Positions 1 through 64,000 are shown, numbered from the stretch's first letter. The stretch is DNA of 64,000 bases from Pseudomonadota bacterium (GCA_043797085.1 JAZDQA010000005.1:128001-192000); one strand, 5' to 3'. Numbers and translations: made by a program. Notes: generated from the sequence alone by a model not told the origin.

Positions 1-1
1 T

Positions 2-1270
2 TTTGTATCCTTATACGACAAAAGTGATAATTTCCCAACAGAAAAAGCCAAAATAAGTGATCTTTTTTTGGTATTTTTAACCATACTGGCAAGTGGGAGC
101 TTGATTAGTATATCGATTCCTTTACAGGTTGTAGTAACTCTAGCGATAATAGTTTTGGTATTTATACGTTTGATGATCAATAAAAAAATAGCTACAGTAG
201 TATTGCGAAATATTTTATTAATTATTATATTTGTTATTTTAATATTTTTTTTAAAAGTTCTTTTATCTAATACACAATCAATTTTTTCTTATGGCATATA
301 TTTTACAAATGTATTCGCAGCGGTATTAGTATTGGCATATTTTAGTGATAAGCCTTTTATGCTGACTAAAAGTATTTATATTGTTTTATTTTTTATCATG
401 TTGCATGCGCTTATTTCTTTATTGGCGTGGTATGTTGTCGGAGACAATCTCATATTTGTACCTGAAGTTAAAACGTACACTTTTTCCTACCTTTTTTATT
501 ATGTCTACACTGATTCAGATTCGCTGAATGCAATGAGGACGATTGATATTTTCGGATTCCCTTTTTTCCGTGGTAGCGGTATTTTTTGGGAACCGGGTAT
601 TTTACAGATTTATATGAACATTCTTTTTTTTATTTCTTTGTTTGTTTATCCTAACAAACGAATAGCGCAATTGACCTCTTTGGTTATTGTTACGACATGG
701 TCGTCGACCGGATTAGTTATTTTAATCCTTCAAATTGCCTTTTATGTCATCATAAAAGTATCAAAAAAGAATCTTTTTAAAACGGTGGTGTTAATTGCTA
801 TTTTTGCTGCACTTATCATTCCGATTAAGAAAAATCTGAGCGATAAATTTGAAGGGCAGGATGCTGGATCGGGATTTGCGCGGATCCTTGATACGATGAC
901 CGCAATAAATATTATTAAAAACTATCCGTTATTGGGAATCGAAGTAGATACAAAGGTATATGAAAGGGCATTGTCTGATAATCGTGCCGTTGTTGAGATG
1001 AAAGGGACAAATAATCAAAGGGATGCACATAACACGAATTCAGTTTTAAATTATGCAGTATTTTTCGGGATTCCGTTGGCACTCCTTTTACTGTACAGTT
1101 TGTACGGGCAAACTATTTTTATGAAAAACAAAATACTTTTCTTTTTCATTGTCGTAATTGCAATCTCAACCGAGCCGATAGGTTTTTATATTTTCCCCTT
1201 AATACTCATTTTTTCAAAATACATACTTAAGTACAGGGCAGGAGGGAATTATGAATTTAGATCGGCGTAA
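2..1270 (+). CDS. wzy: O-antigen/polysaccharide polymerase (Wzy/O-antigen ligase family), probably 5'-truncated by the window edge
   Basis: About 10 hydrophobic segments; RGSGIFWEPG and HNTNS motifs; the frame is open from base 2, upstream of the ORF-track start at 68; sits in a polysaccharide locus. Confidence 0.7.
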   Translation, partial: FVSLYDKSDNFPTEKAKISDLFLVFLTILASGSLISISIPLQVVVTLAIIVLVFIRLMINKKIATVVLRNILLIIIFVILIFFLKVLLSNTQSIFSYGIYFTNVFAAVLVLAYFSDKPFMLTKSIYIVLFFIMLHALISLLAWYVVGDNLIFVPEVKTYTFSYLFYYVYTDSDSLNAMRTIDIFGFPFFRGSGIFWEPGILQIYMNILFFISLFVYPNKRIAQLTSLVIVTTWSSTGLVILILQIAFYVIIKVSKKNLFKTVVLIAIFAALIIPIKKNLSDKFEGQDAGSGFARILDTMTAINIIKNYPLLGIEVDTKVYERALSDNRAVVEMKGTNNQRDAHNTNSVLNYAVFFGIPLALLLLYSLYGQTIFMKNKILFFFIVVIAISTEPIGFYIFPLILIFSKYILKYRAGGNYEFRSA

Positions 1271-2255
1271 GAGTAAAATTCTTTATATAGGTTTAGATTA
1301 TTATCATTATCCGAAAATGATTACGGAAGGGATAGAAAAACTTGGCTATCAGGTTGATTATTATCCGATTGAACCAAGGACTCTTTTTTACAAAATGACA
1401 CGCTATTTATTTAAGTTAGCATATCGAAAGGCATTGGATAAATATCATGATATGATTATTACCAAAAGTAGAGCAATAAAATATGATAAAGTTTTTTTCA
1501 TTACGACCCATTTTTTCTCAATTGATAATTTAGATAAGCTGAAAGAGTCTCAACATAGGGCTGAATTCATTAGCTATCATTGGGATAGCTTGAGCAAAGA
1601 CTATCGTTATTTAGAGACAAGGGATTATTTTAACCGAATATATTCATTTGATAAGGCTGATTGCGACCGGCATGGTATCCTCTATCTTCCTCTCTTTGCC
1701 AGCGGTATATACAGCGGATTTTCAGAGCGCAAGGGTGAGCAGGATATGGATATCTATATGGTCGGCTCTATTGTACAGACGAAGCGATATCAGTTGGTGC
1801 AGGAGTTCAAAAATTTCTGCCATAAAAATGGTATCAGTTTTTATTTTCATCTGAAAGTGACACCTGTGACGTATCTGAAACTATTACTTAGCAGGGTGAT
1901 ACCTCGAGGGGTCTCGTTTCATACGATGGAGGGTAATCTTATGAAAGAGATTGTTGGGCGCTCCAGAGCAGTACTAGATGTTACCAATCATGAGCAAAGT
2001 GGCTTAACAATGCGTGTAATCGAAAATATTGCGATCGGAAAAAAGTTGGTTACGACAAATATCAATATTGAAAAAGAGCCATTTTATAACAAAAATCAGG
2101 TATTTTTATTGGGTAAAGATAATATGAATAGATTAAAAGACTTTATAATGTTAGATATTAAAATAGAAAAACACCCGGAGCTATTTTTGGATTTCTGGCT
2201 GAAAAAGATTTTCAATGACGTGGAGGGGAGAGATGAAAACAATGGAGTCAATTAA
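1251..2255 (+). CDS. Putative glycosyltransferase-like polysaccharide biosynthesis protein (paralog 1)
   Basis: C-terminal SRAVLDV...QSGLTMRVIE...KLVTTN motif of GT-B/CgeB-like EPS proteins. Confidence 0.6.
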   Translation: MNLDRRKSKILYIGLDYYHYPKMITEGIEKLGYQVDYYPIEPRTLFYKMTRYLFKLAYRKALDKYHDMIITKSRAIKYDKVFFITTHFFSIDNLDKLKESQHRAEFISYHWDSLSKDYRYLETRDYFNRIYSFDKADCDRHGILYLPLFASGIYSGFSERKGEQDMDIYMVGSIVQTKRYQLVQEFKNFCHKNGISFYFHLKVTPVTYLKLLLSRVIPRGVSFHTMEGNLMKEIVGRSRAVLDVTNHEQSGLTMRVIENIAIGKKLVTTNINIEKEPFYNKNQVFLLGKDNMNRLKDFIMLDIKIEKHPELFLDFWLKKIFNDVEGRDENNGVN

Positions 2256-3213
2256 AATGGATAGTAAACTAAAAGTTCTTTATATCGGGTTGAATTTTTA
2301 CCATTATCCGAAAGTGATTGCCGAAGGGTTGGAAAATCTTGGATTTCAGGTGGATTTTTTTCCGATAGAACCACCCACAGCATCGTATAAACTCGCACGT
2401 TATGTTAAAAAATTTCGTAAAATTTCACTTGACCGCTATCATGATGAAATTATAACTAAAAGCACATCTGTGAAATATGATAAAGTCTTTTTTATTACTA
2501 CCCATTTTTTTTCATTGGAAAACCTCAAACGTCTGAAAGAGACTCAGACTAAGGCTGAATTTATCAGTTATCATTGGGACAGTATTGTAAGCGGATTCGA
2601 TTATTTGAATACGGTTCCATTTTTTGATAGAGTTTTTACCTTTGATCGGGTTGATTGTGAGGAGCATAATTTTCGATATCTTCCACTCTTTGCAAGTGGG
2701 ATTTATAGCAGCATAAGGCAAAAAAAGCGTAATTATGATATTGATGTATACACGGTAGGATCTGTATACAAACTACAGCGCTATTTTTTAGTTCATGAAT
2801 TTAAGAATTTCTGTGTCAAAAACGACATTAGTATTTACGTTCATTTGCATCTAACATTAGTGACATATATAAAACTTTTGCTTAAAGGAATAATTCCAAA
2901 AAATGTTTCATTAAGTGCTATTGACAATAATATTATGGAAGATATTACGTTTCATTCCCGTGCTGTACTAGATGTTCCCAATCGTCCTCAAAGTGGTTTG
3001 ACGATGCGTATCATTGAAAATATCGCTATCGGGAAAAAAATAGTTACGACAAATCTAAATATAGAAAAAGAGCCGTTTTACGACAAAAATCAGGTTTTTT
3101 TATTGGGTAAAGATAATATGGACGGGTTAAAGGAGTTCTTAGAACTGGATATTGAAATTCAGGAACGTTCCGAACTGATGCTGGATTCCTGGCTGAAAAA
3201 GATTTTTTTATGA
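2215..3213 (+). CDS. Putative glycosyltransferase-like polysaccharide biosynthesis protein (paralog 2)
   Basis: Highly similar to 1251..2255 (YDKVFFITTHFFS, AEFISYHWDS, YLPLFASGIYS, QSGLTMR); true start may be a later Met. Confidence 0.6.
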   Translation: MTWRGEMKTMESIKMDSKLKVLYIGLNFYHYPKVIAEGLENLGFQVDFFPIEPPTASYKLARYVKKFRKISLDRYHDEIITKSTSVKYDKVFFITTHFFSLENLKRLKETQTKAEFISYHWDSIVSGFDYLNTVPFFDRVFTFDRVDCEEHNFRYLPLFASGIYSSIRQKKRNYDIDVYTVGSVYKLQRYFLVHEFKNFCVKNDISIYVHLHLTLVTYIKLLLKGIIPKNVSLSAIDNNIMEDITFHSRAVLDVPNRPQSGLTMRIIENIAIGKKIVTTNLNIEKEPFYDKNQVFLLGKDNMDGLKEFLELDIEIQERSELMLDSWLKKIFL

Positions 3214-4163
3214 AACGGTGCCTCTTAATCACCCCTTTGAGTTTTTATACTTGGCATTCGACAATGGCAAAAGAGCTTATTGGCCGAGGATACAGTGTTG
3301 ATACGATGAATGATGAGTATCCCGAAGGGCTTCTGGGACTTTTACTGGGAAATTTTTTGAACGTCATTTCCCGAAAAATTACCCTTAGCAGATTTAGGGA
3401 ATATTTTGAGGATGATAGTCGGAGATATGATCTTATCATTATTTTCAAAGGGAGAGGTGTTTCAGCCGATTTGCTAAAATTGCTAAAACTGAATTCAAAC
3501 AGAGTCGTAGCGTATAATTTTGATTCGTTTAATTATTTTAGCAATCCACTGCAGTGGTATAAAGAAGTGTCTGTATACAAAACATTTGATTTTGTCGACG
3601 CAATAGAGCATCAGATAGAGAGGGTAGACCTTTTTTCGGATAGTTTGATCGAGGTACTTCCTGAGAAAACGGTGGATATTTCTTGCGTTATTAAAAATCA
3701 TTCGGACCGTTTGGTTTATTTGAATCAAATATACAGTGCGTTGCACAAAGATTTGAGTTTTAAGATTTTTATTTACGAAAAAAATCTTTTGACGCTTTTG
3801 AAAAACAGTTTAGTGCACCCGTTCTTGATCTACAAATGGCGCAAACATATTTATTTTAATGGGTTGAATCAAACTGATTATTTTAATCTTTTAGCCATCT
3901 CCAAATTTACGCTCGATTACGCCCATCCGAGTCAGTCTGGGATCACAATGCGTTGTTTTCAATCTGCCGCATGCGGTACGATAGTGATTACTAATAATGG
4001 ACACATACAAATGAGTGATAAGCTAAGCGAGGATAATTATTTCGTTTACAAGCTTGATGATGATCTCAAAAAGCTCGAAAAATTTATAAAAGACAAAATT
4101 GGAGCCAAACCAGTAGTAAACTATCGAGGGGTCAGTAATTTTATAGATGATTTGCTACAATAA
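3210..4163 (+). CDS. Putative glycosyltransferase-like protein (diverged paralog 3)
   Basis: YNFDS and SKFTLDYAHPSQSGITMRCF...VITNN motifs of the same family. Confidence 0.55.
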   Translation: MKRCLLITPLSFYTWHSTMAKELIGRGYSVDTMNDEYPEGLLGLLLGNFLNVISRKITLSRFREYFEDDSRRYDLIIIFKGRGVSADLLKLLKLNSNRVVAYNFDSFNYFSNPLQWYKEVSVYKTFDFVDAIEHQIERVDLFSDSLIEVLPEKTVDISCVIKNHSDRLVYLNQIYSALHKDLSFKIFIYEKNLLTLLKNSLVHPFLIYKWRKHIYFNGLNQTDYFNLLAISKFTLDYAHPSQSGITMRCFQSAACGTIVITNNGHIQMSDKLSEDNYFVYKLDDDLKKLEKFIKDKIGAKPVVNYRGVSNFIDDLLQ

Positions 4164-4221
4164 AGAACATAATAAGGGAAAAAATGAAGATAATATTAAA
4201 TATAACAGAAGGGTTTCTAGT

Positions 4222-5238
4222 ATGAAAAAAATCGCATTAATTGGTATTGGAAAAATGGGAATGTCTCATTTGGCAATAGCAAATCAAACACCAGGAATTG
4301 AAGTTGTGGCAGTTGTTGATACATCTAAGACTTTATTGAGATTTGTAGAAAAGAATACAAGGTTCAAATGTTTTTCTGATTATAAAAAAATGATTGAGGA
4401 AATAGAACTTGATGGTGTTATGGTATTGGTACCAAATGCATTTCATTTTGATATTGCAAAATATTGTATTGAAAAAGGAATTAATGTATTTGTTGAAAAA
4501 CCATTTACACTGAGTTATGAAGATAGTCAAACTCTTGTAAATTTAGCTAAAGAAAAAAATGTCAAGGGTCAGGTTGGCTATGTGAATCGTTTTAATCCAG
4601 TTTTTGAAAAAGTTAAAAAATTACTAGAAAAAGATATTATCGGTGATGTTACAAATTATATAAATCGTATGACTGGTGGCGTTATTTTGAAAGAGAATAA
4701 AGGTTGGAGAAATGATTACACAAAAGGTGGTGGATGTTTATTTGATTATGGACCACATTGTTTTGACTTATCAACCTATTTTTTCGGAACAGATGTAAAA
4801 GTACAATCGTCTGTATTAAAAAAAGTTTTTTCATCTTCTGTAGATGATATTGTTTATTCAACTTTGTTGCATAATAATAAAATTCTTGGAATAAATTATA
4901 TAAATTGGTCTGATAGTTCTGTAAGAAAAGCAACTAATAGTATTGAAATAGTTGGGACTAAAGGAAAGATGACGGCAAGTAAGTATGAAATAAGTATTTT
5001 CTTAATTGAAGACAATAGTGAGCTAGGTTTTGAGAAAGGATGGAATCAAATTTATGTAACAGATGAAAGCACTAATGTAGCTTATTACTTAAGAGGTGAA
5101 GATTTTTCTCGTCAACTATCTGAATTTTCAAAATTACTTAACGGTGAAATTAATGAATCTAGATCTACATTGCATAGTGCAAGTATCACAGACAAACTAC
5201 TTGAAGAAACAAAAAAACTTGCAGGAGGGTTAGTATAA
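4222..5238 (+). CDS. Gfo/Idh/MocA family NAD-dependent oxidoreductase
   Basis: GIGKMG Rossmann motif, VFVEKP, GGGCLFDYGPH; likely start is ATG 4222 (ORF track starts at 4147). Confidence 0.9.
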   Translation: MKKIALIGIGKMGMSHLAIANQTPGIEVVAVVDTSKTLLRFVEKNTRFKCFSDYKKMIEEIELDGVMVLVPNAFHFDIAKYCIEKGINVFVEKPFTLSYEDSQTLVNLAKEKNVKGQVGYVNRFNPVFEKVKKLLEKDIIGDVTNYINRMTGGVILKENKGWRNDYTKGGGCLFDYGPHCFDLSTYFFGTDVKVQSSVLKKVFSSSVDDIVYSTLLHNNKILGINYINWSDSSVRKATNSIEIVGTKGKMTASKYEISIFLIEDNSELGFEKGWNQIYVTDESTNVAYYLRGEDFSRQLSEFSKLLNGEINESRSTLHSASITDKLLEETKKLAGGLV

Positions 5239-6098
5239 TGGATAAAATTATTTTTGGAGACAATCAATTTTTTGGTGTAAATCACATGTCTGAACAAACA
5301 GCAATAAAGCAGTCACAAAAATTTAAAACACCAGAAGATATTTATAATACTTTAAAATATGTAAATGAAATTGGTATTAAAAGTTTTATGTTCACGACGC
5401 ATAGTCAATTAGAGCCAGTATTAAAATTGATAAAAGAAAATTCTAATTTTAATGATTTTAAATTATATCCATGCATGCCATATGCTCATAAGTATGCTGA
5501 AGCAATGGTAGAACTAGGTATATTTGAAACAATTAGTAAGTTTACACCAGGGAATAAATTAGTCGCAGGTTTGAAAGGAATAAGTTCTGCTGTAACATCA
5601 AATCCAGTTCCTATGATGGAATTGCTTGTTGATTCAGAAATGAAATTATTAGAAGGAATGAATGTAAAAGGAATTTTTTTATTAAATATTGTAACTGATC
5701 TTTTATTGGGGTTAGAGATGTATGATATGTTATTGGAATTTTCAAAATATACAGAAAAAAAATATAATGTAAAAGCTGGATTTTTCACTATGAATCATGT
5801 TAAATTACATGATGTATTGGTTAATAAATTGGGATTAGAAAATCCAATTATAATTAGCGATATTAATAAAATAGGTTTTAGAATGAACCCATCTCAAGAA
5901 GAGGTTGAAGAGATATTGGTTAAACATGATAGCTATAATATCGCAATGTCAATCTTAGCTTCAGGTGCAATCAATCCAAAAGAAGCTGTAAAGTATATTG
6001 GTGAATTACCTGGGGTAGATTCAGTAGTATTTGGAGCGTCATCCCCAGCTAATATTCAAGAAACGAAAAGATTATTAGAAGAAATATTTATAAAATAA
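5238..6098 (+). CDS. Hypothetical protein, possibly TIM-barrel/aldo-keto-reductase-like, associated with polysaccharide loci
   Basis: IIFGDNQFFGVNH N-terminus, AMSILASGA and VVFGASS C-terminal motifs; start overlaps the upstream stop. Confidence 0.5.
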   Translation: MDKIIFGDNQFFGVNHMSEQTAIKQSQKFKTPEDIYNTLKYVNEIGIKSFMFTTHSQLEPVLKLIKENSNFNDFKLYPCMPYAHKYAEAMVELGIFETISKFTPGNKLVAGLKGISSAVTSNPVPMMELLVDSEMKLLEGMNVKGIFLLNIVTDLLLGLEMYDMLLEFSKYTEKKYNVKAGFFTMNHVKLHDVLVNKLGLENPIIISDINKIGFRMNPSQEEVEEILVKHDSYNIAMSILASGAINPKEAVKYIGELPGVDSVVFGASSPANIQETKRLLEEIFIK

Positions 6099-6127
6099 AC
6101 AGCCGTATAACCATATAACCAAACCAA

Positions 6128-6480
6128 TGGGGTCAGGTATGAATGGCACTTACTTAAGCTTTTTAGGGTGCCCATTCTTTCGGATTTCTTCCCTAGCCAC
6201 ATCTCTTAATTTCATCAATAGCGGGTAATCATTTCGCCTTCTTTTGATAGCGCGAGGTTCCACCCGTCCAGCTCGATTTCCAATATGTTTTTCACTAATG
6301 CGTCTTAAAAGTTTTTTTTGTGGTGATATTGTTATTGTTGCTAAATGCAAAAATCAACTGTAGTGTATGTTTAAAACTGATTTCTCTAGGAAGTAGTGTA
6401 CATTGGAGTGCAGAAGCTAGCATTATTGAGCGTATTAAATTATACGCTAAAAAATAAATCCTTAACTCTTTGATTGCCAT
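6128..6480 (-). mobile_element. IS4-family transposase 3' relic (frameshifted) with putative terminal sequence
   Basis: Fragments KELRIYFLAYNLIRSIM...ISFKHTLQL (6295..6480) and GNRAGRVEPRAIKRR...GHPKKLK (6150..6350) lie in two frames. Confidence 0.75.
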
Positions 6481-6751
6481 CTGTGGTGTTTTACAGCTGA
6501 TAATAATGTTTAGCTACAATTTTAGAAGAGTTATAAACCTAATAGGAACAGCACTCTTTAGAAAGTTGCTAATTGCTCTACGAAACGGCAATATTAATAC
6601 TATTAAAGAGGAAATTGCAGCGTATATCAGCAGGTATTTAGATATTTCGGGCTACTTTTTTCAAATATTGATTATCTTTGGTTTTATGAAGAAAAATGCC
6701 AAGTATATTCTACGATAAGACTGAAAAAGAGTTTAGTTCTTTCACAGTCTC
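6480..6751 (+). mobile_element. IS1182-like transposase C-terminal relic with putative right end
   Basis: LIIMFSYNFRRVINLIG motif; followed by TTTCACAGTCT, which resembles IS1182 termini. Confidence 0.55.
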
Positions 6752-6779
6752 CAGGGGTTAGGAATTGCTGCTGTTGATT

Positions 6780-7865
6780 TTATTTCTGGCTTAGTATTGA
6801 TCTTTTTTTATTTCGCTTTTTACGATGGTAGGTGAAAGGTTTAGTCTGGCGTTCCAGCATCCCATTTAAAAGGATATAGCTGATCACGAGGAGGAGGATA
6901 AACATCAGGAGAATGTAACGTTGTTTAATACCATTTTCGATAAAAGTGAGTCCCATAAAAGAATAAAACAATTGACCCAATGTCAGTAAAATGACGGTCA
7001 TTCTAACATTGCCTTTGAAAAACTGCAGCACGAGATGGTGTAAATGAGTTTTATCGGGTGAGAACATCGAACGCCCGTTTCGTTTTCGGCGGATCATAAC
7101 GATTAGGGTATCAATAATCGGCAAAGCAGCAATAAACAGTATGGTAATAGGCTCTACATAATCAAGTGCACGGATAGAAACTATGGAGATAATAACACCA
7201 AGGGTGAGTGATCCGCTATCTCCCATAAAAATCTTTGCAGGATTCCAATTGAACCACAAAAAAGCAACTAATGCTGAGATAAAAGAAAGCGATAAAGAGA
7301 CCATAAAGCTATCGTTGTGCTCATACCCGATAAAACATAAGGCAGATAAAATAATGATACTTAGAGAGGTTGCTAAACCATCCAGACCGTCTGAAAGATT
7401 AAGAGCGTTAGTAAAGCCGGCAATAGCAATCAGAGTAAAAGGAAAAGCAAACCACCCAAGCGGTATTGAATATCCGAAAACATGACCTAGATGTTTGATA
7501 TAAGTACCATCAACGTAAAAAAAAACTACTGCGATAAAAATAACTAAAAATTTTGCATTAGGAGAAGTGTCACGGTGATCATCAAGAATACCAACCGCAA
7601 AAATAATAAATATACCAATCAATACCCATGGATGTGATAAATGAGCTGTATTTAAAAAGAGTAAATCTGAGCATATAACCGCAAATACAATACCAATACC
7701 CGCGCCGCGTGGAGTGATTTTTTTATGATGACTACGGTGATTCGGAATATCAATAAGACCAAGTGATGGTGCATAATGGATTATTAGTTTAATAAAAATA
7801 AAACTGAGAATAAAAACAGTAAAAAGTTTGGCACCAAAAAATAACAATAAAATGACTCTTTTCAT
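6780..7865 (-). CDS. wecA: Undecaprenyl-phosphate N-acetylhexosamine-1-phosphate transferase (WecA/MraY family)
   Basis: TPRGAG, GILDD, NALNLSDGLDGLA, NWNPAKIFMGDSGS, HLHH motifs. Confidence 0.9.
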   Translation of the reverse strand: MKRVILLLFFGAKLFTVFILSFIFIKLIIHYAPSLGLIDIPNHRSHHKKITPRGAGIGIVFAVICSDLLFLNTAHLSHPWVLIGIFIIFAVGILDDHRDTSPNAKFLVIFIAVVFFYVDGTYIKHLGHVFGYSIPLGWFAFPFTLIAIAGFTNALNLSDGLDGLATSLSIIILSALCFIGYEHNDSFMVSLSLSFISALVAFLWFNWNPAKIFMGDSGSLTLGVIISIVSIRALDYVEPITILFIAALPIIDTLIVMIRRKRNGRSMFSPDKTHLHHLVLQFFKGNVRMTVILLTLGQLFYSFMGLTFIENGIKQRYILLMFILLLVISYILLNGMLERQTKPFTYHRKKRNKKRSILSQK

Positions 7866-8151
7866 GATAAATTGTCTAATAAGTATTGCATAAATTTACT
7901 TAGAAAATTATTTATAAATAGTAGATAGCATACTCCATTGTGCTAAGAAATTGACAAAATAGTGGTCAAAAAGTATACTATTGCTAAAAGAGGGTCAAGA
8001 GTTTTTTTAGAAAAGAATGAACAAGTAAAAGCGACTGAGGGATTATTAAAATAATGAGAGCAGTAGGAATCTAATAAATATTATGTTAAAATCAAATAGA
8101 ATTTAAAAGTATGTAAAACAGCATAAATAGTAGTGTAAAGGAGTATAAAAA

Positions 8152-9081
8152 ATGATCATATTGGGAAAAAAATACAAATTTACATCACTCGAAGAGCAAA
8201 GACTCATAAAAAAGTTTGGTAATTATGAAGTCATCACAACTTCAAATCGAGATCCTTATGAGGTTATAGCCGAGCTTTCCAAATATATCGAAATGCATGG
8301 TGCTAGTATGCTAGTGCTTAACATGCGCAATCAAGTGCATGATGAAATCGTCATGTATTTGACTAAACTACAGTTTCAAAATAAAAGTAAACGTTTTGTA
8401 GTCATGAGCATGAGTCGTTTTACTGAAGCGTATCTCCAAAAATGTTATATACCCGATGATGAAAACAACCTCTTTTTTCTCGAAGATATTGTCTCGTACA
8501 GTCAGTGGCAGTATTTTCAAAAGCGATGTATTGATTATTTTGGAGTGTTTTGGCTTTTTTTCTTTTCGTGGACTGTGTTGCTGTGGAGTGCTATTAGAAT
8601 CAAGCAGCAGTCACCCGGATCGATATTGTTTCGACAAGATAGAGTGGGGGTAAATAATGAGATTTTTAAATGCACAAAATTTCGATCCATGCATGAAAAT
8701 TCTCATCACGATGCCTACACGAGAGAGAATGATACGCGGATTTTTCCATTTGCTCATACCATGCGAAAAACAAGGTTTGACGAGTTACCGCAGATGTGGA
8801 ATATCCTAAAAGGGGAAATGCACCTGATAGGTCCAAGAACGGAATGGGACATATTGGTAGCTCAATATGAATCGCAAATCCCTTATTATAATGAGCGCCA
8901 TTTGGTACGTCCGGGAGTAACTGGGTGGGCGCAGGTGATGTATCCGTATGGTGCAAACGCTGAGGATGCACGCCAAAAATTGATGTATGATTTGTATTAC
9001 ATCAAACACTGGAGCATGGGATTGGAACTAAAGATCGTCTGGATGACAGCGATGACGGTGATCGGGAAAAAAGGGATATAA
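8152..9081 (+). CDS. Priming sugar transferase (Bac_transf, WcaJ/WbaP-like)
   Basis: KFRSM, RFDELPQ, HLIGPR, RPGVTGWAQV, DLYYIKHWS motifs. Confidence 0.92.
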   Translation: MIILGKKYKFTSLEEQRLIKKFGNYEVITTSNRDPYEVIAELSKYIEMHGASMLVLNMRNQVHDEIVMYLTKLQFQNKSKRFVVMSMSRFTEAYLQKCYIPDDENNLFFLEDIVSYSQWQYFQKRCIDYFGVFWLFFFSWTVLLWSAIRIKQQSPGSILFRQDRVGVNNEIFKCTKFRSMHENSHHDAYTRENDTRIFPFAHTMRKTRFDELPQMWNILKGEMHLIGPRTEWDILVAQYESQIPYYNERHLVRPGVTGWAQVMYPYGANAEDARQKLMYDLYYIKHWSMGLELKIVWMTAMTVIGKKGI

Positions 9082-9137
9082 AAGTTAGAAGTTTGCTATT
9101 TGGAAATTTTGGAAAATCGGATGGCAGAGAAAATGGT

Positions 9138-9161
9138 GTCAGAAGTTTACTATTAACTAAA
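9138..9161 (+). repeat. 24-bp direct repeat, left copy, flanking the ATPase gene
   Basis: GTCAGAAGTTTACTATTAACTAAA; 1 mismatch to 10411-10434. Confidence 0.85.
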
Positions 9162-9234
9162 AAGTAACTATGCAATTGCATTCCTCTTATAGCAAAAGAA
9201 AGGTTATATATTTAGTAATTAACATAAATACCTA

Positions 9235-9263
9235 TTGACATCAATATAATGTTTATGTAATAT
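9235..9263 (+). promoter_or_regulatory. Putative sigma70 promoter of the ATPase gene, with a palindrome over the -35
   Basis: TTGACA-17 nt-TAATAT; TATTGA-CA-TCAATA inverted repeat. Confidence 0.5.
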
Positions 9264-9297
9264 ACAAAATATTATTTTTATTTAAAAAGGTTACAAC

Positions 9298-10383
9298 ATG
9301 AAACTAAATGCTGGTGGACTTAGTTCAGTTGTGATTGGTAGAGAAATAGAACTTATGCAGCTTGATGCTTATGTATCTTTTGGACAACATATCGCCATCA
9401 TTGCTCCAAGAAGATATGGGAAAACTACTTTAGTGAATGCATTTTTAGACAAACAAGAAAATGAATATCTTATTTGTAAAATTGATGTATTTTCAGCTTC
9501 TACAATTAGAGAATTTTGCGAGATATACATAGACTCTATTTACAAGTTAGATGGGGTTAAAAACTTTGTAAAACATGCTAAAGATAATGTTATGGAGATT
9601 ATGGGAAGATTTTCTTTGGAATATAGTGATGTTAAAGTTGGGTATGATTTGCTTAAAGAAGAAGATGAAAATGAGCTTGTGAGAAAAACATTTGATTTGG
9701 CGCAAAGCATATCACTATCCAAAGGGAAAAAACTGATTGCTTTTTTTGATGAGTTTGGAGATTTGGCAAAATTTGGACAAGATTTCATCAAAAAACTAAG
9801 AAGCTATTTTCAAACTCATTCCAATGTGGTTTATATTTTTGCTGGGAGTCAACAAAGTGTTATGGATGATATTTTTTTGAATTCAGATAATGCATTTTTT
9901 AACTTCGCAACACTTATGAGAATAGGAAGATTGTCAAATGAATCGATTGAAGCTTTTGCGCGTGAACTTATTCTCAATGAAACAATTAGGTTTGATAATG
10001 AAGCGGTTATAGCTTTAATAAAGAGTGTTAATGGTCATCCTTTTTATACTATAAAAGTTTTGCAAGAGGGATATATTTGCTTTTTGATGGAAAGTAGTGG
10101 TGAACTTAGTATTTCTACCAATAATATCCATCAAGCTATTGAAAAGATTTTATTTGACAATGCTATTTATTTTGAAACTTTGTGGCAAAAACTTAACTCT
10201 AAAAAACATAAAGGCTCAATAGTAAAAGAGTTGGCAGTTAAGGGATTTAAAGGGGGAGACAAGGTAAGTTTGTCTTACAAAAGTCAAATGATAAAAGAGC
10301 TCAAAGATGATGGTATCATCGATGAACATAAACAATTTTTTGACCCGATGTTTTTGAAATGGTTGCAAAGTGATAATAAATAA
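9298..10383 (+). CDS. Orphan AAA+/P-loop ATPase (archaeal-ATPase-like)
   Basis: Walker A APRRYGKTT, Walker B AFFDEF, IFAGS, GHPFY. Confidence 0.8.
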   Translation: MKLNAGGLSSVVIGREIELMQLDAYVSFGQHIAIIAPRRYGKTTLVNAFLDKQENEYLICKIDVFSASTIREFCEIYIDSIYKLDGVKNFVKHAKDNVMEIMGRFSLEYSDVKVGYDLLKEEDENELVRKTFDLAQSISLSKGKKLIAFFDEFGDLAKFGQDFIKKLRSYFQTHSNVVYIFAGSQQSVMDDIFLNSDNAFFNFATLMRIGRLSNESIEAFARELILNETIRFDNEAVIALIKSVNGHPFYTIKVLQEGYICFLMESSGELSISTNNIHQAIEKILFDNAIYFETLWQKLNSKKHKGSIVKELAVKGFKGGDKVSLSYKSQMIKELKDDGIIDEHKQFFDPMFLKWLQSDNK

Positions 10384-10410
10384 TCATCAAAATAGCAAAT
10401 AAAAAATAGG

Positions 10411-10434
10411 GTCAGAAGTTTGCTATTAACTAAA
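10411..10434 (+). repeat. 24-bp direct repeat, right copy
   Basis: GTCAGAAGTTTGCTATTAACTAAA. Confidence 0.85.
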
Positions 10435-10440
10435 TCTGAT

Positions 10441-10777
10441 CTTCCTTTCTTTTCCATAAGAAACGAAGCGAAAGAAAATAGTCATTTTCACGAATCGCAC
10501 GCGCGACTCCCGCACTGCTGCTTCGCACGCGGCTTATTAGGTACGTTTCAATGACGGGGATTATTGAAATAATGAGCTTTGGGCAAAGCCTTAGTAAATA
10601 TTTTAGAATGACTTGTTGAATTTTAAAGAGAGCATTCAAAAATAGCGATCAGAAGTTTGCTATTCGCGAAAATTTTGAAAATTCGGTGAGAGAGAAGATA
10701 CTGTCAACGAATAGCGCTAATGGACGTGAATGTCAAATCCATACCTTCCTTTCTTTTTCATAAGAAATGAAGCGAAA
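10441..10777 (+). repeat. Intergenic repeat mosaic: 33-bp direct repeats (10441-10473, 10745-10777) and a degenerate ~55-bp copy (10651-10706) of 9087-9141
   Basis: CTTCCTTTCTTTTyCATAAGAAAyGAAGCGAAA occurs twice with 2 mismatches; the AGAAGTTTGCTATT core recurs. Confidence 0.8.
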
Positions 10778-10896
10778 ACAAGGGAACCGCTTTTACATAG
10801 TAAAATGTTTCTGTGAAAGAAAATCCCCCTGATAATACAACACTTCCGATATTCTATACTGCCAATTAAAATTAAACACTGCTATTAATGAATAAA

Positions 10897-10905
10897 TGCT
10901 AAAAT
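10897..10905 (+). promoter_or_regulatory. Extended -10 promoter for slt-export-wzz
   Basis: TGCTAAAAT about 50 nt upstream of the start. Confidence 0.5.
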
Positions 10906-10953
10906 AGCATCAATTTTTTAGATATATTGAAATGAAAAACTTTTTAAAACAGG

Positions 10954-11556
10954 GTGTTGATGATTAAAATACTATTGGGGCTTTTGCTCGCAGTTTTATC
11001 ACTTTTTGCTACCCCTTATGACTCTATTTTCGAGAAAGCGGGTCGTGATTTTGGTATCGAATCCTCATTATTAAAGCGTATAGCGACGATTGAGAGTTCT
11101 CTGAACCCTCGTGCGATCAATCAAAACAAAAATGGTACGGTTGACATCGGGTTGATGCAGATTAATTCGATGCACATTCGAGGTCTTTCCAAGATCGGTG
11201 TCACGCGTGAAGCACTGTTTGATCCGGAGGTCAATGTGTATGTAGCTGCATTGCTACTCAGTTCTCATATACGCAAAAGAGGATATAATCTCCAAGCAAT
11301 CGGGTGTTATCACTCGGCGAATCCGGTGTTTAAAAATCAGTGGTTAAAACGCCTTGCGATGGTAAATGTACCGCAAGGCACCGTAAAGACGTCAAATACT
11401 GCTCAATCGGCAGTGTATGATGATCCGCGCAGCCGTTTTGCTCAACAGCAGTTATCGACCAAGACAGATCAAAAGATTGCGCAAGGGTTGAATCCAAAAC
11501 TCGCGTTGCGTGAAGCCAAAGCCGAAGTAGATCGGTTAATGGGCATAACAAATTAA
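10954..11556 (+). CDS. Lytic transglycosylase (SLT domain) with signal peptide
   Basis: IATIESS catalytic Glu, DIGLMQINS, AIGCYHS. Confidence 0.88.
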   Translation: MLMIKILLGLLLAVLSLFATPYDSIFEKAGRDFGIESSLLKRIATIESSLNPRAINQNKNGTVDIGLMQINSMHIRGLSKIGVTREALFDPEVNVYVAALLLSSHIRKRGYNLQAIGCYHSANPVFKNQWLKRLAMVNVPQGTVKTSNTAQSAVYDDPRSRFAQQQLSTKTDQKIAQGLNPKLALREAKAEVDRLMGITN

Positions 11557-11576
11557 ATTTCAATAAAAGAGAGAAA

Positions 11577-14330
11577 ATGATGGGAATCAAAAAAAGTTTA
11601 GTACATCTGATGATAGCAACTGTGTTGCTTTTGGGTAGTGAGAGCAGTGCTGATAATGCAGCTATCATCCAAGCAATCAAGGCGAATCCTGCTTTGCTTG
11701 ATTCTCCTCAAGCCAAAGCGATGATGCAAGATGCTAAGGTTCCCGTCGTAACGACACAGGCAAAAGTAGAAGTTCCTTTAAATGATGTAGTCCAAGAGAC
11801 TAAGGCAGAAGAGAAAGCCTCTGCTGAAACCTCTGTCGTTGATTCAAGTGGAAATGGGGATGTAAATTCTTTTTACCGTTCACCGCTTAGTCTCGAAAAA
11901 AATGACGATTACAGTAAGCGTCTCATTGCTCGTCAAATCAAAGAGAGTCCAAAAACTCTAAAGCGCTATGGTATCGAGTTCTTTAGAAATAAAAATGGAA
12001 TGGATTTAGCATCATTGCCGGTACCTGAGAACTATAAGCTGGTTCCAAAAGATGTTTTGAACGTTGTTTTGTATGGTCCGAAATCGGACAATATGAGTTT
12101 GACGATTGATAAAGACGGTACGGTGGTTATCCCATCTTTTGGTCCGCTTCAGATTGCAGGTCTCTCGTTCAGCGAAGCCAAAAAGACGATTTCAGATGCC
12201 CTTATAGCGGCGTATCCTAATGTCGGAGTGACCGTCAATATCTCTCAGTTTTCATCGATCCAAGTAACACTCGCAGGTGAAGTGGCTGTCCCCGGTATCT
12301 ATAATGTGAGTTCGTTTTCAACCATCAAAGAAGCGTTGATCTCAGCTGGCGGACTCTCTGCCAATGGTTCTATGCGTTCGGTGAGCATCAAGCGTCAAGG
12401 GCGTATTTACACAACCATAGACCTTTACTCTATTATCCGAGGAACGGGACGAAGTGATCCGCTGTTACGTGCCGGAGACATTATCATTGTCCCGATTATG
12501 GGCAAGAGTGTCATTATCGACGGAGATGTCAAACGACCTGCCATTTATGAAGCCAAACAAAATACCAGTATCGCTAATCTCATATCTTATGCGGGCGGAA
12601 TACAAGCCAGTGCAAGTAAGAACGACATACGTATCACACGATTTGAGAAGAATCAAGGGATAAAAATCTTTAATGTTTCGCTCTCAGAATCAGAAAAAAT
12701 GGTAGCACAGGATCAAGACAAAGTCTATGTTCATGATTTGGACAAGAGTAATCTACGGGGAATCACCCTCTATGGGAATGTGATTAAACCGGGATTTTGG
12801 CCACTGGCGAAAGAGGGGACTTCATTAAAAGAGTTTTTTGGACGTGAAATCTCTCACAATACTCTTCGCGGTGTATTTCTCGAAGATACGTATTTCGATT
12901 ATGCCATCATCAAACGGACCAATAGTAATCTCAAAGAGGAGTTGATCGGGTTTTCTCTGAGTGATGCTTTGTCGGGAAAAGAAAAAATCTTGCTCAAAAA
13001 TCGGGATGAATTGTATGTGCTAAATAGTTCAGCCGTAGCTCCGGCTCCTGTGGTGAAACTATCTGGTGAGTGTGTTTTAAAAGAGGGAGAGTACAAATTT
13101 TTTGATAAAATGACATTGGATGCGTTGTTGAGCACAGCGGGCTCGAAGTGTCTAATCGATAAACAAAAAGTGACGATTGTCTCTCGTGATAAAAAAACAT
13201 TGCGTCCCAGTGTCCGAGTGGCAGATGCATCGCATAATGCGCCTGTTTATTTAAATGAATTTGATGAGATTAGTGTTGTCGGATATTACACGACAAATCC
13301 AATCTATCAGGCGTCAATCGCGGGTGAAGTGTATAAATCAGGAAGTTATCCCATCGCTGACTCTGGTTTTACCATTCGAAATTTGATTCTGGCAGCGGGC
13401 GGAATGACGGATAAAGCAAGTAAGGATAAAATCGAGGTTGTTCGATATGAAATCATTAATGGCAAGCGTGAGCGTAAAGTTCTATCTCTGTCTCCTGATC
13501 TTGCTATGTCCGATAATTCACTTGCACTTTTGCCCTACGATGAAGTCACGGTCTTTAAAATACCGCAATGGAATGTAAGAAAATCGATTAAATTAGTAGG
13601 AAAAGTCAAATATCCCGCTGAATACGCTATCGAAGATGGTGAGACTCTTTCTGACGTACTAAAGCGTGCAGGCGGATTTACCAATAGTGCGTATGTTGAT
13701 GGAGCAGTATTTACGCGTGAAGAGTTAAAAGTTCGTCAGCGTGATGGGATGGAACGTCAAATAAAAGATCTTCAAAGTCGGGTCATGTACATTGCAACAC
13801 AACCTACTCAAGCAGGGGAGAATGCAGGGGATAAAACACAGTTGGTTACAATGCTGGGTTCCTTAAAAGAAGAAGTTCGAAACACACCGTATGTCGGTCG
13901 TTTATCGGTTCATTTGAAGAGTGATTTAAGTAAATTTGAGGGGAGTAATTCGGATATTTTACTTAAAAATGGGGATGTACTTTATGTGCCTGAACGTGAA
14001 GACAGTGTTGTAATCCAAGGTGAAGTTCTTAACCCTAATGCGGTTGTTTACAGTTCTGCAATGTCGGTAAGCGATTATCTCGAAAAATCTGGTGGTCTAA
14101 AAGAGAGTGCGGATGAGAGTAATATTTTCGTTGTTCACAGTAACGGCGAAGCAGAACCATATAAAAGTGGATTTTTTGCCTCGAATGTAGTCGTAGGACC
14201 GGGGGATGTTATCGTTGTTCCAATGTATATCAACACCTACAGCGGGATGCAATTTGCCAAAGATATTACGGCAATTTTATATCAGTTGGCAGTTTCGGCA
14301 GCAGCACTTACGACCATCGGAGCGCTGTAA
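11577..14330 (+). CDS. Polysaccharide export protein with Poly_export and multiple SLBB domains (Wza/KpsD-like)
   Basis: Repeated GEV..PG.Y / AGG SLBB units; signal peptide. Confidence 0.88.
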   Translation: MMGIKKSLVHLMIATVLLLGSESSADNAAIIQAIKANPALLDSPQAKAMMQDAKVPVVTTQAKVEVPLNDVVQETKAEEKASAETSVVDSSGNGDVNSFYRSPLSLEKNDDYSKRLIARQIKESPKTLKRYGIEFFRNKNGMDLASLPVPENYKLVPKDVLNVVLYGPKSDNMSLTIDKDGTVVIPSFGPLQIAGLSFSEAKKTISDALIAAYPNVGVTVNISQFSSIQVTLAGEVAVPGIYNVSSFSTIKEALISAGGLSANGSMRSVSIKRQGRIYTTIDLYSIIRGTGRSDPLLRAGDIIIVPIMGKSVIIDGDVKRPAIYEAKQNTSIANLISYAGGIQASASKNDIRITRFEKNQGIKIFNVSLSESEKMVAQDQDKVYVHDLDKSNLRGITLYGNVIKPGFWPLAKEGTSLKEFFGREISHNTLRGVFLEDTYFDYAIIKRTNSNLKEELIGFSLSDALSGKEKILLKNRDELYVLNSSAVAPAPVVKLSGECVLKEGEYKFFDKMTLDALLSTAGSKCLIDKQKVTIVSRDKKTLRPSVRVADASHNAPVYLNEFDEISVVGYYTTNPIYQASIAGEVYKSGSYPIADSGFTIRNLILAAGGMTDKASKDKIEVVRYEIINGKRERKVLSLSPDLAMSDNSLALLPYDEVTVFKIPQWNVRKSIKLVGKVKYPAEYAIEDGETLSDVLKRAGGFTNSAYVDGAVFTREELKVRQRDGMERQIKDLQSRVMYIATQPTQAGENAGDKTQLVTMLGSLKEEVRNTPYVGRLSVHLKSDLSKFEGSNSDILLKNGDVLYVPEREDSVVIQGEVLNPNAVVYSSAMSVSDYLEKSGGLKESADESNIFVVHSNGEAEPYKSGFFASNVVVGPGDVIVVPMYINTYSGMQFAKDITAILYQLAVSAAALTTIGAL

Positions 14331-15268
14331 TGCAAGAAAATATTTCCCAAAGTGTGATCCAAGAAGACGAGATCGACCTGCGCGAACTGGCTGCGACAAT
14401 CGGTAAGCATAAGTTTAAGCTCATCGGATTTACCTTGGTTGTTACGGCTATGAGTGTGCTATGGACATTGAGTAAACCTAATATTTACCATTCTCAAGCA
14501 GTGTTGGTGCCACAAGTGGAATCTAAATCGTCGATGGGCGGTTTGGGTGCATTAGCCGGATTAGCGGGAGTCGATTTGGGCGGGGGGGAGATGCTGCCCG
14601 ATAGTGCATATCAACTGTATTTGGATGATTATCAGTGGATGCGGAATTTTTTACTCCAATCAAAACTATTTGAACGCCTTAATGCAGAAGATGCAGATAA
14701 AAATTACCGTTTTGTACTGGGAATAGATACCTTTTACCGTCTTAAGAAAGGTTCTCCCAATGAGGATTCTGAAGCAATGAGTCCGGATAAAAAAGAGAAG
14801 AAACTCTTTGCGACGTATCAAGACATTAAAAGCAAGTTCTCTATTTCGAGTGATAAAAAAACCTCGGTTATAACACTCGGGTTCAGTGATTCAGATCCTG
14901 TTTTAGCTAAAGATACCGTTTCGTTGTTTTTGAAATATGCGTCAAACTCGCTTCGGACGAATGAACTAAGTGACATGGAGAAAAAAATTGCGTACTATGA
15001 TCAGGAACTTCAAAAAACCAATGATCTTTCACTGAAAACCCAACTCAGTCAGCTAATGTCGGCATTGATCCAAAAAAAGGTTTTAGCGCAATCAAGCGAG
15101 TTTTATAATGTAAAGATGGTTACTGCTCCCAGTGTCGCCTATGAAGGAGACAAAGAGGGACCTAAGAGAGGGCTGATTGTTGCTGTTTCAATGATTACTT
15201 CGTTGATCATTGGTATTTTTGGAATCTTTTTTATAGAGTTTATTCGTAGTAAAAAAGAAGATGAATAG
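14330..15268 (+). CDS. wzz: Wzz chain-length determinant
   Basis: EDEIDLREL N-terminus, two TM helices, GPKRGLIV C-terminal motif. Confidence 0.88.
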   Translation: MQENISQSVIQEDEIDLRELAATIGKHKFKLIGFTLVVTAMSVLWTLSKPNIYHSQAVLVPQVESKSSMGGLGALAGLAGVDLGGGEMLPDSAYQLYLDDYQWMRNFLLQSKLFERLNAEDADKNYRFVLGIDTFYRLKKGSPNEDSEAMSPDKKEKKLFATYQDIKSKFSISSDKKTSVITLGFSDSDPVLAKDTVSLFLKYASNSLRTNELSDMEKKIAYYDQELQKTNDLSLKTQLSQLMSALIQKKVLAQSSEFYNVKMVTAPSVAYEGDKEGPKRGLIVAVSMITSLIIGIFGIFFIEFIRSKKEDE

Positions 15269-15326
15269 CTAAAATCAAGCATTTTTACGCTATAATCAGC
15301 CAATTTTTAGTTACAAGGGAATAGGC

Positions 15327-16982
15327 ATGGCGTTCGATAACGAAGCGTATGAAGAAGAAAATTTTGCTGAAATGCTGGAGGCATCGTTCAAAGAGCAAGA
15401 ATCCACTCGCATTACAGAAGGTGAAGTTGTAGAGATCCAAGAGAGTGATAACCGCGCATTGGTCGGCGTTGGTGAGAAACTAGAGGGGATCTTGCCACTC
15501 GATGAGATTCGTGATGCAGAGGGAAAACTCCTCTTCAACGTTGGTGATAAAATCACCGTTATGGTCATAGGACATTACAATGAGCGTCCTAAAATTTCAT
15601 ATAAAAAAGTGCTTGAACAAGAGAAAACACTAGCATTTATCAATCTTCACAAAGAAGATTTTGAGTCGGTTGTTATCGAAGCACTGGTTACAAAGAAAAA
15701 CAAGGGTGGCTATTTGCTTGAAGCAGATGATGTCCATTTCTTCCTTCCTCGCTCACTTGCAGCGTTCAAAGATACCGATCAAGTCGTTGGTAAAACGATT
15801 AAAGCACAAGTGGTCAAAGTTGATCCTGCTGAAGCATCGATTGTTGTATCACGCCGCAAGCTTTTCAATGATGAACGCAAACGTAAAAAAGAAGTGATTG
15901 ATGCATTGATGGAAGAGGGTAAAATCATCCAAGGTACTGTCAAAAAAATCACAAGCTATGGAATGTTTGTTGATGTTGGCGGGATTGATGGTTTGGTTCA
16001 TTACAATGAAATCAGCTACAAAGGTCCCGTCAATCCGTCAAAACTTTATAAAGAAGGCGATGTTGTAACCGTAAAAGCGATTGCATACGATAAAGACAAG
16101 CGTCATTTATCTCTTTCAATCAAAGCAGTTCAATCGGATCCATGGAGAGAAGTTGAAGAAGCATTGGAAGAGGGCGATACTATTACGGTTACCGTTAGCA
16201 ACATCGAGCCATACGGTATTTTCGTTGATCTTGGAAATGACATCGAAGGCTTCTTGCACGTTTCAGAAATCACATGGGACAAAAATATTAAACATCCTAA
16301 AGATTATTTGACTCTTGGTCAAGAAATTGACGTTGAAGTTATCGAAATCAACTCTAACACACATAAATTACGTGTATCGTACAAGCGTCTTCAGCCAAAA
16401 CCGTTTGAAGAGTTTATGCGTACATCACGTGAAGGCGATATTGTCAAAGGAACTGTTACATCATTGACCGATTTTGGTGCTTTCATCAAAGTTGGCGGTG
16501 TAGAGGGATTGTTGCACAATCAAGATCTTTCATGGGATAAAAATGCCAAATGTAAAGAGACTCTTAAAGTCGGTGATGAAATCGAAGTAAAAATCGCAAA
16601 AATCAATACCGAAGATGAAAAAATTTCTTTGAATCGTAAAGCACTCGAAGAGAGCCCAATCGACAAATTTGCTGCTAATCATAAAATGAACGAAGTGTTA
16701 AGCGCAACGGTTCGTGACGTAAAAGATTTCGGTGTATTTGTTTCATTAGAGGGTGGTGTTGATGCTCTTATCCGTAATGAAGACCTTTTACCATTGACTC
16801 CGGAAGAGCTTACTATCGGTCAAGTGATTGAAGCGGTTGTTATGGTTATTGATGCTAAGCGTGATCGTATCCGTCTTTCGGTACGTAAACTAGAGCGTAT
16901 CAAAGATCAAGAAATGCTCAACGAGATTAATGACGATGAGTCAAACAGTCTTGGTGATTTGATTAAAGATCAATTGAAATAA
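15327..16982 (+). CDS. rpsA: 30S ribosomal protein S1
   Basis: Multiple S1 repeats (YGMFVDVGGIDGLVH, FGAFIKVGGVEGLLH). Confidence 0.97.
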   Translation: MAFDNEAYEEENFAEMLEASFKEQESTRITEGEVVEIQESDNRALVGVGEKLEGILPLDEIRDAEGKLLFNVGDKITVMVIGHYNERPKISYKKVLEQEKTLAFINLHKEDFESVVIEALVTKKNKGGYLLEADDVHFFLPRSLAAFKDTDQVVGKTIKAQVVKVDPAEASIVVSRRKLFNDERKRKKEVIDALMEEGKIIQGTVKKITSYGMFVDVGGIDGLVHYNEISYKGPVNPSKLYKEGDVVTVKAIAYDKDKRHLSLSIKAVQSDPWREVEEALEEGDTITVTVSNIEPYGIFVDLGNDIEGFLHVSEITWDKNIKHPKDYLTLGQEIDVEVIEINSNTHKLRVSYKRLQPKPFEEFMRTSREGDIVKGTVTSLTDFGAFIKVGGVEGLLHNQDLSWDKNAKCKETLKVGDEIEVKIAKINTEDEKISLNRKALEESPIDKFAANHKMNEVLSATVRDVKDFGVFVSLEGGVDALIRNEDLLPLTPEELTIGQVIEAVVMVIDAKRDRIRLSVRKLERIKDQEMLNEINDDESNSLGDLIKDQLK

Positions 16983-16986
16983 AGAT

Positions 16987-17463
16987 ATGCGAAAAGCAGC
17001 ATACTGGCTATTTCCGTTAATAGCCATTTTCGTTGCTGTATTTATTGTTGTCTTTATGATCCAAATCAATCCGACTCCTTCAGCGATTGCGCAGGAGAGC
17101 GACTCTCATAAAAATTCTGATGAGACGAACGTGAGTTCATCTAGTTGGATGAATGGATTGCATTTAACAAAAGAGAAAGAGTATTCCTATCCGATTAACG
17201 AAGTGGTTATCGAAATGGATGCTCAATCAAGCGTAGCAAAATCTCATAAGTATCATTTAACGGTACTTTTGAAGGATTCGTATGAGTTCTTTTGTTTGAA
17301 ACAAGAGCTTAAAAATACGGATCTTTCCTATCTTTTAAATCAAGAGGGAAGCGCAATGAGTGTTGATATTGACTCAGATGATTACAATGCACTCGCAAAT
17401 CTCCTCTTAAAACTAAAAACCTATCAAATTTCGGCGACACTTTCGCCGCTCAAAGAGGACTAA
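16987..17463 (+). CDS. Conserved membrane-anchored periplasmic hypothetical protein
   Basis: N-terminal TM helix; YEFFCLKQEL motif; lies between rpsA and serA as in Campylobacterota. Confidence 0.65.
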   Translation: MRKAAYWLFPLIAIFVAVFIVVFMIQINPTPSAIAQESDSHKNSDETNVSSSSWMNGLHLTKEKEYSYPINEVVIEMDAQSSVAKSHKYHLTVLLKDSYEFFCLKQELKNTDLSYLLNQEGSAMSVDIDSDDYNALANLLLKLKTYQISATLSPLKED

Positions 17464-17467
17464 TCCA

Positions 17468-19057
17468 ATGGAAAAATTTAAAATTGTCGTTTGTGATCAT
17501 ATTCACGAAGAGGGTTTAAATCTTCTTCGTAATGACGATAAAATTGAAATGATTTTTGCTGCTGACATGGACAAAACAGCATTACTTGATGTCATTGCGA
17601 CAGCGGATGTTGCTATTACTCGAAGTTCAACCGATGTGGATGATAAATTTATCCAAGCAGCTCGCGGCAAACTCAAAGCAGTCGTTCGCGCAGGTGTGGG
17701 CGTTGATAATGTAGACATTCCGGGATGCTCAAAAGAGGGTATTATCGTTATGAACGTTCCTACAGCAAATACGATTGCAGCGGTTGAGCTAACGATGACT
17801 CACATGCTCTCATGCATGCGTATGTTCCCGTATTCTCATGATCACCTCAAAAACCAGCGGGTTTGGAAGCGTGAAAAATGGTACGGGTATGAGCTAAAAG
17901 GTAAAAAACTGGGTGTTATCGGTTTCGGTAACATCGGAAGCCGTGTCGGTATCCGCTCTAAAGCATTTGAGATGGATGTTATCGCGTATGACCCATACAT
18001 TCACCCATCCAAAGCAACCGATGCCGGTGCTAAATACACCACGAATTTTGAAGATATTTTGGCGTGCGATATTATCACGATTCATACGCCAAAAAACAAA
18101 GAAACAGTTGGAATGATCGGTGCGGATGAAATCGCAAAAATGAAAGACGGTGTGGTTTTAATCAACTGTGCGCGCGGTGGATTGTACAGCGAAGATGCTC
18201 TTTATGACGGTTTAAAATCAGGAAAAATCCGTTTTGCCGGTATCGATGTATTTGACAAAGAACCTGCAACGGATAACAAGCTTTTGGATTTGGATAACAT
18301 CTGTGTCTCTCCGCATTTGGGTGCAAATACGTTTGAATCTCAGTTGGGGATTGCTCTTGAAGCAGCGCAACAAGCGATTGAAGCGGCAAAAGGAATCGCG
18401 TATCCTCATGCACTTAATCTTCCGATCGATGAGTCTAAAATACCTTCTTTTGTTAAACCGTTCCTCGAAATGGGACAAAAAATCGGCTTTTTAGCGTCTC
18501 AGATCAATCGTGCTCCAATCGTTTCAATCAAAGTAAGCGGACGCGGTGATATTGCTCAATACGTCACATCTTTGGCTACTTTTGTAACCGTTGGTGCGTT
18601 GGCAGAGACATCAGGTGAAACGATCAACTACGTAAATGCTGATTTCGTTGCTGCTGAACGTAACATCAAAATCGATACGGAAGAACTTCCTGAAAGTCCG
18701 GTGTATAAAAACTTGGTAACCGTTCGTTTGACGACCGATAAAGACGTTATCGAAATCAGCGCAACGATGTTTAACGATGATGTGCAGCGCATTGTTGACA
18801 TCAATGGTTTTGGTGTTGATGTTGAACCAAAAGGAAATATGATCCTTTTCAAAAATACGGATGTACCGGGTGTTATCGGACAAGTCGGCACATTGCTTGC
18901 TGCGCATGAAGTGAACATCGCTGATTTCCGTCTCGGGCGCAATAAAAGCAAAGAAGCATTGGCGGTTATCATCGTTGATTCTCCTGTCAGTGAAAAAACA
19001 CTTAAAGAACTTTCTGCACTAAACGCATGTATTAGCGTCTCTTACGCACGAATTTAG
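17468..19057 (+). CDS. serA: D-3-phosphoglycerate dehydrogenase
   Basis: RAGVGVDNVD, GFGNIG, NCARGG, PHLGA, C-terminal ACT domain. Confidence 0.96.
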   Translation: MEKFKIVVCDHIHEEGLNLLRNDDKIEMIFAADMDKTALLDVIATADVAITRSSTDVDDKFIQAARGKLKAVVRAGVGVDNVDIPGCSKEGIIVMNVPTANTIAAVELTMTHMLSCMRMFPYSHDHLKNQRVWKREKWYGYELKGKKLGVIGFGNIGSRVGIRSKAFEMDVIAYDPYIHPSKATDAGAKYTTNFEDILACDIITIHTPKNKETVGMIGADEIAKMKDGVVLINCARGGLYSEDALYDGLKSGKIRFAGIDVFDKEPATDNKLLDLDNICVSPHLGANTFESQLGIALEAAQQAIEAAKGIAYPHALNLPIDESKIPSFVKPFLEMGQKIGFLASQINRAPIVSIKVSGRGDIAQYVTSLATFVTVGALAETSGETINYVNADFVAAERNIKIDTEELPESPVYKNLVTVRLTTDKDVIEISATMFNDDVQRIVDINGFGVDVEPKGNMILFKNTDVPGVIGQVGTLLAAHEVNIADFRLGRNKSKEALAVIIVDSPVSEKTLKELSALNACISVSYARI

Positions 19058-19072
19058 GTTTTTGCAGCGACG

Positions 19073-22003
19073 ATGAACACAGAAGAGATAGGGGCACTTT
19101 TACAGGATAAAAGCAAGCTCCTCTCTGAAACGTATTTCGAGCTTCAGCGTGCTTGTGAAGCCAAATATGGACCCGATACCCTCGTCATCATCGAAATAGG
19201 CTCTTTTTTTGAAGTCTATGAGGTCAATAATGAGTTTATGAAAATTGGCAAAGCGAAAGAAGTTGCTGAATTTCTGAACATCCAGCTCACCCGTAAAAAT
19301 AAAACCATACTTGAAAACTCTCTCCAAAATCCTCTTTTAGCCGGTGTTCCCAGTGTTTCCATCGAACGCTATCTTAGCCGTTTGGTTCAGTCGAAAAAAT
19401 ATACGATTGTTCTTGTACGTCAGCAAGGCGAACCTCCTCATGTTCGTCGTTACATCTCAAATATCATCTCTCCCGGTACAAATTTTGATTACATTGCCGA
19501 ACCCAGCGAAAACTACATCGCCTCGTTACTAATCGATCAAAACAACGGGGTGTATTCGGTTGGTTATTCGGCTATTGATGTTGGTACTGGAAAAACGCTT
19601 ATCAATGAGATACATGGGTCACGAGAGGATAAAACGTATGCACTGGATGAAGTATTTAGTCTCTTACAAAGTTATCAAACTTCAGAAGTGGTGGTGACGT
19701 TTTGTGACTCACAGATCGATGAAGAGGAAGTCAATCGCTATTTAGAGCTTAAAAGCCATCACCGAAGCATTAAAAACGAAAAGCGGCTTCGTATTGATTA
19801 CCAAAATGAACTGTTTGGGCGAATTTATCAAATCCGTTCTCTTTTAAGTCCGATAGAATATCTCGATATGGAACGGTATGCGTATACGTCGGAATCGTTG
19901 GCGGTGTTGATTCATACGATCATCGATCATGACCCTGCTATCATCGAAAAGATGAACCGACCGACGTTTTTGGGAACAAACCGTTATATGTATTTGGGGA
20001 ATAACGCATGTGAACAGTTGGGAATAATTTCACGTGATCACGATGAGATGACGGTGCTCAAACTCATCGATAAAACCTCTACGGCGATGGGGAAACGGCT
20101 GTTACGCGAGCGGCTTTTAAATCCTATTTGTGATGCTAAACTTCTCGAAGAGCGGTATGATTTGATCGAAAAGATGACCGATCACATTTCCCCACTGGAG
20201 AGCAAGCTCAAAGAAGTCTATGATTTGGAGCGAATCTTGCGTCGTCTGAAACTGGGGAAGCTTCATCCCTACGAGTTAGCGTATTTTCACGCTTCGTTAT
20301 GTGCTGCTGAGAGGTTGTTTACGGATGCGGATATGCTTGGAATCAGCTATGATAAAGCCAGTGCGCAAGAGTGTGCATTATGTGCATCGGAGCTGCGACG
20401 AATTTTTGTCATCGAAGCATGTGCTAAATTTCGGCGAGATCAGGTGGATGTTAATCTTTTTAACGAGGGTATTGATCCTGCTATCGATGCACTTGAACGA
20501 CTTCAAAATACCAATGAGCTTAAGTTGCAAAGCATCATCGAACACATCGATACATTTTTCGATAACGGCAGCGGCTATGCCTCTATCGGATGGCTGGAGA
20601 GTGAGGGGTATCACCTGCTGATGACCCGTAACCGTTATGTGAGCATTGAAGAAAATCTCCATAACAGCTTTTTTACGTTAGAGGGGAAGCACCATTTTTT
20701 CCGCGATTTTCAGATACGAAAACTCAAAACAACCGTCAAACTTTCCTCTGCGTTGCTGGATGAACTCTCTATCGAAAATGCGGGGGCAAAATCGAGAATG
20801 CTTGCCCAAGTACGCGAACGCTATCAAGAGCATTTGGAAGGGTTTGAAAAGAGATTTTCGCACTCCATCGAGCATCTTATCTCTTTTTTGGCGGTGGTGG
20901 ATGTTTCACTGAGCGGTGCCAAGTGTGCCATGCAGTATCGATATGTTCGTCCCCAAATCGTTTATGATGTCCCTAAGGCATTTATCGAAACGGTAGGATT
21001 GCGTCATCCGCTCATCGAATCGCGAGAAGAGAACGGTATTTTTATCCCCAATGATCTTTTTTTGGGGTCTATCGAACAAAAAAGTTTCGAGGAGCATACG
21101 ACGATTGAGGCATCAAAGGGAGAAGATGTTAAAGGGGTGCTTCTCTATGGGATTAACTCCAGCGGAAAGTCCTCATTGATGAAAAGTATCGGCTTGGCAG
21201 TGGTGATGGCACAGGCGGGATTTTTTGTTCCGTGTGCGATGATGCGATTTTCTCCCATCGATAAGTTACTGACTCGTATCGTCTCCAAAGACAATCTCTA
21301 CAAAGGACTTTCGACGTTTGCGGTGGAGATGCTCGAACTACGGAATATTTTTAACCGTGCGACGGAAAATACCCTGATTTTAGGAGATGAAATCAGTCAT
21401 GGTACAGAGACAGAATCAGCATTGGCTATTGTTGCCAGTGCAATTTTAAGGCTCAAAGAGTTAGGAAGTTTGTTCATTTTTGCAACGCATTTACATCAGC
21501 TCTCATCACTTAGCGAGATCGAAAAAGCCAAAGGGATTGTATTGCTTCATTTGGGTGTTTATTACGATGAAGCCAGTGACAAACTGGTGTATGACCGTAA
21601 ACTAAAAAGCGGAAGCGGAAGCACTCTGTATGGACTGGAATTCGCAAAATCCCTCCACATGGACGAAACCTTTATCCAAAAAGCATACGAAATCCGTGGA
21701 CGTATTAGGGATAATGGTCACGATGCTTCGTTGCTAAAACGAAACAAAAAGAGCCGCTACAACAGCAAGCTGTATCTGACAAAATGTGCACTGTGTGATG
21801 AAGCGGTCGATGAAGTGCATCATATTATCCCACAAGCGAATGCAGATGAGGGCGGTTCAATCGGACATTTCGGGATGAATCATCGCTATAACTTGATCCC
21901 ATTGTGCGCCAATCATCACCGCCTCGTTCATGAAGGGAAAATCGCCATTCACGGATTTGTGATGAGCGAAGAGGGATTACGGCTTAGTTATTCACAAACC
22001 TAA
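19073..22003 (+). CDS. MutS family protein with C-terminal HNH endonuclease (MutS7-like)
   Basis: GSFFEVY mismatch motif, GINSSGKS Walker A, STFAVEM, DEISHGT; C-terminal CxxC..VHH..N..LCxxHH..VH. Confidence 0.88.
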
Positions 22004-22016
22004 AGGGATACCTCCA

Positions 22017-23951
22017 ATGACTGAATCACAAATATACGATACATTAAAGAATGATGGCTTTTTAATTACCCCTTATTGCTCTTTTGGACTGACTGAAACT
22101 CCTTCGATCGATTTTTTCCCTATTGCACTCAAAATAGAGTCTGATAAGGTAGTGCATAAAAGCAATTTTGGTGCGGTCAAGCTCAATATTAACTCGATGG
22201 AAGCACTCGAAGATGCCAAAGCTGAGATTATTGCCAATATACGAGCCAAAGATGTACTTCTCGATGCGACTGACCGATTTATCGCAACTCAGATGGTCAG
22301 CGGTATCGAACTGTATGTGGGGCTTGTGGACGATGATATATTTGGTAAAACCATTGTCTTTGGGATGGGTGGTGTATTTTTAGAACTCTATAAAGATGTT
22401 TGTTATATCGATATTTATGCGGATGAGGCAGAGATACAACGCGCTATTGGACTGACTAAAATATCCAAAGTCTTTGAAGGTTTCCGGAGTTTTGATTTTA
22501 GCATTAATACCGCTGTTACATTTATTCGGCGTGTCCAAAACTTTGCCAAGGCTAATCCTGACATTATAGAACTCGATTTTAATCCCGTTATACTGACCAA
22601 AGAAGGGTTGAAAATTGCCGATGCCCGTATCAAAAAAGGGGAACCAAAACCTGAAAAATTGGGAACGTTACGAGAGAATAGACCTCCGTTTTTTAGTAAC
22701 GAAAGGGTTGTTCTCATCGGTGCCTCTTCAGATCCAACCAAAGTCGGTTATTCTATCGCCAAAAATTCTCTGAGTTATGGCGGTGAACTGTTTTTTGTGA
22801 ATGCCAAGGGGGGTGAACTTTTCGGTAAAAAACTTTATACGAGCATTGCGCACATAGAGGGAGATATTGATACGGCGGTTATTATGATCCCCTCAAATAC
22901 TGTTATAGAGTCTATTAAAGAGTTAATTCCCAGAAATCTTAGAAATCTCATTATCATCTCTGCAGGGTTTAAAGAAACGGGGGATAATGAGTCTGAACAG
23001 CTCATTGCAACGCTGAGTAAAGAGCACAATTTTAATGTAATCGGTCCCAACTGTTTGGGGTATCTCCATGGTGCTGAAAATCTCAATCTAACGTTTGGGA
23101 TTGATGGATTAAAAAATGGAAACTTGGCACTTCTCTCCCAATCGGGTGCTGTACTGTCTGCCCTTATGGATAAAGCGTATGATGCGGGAGTCGGTTTTTC
23201 CCATCTCGTCTCGTGCGGTAATATGGTGGATTTGGACTTTGCAGAGATGATCGATATGCTCAACCGTGAGGAGACGTGTGAAACTATCTCGATCTATGCC
23301 GAAGGGATACAAAACGGCAAAGAGTTTTTACGAGCGATTCGGGAAAGTCAAAAGAAAATCTACATCTTTAAAACAGGGAAATCCGCACAGAGTAAAAAAG
23401 CGGCTTTTTCACATACGGGCAATCTCAGCGGAAATTATGCGATGTTTAAAGGGCTTATCGAATCGGTGGGGGCAAAGATAGAGGAGAATATCGAGGCACT
23501 TTTGTTTAACCCTTCCAATGAAGTCAATAGTGTTTTAATCGTTACCAATGCCGGCGGTCCTGCTACGATCTTGACCGATTATATCATCGATCAGGGTAAA
23601 ACGCTTTATACACTTAGCGACGCTGAACTCAATGCACTTAATGAAGTGCTTCCTTCCAACTGGTCCAAAAATAATCCCGTGGACATTATCGGGGATGCAA
23701 TGGCAAACCGATATGAAAAGACACTGGAAGTGGTGAGCAAATTCAAGGGGGTTGATTTGATCTATCTCCTCATCACCCCTCAGCTCATGACAGACACGCT
23801 TGCCATCGTACAGTTGTGTGAGCGAGAGTGGGGCAAAAAGATATACCCGATACTTTTGGGCGGTCATGAGATGGAAGAGGCAAAAAATTATCTCCGAAGC
23901 CGACAAAAGCTTTTTTTCAAAACCCTTCAATCGGCAACGTCGTTTTTATAG
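22017..23951 (+). CDS. ADP-forming acetate/acyl-CoA ligase with N-terminal ATP-grasp
   Basis: VHKS and ELDFNP ATP-grasp motifs, then GAS...GPNCLG, SQSGA, SHTG, NAGG, NPVD. Confidence 0.85.
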   Translation: MTESQIYDTLKNDGFLITPYCSFGLTETPSIDFFPIALKIESDKVVHKSNFGAVKLNINSMEALEDAKAEIIANIRAKDVLLDATDRFIATQMVSGIELYVGLVDDDIFGKTIVFGMGGVFLELYKDVCYIDIYADEAEIQRAIGLTKISKVFEGFRSFDFSINTAVTFIRRVQNFAKANPDIIELDFNPVILTKEGLKIADARIKKGEPKPEKLGTLRENRPPFFSNERVVLIGASSDPTKVGYSIAKNSLSYGGELFFVNAKGGELFGKKLYTSIAHIEGDIDTAVIMIPSNTVIESIKELIPRNLRNLIIISAGFKETGDNESEQLIATLSKEHNFNVIGPNCLGYLHGAENLNLTFGIDGLKNGNLALLSQSGAVLSALMDKAYDAGVGFSHLVSCGNMVDLDFAEMIDMLNREETCETISIYAEGIQNGKEFLRAIRESQKKIYIFKTGKSAQSKKAAFSHTGNLSGNYAMFKGLIESVGAKIEENIEALLFNPSNEVNSVLIVTNAGGPATILTDYIIDQGKTLYTLSDAELNALNEVLPSNWSKNNPVDIIGDAMANRYEKTLEVVSKFKGVDLIYLLITPQLMTDTLAIVQLCEREWGKKIYPILLGGHEMEEAKNYLRSRQKLFFKTLQSATSFL

Positions 23952-23959
23952 GTTGTGCT

Positions 23960-25396
23960 TTACGACGAGCAGCTCAGCTTTAGATTCTGATTTTGAGGCG
24001 GTGTGACTCCTGCGTAGCGTTCAAATTTTTCGTGTTCATCATACGGATTTTGCGCTAATAGGAGCAAGTCGTTGACGAGGGTAAAATCGTTTTTTTCGGC
24101 TAAGTCGATGGCTTCTTGGAGAATGTAGTTTTTGAGAATGTACTTGGGGTTGACACGAAGCATCTGTGCGTGGCGGACAGCCGTCGTGGAAGTATTATTT
24201 TCTAAGCGCTTGTCATAAAGATCAAGCCATTCGTTCAACTGATTAGGAGCTAGCGTGAGGGAGAGCAAGGGAGCTCTATCTCCGTTATAACGGCTTAAAG
24301 TTCGAAAGAATGGAGTCATATCGATACGTCCGTTCTCCATCACAGTAAAAAGTGAACGGAGTAATTCTCCATCGTTTTCCTCTGCACTTTCCAGTCCCAG
24401 TTTTGCTCTTAACAGCTCCATGAGGCGGGTTGTAAAATACTCTCCGTATTTTTCGAGCTCTTTTTCCATCTTTTCTTGCGTGATGAGAGGAGAGAGGGCG
24501 CGTCCCAGTTGTGAGAGATTCCAATATCCGATACGAGGCTGATTGTCAAAACTGTAACGCCCTTCATTATCCGTATGGTTGCAGATGTAACCGCTCTCGA
24601 AAGTATCCATAAAAGCAAACGGACCGTAATCGATGGTGATACCGATAGCGGACATGTTATCGGTATTCATTACACCATGGTTAAATCCAACCGATTGCCA
24701 ATGGGCAATCATGTGTGCGGTACGTTTGATAATTTCACCAAACATTTTTGCATAAGCATCTTCAGTGTCAAGTAGATGAGGAAAAGACTCTTTGAGTAAA
24801 AAATCGGCGAGTTTTTCGAGCTTATCATGCGCGTTGGTGTGAAAAAAGTATTCAAAACTTCCAAATCGTATCCATGAGGGGGAGAGTCGTAAAACGATAG
24901 CCCCACGTTCCCAACTCTCTCTAGCTACTTTTTCATCGGAGCTGATAATAGCCAGTGCGCGAGAGGTCGGTATTCCCAATCCATGCATTGCTTCACTCAT
25001 CAAATACTCACGTATGGAAGAGCGCAAGACAGCACGACCGTCACCTTGACGTGAATAGAGGGTTTGTCCAGAACCTTTGAGCTGTAGATTCCAGCCATTA
25101 TTAGAGCCTAAGTTAATCGCACGACCATCACCCAAACGAGGGACATAATAGCCAAACTGATGACCGGAATAACACATAGCAAAGGGGCGTGAGCCTTCCA
25201 GCAAAGTTGTACCATTGAGTAAAGATTCCAATTCTTTACTATCAATTTTATCGGGATTTAAACCTAGAAGGTTGAGTGCATCGTTATTAAGACTGACGAG
25301 AGTTGGATTTTTTAAGGGTGTTGGATGCACTTCATGGTAGAAAATCGGATCAAGATCAAGATAGGGAGCGGTGAGGGTTAGGTTTGATAATTTCAT
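23960..25396 (-). CDS. selO: SelO/YdiU protein adenylyltransferase
   Basis: GHQFG, LGDGRA, KGSG, REYLMSE, HGVMNTDN, IDYGP; ends in CSS. Confidence 0.95.
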   Translation of the reverse strand: MKLSNLTLTAPYLDLDPIFYHEVHPTPLKNPTLVSLNNDALNLLGLNPDKIDSKELESLLNGTTLLEGSRPFAMCYSGHQFGYYVPRLGDGRAINLGSNNGWNLQLKGSGQTLYSRQGDGRAVLRSSIREYLMSEAMHGLGIPTSRALAIISSDEKVARESWERGAIVLRLSPSWIRFGSFEYFFHTNAHDKLEKLADFLLKESFPHLLDTEDAYAKMFGEIIKRTAHMIAHWQSVGFNHGVMNTDNMSAIGITIDYGPFAFMDTFESGYICNHTDNEGRYSFDNQPRIGYWNLSQLGRALSPLITQEKMEKELEKYGEYFTTRLMELLRAKLGLESAEENDGELLRSLFTVMENGRIDMTPFFRTLSRYNGDRAPLLSLTLAPNQLNEWLDLYDKRLENNTSTTAVRHAQMLRVNPKYILKNYILQEAIDLAEKNDFTLVNDLLLLAQNPYDEHEKFERYAGVTPPQNQNLKLSCSS

Positions 25397-25458
25397 GCTA
25401 AGAGTTTTACCTCAAAAAGATAAAACCCATAGGTGTGAATTAAAGAAGTTTATTTTTT

Positions 25459-27261
25459 TTAGGAATTTAATACAAATTTTTTCTCTTCACCTTCACGTCG
25501 AAGAGAAACTTTCGTGACTGTTCCATTGGGTGAAAGAGTATATTTTTGGGATGTTTTAGGATCAACAAATAAAATCTGCGTGTGACCGTTATAGCTGCCG
25601 TTATGGTTGATTGTGGCGTGTAAGTCAGCATCATACAGTTTATTGAGCGCATCTTCAATCGTGTGGATGTGATCTTCATGCTCTTTGATGACGATTTGTT
25701 CTTCACCAAGTTGCGAAAGAGCAAATTTGAATTGTTGTACGCGAACCATATCTGCTTTAACAGGAAGCTGATGATGTGCTATGGCTTCTTTTATTTTCAG
25801 TTGAGTTTGTTTGATACGATTCATTTGTTCTTTTAGCGCGAGCTCTTTGCCTAGAAGTTCTTTGCCTTTATTCTGAATATGGAGATTTGCTTTTTTTAAT
25901 TCCACTTCAAGGGTGTTGATTTGTTCTTCGTATGAAGGGATTGCACGAGGATTGATGATGAGATTATTTCCCTCACCAACAATTGTATTAATCGTAATAG
26001 AGTTAAGGGCGGTAATTTTAGCGTTGGAATAAAGAATATCGATTGTGACATGATTGGCGATAATCTCGCCTCCCATCATTTTACTGACATGAACGGTATG
26101 GGCTTCTATTTTCCCCGCTTCTAAAATTTCTATCGTCGCATTTTTAGCTTTTAAATCACCTCGATGGAGATGAATCGTGGCATTTTCTTGGACTTCAATA
26201 AGTGATTTTTTATGGGTTTGCGCTCCGATGGTGACATCACATGCCTGAATTTTTGTGTTGCTTCCTACGGTACCTTGGACATCTAGGGTTTGAACGTCGA
26301 TATTGACTCCTGAACCAACCGCATCTTTAGTCTTATCTTCATGGCTTATTTTGACATGAATATCTTTGTCGCTTCCAGCTTCTATCGAGCCTGTGTCTTT
26401 GAAGCTTGCATGTTTTAGATGAAGTTCATGTGCGATGGAAAAAATGCCATTGACACGTTGGACGAAGCCCGATTGTGTAGCATAGAAACGAATAGAGAGG
26501 GTATCTTCTTCGGCTCGTATCGTTTTGTGGTCGATGGTAATGGCTTTGGCATAGCGAATAAGAGGCTCACCTACGTGGAGAAATTCCCCTGTACAACTGC
26601 GTCCATTACGTCCATTGACGGCAAAAATATACTCAAAGATCAAATCATCAGGCAAAACCCCTTCAATAAGATTATTGACATGTGCCTTTGTTTTATAATG
26701 AAGTATTACTGTGTCATTTATCGGTTGTATCGGGGGAAAGAAACGTGTGACACCCATTCGATACGGTTCTTGTAATCTTCCTTCTTTTTGAATCTTGAGA
26801 AGTAGTTGATTGATTTGGCTGTCAAGGTCACTTTCTGTGATACCGATAAGCAAGCCTGCACGAAGTTTTTTGGCACGAATTTCTTTTTTGATGTAATCTT
26901 GAATCCCTTTTTTCAGAGGGATGATGGAAGAAGGGTCAATGACTATAATGGCTTTTGTCTTGTTTTTATCCGATGCTAAAGTCAAATGAAGATCAAAATG
27001 CGGATGCGGTTGTAAGGGATGAATGATAATCTGATATTCTTGTCGAACTTCAAAAGGAGAAGCTCGTATTTCAACCTCAGTAGTTACTTCCTCTAGTCGT
27101 GAAGCATCTAAAATACGCCACTCTTCGTCCACAGTTCCCCGATAGTAGGTGTGATAGGAGAGGAGATCAAATCCGATTTTTTCAATCGGAATCCCCGCAT
27201 CCTGTGCTGCTTGTGTTAATGCAGTGTTGACATTTGATGTCGTTATTTTAAAGGCTTGCAC
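25459..27261 (-). CDS. Flagellar assembly protein A (FapA/DUF342) family
   Basis: Campylobacterota-type FapA with GRSCTG, VGSGVNI, GAQTH beta-helix and coiled coil. Confidence 0.7.
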   Translation of the reverse strand: MQAFKITTSNVNTALTQAAQDAGIPIEKIGFDLLSYHTYYRGTVDEEWRILDASRLEEVTTEVEIRASPFEVRQEYQIIIHPLQPHPHFDLHLTLASDKNKTKAIIVIDPSSIIPLKKGIQDYIKKEIRAKKLRAGLLIGITESDLDSQINQLLLKIQKEGRLQEPYRMGVTRFFPPIQPINDTVILHYKTKAHVNNLIEGVLPDDLIFEYIFAVNGRNGRSCTGEFLHVGEPLIRYAKAITIDHKTIRAEEDTLSIRFYATQSGFVQRVNGIFSIAHELHLKHASFKDTGSIEAGSDKDIHVKISHEDKTKDAVGSGVNIDVQTLDVQGTVGSNTKIQACDVTIGAQTHKKSLIEVQENATIHLHRGDLKAKNATIEILEAGKIEAHTVHVSKMMGGEIIANHVTIDILYSNAKITALNSITINTIVGEGNNLIINPRAIPSYEEQINTLEVELKKANLHIQNKGKELLGKELALKEQMNRIKQTQLKIKEAIAHHQLPVKADMVRVQQFKFALSQLGEEQIVIKEHEDHIHTIEDALNKLYDADLHATINHNGSYNGHTQILFVDPKTSQKYTLSPNGTVTKVSLRREGEEKKFVLNS

Positions 27262-27266
27262 GTGCG

Positions 27267-28976
27267 TTAAGGCTCGATAATAGAAACGGCTTTGCGTTCA
27301 TGAAAACTAAAATGTTTTTCCAGATTTGAGTTGTCCAATAAGACAGGGACAACAATCAAGGAAGCGACTACCGCTGCAATGGTACCAAAAATGAGCGAAA
27401 CACCCAATCCGCCAAATACCGCATCACTTGCCAGAAGTGTAGACGCTAGAATGATCGCTGCTGCGGTGAGGAAAATGGGTTTGGCTCTTGTTGCTGCTGC
27501 ATAAGCAATCGCCTCTTTTTTGTGCATCCCTTTATCGACCATCAGTGATTTGGTAAAGTCAATGAGCAAAAGTGAATTACGTGAACTGATACCGATGAGG
27601 GCAATAAATCCTATGAGCGAGGTTGCGGTTAGGAAAAAAGTATCCGCCGTAAACAAGTCCATAATAAAGTGACCAAAAAGTACCCCTACGATGGAGAGAA
27701 AGCTTCCAAGCAAGATGATTCCGCTAAGAACAAAGCTCTTATAATAAATAACCATCAATAAAAAGATAAGGACGAGTGCCGCGATAAAAGCACCGCCTAA
27801 ATCGACAAAGGTATCGAGAGTAACTTCCATCTCACCGTCCCAAATCAATTCATAACGTTCTTTGGATTTTTTGTCGATGAGTTCGAGATTGAAAAGACCG
27901 ATTTTATGAATCTCATACTCATCTGTAAAGGTATCTAACATAACGTTACGTGCATCCATAAGAGGATAAACTTGGGAAACCATATCGGTTTCTGCTAACA
28001 CATTCGTCATTTGGTGGAGATTTTTCGTCACAATCATCGGATTGGATTTTACCGATACGATTTCAACGACTTCGGTGAGAGGAATCATCATTCCCATGCT
28101 GTTCATCAGTTTTAGACTCGAAAGTTTAAGAGAGATTGCATTGAGATCTTTGGAGCTGAATTTTTTACTTGCAGGGTCAAGAACCAAGAAAATAGGGATC
28201 TGCTCAGATACTTCCGAAGAATTTTTAACGGCAATAGACATACCTTCAAATGCAAGGTATAAAATATCATTGACGTGTTTGATGTCTAAACCTGAGCGGG
28301 CAATTTTATCGCTGTTGACACGTACTTCGATCTTTTCAAAAATTTCATCTTGCATGATATCAATATCAACAAGTCCTTTTGTCTGTTCAAAGACACCTTG
28401 TACACGTTGGCTTAGATGTCGAATACCGGATGCATTATTGCCGTATACTTCTGCCACGATAGCGGCCATCGTTGGAGGACCTGCGGGCGGTTCAATGAAT
28501 TTGATATTGGTTTGAGGGATGATGCTCTCGCATTGTTTTTGTATCTCTGGACGAAGACGCTGCACCATCATGTATGAAGGTTCGGAACGGTCGTGTTTTT
28601 TGGTAAGATTAAGAACGACTTCCGCAACATTTTCAGAATTTTTGAAATGAGAGCCTTTGATAAGTCCTGCAAAATCAAGCGGTGAACCTGAACCTAAAAA
28701 GACTTCCATATCGAGTGCTTCAGGCTCTTTTTGAAGAATAGTGGTGACACACTGGCTAACGCGCTGGGTTTGCTCGATCGAGCTTCCGCTTGGGAGATCA
28801 ATGTAGACCGAATAGGTATCGTTGTTTTTTCCGGGGAGCATTTTTGCCATGACAAGTTCCGTTGGTATCATCGCAATCGAGAGGATAAATGCAGCGAGCG
28901 TCAGCCAAAGAAACAGCTTTTTTTTAGACGGAGAATTAAGAACAGCCAATAGATAATTTTCAAATTTTTGATACAT
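27267..28976 (-). CDS. RND (AcrB/AcrD/AcrF) permease, C-terminal half
   Basis: GISSRNSLLLIDF, RAKPIFLT, TM bundle. Confidence 0.88.
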   Translation of the reverse strand: MYQKFENYLLAVLNSPSKKKLFLWLTLAAFILSIAMIPTELVMAKMLPGKNNDTYSVYIDLPSGSSIEQTQRVSQCVTTILQKEPEALDMEVFLGSGSPLDFAGLIKGSHFKNSENVAEVVLNLTKKHDRSEPSYMMVQRLRPEIQKQCESIIPQTNIKFIEPPAGPPTMAAIVAEVYGNNASGIRHLSQRVQGVFEQTKGLVDIDIMQDEIFEKIEVRVNSDKIARSGLDIKHVNDILYLAFEGMSIAVKNSSEVSEQIPIFLVLDPASKKFSSKDLNAISLKLSSLKLMNSMGMMIPLTEVVEIVSVKSNPMIVTKNLHQMTNVLAETDMVSQVYPLMDARNVMLDTFTDEYEIHKIGLFNLELIDKKSKERYELIWDGEMEVTLDTFVDLGGAFIAALVLIFLLMVIYYKSFVLSGIILLGSFLSIVGVLFGHFIMDLFTADTFFLTATSLIGFIALIGISSRNSLLLIDFTKSLMVDKGMHKKEAIAYAAATRAKPIFLTAAAIILASTLLASDAVFGGLGVSLIFGTIAAVVASLIVVPVLLDNSNLEKHFSFHERKAVSIIEP

Positions 28977-30568
28977 TAGTGAGCCTCTGTAGGATGTTGA
29001 GGTTTTTTGAGCAATCGTATTGCTAAATAAGGAGTAAAGATGTAAGCAACAAAGAGCGATGCAATAAGTGCGACAGGGACATTGGCAGGGATTGGTTTCA
29101 TAAACTGACCCATCATCTGACCAACAAATGCCATAGGAACCATGGTCAAAATAATCGCGAGAGTGGCAATGTTGGTAGGTGCTCCAATCTCATCGGTGGC
29201 TTCAACCATCAGCTGATCTGCATCCCTTTCATGTGCGTTGGGGGCGTGAAAATGGCGATGGATATTTTCAATAACGATAATAGCAGCATCGACCAGTAAT
29301 CCAAGACTCAGCAAGAATGCAAAAAGGGTGATACGGTTAATCGTTTGACCTGTCAGATAGGCGATGAAAAGAGTAATCGCCAAAATCGCCGGAACGGTAA
29401 AGGTCACGATAAGCGACTCTCTCCATCCCAAAACAAAGGCAAGTAAGATAGCGATAATCACGATGGAGAGCAAGAGGTGAAAGACCAGCTCATTAACCGC
29501 TTCATTCGCGCGTTCACCGTCATTTCGGGTAATCACGTAGTGAATCCCTTGAGCTTCCATAAGCGATTTGTATTTGGTCAGCTCTGATTTAACGGCATCG
29601 GCGATGATGACGGAATTTGTCCCTTGCAGTTTTGAAACAGTTAGGGTCACTTGATCTTTGAGAGGAGAGAATTTGCCATCGCTTCCTTTGACACTCACAA
29701 GTGCGGATTTGAAGTTTTGTATGTCTTGCCCTGAAGTAACGGTGGCAACATCACGCAAATAGATAGCAGAACCGCCGTATTGTGCAACGATAATGTTTCC
29801 GACATCGTCAACACTTTCAATCGCATTTTTGACCCCGATCATCACAATCTCATTTGCCTCTGTTTTCCCTTTTATTTCAGGAACATTGTACGAGAGAGCT
29901 TGGATGGATTGGACGATTTGTCCCAGTGAGAGATTGTAACCTGAGAGGCGATTAATATCGACTTGGACATTAAACTGATGTTTTTTTGCCCCCTTGATAT
30001 CGGTAACAGCGACGTTAGGAAGACCGTTGATATGGTGCTGTATGAATTTGACACGGTCATAGAGAATAGTAGGATTGATAGCCGGATTATTGGAGTAAAA
30101 AGCGACGGATACGATGGGAATATCGACGTCAATGTCGAGAGGTTTGATAATCGGCTGCATTGCACCTTTGGGGAGAATGCCCATATTTTGCATAATTTTG
30201 TCATATATTTTAAGGTTGGAGTCCTCTTTTGCTTCACCTATAAAAAAAGCGGCATTGATGACGGCAACATTATCCATCGCCATTCCGTGGATGCTTTCAA
30301 TCCCTTTTACTTCTTTGAGTTTACGCTCTAGGGGTTTGACAATAACATTTTCAATCTCTTTTGCCGTCGCACCGGGCATGGCAATGATGACGGTTGATCC
30401 ACTGACCACCATTTGAGGGTTTTCTTCACGCGGCATGAGCATGAGGGCAATGTAGCCGATAATGATGAGGAATATTCCTAAAATCGGGGTAAGCGGATTG
30501 CGTAAAAAACCAAGAGCGAGTTTTCCTGCAGAATCTTTGGGATGATAAGGTGTGCTATGAGACATCAA
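28976..30568 (-). CDS. RND permease, N-terminal half
   Basis: PREENPQ, GLLVDAAIIVIENIHR. Confidence 0.88.
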   Translation of the reverse strand: MMSHSTPYHPKDSAGKLALGFLRNPLTPILGIFLIIIGYIALMLMPREENPQMVVSGSTVIIAMPGATAKEIENVIVKPLERKLKEVKGIESIHGMAMDNVAVINAAFFIGEAKEDSNLKIYDKIMQNMGILPKGAMQPIIKPLDIDVDIPIVSVAFYSNNPAINPTILYDRVKFIQHHINGLPNVAVTDIKGAKKHQFNVQVDINRLSGYNLSLGQIVQSIQALSYNVPEIKGKTEANEIVMIGVKNAIESVDDVGNIIVAQYGGSAIYLRDVATVTSGQDIQNFKSALVSVKGSDGKFSPLKDQVTLTVSKLQGTNSVIIADAVKSELTKYKSLMEAQGIHYVITRNDGERANEAVNELVFHLLLSIVIIAILLAFVLGWRESLIVTFTVPAILAITLFIAYLTGQTINRITLFAFLLSLGLLVDAAIIVIENIHRHFHAPNAHERDADQLMVEATDEIGAPTNIATLAIILTMVPMAFVGQMMGQFMKPIPANVPVALIASLFVAYIFTPYLAIRLLKKPQHPTEAH

Positions 30569-30573
30569 AACTC

Positions 30574-31359
30574 CTAATTTAATTCAACAGTAGCGTACAT
30601 TCCAGGGTAGACGGTTTGTTTTGCGCTAAAGGAGACTTTGATTTTAAACGTATGGGTCATAGGATTAGAGCTTGGGACAACAGAGCTGATGGTTCCGATT
30701 CCCACAAAACCTGTTGAAGGAATTGAGACTTTTACTTTTTTACCGATAGGAGCCATTTTTAGAGCACTTTCTGCCACTTCTACTTCGATTTTAAGAGTCG
30801 ATAAATCGGACAATACGATTGCAGGCATCCCTGGCATTGCCATTTCGCCTACTTTGATGTTTTTAGAGATTACTACTCCGTTGTTTGGAGCTTTGATTTG
30901 TAAATATTGGTATTGATTGGTAACTTCTTTTTGGCGAGCTTTCGCTTGAGAGACTTGGCGCTCGGAAATCTTGATCGTATTTCTAAGATTTTTTTCGGCA
31001 AGTTCAAGATTTTCAAGTTCATAACGACTTACCATGTCTTGTTGGTACAAGCGACGGTGGCGTTCAAGATTCACTTTGAGATTTTCATACTGATTTTGAT
31101 ACATTTGTTGCGCCAACTCTGCTTGAGCGATACCCATCTCTACTTGGGTTTTAGCGGAATCGATTTCGCGTGAATCAATTGTATAAAGCAAATCTCCTTT
31201 ACGAACACGTGAACCCTCAGAGACGTTTACCGAGGTGACAAAGCCCATATTACGACTGGTAATCATTTTTTGGTTGTCGGAGATAATGACACCGGAAAGA
31301 ATAAGCCCAGCTGCGTTTAAAGCTGCACCTAGGGCGAGAAGAGAGAAGATGATTTTCAT
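30574..31359 (-). CDS. RND efflux periplasmic adaptor (MFP)
   Basis: V.EG..V.KGDLL lipoyl half-motif, IKAPNNGVV, YPGMYA. Confidence 0.9.
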   Translation of the reverse strand: MKIIFSLLALGAALNAAGLILSGVIISDNQKMITSRNMGFVTSVNVSEGSRVRKGDLLYTIDSREIDSAKTQVEMGIAQAELAQQMYQNQYENLKVNLERHRRLYQQDMVSRYELENLELAEKNLRNTIKISERQVSQAKARQKEVTNQYQYLQIKAPNNGVVISKNIKVGEMAMPGMPAIVLSDLSTLKIEVEVAESALKMAPIGKKVKVSIPSTGFVGIGTISSVVPSSNPMTHTFKIKVSFSAKQTVYPGMYATVELN

Positions 31360-32726
31360 TGATTGGCTCCATAGCTTAGTTTTTCAAGGGCAAAAATACG
31401 TTCATTTCGTTGATTTTTAACCATTTGAAGATTGATAATTTTTTCGATTTGCTGAGATTGTTTGATGATAAGATCACTCATCGATGTGAGATTCTCACGA
31501 TAGCGTCCTTCATAACTTTTATAGATTTGGGTTGAGAGGTTGAGTTCTTTTTCCAAACTTGCTACTTGATAGTCCAAGCTTTCGATTTCGGTTTGGATTT
31601 TGTCATACTGGAGGGCAATCCCTTTTTTGGCGAGTTCCACTTCGGTTGACGTTTTAAGATGATCAATCCGTGCCTTTTCCAGAGTATGTGCATCAATTCC
31701 GCCGTTGTACAAGTTCCAGCTTAGACGTGCGCCGATCGTGTAGGCAGCATGGTCGCTGAATTTTCCTAAAAACGTATTGTCAGCACTGGATGCTTCGGCA
31801 AATGCACCCACAGTCGGAAGATAAGGAGCCGTTGCCACATCAAGCATGGAGGAGCGAATTTTCAATCCATGAGAGGCTTTTTTGAGGTCACTGTTATTCG
31901 CGATAACATCCGCTTCTGTAATTGCAGCAGAAGCACGATCATCTGAAGGTGCTGCTATGTCGGTAACTTTTTGGTTTAGGAGAAAGCTTAAATAGTGGTA
32001 GAGAAGTTTTTTGTTGGCTTGCATTTCCAAAATCATCCGATCGACATTTGCTTTTTTGGCTTCGACTTCGAGTAAATCAACTTTTTTGGCATATCCTTCT
32101 TGCAACATCTGCTTTGTTGTGGATTGCAATGTTGCGATGTTTTTTTGAATCACTTGTAATTTTTCAATAGAGTGATTGAGAAGAGCCATATCGTAGTAGC
32201 TTTTTCGGGTTTCGTAGATTTTTTCTGCTGTTACCTTGGTGGTGTCAAGCTGTTTGATCTTTTCCATCTCTTGAGCTATTTTTTCATAACTGCCCAGTTT
32301 CCCACCCGTATAAAGGGGAACAGCGTAAGTGAGCTTGCTTTGAAAAAAGTTTTGGTAGCCGGGGTAATTTAGATTTTTAGGTGGTGTTACATAATCTGGT
32401 CCACTAGGATTAGCAGTACTGGCCATAAATTCTTGAGCCCCGAAATCCCCAAACGTAGCTTCGCGTGAACTGAGTTTAAATCCAAACACATTTCCTGCAT
32501 CATTGGAGCGGATAACATTTTGAGTAAAATCAAGCGCACCATAACTGTAACCTTGAGAAAGGGATACATCATTTTGTGCGTTTTTAGCTTCCAGCGAGGC
32601 TGCTTTTATCTCTAAATTTTGTTCTTTAAGCAGTGAAATCGCCTCATTTAGAGACAATGGAGCTGCACCGAGGTTGAGAACACTTAGAAGTAACGCAAGT
32701 GTTAATCGTTGTGTGGGAGATGCCAT
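31356..32726 (-). CDS. TolC family outer-membrane efflux protein
   Basis: Signal peptide; PLYTGG and WNLYNGG OEP repeats. Confidence 0.88.
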   Translation of the reverse strand: MASPTQRLTLALLLSVLNLGAAPLSLNEAISLLKEQNLEIKAASLEAKNAQNDVSLSQGYSYGALDFTQNVIRSNDAGNVFGFKLSSREATFGDFGAQEFMASTANPSGPDYVTPPKNLNYPGYQNFFQSKLTYAVPLYTGGKLGSYEKIAQEMEKIKQLDTTKVTAEKIYETRKSYYDMALLNHSIEKLQVIQKNIATLQSTTKQMLQEGYAKKVDLLEVEAKKANVDRMILEMQANKKLLYHYLSFLLNQKVTDIAAPSDDRASAAITEADVIANNSDLKKASHGLKIRSSMLDVATAPYLPTVGAFAEASSADNTFLGKFSDHAAYTIGARLSWNLYNGGIDAHTLEKARIDHLKTSTEVELAKKGIALQYDKIQTEIESLDYQVASLEKELNLSTQIYKSYEGRYRENLTSMSDLIIKQSQQIEKIINLQMVKNQRNERIFALEKLSYGANQ

Positions 32727-32911
32727 TGGGAGAAACCCTCCTTGTGATTTATTTGTGATACTTATAGCTTAGATAAGATAATTATACTATTTACAAGTTT
32801 AAAAGAGTCAAAATATTCATAATCTACCTAAGATGATACCATAAAAATATGAGGGTTTGATATTCAAAGCCAATTAGGGTAAAATTCGGATAATTATATA
32901 CAGGGGAAGAC

Positions 32912-33478
32912 ATGGCAACCATCGGAATGGGCGATATCAAAAAAGGGGTACGCCTCGAAATCACGGGTGTACCGTACAGAGTAGTCGATTTTCAACACGT
33001 TAAACCGGGTAAAGGGGCAGCATTTGTCCGTTGTAAAGTTAAAAGTTTTTTAAACGGCAAAGTAGTTGAGAAAACGATTCATGCCGGCGATAAATTCGAG
33101 GTTCCTAATATCGAACACAAAACCATGCAGTATTTGTATGATGACGGTGAAATGCTTCAGTTTATGGACAACGAGAGCTTTGAACAATTAGGTCTTACTT
33201 ATGAGCAATGTGAAGATGCGAGCAAATGGATCAAAGACGGTACAAATGTTCAAATCATCTTGCACAACGGCAAAGCAATCAGCGTTGACGCTCCTGAAAT
33301 CATGGAACTTAAAATCGTTGAAACACCACCAAACTTCAAAGGTGACACATCAAGCGGTTCTAAAAAACCTGCAACGCTTGAAACCGGCGCTGTTGTACAA
33401 ATCCCTTATCACTTGCTTGAGGGTGACATTATCCGTGTTAACACCGTTGAGGGTGAATACATGGAAAAAGTAAAATAA
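32912..33478 (+). CDS. efp: Elongation factor P
   Basis: [17 protein letters not shown]. Confidence 0.97.
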
Positions 33479-33487
33479 ATCTTCTCT

Positions 33488-33508
33488 ATTGCGGATACTC
33501 TCCGCAAT
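33488..33508 (+). terminator. Hairpin terminator after efp
   Basis: ATTGCGGA-TACTC-TCCGCAAT followed by a T-rich tract. Confidence 0.65.
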
Positions 33509-33604
33509 CTATTTTCGCCTTTCTTCTTAACTTCAGTACCATCATAAATTATTCAATACAGACTAAAGTTCAAACTAAATATAATTGTCAAAAAGGAGTT
33601 TTGA

Positions 33605-34171
33605 ATGCCAAAAGTTCTAATCCCTATTGCAACAGGTTTTGAAGAGATCGAAGCGGTGAATATCATCGATGTATTGCGTCGAGCGGGTATTGAAGTGATT
33701 ATGGGTGCATTGGATGAGCATATGCTGGTCAAAGGTGCTCACGGTATTACGGTGCAGTGCGATCGTGTCATCACAGGTATCAGTGCGGATGAGCTCGATA
33801 TGATCGTTCTCCCCGGCGGATGGGGCGGAACAAAAGCTCTTGCGCATGATGCAGCCGTTCAATCGCTTTTAAAAGAGATGGATGGCGCAGGGAAAAATAT
33901 CGGTGCAATCTGTGCTGCTCCGTATGCCCTTTATACGGCGGGTGTTCTTAAAGAGGGATACACCTGCTATCCAAGTGTTGAAGATGAGATAAAAGTCGCT
34001 GGATATAAAGGGGATGAAAGTGCTGTGGTTCAAACGGACAACATTATGACCTCTCGCGGTCCTGCAACAGCAATTTGTTTTGGTTTGGCTATCGTTAAAA
34101 AGCTGACGGGTGATGAAGCGTATCATAAAGTTCGTGGCGGTTTGCTGGCAGAATATTGTGAAAAAATATAG
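33605..34171 (+). CDS. DJ-1/PfpI (YajL/ThiJ) family deglycase
   Basis: GFEEIE, LPGG, AICAAP, TSRGP. Confidence 0.93.
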   Translation: MPKVLIPIATGFEEIEAVNIIDVLRRAGIEVIMGALDEHMLVKGAHGITVQCDRVITGISADELDMIVLPGGWGGTKALAHDAAVQSLLKEMDGAGKNIGAICAAPYALYTAGVLKEGYTCYPSVEDEIKVAGYKGDESAVVQTDNIMTSRGPATAICFGLAIVKKLTGDEAYHKVRGGLLAEYCEKI

Positions 34172-34904
34172 TCTTATTCTTTTGAGCGTGTTGAGTTTCA
34201 CTGCTTATGCTGAGGTGCATCTTTCTTCATCTGAAAATTTGACGCAAGAAAATGCCATCCAATATTGTCGTGATATTGGTATAGGATGGAGGGCGCTGTC
34301 TATCCGCGAGTTGTATGAACTTTCTGAAAATATTTCCTTTAATACAGAGTTTAGCTATTGGTCGGGGATGAAAATCATTTCCGGCAATGCTATTACCGGA
34401 ACGGGAAGTGAGGGTGATGGCGGAGTGATTGAAGTGCTGGGATACAGTTTTTTCCCAAAAGAGCGCAACATTACCCTGTCCCCTCCAACGAAAAAAATTG
34501 CTGCTGCGTGTACCAATCTCCTTGAGAGTAAACAAATACATGACTATCATTTAACGCCTCAAGGGACGGAAGATAAAGGTTCAGATCTGCTGTGGCATTC
34601 ACTTAATGCGACGGATAAGCAACGAAAATATACGTATGAATCAGCCAAAGAGATGTGCGAGAATTTAAGCCTGAATGGACGGATTTGGCGACTTCCTACG
34701 GCGGATGAACTGTACGGCATCGTTGATACTGCTTTTATCCGTCCGAGTGTGGATATGAAATTTTTTGGTCCTATGATGCACCGTTACTACTGGACGAGTG
34801 ACACGCTCAATGAGCACGAAGCGTATGCGGTCGGATTTAAGCTAGGTTCCGTTGCTACGGTTGTTAAAACTGAGTCAGCGTATGCACGATGTGTGAGTGA
34901 ATAA
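34158..34904 (+). CDS. Secreted DUF1566 (Lcl C-terminal) domain protein, two domains
   Basis: GWRALSIREL and WRLPTADEL..YWTS..ARCV motifs; signal peptide from GTG 34158 (ORF track starts at 34110). Confidence 0.75.
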   Translation: MKKYSLILLSVLSFTAYAEVHLSSSENLTQENAIQYCRDIGIGWRALSIRELYELSENISFNTEFSYWSGMKIISGNAITGTGSEGDGGVIEVLGYSFFPKERNITLSPPTKKIAAACTNLLESKQIHDYHLTPQGTEDKGSDLLWHSLNATDKQRKYTYESAKEMCENLSLNGRIWRLPTADELYGIVDTAFIRPSVDMKFFGPMMHRYYWTSDTLNEHEAYAVGFKLGSVATVVKTESAYARCVSE

Positions 34905-34918
34905 ACATTTAATGACTA

Positions 34919-35015
34919 TAATATTCGGGTGAGTCAAAAAAACTCATATCCAGCGAGGATCTAAGCTTAAAATTTAACTAAAGCAAGATAAAGTTTGGAG
35001 AGTATAGAGACTTGA
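34919..35015 (-). pseudogene. Internally deleted relic copy of the 5' part of the lasso ABC-transporter gene
   Basis: 34919-34956 matches 43763-43800 (1 mismatch); 34957-35015 matches 44121-44179 (5 mismatches). Confidence 0.85.
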
Positions 35016-35094
35016 TGTTTGCACGATTCAATTTCAATTTCTGTCAATAATAGTATAATTTTTCCGATTTATTTAAATAATAACAAGGAAGCCA

Positions 35095-35370
35095 ATGTTG
35101 GACGAGAATGCAGCAATTATCCGTAAAAATGAGGTTATATTTTCAGAGATGGATGGAGAACTTGTGATGATGGATCTTGATAAAAACAGCTACTTCGGGT
35201 TGAATGCTGTCGGTAAAGAGATTTGGGAGCTTTTATCCGAAGCCAATACCATCGGCGGATTATGTGCAACATTGATGCAAAAATACAATGTAGATTTACA
35301 ACGCTGCAAGCAGGATGTTACCGCTCATGTTGATAAAATGGTAGAAGTCGGCATCGTTAAGACTATTTAA
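35095..35370 (+). CDS. Lasso peptide RiPP recognition element (B1/PqqD family)
   Basis: EMDGELVMMD...YFGLNAVGKEIWELL...L...Y.V...C..DV PqqD pattern. Confidence 0.92.
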   Translation: MLDENAAIIRKNEVIFSEMDGELVMMDLDKNSYFGLNAVGKEIWELLSEANTIGGLCATLMQKYNVDLQRCKQDVTAHVDKMVEVGIVKTI

Positions 35371-35404
35371 CAGCTTAAATACTTTACAAAGGATTTGACC
35401 ATAT

Positions 35405-37312
35405 ATGGGATCATTTTATTTCATTCAACATTTTATAACTGTTTCGGCAGATTCCATCGCCGATACACTGTTTGAAGCGGTAAAAAAGTATCCTCATGAT
35501 CACGCGGAACGTTTGGTGGCAAATGAGATTGCCATGGGGCGATCGGGTATGCACTGCTATACAAAAACGAACCCCAAAATAGATAATTTTACCCTGAGCG
35601 TCGATGGCAACTGTTTTTATCTGGTGGGGGATATTCGTCTTGATAATCGGTCTGAGTTAATCGAGAGATTAGAATTATCTTCCGATGTATCGTGGTCGAA
35701 TGAAGAGATTATTCTCTGTACGTATCTGCAATTCGGGGAAGATTTTGCCGATTATCTGTTAGGCGATTTTGCATTTGTCCTTCATCATCTCGAAACGGGT
35801 ATGACGTTGGCAGTGAGAGATCATTTGGGGGTTATCCCTCTGTATTATCATGCAAATACCGATTTTATTCTTATCAGTGATACGATCGAGGTGATACTAT
35901 CTCATCCGAGTATCGATCATGGGATAAACGATAACGTAGCGATGGAATTTCTCGTAGCGGGTCATGTTCACAACCAAAGAGAGACTTTTTATACCGTTAT
36001 CCAAAAACTCCCCCGTGCTACTCAAATCCGTTTTAACGATCCAGTACTCATCTATCACACCTACTGGAATAGCGATCATATTCCCCCCTTACACTATGAG
36101 AGTGAGGCGGAGTACATCGATCATCTCCAAGATCTTTTGGAGAGGGTGATTACGGATCGGCTCAAAACTTCCTGCCAGAGTGCGGCCCATCTCAGCGGCG
36201 GTCTTGATTCCTCCGTTATCGCGGTAGCGGCAGGGCGTGAAGTTAAAAAAGGCGGCGGAGTTTTTTACACCTACAACTGGTGTAAACCAGAGATAGGGGA
36301 TGATCCCGATTATCACGAGTGGGCAGATGCTAGATCTATCGCACATGAGGAGGGATTTATCCACTCCGAGATTGATTACACCACCCGATCAGCGATAGGG
36401 GAATTACTCTCTCACAATATCGCGACCTCAGGAACAACGATGTTCGAGTATGAACAGCTGGTATTACCGCTCGCCGCAGAGCAGGGGGTGAAGATCATCT
36501 TCTCCGGTTTCGGCGGAGATGAGATGCTCACGATGCGCTTCAAAAATACCCATATCGATCTGATCCGTAAAGGGAAGTTTTACCGTGTATGGAGAGGATT
36601 AGAAAACGAGATGGCACCGAAGGTAAAACTCAAAACGCTCCGCCTCTTCAAACGGTTCATGCGTCTGCTCTTCAAAAGTATCATCCCTCAGCGGCAAAGG
36701 GAGTGCAAAGTCTGTGAAACACAAATACGCAAATTTTCCAATGCCCTCTCGATCCTCCATCCAGAGTATACGGAGATGCTTAACATAGACGATTTTTTTT
36801 CATCCGCTTTTGCTCAGGTCGATACGATTCATGCAATGCAGCATAGCTATTTAAGTATGGGATACCATCAAGAGCGGATGGAGTGCTGGAATATCATGGG
36901 AAAAAAACAGGGAGTCATCTATGTTTACCCCTATCTCGATAAACGGATCGTCGAATTTGCCCTTTCTCTGCCTGAGAAGTTTTATTTTAAACACGGCGAG
37001 AGCCGATACCTCTATCGGCGCGCGGTGGGTGAGTTTTTACCTCGCGAACTTCTGGATAAACAAAAACCCCCTGAGTCATTTCGGGTTCGACATATATTAG
37101 AACGGATCAATGAAGCGCTCAGTGATCAAAAGATAGAGGAATATGTGAACTTTCGCGAATCACCTTATATCGATACCTCTGCATGGCGTCAAAAATACGA
37201 TGAACTTCAAATACGCATACGGGAGAATCCAGAGGATATCATAGTTCTTTCTGCACTTGCCGCATTTAAAAACAGCGCTTTATTCTTTTTTTTAAGGAAA
37301 AATGACGGATAA
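35405..37312 (+). CDS. Lasso cyclase (asparagine synthetase-like, C protein)
   Basis: RLDNR, GDFAF, RDHLG, HLSGGLDSS, SGFGGDE, YPYLDKR; no N-terminal Cys1; lies between RRE and precursor. Confidence 0.9.
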   Translation: MGSFYFIQHFITVSADSIADTLFEAVKKYPHDHAERLVANEIAMGRSGMHCYTKTNPKIDNFTLSVDGNCFYLVGDIRLDNRSELIERLELSSDVSWSNEEIILCTYLQFGEDFADYLLGDFAFVLHHLETGMTLAVRDHLGVIPLYYHANTDFILISDTIEVILSHPSIDHGINDNVAMEFLVAGHVHNQRETFYTVIQKLPRATQIRFNDPVLIYHTYWNSDHIPPLHYESEAEYIDHLQDLLERVITDRLKTSCQSAAHLSGGLDSSVIAVAAGREVKKGGGVFYTYNWCKPEIGDDPDYHEWADARSIAHEEGFIHSEIDYTTRSAIGELLSHNIATSGTTMFEYEQLVLPLAAEQGVKIIFSGFGGDEMLTMRFKNTHIDLIRKGKFYRVWRGLENEMAPKVKLKTLRLFKRFMRLLFKSIIPQRQRECKVCETQIRKFSNALSILHPEYTEMLNIDDFFSSAFAQVDTIHAMQHSYLSMGYHQERMECWNIMGKKQGVIYVYPYLDKRIVEFALSLPEKFYFKHGESRYLYRRAVGEFLPRELLDKQKPPESFRVRHILERINEALSDQKIEEYVNFRESPYIDTSAWRQKYDELQIRIRENPEDIIVLSALAAFKNSALFFFLRKNDG

Positions 37313-37340
37313 TAGTAGCAATTAATCATAAAGGATCCCT

Positions 37341-37481
37341 TTGGAAACCCCATACAGCAGTGTTCAAGAGGCAAAGTTAGAGTGGAGCCAGCCGAAACTG
37401 GTCGAATTGGATGTCAATCAAACGGAAAGTGCTTCGCTTTCTTCGCCGGTTGAAGGTCCGTGGAGTCATCCATTTAGCTGA
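37341..37481 (+). CDS. Lasso peptide precursor (46 aa): METPYSSVQEAKLEWSQPKLVELDVNQTE|SASLSSPVEGPWSHPFS
   Basis: Not in the ORF track; TTG start with AAGGA RBS; WxxPxL leader motif, Thr at -2, Ser1 and Glu9, C-terminal Ser. Confidence 0.88.
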   Translation: METPYSSVQEAKLEWSQPKLVELDVNQTESASLSSPVEGPWSHPFS

Positions 37482-37508
37482 TAAAAAAAAGAGTATCCAA
37501 ATTTAACC

Positions 37509-37534
37509 ATCACCTCTCGATAAGCAGAGGTGAT
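37509..37534. terminator. Hairpin between the convergent lasso operons
   Basis: ATCACCTCT-CGATAAGC-AGAGGTGAT perfect 9-bp stem. Confidence 0.7.
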
Positions 37535-37580
37535 CCAATCTATTTGCTCAGGTATGTGAATATCCTTATTCTCTCATCGC

Positions 37581-40457
37581 CTATTCATACCAAATATGAA
37601 CAGCTCCTTTTGTTAGATGCGTTATTTTTTGAGTAGTACCGTTTGGCCAGGTTACTTCCATCATTTCAGGGGAATCGTTTTCTTTGATACCAAAATGAAG
37701 ACGATAGGGCTGTGCACTGTCCCAGCTACCGCCTGAGCGAATTTCTTGCACTTGTTTACCTTGTTTGGTATATAAAATGATGCGGCTACCGACTCCGTAA
37801 TAGTTACCAGATTTACTTCGCAGTTCTACGGAAATACTATCACCTCCATGATGATTTTGATAATACTTGGATGACTCGAATACTGTATTCACCACGATGT
37901 CACCATCACCATCGTTGTCAAAATCGGCGATCATGACTCCACGGCTATCTGAGACTAGATCCAAACCAAGGAGTTTTGTTTTATTGAAAAAATGAATCTT
38001 CTGGGATTTTGACACATTTGTTTTATTGATTAGCATTGCATTCGGTATTCGAGTTAAACCTAACTCTGCTCCAGTAGTGATGTAAAGATCCAATAAGCCG
38101 TTATTGTCGATGTCATAGGGGTATGCAGCCCAAGACCATCCTGTAAAGATAGCATCATTGTCAACTAAAACATCATGATAATTTCCTTGAGTGTCACGTT
38201 TTAGCAAGATGTTTCTATTGACCCGTTTAGGGAAACGCTCGGCATGGTATTTGTTGGCGTTTGGATTAATATTTGAAATATTATCCGGCATCAAACGTCT
38301 TTTGCAGACTTGTTGTTCTCCGATATTTTGGATTTTATCACATTCACGAGGATCATTTAAATCCATACCTCTATGTTTAGCCTGTGTTTCATAACAAATG
38401 TCTCGTACATAGTTGTTTGAGATTAAATCGCAGTTGAAATGTCCTGTGTGCAGGTTATTTCGTATTAATTGAAACTCACGACTGATGATGTCTTTACGGA
38501 TATCGGGTTGACTGAGTACTTCTTTGAATCTATTGTTTTGGTATTGTACGCTATTTGAAATACAGTTTTCCCAGAGCTCAAATGTTCCGTCGTTGTCGAA
38601 ATCACCGCTTAAATAACTCATACTTGAATTACTATTGTAAGGAATTTTATTTTTATCGATGAGACGGAATCGATGTTCTTCATCTCCTATCAGTGTTAAA
38701 GTGGGTTGTAGATCATTGGCCAACATAAAATCAACATGACCGTTTTGATCCAAATCGCTAAATAAAGCAGTCATCCCTGCATACTCATTTTGGGTATCGG
38801 GCATATAGTGTATCGATTCTTCTCTCCATCCCTCTTTGCTGCTGATCCATAGCTGATCGTTCATTCCATTACTTTTTAAAAAACCGGATGTCCGTCGTTT
38901 GTCGCTGTAAAAATCTCGATCATAAGCAATATAAATATCTAAAATTTTATCCTTATTGAGATCATATAAAGCGATTCCACCCGTCACGCTGCGTTTATAC
39001 CCGTAAAATTGAAAAGAAGGTTTGAATTGTTTTTTAATAGAATCAAAGAGGTAGATTTGATGTTTTTGAGGCTTGTTCACATATTGATTTTTTAGCAGTA
39101 TCATATCCAGATAAGTATCATTATTGAGATCAGCCAGCGCTATATACTCGATGTTAGCAGGGATATTTTTTCCAAACAAATCGAAGGTAGCATCGATAAA
39201 ACCGTGATTCTTTGTTCCGAGGTAGCATCGTAAAGGGACTCCTGTTTTTGCCATAACAATATCCAGTATTCCGTCGTGATTGATGTCCCCCGCCGCTAAT
39301 GGACTGTGATGAAGAAATTCCCATCCAAGTTCTTTGCGTGTTATGTGTGGCAAATAGGATTTGAAAGCAGTATCACGTGTCTCAAATGTTGGATGCGGAT
39401 TCGTTTCCTTTTGTAAAGGCATTGTGATTATGTGGGAATGATTCCATTGAGTTTTGTAGAGGCTTTTATTTTCGTCACTCCAAATATTTATCCCGGATGG
39501 CACAGGAATTTCATTTTGGTAACGTGTATGTTCGTGTTGAGATGATCTGTGATTAGAACTGGATTCAAGATTGCGTATATAATTGTAGTTCGAAAAATAA
39601 GTCACTACGATAACCATTAGTTCGAATATAAGTATGATGACAATAGTTTTATTTAAATATCGACTTGATTCTAAATTACGGAGCCATGGCACAGTTAATG
39701 TCAATAAAAAGAGGGATAAAAACATATAAATTTCACGTGCACCGAAAAAAAGCTCAAGAATAAGAGGTAAAATAGCGATTGATATCGCAAAGAAAATTTG
39801 TGTTGCATAGCGATCAGGAGAGGTTCGGGGATCGGTAAGCATAAAAAACATAAAGAGCAAAAAACTCCCTGAAATCAGTAAATGAAAAATTTCATAGATA
39901 TTATGCGTGATGAATAAGTAGGTTACTAGAGCATACGTTAGGATAAAAATGACAGGGATAAGAACTCTGTGCACTTTAATGGTGATATAAATTCCAAGAG
40001 ACATCATAATGAGGCCAAGCCACCATAAGTCACCCCATTGTTCTGGGGTTGTATAAGTTTGATAAGGGAAAAACATTAATCCTATGACAACAGCGACATT
40101 GGATGGATTAAGGAAGTGTTTACTTCGGATTATTAGCCAGTGTTTTTGCAGAAGTGCTACGAGTATAACGATAAAATAAATATAAAGATCACTGGTACGA
40201 AGCATAAATGATATGCCTAGCGCAGTGCTGACGGCAGAAAAAGAGAAAAAAGTGAGTGCTTTATTTTTAATATACAAAAGTGTATGCTCGACCAAGATAG
40301 CAAAAGTGACGATGGCACCGATCTCGATCCACCGGATCGGGAGATTTAAAACTATTTTTCCAATCAGCATTAGTAAAATGAGATTAAACATTTGGAGACG
40401 TTGTATTGTATTGGTCTTAGAGTTGATGTTTGGTTTCAAATGTAAAATATTATTCAT
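37581..40457 (-). CDS. Membrane RnfD/UnbU-like domain fused to FG-GAP/VCBS repeats and an ASPIC/UnbV domain (CRTAC1-like)
   Basis: HFLNPSN and FMLTDPRTSP in the TM part; several DxNxDGxxD repeats; GSRI...HFG...V.WP.G C-terminus. Confidence 0.8.
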   Translation of the reverse strand: MNNILHLKPNINSKTNTIQRLQMFNLILLMLIGKIVLNLPIRWIEIGAIVTFAILVEHTLLYIKNKALTFFSFSAVSTALGISFMLRTSDLYIYFIVILVALLQKHWLIIRSKHFLNPSNVAVVIGLMFFPYQTYTTPEQWGDLWWLGLIMMSLGIYITIKVHRVLIPVIFILTYALVTYLFITHNIYEIFHLLISGSFLLFMFFMLTDPRTSPDRYATQIFFAISIAILPLILELFFGAREIYMFLSLFLLTLTVPWLRNLESSRYLNKTIVIILIFELMVIVVTYFSNYNYIRNLESSSNHRSSQHEHTRYQNEIPVPSGINIWSDENKSLYKTQWNHSHIITMPLQKETNPHPTFETRDTAFKSYLPHITRKELGWEFLHHSPLAAGDINHDGILDIVMAKTGVPLRCYLGTKNHGFIDATFDLFGKNIPANIEYIALADLNNDTYLDMILLKNQYVNKPQKHQIYLFDSIKKQFKPSFQFYGYKRSVTGGIALYDLNKDKILDIYIAYDRDFYSDKRRTSGFLKSNGMNDQLWISSKEGWREESIHYMPDTQNEYAGMTALFSDLDQNGHVDFMLANDLQPTLTLIGDEEHRFRLIDKNKIPYNSNSSMSYLSGDFDNDGTFELWENCISNSVQYQNNRFKEVLSQPDIRKDIISREFQLIRNNLHTGHFNCDLISNNYVRDICYETQAKHRGMDLNDPRECDKIQNIGEQQVCKRRLMPDNISNINPNANKYHAERFPKRVNRNILLKRDTQGNYHDVLVDNDAIFTGWSWAAYPYDIDNNGLLDLYITTGAELGLTRIPNAMLINKTNVSKSQKIHFFNKTKLLGLDLVSDSRGVMIADFDNDGDGDIVVNTVFESSKYYQNHHGGDSISVELRSKSGNYYGVGSRIILYTKQGKQVQEIRSGGSWDSAQPYRLHFGIKENDSPEMMEVTWPNGTTQKITHLTKGAVHIWYE

Positions 40458-41290
40458 CAGTATCCAAATTTCCCCATTATCTCTCGATGAGCAGAGGTGA
40501 TTTTGTCTATTTGCTCCGAGGTGAGAATATCCTTATATCCTCCCGTTTTACCTGATCTAAAAAAGCTCTTCGATTTCGTCGGTTTTTCACGGAAACTTTT
40601 TGCCTCTTCTTGTTTTTTCAGCTCCTCAAAACTCGAAAATCGGACTGCTTTAGTCAGACGATCGGGATCGATCTCAAATCCCATAAACTCCAGCATTTCT
40701 TGAAACGTCTCATAGGGGTGTGATAGCATATCCTCATACCGCATCACATGAACCCTAAGCGGTGAATCGATCCAGCTGCGCACATGGGACGACCAATCCA
40801 ACAATCTCTGAGGGAGCTGATCGGCGAGCGTTTTTTCCGAAAGGGCGATGGTAAATGACTCCTTATTGATGTTTGCGTAAGTTTTAGAAATATCTTTCCC
40901 CCCGTGTGCGGCGTAGGAGACTGCTACGTCCATAGGATTACGCAGGATATAAATCACCCCCTTGGTCACCAATGCAGGAAAGAGCGGTTCTCCAACACTA
41001 TTGAGAGTATAAGCATCATGAACTTTGATGTAATAATCACGTGTTGCATGAGCCATCAGCTCCTCATACAAGCGAGGCTGAAAGAGCCGTATTTGCTCCT
41101 CGCTCATGTCCGAGGAGGGGAGACACAGCAGATCATCAAATGTCTCGCGGTTACTCGCGATACCATCGGTTTGCAGAGCATTGATGTCAGCTGGTTCATC
41201 GCTGTTTACGAGATAGTTTGTGATGAGAGCACGGGTCCAGGTATTACCGCTTTTGGGATACGAAGCGAGCCAGTAGATACCGTGACTCAT
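40457..41290 (-). CDS. PAPS-dependent sulfotransferase (Sulfotransfer_1)
   Basis: ASYPKSGNTW 5'-PSB, RNPMDVAVS 3'-PB, RYED, FFRSGKTGG. Confidence 0.95.
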   Translation of the reverse strand: MSHGIYWLASYPKSGNTWTRALITNYLVNSDEPADINALQTDGIASNRETFDDLLCLPSSDMSEEQIRLFQPRLYEELMAHATRDYYIKVHDAYTLNSVGEPLFPALVTKGVIYILRNPMDVAVSYAAHGGKDISKTYANINKESFTIALSEKTLADQLPQRLLDWSSHVRSWIDSPLRVHVMRYEDMLSHPYETFQEMLEFMGFEIDPDRLTKAVRFSSFEELKKQEEAKSFREKPTKSKSFFRSGKTGGYKDILTSEQIDKITSAHREIMGKFGY

Positions 41291-42192
41291 CGCATATCTT
41301 TTTCGATGATGTCGGCGAGTTCACGAAGGGAGTTTTTCTCTTTGGGGCGGATAACACGTTTGACGATGTGATCCTGCGCTAGTTTGGAAGAGAGGATAAA
41401 ATGCTCTTTTCGTATCGGCAGATGCTCCAGAAACTTTTTACGATAGGTGTTGTTTTTAAGGACGGAGAATTTTTCTATTCCGTTGATCTCTTCGAGTACA
41501 ATCTCCTCTTTGGTATGAGTAGAGAGGATATACATGGAGTGTAAAGCAAGAGGTGTATCATGAAAATGCTCAAAGGTCGGAACAGCAAATTTATCAAGTT
41601 CTGGACGAATTTGGCGTAATCCCTCGGTATTTTGATCCAGCATTACAGCACTTTGGTGCCACAGTTTGGTTTGGGGATAGGAGGGGAGAGCGGTAATTTT
41701 TTGATTCTCTCCATCCCAATACAATGCGATCGTATCATCGGAGAGTTTTTTGTAGCCTCTACGGATAAACTCCTGAGAAAGGGTACTTTTTCCCGCACCC
41801 GAAACTCCGGCAAACAGTACAGCCCCCTTGGGGGTTGCAATCGCGCTGGCATGGAGTGTGAGATACCCCCTTTGCTGCAACAACGCTCCGATAGCTGAGC
41901 CAAATAAAAATAATCGTATCTCATCTTCGGTGCAATCATGCTCCTTTTCGATAATAATCTCATTACCGTTACGTACTAAAAAAGCTCCAATCGTCGGGAG
42001 TCTCATGATAAGTTCAGCCTCATTTGCCTCAAAAGTAGGGCCGTGATTAAGAGTATTTTCCAACTTTTTGGGTACATCGCCATACCGGATATGGACCGAG
42101 GAGAGAGCCTTGGCTTCGTCTGCTGTGATGGGAACGAGTTCAGGTGCGATAAATGGTGTCTCGAAATGGAGACCAAAAGCTTTATAATCCAA
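41287..42192 (-). CDS. HPr-kinase-like lasso peptide kinase
   Basis: LHAS, GVSGAGKST, LSDD motifs, as in PadeK/ThcoK-type kinases. Confidence 0.88.
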   Translation of the reverse strand: MDYKAFGLHFETPFIAPELVPITADEAKALSSVHIRYGDVPKKLENTLNHGPTFEANEAELIMRLPTIGAFLVRNGNEIIIEKEHDCTEDEIRLFLFGSAIGALLQQRGYLTLHASAIATPKGAVLFAGVSGAGKSTLSQEFIRRGYKKLSDDTIALYWDGENQKITALPSYPQTKLWHQSAVMLDQNTEGLRQIRPELDKFAVPTFEHFHDTPLALHSMYILSTHTKEEIVLEEINGIEKFSVLKNNTYRKKFLEHLPIRKEHFILSSKLAQDHIVKRVIRPKEKNSLRELADIIEKDMR

Positions 42193-42345
42193 GAAATTCC
42201 TTAAAAATAATCTATATTCAGAGTATCCTATATATTAAAAAAAAGTATACCTGCTTTAGAGCTAAAGTACCTTGAGCCGAAGTAACAAATTGGATTAAAT
42301 AGAGCAGATTGTTCCATTTTGCTTTATATGCCTGGTGCTGCTATC

Positions 42346-44184
42346 TCAAACATGGATATTTTCTATCTGCTGTTTCCATGATTGGGCATATTTGCCATCA
42401 AGAGACATCAATGATTCATGAGTGCCGGACTCTATCACTTTTCCCTGATCCATCAGGTGGATAATATCGGCTTTCATGGCAGTAGTGAAGCGGTGTGTGA
42501 TAATGACCGCTGTTTTATTTTTGGCAAGCTCCATAAAGCGCTGAAGCCAGTCATTTTCCGCCCATGAATCCATCGCACTGGTCGGCTCATCGAGGATAAT
42601 AAAAGGGGCCTTACGGAAAAAAGCCCGTGAAAGGGCGATCCTCTGCCACTCTCCAGTACTGAGATCTTCCCCACCGAACTGTCTGCCCAATCGGGTGGCA
42701 TACCCCTGTTTCAGCCGTGATATCGGCCCATCAGATCCCCCTTGGTAGGCTGCATTATCGATCTCCTCCTGAAGAGGTACACGGCTCATATCCCCAAGGG
42801 CGATGTTTTGTGCGGCGGTCGCTTCGTATTTGACCGGTTCTTGAAAGAGGACAGTTGTGTACCGGTGCAGCATATCGGGAGAGAACTCTCTAAAATCGGA
42901 ACCGTCCAAGGTTATCTTCCCTTCTTGCGGATCGTAAAAACGGTTGAGAAGTTTGATGAGGGTACTTTTACCCGCACCGTTTGTACCCACAATCGCTACC
43001 GTTTTCCCAGCAGGGATGGTCAATGAAAAATTGCTAAGAGCCCATCGTGCTGTATGGGGATAGCGGAAGGATACATTCTCGAACCGGATTTCATCGGTTA
43101 GAAATTGGGGAGATGCAAGGGTTTGGTTGGATTCAAGAAGTTTGGGGCGGATATCGAAAAAATCAAACAAATTTTCCAAAAATGTAATATTTTTGTACAC
43201 TTCCCCGATATCGCGCAGCAGTGTTTTCATCATTTTTTGACCCTGATTGAATGCCTGATAAAACAGGACCAAGTCCCCCATTGAAGCCTTACCTTCTAAT
43301 GCCTGTATAAGCATCCACCCAACTGCCACTGCTACAACGGCAAGTCCGAGTATTACAACAAAAATCTCAGAGATCACTTCATCGCGTATTAATTTGATAT
43401 GTTCAGTGCGCAGTTTAGTTTTGAGCAGAGTGAATTGATTTTTGAAATACTCTCCTAGCTTAAAAAGGCGAATCTCGGCCGCAGTCGATTGGTGAGTGAT
43501 AATCCAATCATAGTAATTGGTTTTTCGTACTGTTGCAGTATTTTTGGTACGCCAGTGATGGAAACGGATCGTGTGGCGGATGACTAGGAGCAAAGCTGGA
43601 AATGTTCCCAGTAGCAGAAGTAACGGTAGCCACCATGCATAGGGTAACAGCAGTATCAACATTCCAAGGAGTGTAATGCCCGAACGGGTAAGATTACCGA
43701 TATTTTCCAACAGGGCTAAGGGACGACTCATCGCATCGATACGGGCACGATGGAGCTTGTCGTAATATTCGGGCGAGTCAAAAAAACTCATATCCAGCGA
43801 AAGGGCCTTGGAGTGTATTTGATCGTAAATGGAGTCACTGATGAGTTCGCTCTGAACCGTCCGTATCCATTTGGTGATCGTATTCAGAAGCTCATTGAGT
43901 ACCATCAAAAATACCATCAGCGTAATGGTAGGCATAACGGGCTGCATACTCTCCCAACTCTTGTATTCACCCATCGCCGCAGTAATGCCGTCGATCAGAG
44001 GTCCCATCAGGTAAACGATTGCTGCGGGTATGATCCCCTGCAGTATCAGCAGTACCATCCAAAAAAACGACCACCATCCCGACGCGTTCCAAATTAGTCT
44101 AGCGGTACGAGAGAGATAGGGGATCTGAGCTGAAAATTTAACTAAAGCAAGATGAAGTTTGGAGAGTGTAGACACTTGAGACAT
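42346..44184 (-). CDS. ABC exporter (TM + ATPase), lasso D protein
   Basis: GTNGAGKS, LSTGEWQR, ILDEPTSAMD. Confidence 0.92.
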   Translation of the reverse strand: MSQVSTLSKLHLALVKFSAQIPYLSRTARLIWNASGWWSFFWMVLLILQGIIPAAIVYLMGPLIDGITAAMGEYKSWESMQPVMPTITLMVFLMVLNELLNTITKWIRTVQSELISDSIYDQIHSKALSLDMSFFDSPEYYDKLHRARIDAMSRPLALLENIGNLTRSGITLLGMLILLLPYAWWLPLLLLLGTFPALLLVIRHTIRFHHWRTKNTATVRKTNYYDWIITHQSTAAEIRLFKLGEYFKNQFTLLKTKLRTEHIKLIRDEVISEIFVVILGLAVVAVAVGWMLIQALEGKASMGDLVLFYQAFNQGQKMMKTLLRDIGEVYKNITFLENLFDFFDIRPKLLESNQTLASPQFLTDEIRFENVSFRYPHTARWALSNFSLTIPAGKTVAIVGTNGAGKSTLIKLLNRFYDPQEGKITLDGSDFREFSPDMLHRYTTVLFQEPVKYEATAAQNIALGDMSRVPLQEEIDNAAYQGGSDGPISRLKQGYATRLGRQFGGEDLSTGEWQRIALSRAFFRKAPFIILDEPTSAMDSWAENDWLQRFMELAKNKTAVIITHRFTTAMKADIIHLMDQGKVIESGTHESLMSLDGKYAQSWKQQIENIHV

Positions 44185-44678
44185 TAGTGAGCCTCATTGA
44201 TCGAGGAAAATACGGAGACAACGGTAAAATTTCGGTGCCCTGAAGCTCCGCAGAGGATTTTAGAACCGTTTCGCAACCATGCATGAGCTTTTAGACCATT
44301 ACCCCCTTCTTCACGCGCTACACCCAGATAAAGATTCCATCCCAGTCCCCTGCGACGAAGCATCCGCTGCGCCGCAATCGCTTGAGGAAGGCAGACACTC
44401 TCCCATGGGGTATAACGCACGGCCCGTGCAATCGCATGTGCTATTTTGAGCGCTTTAGCATCAGACTCTGCTTCTTTCAATGGATCGTTCTTGTCGATCA
44501 ATGTTCCCAAAGTCGGGGCAATACGTTTAAAGGGGATAAACGCTACTGAAAGTCGTGCAACTCCCAGAAAGTATGCCGCTTCGAAAAAAAGGATTTTATC
44601 GGCGGCGGGAAGACGGTGCCATGCGGTGAGTTTGTGTTTTAGGACTACAAACGGATTTTTACTCATCACCATCTCCAC
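44184..44678 (-). CDS. Lasso leader peptidase (B2, transglutaminase-like)
   Basis: PWESVCLPQAIA catalytic Cys, LGV, AHAW His; likely start 44666. Confidence 0.93.
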   Translation of the reverse strand: MEMVMSKNPFVVLKHKLTAWHRLPAADKILFFEAAYFLGVARLSVAFIPFKRIAPTLGTLIDKNDPLKEAESDAKALKIAHAIARAVRYTPWESVCLPQAIAAQRMLRRRGLGWNLYLGVAREEGGNGLKAHAWLRNGSKILCGASGHRNFTVVSVFSSINEAH

Positions 44679-44916
44679 TTTTAAAGAAGAGATAGTATCA
44701 AGAATTTCCTGAGTACATCATTGCAGAAAGATTCTGTTTGGGGCTTGCGTATTAGAATTCTCAATAAAGTTTTAAATCTATGATAAAATTTTAGGAGCAA
44801 CGGGATGTTGACGCAGAATTCTGAAGAAGTATTTGGCAAACTCCAAGTGGTGTGATTAATCGAAATATCATGAATATAAAAAACGGTCTGCGTAGATGTA
44901 AAAGGGAAGAATAGCA

Positions 44917-46149
44917 ATGATAAAACACGACGAGAATTATATTCAGCAAGCATTGTTGACCTTTTTAAGAGATGATATTGCGCAAAATGCATTGCCCAAT
45001 TTGCTAATGATAGAGTGGGAAGAGCTCATTGTATTGGCAAAAAAACAGCATGTTGCTGAATATCTTTATTATCATCTAAAACAAAACCATCTTTTAGAGT
45101 TAATTCCTAATGAGCAAAAAAATATGATGGCTGAATCATTTAAGAAACGAACATTTCGAAATCTTGCACTTATGGCGGAATTTCATAGGGTTGTGAATGT
45201 ATTGCATCAACATCATATCCCCGTAATTGCTCTTAAAGGGCTGCATCTGGTAGAATCGGTTTACCCTCATATCGCGACACGATTTTTTAGGGATTTGGAT
45301 GTGCTAGTTCCGATACCTCATGGGAGAGAAGCGTATAACTGTGTTTTAAACATGGGATATAAGAGTGATAAAAAACTCACTGATTTGGATTTTTCCTTTC
45401 AATATCACAACCACTTTGATCAGCTTATCCATACAAAAAACAAAACCGTGCTGGAAATTCATGGCTATATTTCTAAAGATTTTAAAAATGATGCACTGCT
45501 ATTATGGGAAAATGCGATTGCAAGCACCAATAAAGCACACCATCATTTAACCTTGGACTTGGAAGATTTATTGATACATTTGTGTGTTCACATCAGTCAT
45601 GGAGATCTGTTTAAAATTGACTTGAGACACTATCTTGATATCTATTTAGTCCTCCAAAAATATAAAGAAGCGATCCATTGGGATAAAGTAATACAGCGGT
45701 CGCAAGACAGGGGGTGCTTTGGTGGTGTGGCTATCGTGCTTACTATCGTTGAACAACTCTTTCACATCGATATTTCGGAAACATTCACACACAATATTCA
45801 AAATAATGAGAAGGCAAAACAAACAATAAAATATGCCCTAGAATTTTTATGGATGTATGATAGATCCTCAAAAGGGTATAAGGAGTACAAAACAAAAGTA
45901 CCATTGCCGCATCACAATGGTTCTTTCTTTAAAAAAGGATTGATGAGACTTTTTCTGAATAAAGAGGAGCTTGCATTTAACTATTCCTTGGACAAAAACT
46001 CATTCAAAGTTTATTTTTATTATCCTGTCCGCTTTATAGATTTAGTACGAAAACATTCTAAAACAACACTTCAAAATCAGATTGTTCAAAAAAACAAGAG
46101 TTTTATCGAAAAAACAAAATACGTCAATAATTATCTTTTGAACGTTTAG
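44917..46149 (+). CDS. Nucleotidyltransferase family protein (NTP_transf_5)
   Basis: IALKG...YP....R...DLDVLV, LEIH, HLCVH, YLDI. Confidence 0.88.
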   Translation: MIKHDENYIQQALLTFLRDDIAQNALPNLLMIEWEELIVLAKKQHVAEYLYYHLKQNHLLELIPNEQKNMMAESFKKRTFRNLALMAEFHRVVNVLHQHHIPVIALKGLHLVESVYPHIATRFFRDLDVLVPIPHGREAYNCVLNMGYKSDKKLTDLDFSFQYHNHFDQLIHTKNKTVLEIHGYISKDFKNDALLLWENAIASTNKAHHHLTLDLEDLLIHLCVHISHGDLFKIDLRHYLDIYLVLQKYKEAIHWDKVIQRSQDRGCFGGVAIVLTIVEQLFHIDISETFTHNIQNNEKAKQTIKYALEFLWMYDRSSKGYKEYKTKVPLPHHNGSFFKKGLMRLFLNKEELAFNYSLDKNSFKVYFYYPVRFIDLVRKHSKTTLQNQIVQKNKSFIEKTKYVNNYLLNV

Positions 46150-46203
46150 ATATCAGTATTTTTATAGGTATAATGTAAACATTAATGGAAGAAGGATTTA
46201 TGT

Positions 46204-47112
46204 GTGAATGAACAACGGTTAACTCACCTTAAAACTCTCGAGGCAGAATCGATTCATATACTGCGTGAAGTGGTTGCGGAGTTTGAAAATCCGGCGATGC
46301 TCTACAGTGTTGGAAAAGACTCCTCTGTCATGCTGCATCTGGCTCAAAAAGCTTTCTACCCCGCTTCCCCTCCATTTCCCTTAGTCCACGTTGATACGAT
46401 GTGGAAATTTAAAGAGATGATTGAGTTTCGAGACAGTCGAACGAAAGAGCTGGGGATGGAATTGATTGTTTATACCAATCCAAAAGGTATTAAGATGAAT
46501 ATTAGCCCTTTTGAACACGGCTCCGCTGTACATACCGATATCATGAAAACCGAAGGGCTCAAGCAAATGCTCGATCTCTACAAATTTGATGCACTGCTCG
46601 GTGGAGCACGACGGGATGAAGAGAAAAGTCGGGCAAAGGAGCGTATCTACTCTTTTCGAGATGAATTTCACCGTTGGGATCCGAAAAATCAACGTCCGGA
46701 GTTATGGAATATTTACAATAGCCGTCACCATAAAGGTGAAAGTATCCGTGTTTTTCCTCTTTCGAACTGGACGGAGCTTGATATTTGGCAATATATTTAT
46801 CTGGAACAAATAGCGATTCCAGAACTCTATTTTGCCAAAGAACGTGACGTTGTCGAATACGGCGGAACAAAAATTATGGTAGATGATGAGCGCATGCCTG
46901 AGAGCTTGCGAAAATCGGCTAAAAAAGAGAAAGTTCGTTTTCGAACGCTTGGATGTTATCCGCTGACAGGTGCTGTAGAATCGACTGCGACAACCCTGAG
47001 TGAAATTATTCAGGAGATGCTGCTTGCCAAAACCTCTGAACGTCAAGGGCGAGTGATCGATAATGATTCTTCCGGATCGATGGAGAAAAAAAAGATCGAA
47101 GGATATTTCTGA
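46204..47112 (+). CDS. cysD: Sulfate adenylyltransferase subunit 2
   Basis: [29 protein letters not shown]. Confidence 0.96.
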
Positions 47113-48557
47113 TGGCTCATCAATCAGAACTGATTTCCCAAAACATCGAGCAATATCTCAAAGAGCATGAGAATAAGGAGCTGCTGCGCTTTATTACGTG
47201 CGGCAGTGTCGATGACGGAAAAAGCACCCTAATCGGGCGTCTTTTATACGACTCAAAAATGATTTTTGAAGATCAGCTTGCCGCGATTCAAAAAGAGAGT
47301 AAAAAAATGGGAACGCAAGGGGATGATATTGATCTTGCATTACTGGTTGACGGCTTGCAAAGCGAACGTGAACAGGGAATCACCATCGATGTTGCCTATC
47401 GCTATTTTTCGACTGACAAACGTAAATTTATCATTGCCGATACTCCCGGACATGAACAATACACCCGTAATATGGCAACAGGTGCTTCGACGGCAGATTT
47501 GGCAATTATTCTTATTGATGCACGCTACGGTGTACAAACACAGACCAAACGCCATACCTATATCGTCAATTTGATGGGGATTAAACATATCATTGTGGCT
47601 ATTAATAAAATGGATTTGATCGGTTTTTCAGAAGAACGTTTTGAGGAGATTCAGCAAGAATATCAAGTTTTTGCACAGGAACTTGGGATTCAAAATCCTC
47701 TATTTATTCCGATTTCGGCACTAATGGGTGATAACGTCGTTAATCCAAGCGATTTAATGCCATGGTATCAGCGAGATCCTTTAATGAAGATACTCGATAC
47801 TATCAATATCGGATATGATGCCAACCAATATCCAACCATGTTTCGATTTCCTGTGCAATACGTGAACCGTCCAAATCTTAATTTCCGTGGCTTTTCTGGA
47901 TCGATCGCTTCTGGAAGTGTCAAAGTAGGCGATGAGATTACGGTACTTCCCTCAGGAAAAACCACACGGATTAAATCAATCATACCCCCAGCCATAGCTA
48001 ATGGAACACAACAATTAATGACGATTGATGAAGCTTATGCTCCAATGGCAATCACGCTGACAACCGAAGAAGAAATTGATATCAGCCGAGGGGATATGAT
48101 CGTTCATTCCAGCCATCTTCCGAGAATTTCTAACAGTCTTAAAGTAATGATAGTTTGGATGGATGAAGAACCAATGATTCCGGAGCAAAGTTATTACATC
48201 AAAACCTCTACCTCATTAATAAACGGAAGTTTTAAGCATATTAATTACAAAGTCAATGTAAATACCTATGAAAAAGTATATGTAGAGAAATTGCAGCTGA
48301 ATGACATTGCTTCATGTAAAATGGTATTGCATCGCCCAATAGTTGCAGAACCGTACAGTCTTAACCGCTTTACGGGTAGATTTATCATCATAGACCGTAT
48401 GACTAACAATACAGTGGGAGCTGGGATGATCGTGGACGTGAGTCGCCGAGAGCATGAAAAGATTATCGAAACCAGTAGAGAATATATAAAAGAGGAAATC
48501 GAATTGAACGCTTATGTCCGTAAACATTTTCCAGAGTGGGGATGCAAAGCAATCTGA
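47112..48557 (+). CDS. cysN: Sulfate adenylyltransferase subunit 1 (GTPase)
   Basis: [19 protein letters not shown]. Confidence 0.96.
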
Positions 48558-49282
48558 TGTACAGAGAAACAAATATTCGTACTATCGCTAAAGGATTTAG
48601 CTGGCGCTTTTTTGCAACTGCGACAACTGTCCTTATTGTGTATCTTTTTTTTGGTCGTCTCGATCTCGCGATTGCTGCGGGTATTTTAGAAACGTTTTCA
48701 AAAGTGTTACTCTACTATGGCCATGAGAAATTATGGCAACGTGTCCGATGGGGGAAAAAGAAAATTGAGCCGTTTAATTTATGGTTTACCGGTTTGCCAC
48801 TGTCAGGTAAAACTACTATTGCTGATTTGGTATATGAAAAGCTCAAAAAATACGATATCCCTATGGAGAGAATCGATAGTAAGGATATCCGTGAACTGAT
48901 ACCAGATATCGGGTATACGCGTGAAGATCGGAACCGTCACATGCATCGTCTTGGACATCTTATAAAGACCTTGCAAAATAATTCCATTTCGACAGTGGCC
49001 TCTTTTGTATCTCCTTATCGTGAATCTCGTAAAGCAATACGTGAAATGGTCAAAAATAATGTTATTGTGTACGTCAAAGCCGATATTGAAAGCTGCAAGC
49101 AGCGAGATTATAAAGGAGTATATATTAAAGCACTCAAGGGAGAACTTCAAAATTTTTCAGGTATCAATGATGTGTATGATGAACCACAGCATGCTGAGAT
49201 TACGATAGATTCTGATGAAATGAGTGCAAATGATGCATCCGATAAAATTGTTCAATACATTAAAAAGAGATATATCAAATGA
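48557..49282 (+). CDS. DUF2061 membrane domain fused to an adenylyl-sulfate kinase-like domain
   Basis: KGFSWR...YYGHEKLW..V.WG followed by WFTGLPLSGKTT, SFVSPY, RDYKGVY; ATG overlaps the cysN stop. Confidence 0.8.
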   Translation: MYRETNIRTIAKGFSWRFFATATTVLIVYLFFGRLDLAIAAGILETFSKVLLYYGHEKLWQRVRWGKKKIEPFNLWFTGLPLSGKTTIADLVYEKLKKYDIPMERIDSKDIRELIPDIGYTREDRNRHMHRLGHLIKTLQNNSISTVASFVSPYRESRKAIREMVKNNVIVYVKADIESCKQRDYKGVYIKALKGELQNFSGINDVYDEPQHAEITIDSDEMSANDASDKIVQYIKKRYIK

Positions 49283-49878
49283 TGAGTTCACATGTAGTAT
49301 GGCATGATCACAGTGTATCCAAAGCACAACGTTCATTACAAAAAGACCAAAAACCTTGCATATTATGGTTCACAGGTCTCAGTGGTTCTGGAAAATCGAC
49401 TATAGCTAATGCATTAGATGCCAGATTTGTTGAGATGGGCAAACATACTTATTTACTCGATGGTGACAATATCCGTCATGGACTAAATTGTGATTTAGGC
49501 TTTAGTGATAATGATCGTATTGAAAATATTCGGCGCATTGGAGAGGTAAGTAAACTTTTTGTTAATGCGGGATTGATCGTGATAACTACCTTCATCTCAC
49601 CGTTTCAAGCCGACAGGAAGATGGTTCGTGAATTGGTAGACGAGAGCGAGTTCATCGAAATATTTATAGATACAACACTGGATATATGCGAATTACGAGA
49701 CACAAAAGGGCTATATAAAAGAGCGAGAGTCGGTGAGATTGTAAATTTTACCGGTATTGATTCCCCTTATGAGCCACCAAATAATCCTGAAATCCATATA
49801 AAAACAGAGGTAAGTGATATTACAGAAGCGGTTGAGAAAATTCTTGCTTATCTTGTATTAAATGGGTGGAACCTCTAA
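49279..49878 (+). CDS. cysC: Adenylyl-sulfate (APS) kinase
   Basis: WFTGLSGSGKST, LDGDNIR, FISPF, FTGIDSPYE. Confidence 0.96.
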   Translation: MMSSHVVWHDHSVSKAQRSLQKDQKPCILWFTGLSGSGKSTIANALDARFVEMGKHTYLLDGDNIRHGLNCDLGFSDNDRIENIRRIGEVSKLFVNAGLIVITTFISPFQADRKMVRELVDESEFIEIFIDTTLDICELRDTKGLYKRARVGEIVNFTGIDSPYEPPNNPEIHIKTEVSDITEAVEKILAYLVLNGWNL

Positions 49879-50067
49879 GAACCACTTTTTCCGTAGTATA
49901 AATTTCTTTGATTCACAATTCATATATCAAACTGTAGAAAGACTTTGTATATTTGGCTGCAATCATTGATTGGCACAGCAAAAAAATGTGGGGATAATAG
50001 TATTATTATTTAGAAATTATATTCTTTAATAGAAATCTTAGGGTAATATAGTTTTATTCTTAATATT

Positions 50068-51345
50068 ATGGAGAATCTTTTGAATCACGATACAACTATC
50101 AATGAAAATGCACTAAACTACCATGAATTTCCAAGTCCGGGTAAAGTCGCTACCCAAATCACCAAACCATTTGCTTCTCAAAACGACCTGAGTCTGGCTT
50201 ACACTCCCGGTGTTGCGGCTCCGTGTTTGGAAATCCAAAAAAATCCTGAGGATGCCTATCGTTATACCTCCAAAGGCAATCTTGTGGGGGTTATTTCCAA
50301 TGGCACGGCGGTATTGGGACTTGGAAATTTGGGTGCGCTTGCGTCGAAACCTGTTATGGAAGGGAAAGCCGTTTTATTTAAAAAATTCAGCGATTTGGAT
50401 GCGTATGACATCGAAGTGGATGAAACCGACATCGAGCGTTTTTGCGATGCGGTAGAGGCTATTTCTCCGACGTTTGGGGGGATAAATCTCGAAGATATTA
50501 AAGCGCCAGAGTGTTTTGAGATCGAGAGACGGTTGGTTGAACGGTTGAATATTCCTGTAATGCACGACGATCAGCACGGCACGGCAGTGATTTCGAGTGC
50601 GGCTATTATCAATGGATGTTTATTGACATCACGTGAGCTTGATAACATATGTGTGGTGGTAGTCGGTGCGGGTGCAGCAGCGATTAGTTGCGCCCGTCTG
50701 TATCGATTTATGGGGGTTCAAACTATCTTTATGAGTGATTCAAAAGGGCTTATTCATGCAGGACGAAGTGATTTGAACGAACAAAAAAGAGAATTTTTGG
50801 CACCTGTTGGGATGACGCTTGACGATGCATTTATCGGGGCAGATGTCGTGGTAGGGTTATCTAAACCGGGGAGTTTTACCATAGAACATATTATGACAAT
50901 GGCACCTGAACCTATCATTTTCACCCTAGCCAATCCTACTCCTGAAATCTTTCCAGAAGATACGAAAGCAGCTCGACCCGATGCGATTATCGCCACGGGT
51001 CGAAGTGATTTCCCCAACCAAGTGAACAACGTTCTCGGTTTTCCTTTTATTTTTCGTGGAGCGATGGACGTACGGGCACGTATAATTAATACCGAGATGA
51101 AAATGGCGGCGTCTCACGCACTCGCACAACTGGCTCGTGCTGAGATTCCAGAATACCTAAACGAAATTTATGGAATGAAGCTGACATTTGGAAAAGAGTA
51201 CATCATTCCCAAACCTTTCGATAAACGCCTGATCGTCGAAGTCTCCGCCAGTGTCGCACAGGCTGCTGTGCAAAGCGGTGTGGCACAAATCGCATCGTTT
51301 GATTTAGAAGAGTATAAGCGTGAGTTAGCTACACGTTTGAGCTAA
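50068..51345 (+). CDS. NAD(P)-dependent malic enzyme (no PTA domain)
   Basis: AYTPGVA, NLEDI, HDDQHGTA, GAGAA, NQVNN. Confidence 0.93.
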   Translation: MENLLNHDTTINENALNYHEFPSPGKVATQITKPFASQNDLSLAYTPGVAAPCLEIQKNPEDAYRYTSKGNLVGVISNGTAVLGLGNLGALASKPVMEGKAVLFKKFSDLDAYDIEVDETDIERFCDAVEAISPTFGGINLEDIKAPECFEIERRLVERLNIPVMHDDQHGTAVISSAAIINGCLLTSRELDNICVVVVGAGAAAISCARLYRFMGVQTIFMSDSKGLIHAGRSDLNEQKREFLAPVGMTLDDAFIGADVVVGLSKPGSFTIEHIMTMAPEPIIFTLANPTPEIFPEDTKAARPDAIIATGRSDFPNQVNNVLGFPFIFRGAMDVRARIINTEMKMAASHALAQLARAEIPEYLNEIYGMKLTFGKEYIIPKPFDKRLIVEVSASVAQAAVQSGVAQIASFDLEEYKRELATRLS

Positions 51346-51460
51346 AAACTCGCTATAATGCGGCTATCAAAACGGAAAATTCCGTAAGCCGCTAAATATC
51401 TGCACTATTTAATAACCTTGCATTGTTTGTCTGCTTGAACCACCCAAAGGAAACTTATCA

Positions 51461-52792
51461 ATGTTATTTTCAGACTTAAAACTATCCGCACCGATTTTAA
51501 AAGCGGTCGCTGAAGAGGGTTATACAACCCCCACTCCCGTACAAGCGCAAGCTATTCCGTTTATTTTAGAAGGGCGTGATATGCTCGCAGGTGCCCAAAC
51601 GGGTACGGGTAAAACGGCAGGATTTACGTTGCCGATGTTAGAGATTCTCTCTCGCAAAGTACACAACCCAAAAGCACCACGACACGTGCGTGTTCTTATT
51701 TTAACTCCGACACGTGAGCTTGCAGCTCAAGTGGGTGAGAGTGTTAAAACCTACGGAAAGCACCTTAAATTTAAAAGTGCGATCATTTTCGGTGGTGTTG
51801 GTATGCAGCCTCAAGTTTCAGCATTGCGTCAAGGTGTTGATATCGTGATTGCAACTCCAGGACGTCTTCTTGATCACATGTCACAGGGAACCGTTGATTT
51901 GCGCAATGTAGAGATGTTGATTCTCGATGAAGCCGACCGTATGCTGGATATGGGATTTATTAAAGACATTCGCCGTGTTATTTCAATACTGCCACAAAAA
52001 CGACAAAATCTTCTTTTCTCAGCGACCTATTCGGATGAGATCAAGACATTATGTGAGTCGATTTTGCGCAATCCTGCTATCGTGGAAGTAGCGCGTCGCA
52101 ATACTTCAAGCGAACTGGTAACACAACGCGTTATCTTGGTAGACTGTGCCAAGAAAAGTGCTTTATTCGGTCATTTGGTCAAAGAAAATAACTGGGAACA
52201 AGTTCTCGTATTTACCCGCACCAAACACCAAGCCAATAAACTCTCCGATTATCTCCAAAAAATCGGTGTTTCTTCAGCGGCGATTCATGGTAATAAAAGC
52301 CAAGCGGCACGTACCAAAGCGTTGAGTGATTTTAAAGCGGGTGTAGTCAAGATCCTTGTAGCAACAGACATTGCAGCACGTGGTTTGGATATCGATCAGC
52401 TTCCTCATGTTGTCAATCTCGAATTGCCAAACATTGCGGAAGATTACGTTCACCGTATCGGCCGTACCGGACGTGCGGGTAATGAGGGTGAAGCAATCTC
52501 TCTCGTGTGTGTGGATGAATATGATTACCTAAAGGGAATCGAACGTCTTATTAACCGTAAATTGGATCGTGATATTATCGCTGGTTTTGAGCCTGATCCC
52601 TCTATCATGGCAATGCCAATCGTCCAAGGACGTGGCGGCGGAGGCGGTCGTGGAAACAGCGGCGGAGGTCATTCTCCAAGCGGTAAACCTCAAGGGCAAA
52701 AGCGTGATAGCGCTAGACGCAGTGAGCCAAATCGCGGTGAAGGCCGCAGCAACAGCCAACGACGTGAAGACAGCCGAGGACGCGGTAGATAA
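51461..52792 (+). CDS. rhlE: DEAD-box RNA helicase RhlE
   Basis: [31 protein letters not shown]-rich tail. Confidence 0.9.
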
Positions 52793-52798
52793 TTTTTT

Positions 52799-53254
52799 AT
52801 GAAAATACTCGTCGATGCCGATGCGTTCCCCAATGCACTCAAAGAGGTACTGCTTCGCGCGGTACTAAAGCGTCAAATTCCCACCCTTTTCATCGCCAAT
52901 AAAAACATCTCCATCCCTAATGTCCCATATGTCTCCATGCACGTTGTTCCCCAAGGACCCGATGAAGCCGATCACCGTATCGCACAGCTTTGTGAGCCGC
53001 AGGATTTGGTGATTACCGCTGATATTCCACTGGCAGATCGTATCGTCACGATTGGAGCAATAGCGCTCGATCCGCGCGGAACGATTTACGATGAGAACAA
53101 CATCAAACACCTTCTCGCAATGCGTAATCTGATGGAAGAGTTACGAAATTCCGGTGAAATCACGGGCGGTCCATCAGCAATAGGGGCTAAAACAGTGCGT
53201 GAGTTTGCTGATGGACTTAATAAGCTGTTATCTCGAAAAGCTTGTTTTTCGTAG
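52799..53254 (+). CDS. YaiI/YqxD family protein
   Basis: VDADA, DEAD..I, VITADIPLA. Confidence 0.9.
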   Translation: MKILVDADAFPNALKEVLLRAVLKRQIPTLFIANKNISIPNVPYVSMHVVPQGPDEADHRIAQLCEPQDLVITADIPLADRIVTIGAIALDPRGTIYDENNIKHLLAMRNLMEELRNSGEITGGPSAIGAKTVREFADGLNKLLSRKACFS

Positions 53255-53259
53255 CTTTA

Positions 53260-53316
53260 GGGGGTTGCAAGGGACAATCTGTCCATGCCGCCAAATGGGC
53301 TTTGCTCATTTGGTGC
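53260..53316. repeat. REP-like double hairpin
   Basis: GCAAGGGACA-ATC-TGTCCATGC and GCCAAATGGGC-TTT-GCTCATTTGGT. Confidence 0.55.
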
Positions 53317-53326
53317 GTAATATCAA

Positions 53327-54697
53327 ATGAAAAATGGAGAAAAAATGGTTGAAAATATATTAGCGAATTTAGAACGTACCAACTGCGCCATGGACGGGAC
53401 GTTTATTCAAGCAGTGAGTGAAGTGCTGCATTCGTTAGATCCGATTCTCCAAAGTGATACACGATACCAAACGTATGCGATTTTAGAGCGTCTTATTGTC
53501 CCTGATCGTGAAATTCGTTTTAAAGTTCAATGGTTGGATGACAATAATAACGTTCACATCAACAATGGTTATCGCGTACAGTTTAATAATGCCCTCGGAC
53601 CGTATAAAGGGGGACTTCGTTTCCATAAAAGTGTTGATTCCGGGGTACTGAAATTTTTAGCATTTGAGCAGATTTTTAAAAATTCTCTGACTGGATTACC
53701 CATAGGCGGTGCCAAAGGGGGATCGGATTTTGACCCAAAAGGGAAGAGTGATTTCGAGATTATGAAATTTTGTCATGCTTTTATGCGAGAGCTTCATCAA
53801 TACATCGGTGCTCGTGTGGACGTTCCTGCCGGTGATATTGGCGTAGGTACTCGTGAAATCGGGTTCTTATTTGGAGAGTATAAAAAAATTACACGTAACT
53901 ACGATGGGGTTCTCAGCGGAAAGCCGTATGCGTTTGGGGGGTCATTGATGCGTCCGGAAGCAACGGGATACGGGGTAGTTTATTTTACAGTGGAGATGTT
54001 AAAAGAAGAGTTCGGCGATTCGCTGTGGGGTAAAGTATGTTGTGTGAGCGGTGCTGGAAATGTGGCATTGCATACGATTGAAAAGCTTCAATATTTCGGT
54101 GCGAAAGTGGTCACGTGCAGTGACAGTGAAGGATCTATTTATGATCCAAACGGCATTGATCTTCTTTTACTGAAAAGTCTCAAAGGCAATGGAAAACGGT
54201 TGTCGCTGGAAAACTATATGCAGCAACGGTTTGATTGTATTTACACTAAAAAAGAAGACTATCCTTCTAATGGACATGCTGTTTGGAGTACTCCGTGTTA
54301 TGCGGCGTTTCCATGCGCAACCCAAAATGAGTTAACCTTTAACGATGCGGTCACACTGTTAAACAATGGTGTCCGCACAGTAGTGGAGGGGGCAAATATG
54401 CCGACCGTTCCTGAGGCTATTGAAGTATTTCAGGCAAACGGAGTTTTGTTTGTACCGGGAAAAGCTGCTAATGCAGGCGGGGTTGCTGTGAGTGAGTTTG
54501 AAATGTCTCAAAACGCATCCATGGAAAAATGGGATTTTGAAAAAGTAGACCGTAAACTTAACGAGATTATGTGTCAAATATACAAGCGGGTCTCTTTAAC
54601 GGCAAAAGAATACGGACGTGAACGAAATTTTGTGGATGGGGCGAATATCGCCGCGTTTAAACGACTTTCCGAAGCAATGATACTAGAAGGAGTTTAA
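53327..54697 (+). CDS. gdhA: NADP-specific glutamate dehydrogenase
   Basis: GPYKGGLRFH, GGAKGG, DVPAGD, RPEATGYG, GAGNVA, KAANAGGV. Confidence 0.95.
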   Translation: MKNGEKMVENILANLERTNCAMDGTFIQAVSEVLHSLDPILQSDTRYQTYAILERLIVPDREIRFKVQWLDDNNNVHINNGYRVQFNNALGPYKGGLRFHKSVDSGVLKFLAFEQIFKNSLTGLPIGGAKGGSDFDPKGKSDFEIMKFCHAFMRELHQYIGARVDVPAGDIGVGTREIGFLFGEYKKITRNYDGVLSGKPYAFGGSLMRPEATGYGVVYFTVEMLKEEFGDSLWGKVCCVSGAGNVALHTIEKLQYFGAKVVTCSDSEGSIYDPNGIDLLLLKSLKGNGKRLSLENYMQQRFDCIYTKKEDYPSNGHAVWSTPCYAAFPCATQNELTFNDAVTLLNNGVRTVVEGANMPTVPEAIEVFQANGVLFVPGKAANAGGVAVSEFEMSQNASMEKWDFEKVDRKLNEIMCQIYKRVSLTAKEYGRERNFVDGANIAAFKRLSEAMILEGV

Positions 54698-54772
54698 TGA
54701 TTAACATCCAATTAACATATATTTATCGAAGTGCGACTACAATTGCACCAATCTTATCACGACAGGTCCCGA

Positions 54773-57700
54773 ATGAATAAACTTTACTCTTTATTGAGCT
54801 CCATGAAAACGATGGCGGCTTTAATGCTACTCTTTGCAATCACCATCGGTTACGCTACCTTTGTTGAAAATGATTACGGAACGATGAGCGCAAAAGCGGA
54901 TATTTACAATGCCCGTTGGTTTGAAATACTGTTGGGATTATTGGCGCTCAATCTCACGTTGAATATCCTTAAATTTAAAATGGCGCGTAATGGGAAATGG
55001 CTTGTATTTACCTTTCACGTCGCATTTTTGATTATTCTTATCGGTGCTGCCGTGACTCGTTATATGGGTTATGAGGGGGTTATGCACATCCGTGAAGGTC
55101 AAAGCAGTGATGTTATGGTCAGTGCTGAACCTTATGTGATTTTTGATGTTGAGACGGGAGGTAAAACGTATAATTTTAAAGAACCGCTCTATCTCTCTAA
55201 CCGCTCACAGAATCATTTTGATCGTGTGTTGTCCTTGGATAACCAAGAAATCACGGTTAAACTGGAAAATTACATGGGTAATGCACATTATGAAGCCGTT
55301 GCAGATCCTAAAGGTTCTCCGATTCTAAACATGATGATTACCGCAGGTGCTGGCGGAGAACAAGTGAGTCTCAAGCAAGGTGATTTTTATGAAGCAAATG
55401 ATGTTGTGATTGACTTTGGATCGGGTCAAACGTTCCAAAAACCAGTGATTGCTTTGAGCGTAGAGGGGGATAAAGTGGTTATGAATACTCCCGTTAACCT
55501 TAATGCATTAAACATGGATACCCAACAACCACATGCGATAACAGCCGGGAAAAATGTTCTAACGAATCGGACTCTTTTCCAAACCTCGCAAAGCGGTTTT
55601 GTATTGCGTGCATTCTTGCCCAAAGCATCTATGAGTCTCGTTTCACAACCCTCTAAGGGACCAAAAGTACAGGGTCAAGATGCCCTTACCCTAAAAGTGA
55701 GCCATGGTGATAAAAGCGAAAACGTTGTTGTTCTTGGGTCAACAGGTGTTGTGGGTGAGAGCTCAAGCGTTGTGCTCGATGATATTCGCGTGAAGGCATC
55801 CTATGGATCGATTGAGCGAAAATTGCCGTTTGCAATTGTCTTGAATGATTTCCAATTAGAGCGCTATCCGGGTTCAATGTCACCCGCATCGTACGCCAGC
55901 GAAGTGACCCTAGTGGATCAGCGTGCAGGGATTAAAATGCCGTTTCGTATCTATATGAACCATATTCTTGATTACCAAAATTTTCGTTTCTTTCAATCTT
56001 CATATGATCAAGATGAATTAGGAACCGTTCTATCGGTCAATAAAGATCCCGGTACGTTGATTACCTACATCGGATATTTGTTATTGGCAATAGGGATGTT
56101 TGGTGTATTAATTGTCAAAAATGGCCGCTTCAATGGATTGAGCGAAAAACTCAAAAAGCTGGATGCTCAAAAAATGGCCGCCTCGTTCGCCTTGATAGCA
56201 ATGATGTTTATGGGTACAAACTCTCATGCTGTGGAGAGTGAAAATCCCGTTATACAAACAGCAAAAAGTTTTGATGCGGCTCATGCCGATAAATTTGGTC
56301 ATTTGGTCGTACAAGATTCCAGCGGTCGAATGAAACCGCTCGATACTCTTTCCAATGAGATTTTAGCAAAGTTAAGCCGGAATAATGAAGTTTTAGGACT
56401 CTCTCCTAATCAAGTTATTTTGGGGATGATGCTTCGCCCTGATGCGTGGCGCGAGATTGCGATGATCAAACTTGGGGATAAAGAGATTAATAAACTCATT
56501 GGACTTCCTGAAAATGCAAAAACAGCGGCATTTTCACAATTTTTTGAATTTCCCGATGATATAACGGGCTACAAATTAGCACAATTGGTCGATGAAGCCA
56601 CACGAAAAGCTCCGGGTAAACGGGATAAATTTGATAAAGCATTATTGCAAGTCGATGAGCGTGTCAATGTTGCGTATATGGTTTACACCGGATCTTTGAT
56701 TCAAATGTGGCCAAGAGCGAATGATAAAAACAATAAATGGAATGCAACCATCGAAGCGCTTCAAACTCTTGAACCCAAAGATTCTGAAATGGTACGCATG
56801 ATGGCAGTAGGATATTTCAGTGCCGTTGATGCTGCGCTTAAAAGTGGAGATTGGAGTGCTGCGGATAAAGCATTGGCGATGATTGACAAATACCAGCATT
56901 TTGCAGGGGCGAGTGTTTATCCTAGTGAGAGTAAACTTGCCGTAGAAGTTTTTTACAATAAAAGCAATATTTTTGAACAACTGTGGCCTTTGTATTTTCT
57001 CGTAGGCTTTATCTTGTTGATTTTATCGTTTGTGAAAATTTTGAAACCTGATTTCAAGTTAGACTTTTTTAGCAAAGCGACATTGGGGTTATTGGTTCTC
57101 TTCTTTTTGGCACATACAGCAGGTCTTGCAATGCGTTGGTACATCTCAGGTCACGCACCATGGTCAAACGGGTATGAATCGATGATCTACATTGGATGGG
57201 CGACAGTGTTAGCCGGATTTATCTTCTCAGGTAAATCGCCGATGACCTTAGCCGCGACTGGGATCTTAACCGGTCTTATTTTGTTTGTTGCTCATCTTAA
57301 CTGGATGGATCCTCAAGTGACCAATCTAGTACCCGTACTCCAATCGTACTGGTTGAGTATTCACGTTTCGATGATTACGGCGAGTTATGGTTTCTTGGGG
57401 CTTGGGGCGTTACTTGGGATGATTACTCTCATCTTGTTTATCCTCAAAAATCCAAAGAATCAAGCGCGTCTGAACTTGGCGATCAAAGAACTTAATGCGA
57501 TCAATGAGATGAGTCTTATGATCGGATTGGTTCTTCTCACCGTCGGTAACTTCCTCGGAGGCGTTTGGGCAAATGAGAGCTGGGGACGCTACTGGGGCTG
57601 GGATCCAAAAGAGACATGGGCCTTGGTCACTATCTTGGTCTATGCGGTAGTTATCCACCTTCGTATGATTAAGGGTGCATATAATGATTATGCATTCAGC

Positions 57701-57883
57701 GTTATTTCATTGCTGGCATTTACATCAGTATTGATGACCTATTTCGGTGTAAACTACTATCTAGCAGGGATGCACTCGTATGCCAAGGGTGATCCTGTAC
57801 CGGTACCGGATTTTGTTCCTTGGACGTATGCTGTAGTCGCAATTGTTATTGCAATGGCGTATCCGAAACGCAATACAAACTAA
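54773..57883 (+). CDS. ccsBA: Fused cytochrome c synthase CcsBA (system II)
   Basis: ResB-like N-terminal part plus WWD domain WANESWGRYWGWDPKETW and GMHSYA; likely start ATG 54773. Confidence 0.93.
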   Translation: MNKLYSLLSSMKTMAALMLLFAITIGYATFVENDYGTMSAKADIYNARWFEILLGLLALNLTLNILKFKMARNGKWLVFTFHVAFLIILIGAAVTRYMGYEGVMHIREGQSSDVMVSAEPYVIFDVETGGKTYNFKEPLYLSNRSQNHFDRVLSLDNQEITVKLENYMGNAHYEAVADPKGSPILNMMITAGAGGEQVSLKQGDFYEANDVVIDFGSGQTFQKPVIALSVEGDKVVMNTPVNLNALNMDTQQPHAITAGKNVLTNRTLFQTSQSGFVLRAFLPKASMSLVSQPSKGPKVQGQDALTLKVSHGDKSENVVVLGSTGVVGESSSVVLDDIRVKASYGSIERKLPFAIVLNDFQLERYPGSMSPASYASEVTLVDQRAGIKMPFRIYMNHILDYQNFRFFQSSYDQDELGTVLSVNKDPGTLITYIGYLLLAIGMFGVLIVKNGRFNGLSEKLKKLDAQKMAASFALIAMMFMGTNSHAVESENPVIQTAKSFDAAHADKFGHLVVQDSSGRMKPLDTLSNEILAKLSRNNEVLGLSPNQVILGMMLRPDAWREIAMIKLGDKEINKLIGLPENAKTAAFSQFFEFPDDITGYKLAQLVDEATRKAPGKRDKFDKALLQVDERVNVAYMVYTGSLIQMWPRANDKNNKWNATIEALQTLEPKDSEMVRMMAVGYFSAVDAALKSGDWSAADKALAMIDKYQHFAGASVYPSESKLAVEVFYNKSNIFEQLWPLYFLVGFILLILSFVKILKPDFKLDFFSKATLGLLVLFFLAHTAGLAMRWYISGHAPWSNGYESMIYIGWATVLAGFIFSGKSPMTLAATGILTGLILFVAHLNWMDPQVTNLVPVLQSYWLSIHVSMITASYGFLGLGALLGMITLILFILKNPKNQARLNLAIKELNAINEMSLMIGLVLLTVGNFLGGVWANESWGRYWGWDPKETWALVTILVYAVVIHLRMIKGAYNDYAFSVISLLAFTSVLMTYFGVNYYLAGMHSYAKGDPVPVPDFVPWTYAVVAIVIAMAYPKRNTN

Positions 57884-57923
57884 TTCCCCGTTCGCCCTGA
57901 GCGTGGGGTGAACAAAATTCATA

Positions 57924-58053
57924 CTATTTTTTATTCAATCGTGCTTGCAGTGCATCCAAACTTTTGATCGTTTCAGCATCCAATGTAATCACGGATACAC
58001 TTACTGTAATTCCCACCTCTTTTAGCCAGTAGACATACAGATCATTAATCATC
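57924..58053 (-). repeat. 130-bp duplicate of the 3' end of the HD-GYP gene (58647-58776)
   Basis: Direct repeat with 5 mismatches, including the stop codon. Confidence 0.92.
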
Positions 58054-58083
58054 CTCGTTCCCAAACAGGAGTTTGGGAGCGAG
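58054..58083. repeat. REP-like palindrome exactly at the duplication junction
   Basis: CTCGTTCCCAAAC-AGGA-GTTTGGGAGCGAG. Confidence 0.75.
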
Positions 58084-58184
58084 AAATCATTTAAAGAAAT
58101 AAGAAATAGAGGTATTCAATCTTCACTTTTAAAGCACGTGAGGCGTAGGTAATTGGAAGAAACAGAGACGAACTGAATTAAAAT

Positions 58185-58248
58185 ATAGAAACTGGGATGG
58201 ATACCGTGTCTACCCTAAAGGGCACGTGAAGTACGGATGACAAAGCAA
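58185..58248 (+). repeat. Degenerate ~64-bp direct repeat, copy A (copy B at 58571-58633)
   Basis: Shared ATAGAAA.TGGGAT...CGTGTC..TA.CCTA.AGGGCACGTGAAG.ACG...AAAGCAA. Confidence 0.8.
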
Positions 58249-58345
58249 ATACGATATGCCAAAAAAATAAATTTTATTGAATATAGAAACTATTACTGAA
58301 TGATTGAAAGACAGGGGGGCAAGGGGATAAACCCCTTGGCTATAC

Positions 58346-58405
58346 TCAATTGAGCATAGGTACAAAAATGCACAAAAGCAGTAATGCGGTTACTAGCTTA
58401 TCCAT
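58346..58405 (-). CDS. Candidate type I toxin, 19-aa hydrophobic peptide MDKLVTALLLLCIFVPMLN
   Basis: ATG with GAAGGGGG SD about 6 nt upstream; single TM-like core; hairpin CAAGGGG-ATAAA-CCCCTTG just after the stop. Confidence 0.55.
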   Translation of the reverse strand: MDKLVTALLLLCIFVPMLN

Positions 58406-58439
58406 AAAGAACCCCCTTCGTGTTAAGTCTTTGGAGGGC

Positions 58440-58519
58440 AAAAAAAAAGGTCAAGGGGTAATTAATCCCTCGACCTTAATTGTACCGCTCCATTGACTTA
58501 ACAGGAAAGTGTAACCGCA
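58440..58519 (-). ncRNA. Candidate ~80-nt small RNA/leader complementary to the toxin mRNA
   Basis: TGGTACAAT extended -10 at 58526-58534 (minus); intrinsic terminator AAGGTCGAGGGG..CCCCTTGACCTT plus poly-U; two segments complementary to the toxin leader and codons. Confidence 0.5.
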
Positions 58520-58570
58520 AGAAGAATTGTACCACAAAAAATGAATAGAGGTCGCCAATTAAATTTTAAA

Positions 58571-58633
58571 ATAGAAATGGGATAGGTATCGTGTCGTATC
58601 CTATAGGGCACGTGAAGCACGATATGAAAGCAA
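58571..58633 (+). repeat. Degenerate ~64-bp direct repeat, copy B
   Basis: Similar to 58185-58248. Confidence 0.8.
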
Positions 58634-58646
58634 GTAGTTAGTTATT

Positions 58647-60374
58647 CTATTTTTTATTCAATCGTGATTGCAGTGCATCCAAACTTTTGATCGTTTCTGC
58701 ATCCAATGTAATCACGGATACACTTACTGTAATTCCCACCTCTTTTAGCCAATCAACATACAGATCATTAATCATCGGCAGTTCATTATCTTTTCTAAAG
58801 AGGATAAAATCATCCCCTTGAAAACGTATAACCGGCAATTTAGGATACTTCTCTTGCAATATCTGTGCGTAATGTTTGAGAAGATCATCCCCTTTATCCC
58901 ATCCATAGGATTTGTTAAATTGACTGATGTTACCTAGATTAATCAGCCATAATTGTTTGTATTGAGTAAAATCAGGCTCAAAAAAGAGAAAATTGAGATA
59001 AGACGATGTATAGGCACCAGTAAGGGGATCTTTGTAAAAATAGGAGAAGCGTTCCATCTCAAGCTCTGTTGTAGGACGTTGAGAGTGGTTCGCTTCGAGT
59101 GAGATATCATTGAGTGCTATGAGTGCCGCATCGACGATATCCGCACGAAATTGTGTCCGACAATTAGTATTAAGTTCAAGCATTGATTCCTTTAATGTCT
59201 TTCGCCCTTTGTAAATACGGTTTGTTGTCATCGCGTCAAAACAATCTGCTATGGCTAAGATTTGCGAGTTTAATGGGATTTCCTCTCCTTTTAGCCCAAA
59301 AGGATAGCCGCTACCATCGATACGCTCGTGATGGTAACGGATGATTTGAGCGATGGAGGCAAAAATCTCTACTTTACTCAGAAGTTTATAACTGGCATTG
59401 ACATGTTCTTCGATAAGTTTTTTCTCGAGTGGTTCCAAGCGACCGGGTTTGAGTAATATTGAGTCAGGAATCGCAACTTTCCCGATATCGTGCAAAACTC
59501 CTGCTCTGTATATCTCTTCTTGTATTTCCTCACTAAATCCCATCTCTTTAGCGATCAGCCGTGAATATTCACCTACGCGTTTTCCATGTCCTGCAGTATA
59601 GTTATCACGTTGTTCGATCAGAGAAACGAGCGAAAAGAGGTTTTGTTCATAGAGGTCAATTTTTTCACTGATACGCTCATTAGAATTGCGGTATCCCCAA
59701 TACAAACCGCTTAATCCTAATATCCAAATACACACACTTATTAGGATATTTGGACGTATTCCTGAGGTAAAAATTTCATTGTATCGGCTTAGCGGTATTT
59801 CTATGGAGAGACCGCCTCGAACATCTCCGAGTTTGTATCCTTGGTCTTGATGACATTTCATACATTGCTGATCGATAAAAAATGGTCTCATATACTGCAA
59901 ACTGTCATTAGCGGTTATTCTATGGACATCCGTACGTGTGGTTTCAATCCGTTTTAAGGCTTCAGCCTCCCATTCGCTAGGATCATTGTGAGGATTGAGA
60001 AGTTTGAGGCTGGTTAAATGTCCTTGTATGCCGGAATGTTGTGTGTATAACTCTGAGATTTGTCTCAGTGCGTAGGCAGGATTAAAAAGAGTGAGCTGTA
60101 AACCGTTGGTAGTATTTACATCACGATTTTTAACATGTAGATAAGGATTCGGTCGAGAGTTGTTTTGATCGGCAATAACATATACACCACCCTTGGATGA
60201 AATCCAAGAGCGAAAGGTTAAATCTTTATTGATACTGGTGCGTGCTTCGAGAAGGGCTAATGAGTTGATAACGCGGTTTTTTTGAAATATCATAATGGCA
60301 ATAAAAAAAGCAATTAAAATAGTCCATGCTACTGCTAACAGGATAAAAACTTTTGCTAATTGCCGTTTTTCCAG
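58647..60374 (-). CDS. Membrane HD-GYP phosphodiesterase with periplasmic DUF3365 heme-c sensor and degenerate GGDEF
   Basis: CMKCH heme motif, LHDIGK, HHERIDGSGYP, RFQGDDF; the ORF-track start (60293) misses the first TM helix, so the start is likely CTG 60374. Confidence 0.85.
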   Translation of the reverse strand: MEKRQLAKVFILLAVAWTILIAFFIAIMIFQKNRVINSLALLEARTSINKDLTFRSWISSKGGVYVIADQNNSRPNPYLHVKNRDVNTTNGLQLTLFNPAYALRQISELYTQHSGIQGHLTSLKLLNPHNDPSEWEAEALKRIETTRTDVHRITANDSLQYMRPFFIDQQCMKCHQDQGYKLGDVRGGLSIEIPLSRYNEIFTSGIRPNILISVCIWILGLSGLYWGYRNSNERISEKIDLYEQNLFSLVSLIEQRDNYTAGHGKRVGEYSRLIAKEMGFSEEIQEEIYRAGVLHDIGKVAIPDSILLKPGRLEPLEKKLIEEHVNASYKLLSKVEIFASIAQIIRYHHERIDGSGYPFGLKGEEIPLNSQILAIADCFDAMTTNRIYKGRKTLKESMLELNTNCRTQFRADIVDAALIALNDISLEANHSQRPTTELEMERFSYFYKDPLTGAYTSSYLNFLFFEPDFTQYKQLWLINLGNISQFNKSYGWDKGDDLLKHYAQILQEKYPKLPVIRFQGDDFILFRKDNELPMINDLYVDWLKEVGITVSVSVITLDAETIKSLDALQSRLNKK

Positions 60375-60423
60375 AGGAACTACCTTATACTAAAAAGTGT
60401 TAGTATACGATAGTATCGCGTTA

Positions 60424-61539
60424 TTATTTAAACCACCCTTTTACTTTTTCAAACGTTGATTCGAAAAGAGACTCATGCGGTTTGGATTCGATTCCGAAAC
60501 TTGCTTGCAGTTTTTGCAAAAGTTCTTCTTGTTCTGTTGTGAGACGAGTAGGGTAGGTGAGGGTGATTTGGGCGATCATGTCTCCTTTTCCTCGACCGTG
60601 TACATCAGCGATTCCTTCACCTTTAAATCGGTAATGCTGTTTGTCTTTGGTTCCGGTTTCCAGTTCCAACGTCACTTCGCCATTGAGTGAGGGGATAGTA
60701 ATATCTTCGCCCAAAACTGCTTGGGTGAAAAAGATGGGAACTTCGAGATAGACGTCATTGCCATTGCGGATAAAGTGGCTGTCTTCTTCTACCTCAAAAG
60801 TGACGTATAAATCTCCTCGTACACCGCTTTTTCCCATATTCCCGCGTCCTGATACACGCAAGCGGTTACCGTTATCGATACCTGCCGGAACTTTTACGGT
60901 CACTTTTTCTTTTGTTTCCGTATAGCTTTTTCCTTTACAGTCGGTACATTTCTCACTTGCCATTGTCCCCTCACCATGACACGCAGGACAGGTTTGTGAG
61001 AAGGTCATGAACCCTTGACGAACGTACACTTGCCCTTTACCGCCGCATTGGCTGCAACTGGTGACTTTTGCGTCTTTTGCACCGGTTCCTTTACAAGTTT
61101 TACACGAAGTTTTAGCGCTGAAGGTTACCTCTTTTTCGCATCCGAAAACGGCTTCTTTGAAGCTGATACGCATCTCCACACCCATATCGAGCTGAAACTT
61201 ATCGCTTGGAGCACGAGATTGACGACTTCGACCACCGCCTGCAAAGCCATTAAACATCTCTTCGAAAACACTTCCAAGATCATCAAATCCGCCACGGCTA
61301 CGTCCGCCACCGCCTTGTAAGCCTTCTTTACCATAACGGTCATAGACAGAGCGCTGTTGCTCGTCGCTGAGGACTTGATACGCTTCGTTACAGAGTTTGA
61401 ACTTGTGTTCTGCGGTAGCATCGTTGGGGTTACGGTCAGGGTGGTGGAGTTTTGCCATTTTACGGTAGGCTTTTTTGATTTCGTCTCCGTTAGCATTTTT
61501 GGTAACTTCTAAAATTTCATAATAACTCAAATTTTCCAT
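60424..61539 (-). CDS. dnaJ: Chaperone DnaJ
   Basis: HPD J-domain, four CxxCxGxG-type repeats; start 61539 with GGAG RBS. Confidence 0.96.
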
Positions 61540-61564
61540 GCATAATCTCCAAAATTTTTTGCGA

Positions 61565-61616
61565 ATTATACCACAGCTTACTTGAGTCACAAAGACTAAA
61601 GATATTTTGCTACAAT
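61565..61616. promoter_or_regulatory. Divergent extended -10 promoters for dnaJ (minus, 61565-61573) and recR (plus, 61608-61616)
   Basis: TGGTATAAT on the minus strand; TGCTACAAT on the plus strand. Confidence 0.7.
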
Positions 61617-61622
61617 AGCGGC

Positions 61623-62192
61623 ATGAAACGTTCCCTAGAAAAATTTAATCGCCTTGTCGATGCCCTCCAGCAATTACCAACTATCGGACAAAAATCGGCG
61701 ACACGTCTTGCGTACCATTTGGTGATGCACGATACTTTTGGTGCTCTTAAACTTGCGCATGCTATCGAAAATGCTGTTACCAGTTTAAAAAAATGCCGCT
61801 CGTGTGGTGGTTTAAGTGAAGATGAACTGTGTGCTATTTGCAGTGACGAGCATCGGAATCATGAAGTACTTTGTATTGTTGAAAATGCTAAAGAGATTTT
61901 GATGTTTGAAGAAAATGCCCTTTTTGACGGGCGTTATTTTGTCCTTGATTCTTTGGAAGAACTGGATATCGCACATCTTCGTGCCATCATCAACAGTGGG
62001 ATAAAAGAGGTGATTTTTGCCCTTACTCCCTCCATCGCTAATCAAGGAGTGATGCTCTATATCGAAGATAAGCTAATGGAGTGCGATGTACGATTTAGCC
62101 GTATCGCGCAGGGAGTTCCTACGGGCGTGAGTTTGGAGAATGTGGACATTCTCTCGCTGTCTAAAGCACTTGAAGATCGGGTTAGTATTTAG
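61623..62192 (+). CDS. recR: Recombination mediator RecR
   Basis: [13 protein letters not shown]hH, C4 zinc finger, Toprim, [10 protein letters not shown]. Confidence 0.95.
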
Positions 62193-62299
62193 TAGCATTG
62201 TTCATTTCTGACAAGATATTTTTGTTTTTTTGTTTTTAGTTAAGTTTATATTAATTGTATTATAAATAAACTATAATATGAAACATTAAGGATTTTGTT

Positions 62300-63871
62300 A
62301 TGAAACACGCAAAAATGGTAAGGGTTTTCCCTTATATCCTCTGTAGTCTTCTATTGAATGTTGCTTATGCTGAAAACAGTGTACGGATCGATAATGATTT
62401 ATACTTCCAGCATAATAATATTTCTGGTAACACTTCTAGTTCAATACTTACGAATGGTTTGACCTATTATGATGTCTTGTCACTCTATACGAACGGTAAT
62501 CTTGCAGATTATACATACAGTCTAAATGTTGGTGTCAGATTAACAGATGATCAGCGAAAAGATCTTAAAAATGTTTCTCTATATATGTTGTCTGGACAAA
62601 TAAAAAATGACGAGCAAGTGTTGGACTTGGGAGATTATTTTAGATCTTACTCTAAATATTCTATGAATTCAGGACTTAAAGGTGTGGCGTATACATATAG
62701 CAGTACGACAGGTGACACAATAGATGTTTTATATGGAATTGCTTATCCAAGATGGGATAGTTTCTGGAACAATGAAGTTGAATCAACAAAACGGAAAGTT
62801 TACGGGGCGCGTTACAGTAAAAAAGTTAATGAGGAACTTACTGCTGGTATAGATGTAGTTAAAACGGATGACAGTAACGAGGTGGTAGCCAATATTCCTC
62901 TTTATAAAACAACACTTTTGACTGTAAATTCTACCTATAGACCGATACCTGGACTAAAGCTCTATGGAGAATATTCATTTTCAGAAAATGAAACAAGTGG
63001 AACTGGTGTCATAAAACAAAGTGGCGGGGCACTTTTTTTGCAGGCAGTAGGAAATAAAAATCCAAGTCGTGTTCAATTAGAATATGAGAGAGTCTCTCCT
63101 GATTTTAAAACACTAACAGGGTCAGGAACTCCTGATAGAGAAAAAGTAAAAGGAACCTGGCGATATAAAATGACGGATAAAATAACGTTTAATACAGGAA
63201 TGTTATGGTTCAGAGATAATTTAGATGGAGATCAAGTAAATACTACGAATACCTATAGACCTAACATAGGATTTACGTTTAAAGAACTTTTTGACAGACG
63301 TTATGCAGTTGTTGATCTAAATTATAAATTAAACAATATTGATAGTGGAGCTACTAAAACATCCGATGATATGTATGATATGAACTATCGAGATAGATTC
63401 GGTATTGTTTATTCTGATATTAGTCTTGGCTACAATGTTTATGACATTAGCAATAACGTGAGATATCAGAATGAATTTCGCTTCAATACAGCATTTAATA
63501 CACGTCACACCTATGAAAATTTCGTCTTGAAGCCGTCAGTAATCGTAGGCATATTGGACATGAATGATGAGCTTACCAACAATGGAAACAATCAGTATGA
63601 ACAGGCTGCATTGGGATTAGGACTGGATATCCCGAAACAAAACATTTCCTCAAATTTTAGAATCGGTAAAAATAGATCGACAAGAGATATTGGTGATAAT
63701 ATGGATTATGTGTTCAGTTCGTTAGACCTCTATTGGAATGTAGGCAAGGTAGATCAATTTAGTAATATAATGATCTACTGTAAAACATTTCTCAATGACT
63801 ACCAATACACGACATTGGCAAACAACTACCGAGAAGAAAGCATTACTCTCGGTGCAAAATTCTCATTTTAA
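62300..63871 (+). CDS. Hypothetical outer-membrane beta-barrel protein
   Basis: Signal peptide, alternating aromatic beta-strand pattern, C-terminal GAKFSF. Confidence 0.6.
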   Translation: MKHAKMVRVFPYILCSLLLNVAYAENSVRIDNDLYFQHNNISGNTSSSILTNGLTYYDVLSLYTNGNLADYTYSLNVGVRLTDDQRKDLKNVSLYMLSGQIKNDEQVLDLGDYFRSYSKYSMNSGLKGVAYTYSSTTGDTIDVLYGIAYPRWDSFWNNEVESTKRKVYGARYSKKVNEELTAGIDVVKTDDSNEVVANIPLYKTTLLTVNSTYRPIPGLKLYGEYSFSENETSGTGVIKQSGGALFLQAVGNKNPSRVQLEYERVSPDFKTLTGSGTPDREKVKGTWRYKMTDKITFNTGMLWFRDNLDGDQVNTTNTYRPNIGFTFKELFDRRYAVVDLNYKLNNIDSGATKTSDDMYDMNYRDRFGIVYSDISLGYNVYDISNNVRYQNEFRFNTAFNTRHTYENFVLKPSVIVGILDMNDELTNNGNNQYEQAALGLGLDIPKQNISSNFRIGKNRSTRDIGDNMDYVFSSLDLYWNVGKVDQFSNIMIYCKTFLNDYQYTTLANNYREESITLGAKFSF

Positions 63872-63880
63872 GGATCAAAA

Positions 63881-64000
63881 ATGAAAAATAAAATAGCTTT
63901 TTTACTGATCGGTTTTTTGTTTATTTTAGCCCCTTCATTGGAGGCAAAATGGTGGATTTTCGGAGGTTCTGAAGAAGAAGTCGGTTTTGATTATCTCTAT
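63881..64000 (+). CDS. Start of a secreted protein, truncated by the window end
   Basis: AAGGA RBS; MKNKIAFLLIGFLFILAPSLEA signal peptide. Confidence 0.65.
   Translation, partial: MKNKIAFLLIGFLFILAPSLEAKWWIFGGSEEEVGFDYLY

Follow-up and report, generated by a model that had tools for sequence, protein, structure and literature searches.

Paeninodin-type lasso peptide clusters, among them those of the kinases PadeK and ThcoK and of the proteobacterial SyanK, combine split B1 and B2 proteins, a cyclase, an ABC exporter and an HprK-like kinase with a precursor that ends in serine. In the part of PMC8498205 that deals with them, kinases of this type are described as phosphorylating the linear precursor at its C-terminal Ser, and a putative sulfotransferase gene is mentioned that flanks some Firmicutes lasso clusters, with no function given in that part. 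The pseudomycoidin cluster of Bacillus pseudomycoides carries a nucleotidyltransferase gene in addition to the kinase gene, and the same part of that paper reports that the nucleotidyltransferase links either one hexose or two to the phosphate carried by the C-terminal Ser (PMC8498205). The locus described here shares the paeninodin-type gene set and, with pseudomycoidin, the presence of both a kinase and a nucleotidyltransferase gene. It differs from the former in that kinase and sulfotransferase are translationally coupled and predicted to bind each other, and in that a PAPS-making operon adjoins. It differs from the latter in that its NTP_transf_5 gene, a candidate counterpart of the pseudomycoidin one, leads into cysD and a sulfotransferase is also present. 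That lasso clusters of the kinase type can contain genes for a sulfotransferase and a nucleotidyltransferase was already published in 2014 and 2016. No description of a sulfated lasso peptide was found in the searchable literature.

Sulfation of a ribosomal peptide is known from Xanthomonas oryzae, where, according to the portion of PMC6637879 consulted, RaxST sulfates RaxX in a PAPS-dependent manner before export, and raxP and raxQ provide the donor through an ATP sulfurylase and an APS kinase. The same portion states that RaxST modifies a Tyr in a linear peptide whose leader is of the double-glycine type, and places the PAPS genes among the core genes, elsewhere in the genome (PMC6637879). 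Our locus resembles this system in its ribosomal peptide, its PAPS-dependent type of sulfotransferase and its ATP sulfurylase plus APS kinase supply, with sulfation of the peptide presumed in our case. It differs in that the lasso core lacks Tyr, the island itself contains the PAPS genes, and the sulfotransferase is a member of the Sulfotransfer_1 family. The solved structures nearest to this enzyme are TEG12 (E 1.9e-14), Teg14 (3.7e-12) and StaL (2.3e-7), although only two stretches align. These three are PAPS-dependent tailoring enzymes of peptide antibiotics; their targets are phenolic hydroxyls on non-ribosomal aglycones, and they are not known to have a kinase partner. We also know of no precedent for Ser/Thr O-sulfation by this sulfotransferase family in bacteria.

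Gene content of the island

The island that carries the lasso and PAPS genes spans approximately positions 34905 to 50067 (15.2 kb) of the window, the 64,000-nucleotide stretch that was analysed, and belongs to a Sulfuricurvum-like groundwater bacterium. Gene calling together with Pfam and NCBIfam searches recovered every gene that had been listed before (RRE, cyclase, precursor, B2, exporter, kinase, NTP_transf_5 protein, sulfotransferase, cysD-cysN and two APS kinases), all of them intact and located between 35095 and 49878 (Table 1). A 958-aa protein and a 103-aa ORF were absent from that list; the latter is probably no gene, because it is without a family match and overlaps the start of the nucleotidyltransferase gene. 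The hairpin between the convergent operons is likely to be a two-way terminator, judging from its stem and T-run. We consider it probable that this one accessory island encodes both a lasso peptide of the paeninodin/pseudomycoidin type and the means of sulfating it. As a complete lasso pathway with kinase, sulfotransferase and nucleotidyltransferase beside PAPS genes, it lends itself well to a search for a sulfated lasso peptide.

Table 1. Features of the island, with positions in the window
Feature	Position	Strand	Basis
B1, leader-binding RRE/PqqD-like chaperone, 91 aa	35095..35370	+	PqqD 65.9 bits, cut-off 23.4
C, lasso cyclase, Asn-synthase-like, 635 aa	35405..37312	+	Asn_synthase 112 bits, cut-off 21; GATase_7
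A, precursor peptide, 46 aa	37341..37481	+	TTG start; translation
Hairpin between convergent operons	37509..37534	.	9-pair stem then T-run; consensus match only
Membrane FG-GAP/ASPIC protein, 958 aa	37581..40457	-	Pfam, sequence, Atlas look-alikes
PAPS-type sulfotransferase, 277 aa	40457..41290	-	Sulfotransfer_1 99.5 bits, cut-off 22
HprK-like peptide kinase, 301 aa	41287..42192	-	Weak family matches, intact P-loop
D, ABC exporter, 612 aa	42346..44184	-	ABC_membrane; ABC_tran
B2, leader peptidase, 164 aa	44184..44678	-	lasso_biosyn_B2 95.1 bits, cut-off 33; Transglut_core3 86.2 bits
ORF, 103 aa	44681..44992	-	No family match
NTP_transf_5 nucleotidyltransferase, 410 aa	44917..46149	+	159.5 bits, cut-off 31.2
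CysD, small subunit of ATP sulfurylase	46204..47112	+	NF009214 522.4 bits, cut-off 413
CysN, GTPase subunit of ATP sulfurylase	47112..48557	+	NF003478 677.1 bits, cut-off 590
DUF2061 membrane segment fused to divergent APS kinase, 248 aa	48536..49282	+	APS_kinase 142.7 bits; TIGR00455 157.2 bits, cut-off 138.7
CysC, canonical APS kinase, 199 aa	49279..49878	+	NF003013 312.1 bits, cut-off 163

The locus has the split B1 and B2 proteins of a lasso cluster (B2 by NF033537, B1 by PqqD). B1 scores 76.2 bits against lasso_PqqD_Bac, slightly below the cut-off of 80, and the top NCBIfam model for the cyclase is a lasso isopeptide cyclase (231.9 bits, below the subfamily cut-off of 525). Related lasso loci encode close homologues of the exporter (E values as low as 4e-190). 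AAAGGA lies 7 nt upstream of the TTG start of the precursor, which matches the paeninodin-family model weakly (E 1.3e-3; 18.4 bits, below the cut-off of 27). The rule for lasso precursors, given in part in PMC10368454, is a penultimate Thr in the leader and Asp or Glu at core positions 7-9. Here the leader ends in ...VNQTE, with Thr at -2, and the predicted core, SASLSSPVEGPWSHPFS, has Glu at position 9, no Tyr and a C-terminal ...HPFS; a Ser1-Glu9 ring is predicted from this sequence. The leader pattern and the C-terminal Ser are common to the precursors of relatives.

The kinase-sulfotransferase pair

The kinase matches its named families only weakly (HprK_rel_B 35 bits and HprK_rel_A 32.8 bits, both far below the cut-offs of 200). 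It has the P-loop GVSGAGKST at residues 129-137 and DD at 152-153, and G134, K135 and S136 are invariant across 46 sequences. Its stop codon overlaps the start of the sulfotransferase gene. The motifs PKSGNTW (12-18), H91 and RNPxDxxxS (117-125) of the sulfotransferase are invariant in an alignment of 37 sequences, including K13, H91 and S125, which match in type the three residues reported as essential in the portion of PMC6637879 on sulfotransferases. These motifs correspond to the 5'-PSB motif with its Lys/Arg, the catalytic His/Glu and the 3'-PB motif with its Ser that characterise PAPS-dependent sulfotransferases. That the residues for PAPS binding and catalysis do not vary makes a merely structural function of this protein less likely.

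Structure prediction supports binding of the kinase to the sulfotransferase, at the level of a model. The predicted complex scored 0.87, the best of three controls scored 0.00, three runs shared 98% or more of the contacts, and the pLDDT of the partner was at least 87. Among solved complexes, 116 of 157 attain this score, as against 2 of 215 mismatched pairs, counts that are only rough here because our analysis used its own alignments.

The pairing of the two genes extends well beyond this island. Among 80 loci, from one-per-species genomes, that contain the closest relatives of the sulfotransferase, the kinase is present in 56, and in 54 of these it lies beside the sulfotransferase on the same strand. 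Kinase and sulfotransferase form a single ORF in two loci (L061, 801 aa; L078, 671 aa). B1, C or B2 is also present in 50 of the 56 kinase-bearing loci, and nucleotidyltransferase homologues occur in 18 of the 80. Candidate precursors with a W-x-x-P leader in the related loci end in Ser in 37 of 46 cases, as against 9.4% of background small ORFs.

Alternatively, the lasso peptide might not be what the pair sulfates: its acceptor could be a sugar, a lipid or a small molecule, or the sulfotransferase could accompany the kinase without being catalytic. The six kinase-bearing loci that show none of B1, C and B2 within reach would fit such a role, as would the fact that the sole invariant acceptor seen, the C-terminal Ser, is already the target of the kinase. 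However, lasso core genes accompany the great majority of the kinase-bearing loci, the residues for PAPS binding and catalysis have been kept, the nearest solved structures sulfate peptide antibiotics, and the predicted complex and the fusions link the sulfotransferase to a kinase whose relatives have lasso precursors as substrates. We therefore regard a non-peptide or non-catalytic role as improbable.

Source and role of the PAPS genes

All three PAPS-synthesis activities (CysD, CysN and CysC) are encoded in the island. Its CysD and CysN are second copies, the others being encoded on contig 7 (the two CysN proteins are 57% identical), and the only two APS_kinase matches in the genome are those of the island, which are 33% identical to each other. 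The nucleotidyltransferase gene heads a plus-strand unit that runs on into cysD after a gap of 54 nt, and the cys genes appear to be co-transcribed with it. In family searches of the genome, the island gene was the sole match to Sulfotransfer_1 and to Sulfotransfer_3, and three polysaccharide-type sulfotransferases of genus-mates, used as queries, found nothing below E 0.1. Three further sulfotransferase family searches were uninformative because no control genome matched either.

Since CysDN and CysC constitute the classical enterobacterial assimilation route, the island genes might be thought to feed assimilatory sulfate reduction via PAPS. Sulfate assimilation has its own operon on contig 7, with cysK, cysH, cysD, cysN, sulfite reductase and cobA, and no APS kinase gene was found in this operon. 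The CysH encoded there passes the NCBI "phosphoadenylyl-sulfate reductase" model, but it also passes the APS-reductase model TIGR02055 (256.1 bits; cut-off 235.3) and carries CC...CxxC and ECGLH cysteines, which we take to be diagnostic of Fe-S APS reductases. As had been stated in the initial annotation, no PAPS or sulfite reductase lies alongside the island, none being found within the window; the genome's matches to these families are on contig 7, contig 4 and contig 5 outside the window. In addition, no APS kinase was found in 44 of 60 genus-mates searched. These sequence comparisons support a sulfate assimilation that is separate from the island and proceeds through an Fe-S APS reductase, without a need for PAPS. 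With cysDN and an APS reductase already present in the contig 7 operon, the earlier proposal that the island PAPS genes are not for assimilation holds, and an assimilatory role for them seems to us extremely unlikely.

The corresponding site is empty in G129, which is the closest genus-mate and has a malic enzyme of 96% identity: about 25 nt separate the gene for this enzyme from that for the Lcl_C-domain protein. As these flanks are contiguous, the lasso genes and cysDN-cysC-cysC represent one 15.2-kb insertion. G135 and G131 have a different 7.5-kb cargo between the same two genes. Genus-mates also carry orthologous cysDN-cysC-cysC-cysQ operons of the same gene order (identities to the island proteins: CysD 75-86%, CysN 64-73%, first kinase 76-84%, second kinase 64-69%), and all ten cysD-cysN-cysC-cysC loci fetched are without a lasso gene within approximately 8 kb. 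In the six that were annotated, cysQ follows the operon; five of these six lie among polysaccharide genes (glycosyltransferase, NeuB, capsule and dTDP-sugar genes), two of them with other sulfotransferases, whereas the island operon is without cysQ and has lasso neighbours. Just one genus-mate, G171, has related lasso clusters, and its cys operon lies about 45 kb away from them.

Because the cys operon is free-living in genus-mates, its adjacency to the lasso genes could be a chance meeting of two unrelated cargoes at one variable site, the cys operon being a displaced polysaccharide-sulfation module that serves, or formerly served, another acceptor, with the lasso cluster having landed alongside. 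This is consistent with the ten lasso-free operons and their mostly polysaccharide surroundings, with the other cargo in G135 and G131, with a polysaccharide locus elsewhere in the window (1-15268), and with a promoter-like site in the 54 nt that separate cysD from the nucleotidyltransferase gene. However, no second sulfotransferase was found in the genome by family searches or with the genus-mate polysaccharide enzymes as queries; the site of the closest relative is empty of lasso and cys parts alike; and cysD closely follows a lasso-type nucleotidyltransferase gene on the same strand. Moreover, in three loci, from Gemmatimonadaceae, Rectinemataceae and Negativicutes genomes, cysD and a CysN-CysC fusion are inside the cluster, so that the linkage of CysD/CysNC to kinase-sulfotransferase lasso clusters recurs in three other phyla, although an APS kinase gene within 10 kb is limited to 5 of the 58 kinase- or lasso-bearing loci. 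We give the two-cargo explanation a small chance only. As to the question, raised in the initial annotation, whether cysDNC travels with the island, the single insertion relative to G129 and the linkage in other phyla speak for it, but the ten non-lasso loci and the separation in G171 show that the operon does not generally accompany lasso genes. Likewise, the view that the PAPS is for sulfation gains from the island sulfotransferase being the sole one detected in the genome, while the cys operon has turned out not to be special to lasso clusters.

A further possibility is that the island is silent or decaying and yields no modified peptide in nature. Its rarity (of 200 genomes of the family, a single other one has a close homologue of the sulfotransferase) and the missing cysQ, whose product disposes of PAP, point in this direction; a genus-mate cysQ query matched nothing in the genome, which is 95.9% complete, and Inositol_P gave one weak match (40.6 bits, contig 11). 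Against this, 14 of 14 island genes are open with intact motifs, and contigs from a groundwater RNA library, which may derive from carried-over DNA, match five parts of the island: cysD/N with 1 difference, and the nucleotidyltransferase, the kinase, the precursor gene and B1/C with 0. A silent island is, in our judgement, quite unlikely.

A possible route to a sulfated lasso peptide

For the favoured reading, a lasso peptide encoded together with the means of its sulfation, we infer that the peptide is sulfated, at which site, and in what order the steps occur, as follows: B1 would bind the 46-aa precursor via its leader; the complex of HprK-like kinase and sulfotransferase would tailor the linear peptide, the kinase phosphorylating the C-terminal Ser by analogy with its relatives, and the sulfotransferase moving sulfate from PAPS most likely onto this Ser or a group built there, or alternatively onto some other core Ser; the nucleotidyltransferase may attach a further group to the phosphate; B2 would cut off the leader, after which C would close the Ser1-Glu9 ring; and the ABC exporter would secrete the finished lasso peptide. 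PAPS would be produced on the spot by the second cysDN and the two APS kinases, cys genes that would have been recruited from the polysaccharide-sulfation gene pool of the genus. The product might thus be a multiply modified, sulfated peptide, as was proposed in the initial annotation.

More tentatively, and with considerable doubt, the kinase and sulfotransferase might act as one two-headed enzyme making an undescribed C-terminal modification, an O-sulfated or phospho-sulfated serine. The latter, if made, would be a mixed anhydride as in APS. If the two-headed enzyme exists, sulfated lasso peptides would be made by bacteria of many phyla, and the island would be a portable unit with its own sulfate-donor supply.

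The gene for the 958-aa protein is the last of the minus-strand operon and overlaps the sulfotransferase stop codon. The protein has a polytopic N-terminus of about 290 aa, followed by FG-GAP/VCBS repeats and an ASPIC/UnbV C-terminus, and a homologue adjoins lasso genes in 1 of the 80 related loci (L073).

Gene content and insertion site

The window (contig 5, bases 128001-192000) is part of a 2.40-Mb assembly (14 contigs, completeness 95.9%). Between positions 35095 and 49878, searches of the open reading frames against Pfam and NCBIfam revealed fourteen intact genes arranged as three units (table). Every gene listed for this region in the initial annotation is present and intact, and a gene for a 958-aa membrane protein, which that annotation did not include, was found in addition. 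The minus-strand unit converges with unit 1 on a hairpin, and stop and start codons overlap among the kinase, sulfotransferase and 958-aa genes. The precursor reads ...KLEWSQPKLVELDVNQTE (leader) / SASLSSPVEGPWSHPFS (core), with Thr at position -2, Glu9 of the core as the ring acceptor, and a C-terminal Ser. The island is real and complete; its sulfation chemistry is a candidate.

Features of the island and of other parts of the window
Feature	Position	Strand	Unit or remark
B1/RRE	35095-35370	+	unit 1
Cyclase C	35405-37312	+	unit 1
Precursor, 46 aa	37341-37481	+	unit 1
Hairpin	37509-37534		between units 1 and 2
Membrane FG-GAP/ASPIC protein, 958 aa	37581-40457	-	unit 2
Sulfotransfer_1 enzyme	40457-41290	-	unit 2
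HprK-like kinase	41287-42192	-	unit 2
ABC exporter	42346-44184	-	unit 2
B2	44184-44678	-	unit 2
NTP_transf_5 nucleotidyltransferase	44917-46149	+	unit 3, diverges from B2
cysD, cysN, DUF2061-APS-kinase fusion, canonical cysC	from 54 nt past the nucleotidyltransferase to 49878	+	unit 3
DUF2061-APS-kinase fusion	48536-49282	+	within unit 3
Polysaccharide locus	1-15268		directly upstream of rpsA and serA
AcrB-type RND pump, two ORFs (569 and 530 aa)	27267-28976 and 28976-30568	-	
ResB-like + CcsA-like fusion, 1050 aa	54731-57883	+	

A 103-aa ORF (44681-44992, minus strand) was rejected as a gene, as it has no family match and overlaps the start of the nucleotidyltransferase gene. The 958-aa protein, translationally coupled to the sulfotransferase, begins with a polytopic membrane region of roughly 290 aa that has a partial RnfD/NqrB-like match, followed by FG-GAP/VCBS repeats and an ASPIC/UnbV C-terminus. 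A homologue stands beside lasso genes in one of 80 related loci (the best 80 of 599), from an acidobacterium (L073), and a role in immunity, as a receptor, or one unrelated to the peptide is possible. In the first of the two APS kinases, a DUF2061 membrane segment is fused to a divergent kinase domain that is 33% identical to the canonical cysC product encoded next to it; this tandem pair is kept in at least seven genus-mates.

The closest genus-mate is G129, with a malic enzyme 96% identical. There, the genes that flank the island are contiguous (outer-membrane efflux protein, efp, DJ-1, Lcl_C-domain protein, malic enzyme and DEAD helicase), with approximately 25 nt between the Lcl_C-domain and malic enzyme genes. 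Upon alignment, the window follows the G129 sequence up to ...GACTATAAT and then diverges. As the flanks are contiguous in G129, the 15.2 kb at about 34905-50067 is additional DNA at this site, with the lasso and cys genes in a single stretch that is read as one insertion. The same site carries a different 7.5-kb cargo in two other genomes, G135 (L139:10117-17662) and G131 (L140), so the site between the Lcl_C-domain and malic enzyme genes is variable. In G135 the cargo encodes a HEAT-repeat protein, a GT2 glycosyltransferase, a 774-aa product matching no family, a polysaccharide deacetylase and a TPR protein, and resembles a module for exopolysaccharide. Given the other cargo in these two genomes, two successive insertions in the present genome are a possible alternative. 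No direct repeats were found at the island ends when both junctions were aligned with the empty site, and no integrase family (Pfam, NCBIfam) matched any island ORF of at least 120 aa. The island is not set apart by GC content (0.35-0.47 vs 0.28-0.48 over the whole window), and promoter-like sites are no commoner in it than in shuffled sequence (34 found vs 42.9 expected).

Origin and probable use of the PAPS supply

The genome has a second cysD on contig 7, in an operon of cysK, cysH, cysD, cysN, sulfite reductase, a cysteine-desulfurase-like gene and cobA that lacks an APS kinase. The two APS_kinase matches in the whole genome are both island genes, and the island and contig-7 CysN proteins are 57% identical; cysDN and the two kinases of the island thus constitute a separate PAPS-making module. 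The contig-7 CysH scores 256.1 bits against the model for thioredoxin-dependent APS reductases (cut-off 235.3) and carries CCHVRKIAPL, SIGCAPCT and ECGLH, cysteine motifs which we take to mark Fe-S APS reductases and to be absent from PAPS reductases. As it passes NCBI's broader "phosphoadenylyl-sulfate reductase" model as well, the name alone does not settle whether it acts on APS or PAPS. The proposal of the initial annotation that the PAPS made here is not for assimilation is borne out by this separate operon, with its own cysDN, a CysH of the APS-reductase type and no APS kinase; computation lends good support to the view that the island module supplies sulfation and not assimilation. No cysQ, encoding the PAP phosphatase, was found on the 14 contigs, which gave just one weak Inositol_P match, on contig 11.

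APS kinase was found in 16 of 60 genus-mates. The ten loci fetched from these all contain orthologous cys genes and have no lasso gene within about 8 kb; seven have all four genes in the order cysD-cysN-cysC-cysC, in two the first kinase copy is missing, and one is truncated by a contig end. Six loci were annotated, and cysQ follows the cys operon in each of them. Five of the six operons lie among polysaccharide genes (glycosyltransferases, DegT aminotransferases, NeuB, capsule, dTDP-rhamnose), two of them (in G133 and G048) together with other sulfotransferases, so the usual home of the operon in the genus is polysaccharide sulfation. In the sixth genome, G169, the cys-cysQ operon lies immediately upstream of rpsA and serA, with uncharacterised genes next to it. 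The corresponding polysaccharide locus of the island's own genome, directly upstream of rpsA and serA, has no cys genes. This locus, with a GC content of 0.28-0.36 over its first 10 kb, encodes Wzy-like, GT4, Bac_transf, Wza-like exporter and Wzz proteins and holds four ORFs without any family; in G169 this position relative to rpsA is taken by the cys-cysQ operon.

The claim that the cys module travels with the lasso genes therefore holds here and in a few distant phyla, but not for the ten genus-mate operons, which stand without lasso genes. Even in G171, a genus-mate with lasso clusters of its own, the cys operon is about 45 kb away from them. Among related loci, an APS kinase occurs within 10 kb in five of 58 loci bearing the kinase or lasso core (from the best 80 of 599), and in three of them, from Gemmatimonadaceae (L036), Rectinemataceae (L038) and Negativicutes (L068), cysD and a CysN-CysC fusion gene are inside the cluster. 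That the arrangement recurs independently is, of the comparative arguments, the strongest one for PAPS being consumed by such clusters. The island is an example of a biosynthetic cluster acquiring a module of primary metabolism from its host genus, here from polysaccharide genes.

The kinase-sulfotransferase pair and its probable target

When the genome was searched with Sulfotransfer_1 and Sulfotransfer_3, the sole match was the island gene, and three polysaccharide-type sulfotransferases from genus-mates, used as queries, gave nothing below E 0.1. Searches with Sulfotransfer_2, Stf0 and Sulfotransfer_4 were empty here and equally empty in every control genome, and are hence uninformative. 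The nearest solved structures to the island enzyme are TEG12, Teg14 and StaL, which sulfate peptide antibiotics. Among 37 homologues, PKSGNTW (12-18), H91 and RNPxDxxxS (117-125) are invariant. The residue types described as essential for sulfotransferases in PMC6637879 are those of K13, H91 and S125, and judged by its sequence the enzyme looks active. Of 200 other family genomes, only G171 has a close homologue (58% identity, plus a 38% paralogue); seven more gave weak matches only.

To survey related loci, 612 pattern matches, of which 599 were confirmed, were reduced to the best 80, which were screened with the island proteins. The kinase-sulfotransferase pair is common among these: 56 of the 80 have the kinase, which adjoins the sulfotransferase on the same strand in 54 of the 56, and B1, C or B2 is also present in 50. 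The nucleotidyltransferase is present in 18 of the 80. Another 22 loci, mostly alphaproteobacterial and at 35-40% identity, have neither kinase, lasso core nor nucleotidyltransferase and probably represent another subfamily. The 58 loci with kinase or lasso core are spread over Verrucomicrobia, Cyanobacteria, Chloroflexi, Acidobacteria, Gemmatimonadetes, Bacteroidetes, Desulfobacterota, Spirochaetes, Actinobacteria, Negativicutes and Proteobacteria. In two MAGs the pair is a single ORF (L061:8708-11113, 801 aa, gammaproteobacterial; L078:8900-10915, 671 aa, Binatia).

By sequence search, the kinase gave weak HprK matches only among solved structures (E about 1e-3). Complex prediction for the island kinase and sulfotransferase scored 0.87, with 0.00 for the best of three controls. 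As a benchmark, 116 of 157 solved complexes attain this score, as do 2 of 215 mismatched pairs; the counts are only rough because the alignments were made for this analysis. Contacts coincide to at least 98% between the three runs, with a partner pLDDT of at least 87. The model supports, without proving, binding of the kinase to the sulfotransferase. Its interface includes residues 130-132 of the kinase P-loop as well as segments 48-77 and 151-157 of the sulfotransferase, and the two active sites may face each other. Together with the natural fusions, the predicted complex leads to the hypothesis that both enzymes act jointly on the C-terminus of the peptide.

Forty-six candidate precursors with a W-x-x-P leader were obtained from 31 of the 58 kinase- or lasso-core-bearing loci. 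A C-terminal Ser is present in 37 of them, against a small-ORF background of 9.4%. Tyr occurs in only 30 of the 46 candidate cores and is missing from that of the island, and O-sulfation of Tyr as in RaxX was rejected on these grounds. The sole invariant hydroxyl is therefore that of the C-terminal Ser. Relatives of the kinase phosphorylate this residue of the precursor, according to PMC8498205. Most likely, sulfation would target the C-terminal Ser or a group built on it.

Two further loci showed unusual arrangements. Two lasso clusters adjoin each other in G171 (L025:8209-17925 and L026:312-3554), with a kinase-like gene directly before each sulfotransferase gene; the first cluster includes an ATP-grasp gene, and its kinase-like protein (L025:11571-12494) has no Pfam match. 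A separate, recognisable kinase is also present. In an alphaproteobacterial MAG (L057:6204-20731), one kinase-sulfotransferase lasso cluster is surrounded by nine or more precursor-like genes, whose leaders are nearly the same while the cores differ and each end in Ser.

Precedents, possible expression and flanking genes

The association of kinase, sulfotransferase and lasso genes is in itself not new. Some lasso clusters were described in a 2014 survey as containing an HPr kinase and a sulfotransferase of unclear role (PMC4289311), and a 2021 review mentioned putative sulfotransferase and nucleotidyltransferase genes flanking Firmicutes clusters (PMC8498205). In listings and abstract openings of the open literature, we found neither a description of a sulfated lasso peptide, in line with the initial annotation, which knew of none characterised, nor a test of the sulfotransferase of these clusters. 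Regarding lasso peptides in Campylobacterota, the literature matches listed contain one lone mention of "lasso peptide". The nearest functional analogue is RaxX/RaxST, for which PAPS is supplied by raxP and raxQ (PMC6637879). The new elements are a lasso island that has captured the PAPS operon of its genus and a predicted complex of kinase and sulfotransferase.

Contigs of a groundwater RNA library match the island with 0 differences over 35066-36485 (B1, C), 37320-38258 (precursor gene), 41655-42271 (kinase) and 44796-45811 (nucleotidyltransferase), and with 1 difference over 46755-47455 (cysD/N); the island flanks are matched too. The parts without such contigs (38308-38908, 43116-44317 and 48525-49125) carry no weight. 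These matches are a weak hint that the island is expressed: the contigs reveal neither the strand nor the amount of transcript, they could derive from carried-over DNA, and the library may come from the very sample that yielded the assembly. Three other sequence runs yielded short pieces 90-95% alike or nothing, which is uninformative on habitat or absence. The island is unusually suited to experiment, being complete, with a clear precursor and its own PAPS supply in 15 kb, matched in an environmental RNA library and carried by a non-pathogenic groundwater bacterium.

The nearest named homologues of the flanking malic enzyme are from Sulfuricurvum sp. (77-83% identity) and then Sulfurimonas (about 72%), so the original assignment to Campylobacterota holds. 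Elsewhere in the window, an AcrB-type RND pump is split in two ORFs, one corresponding to the C-terminal and the other to the N-terminal half of the family profile, reflecting either a frameshift or a true split. Another gene encodes a protein in which ResB-like and CcsA-like domains for cytochrome c biogenesis are fused, an arrangement typical of Campylobacterota.
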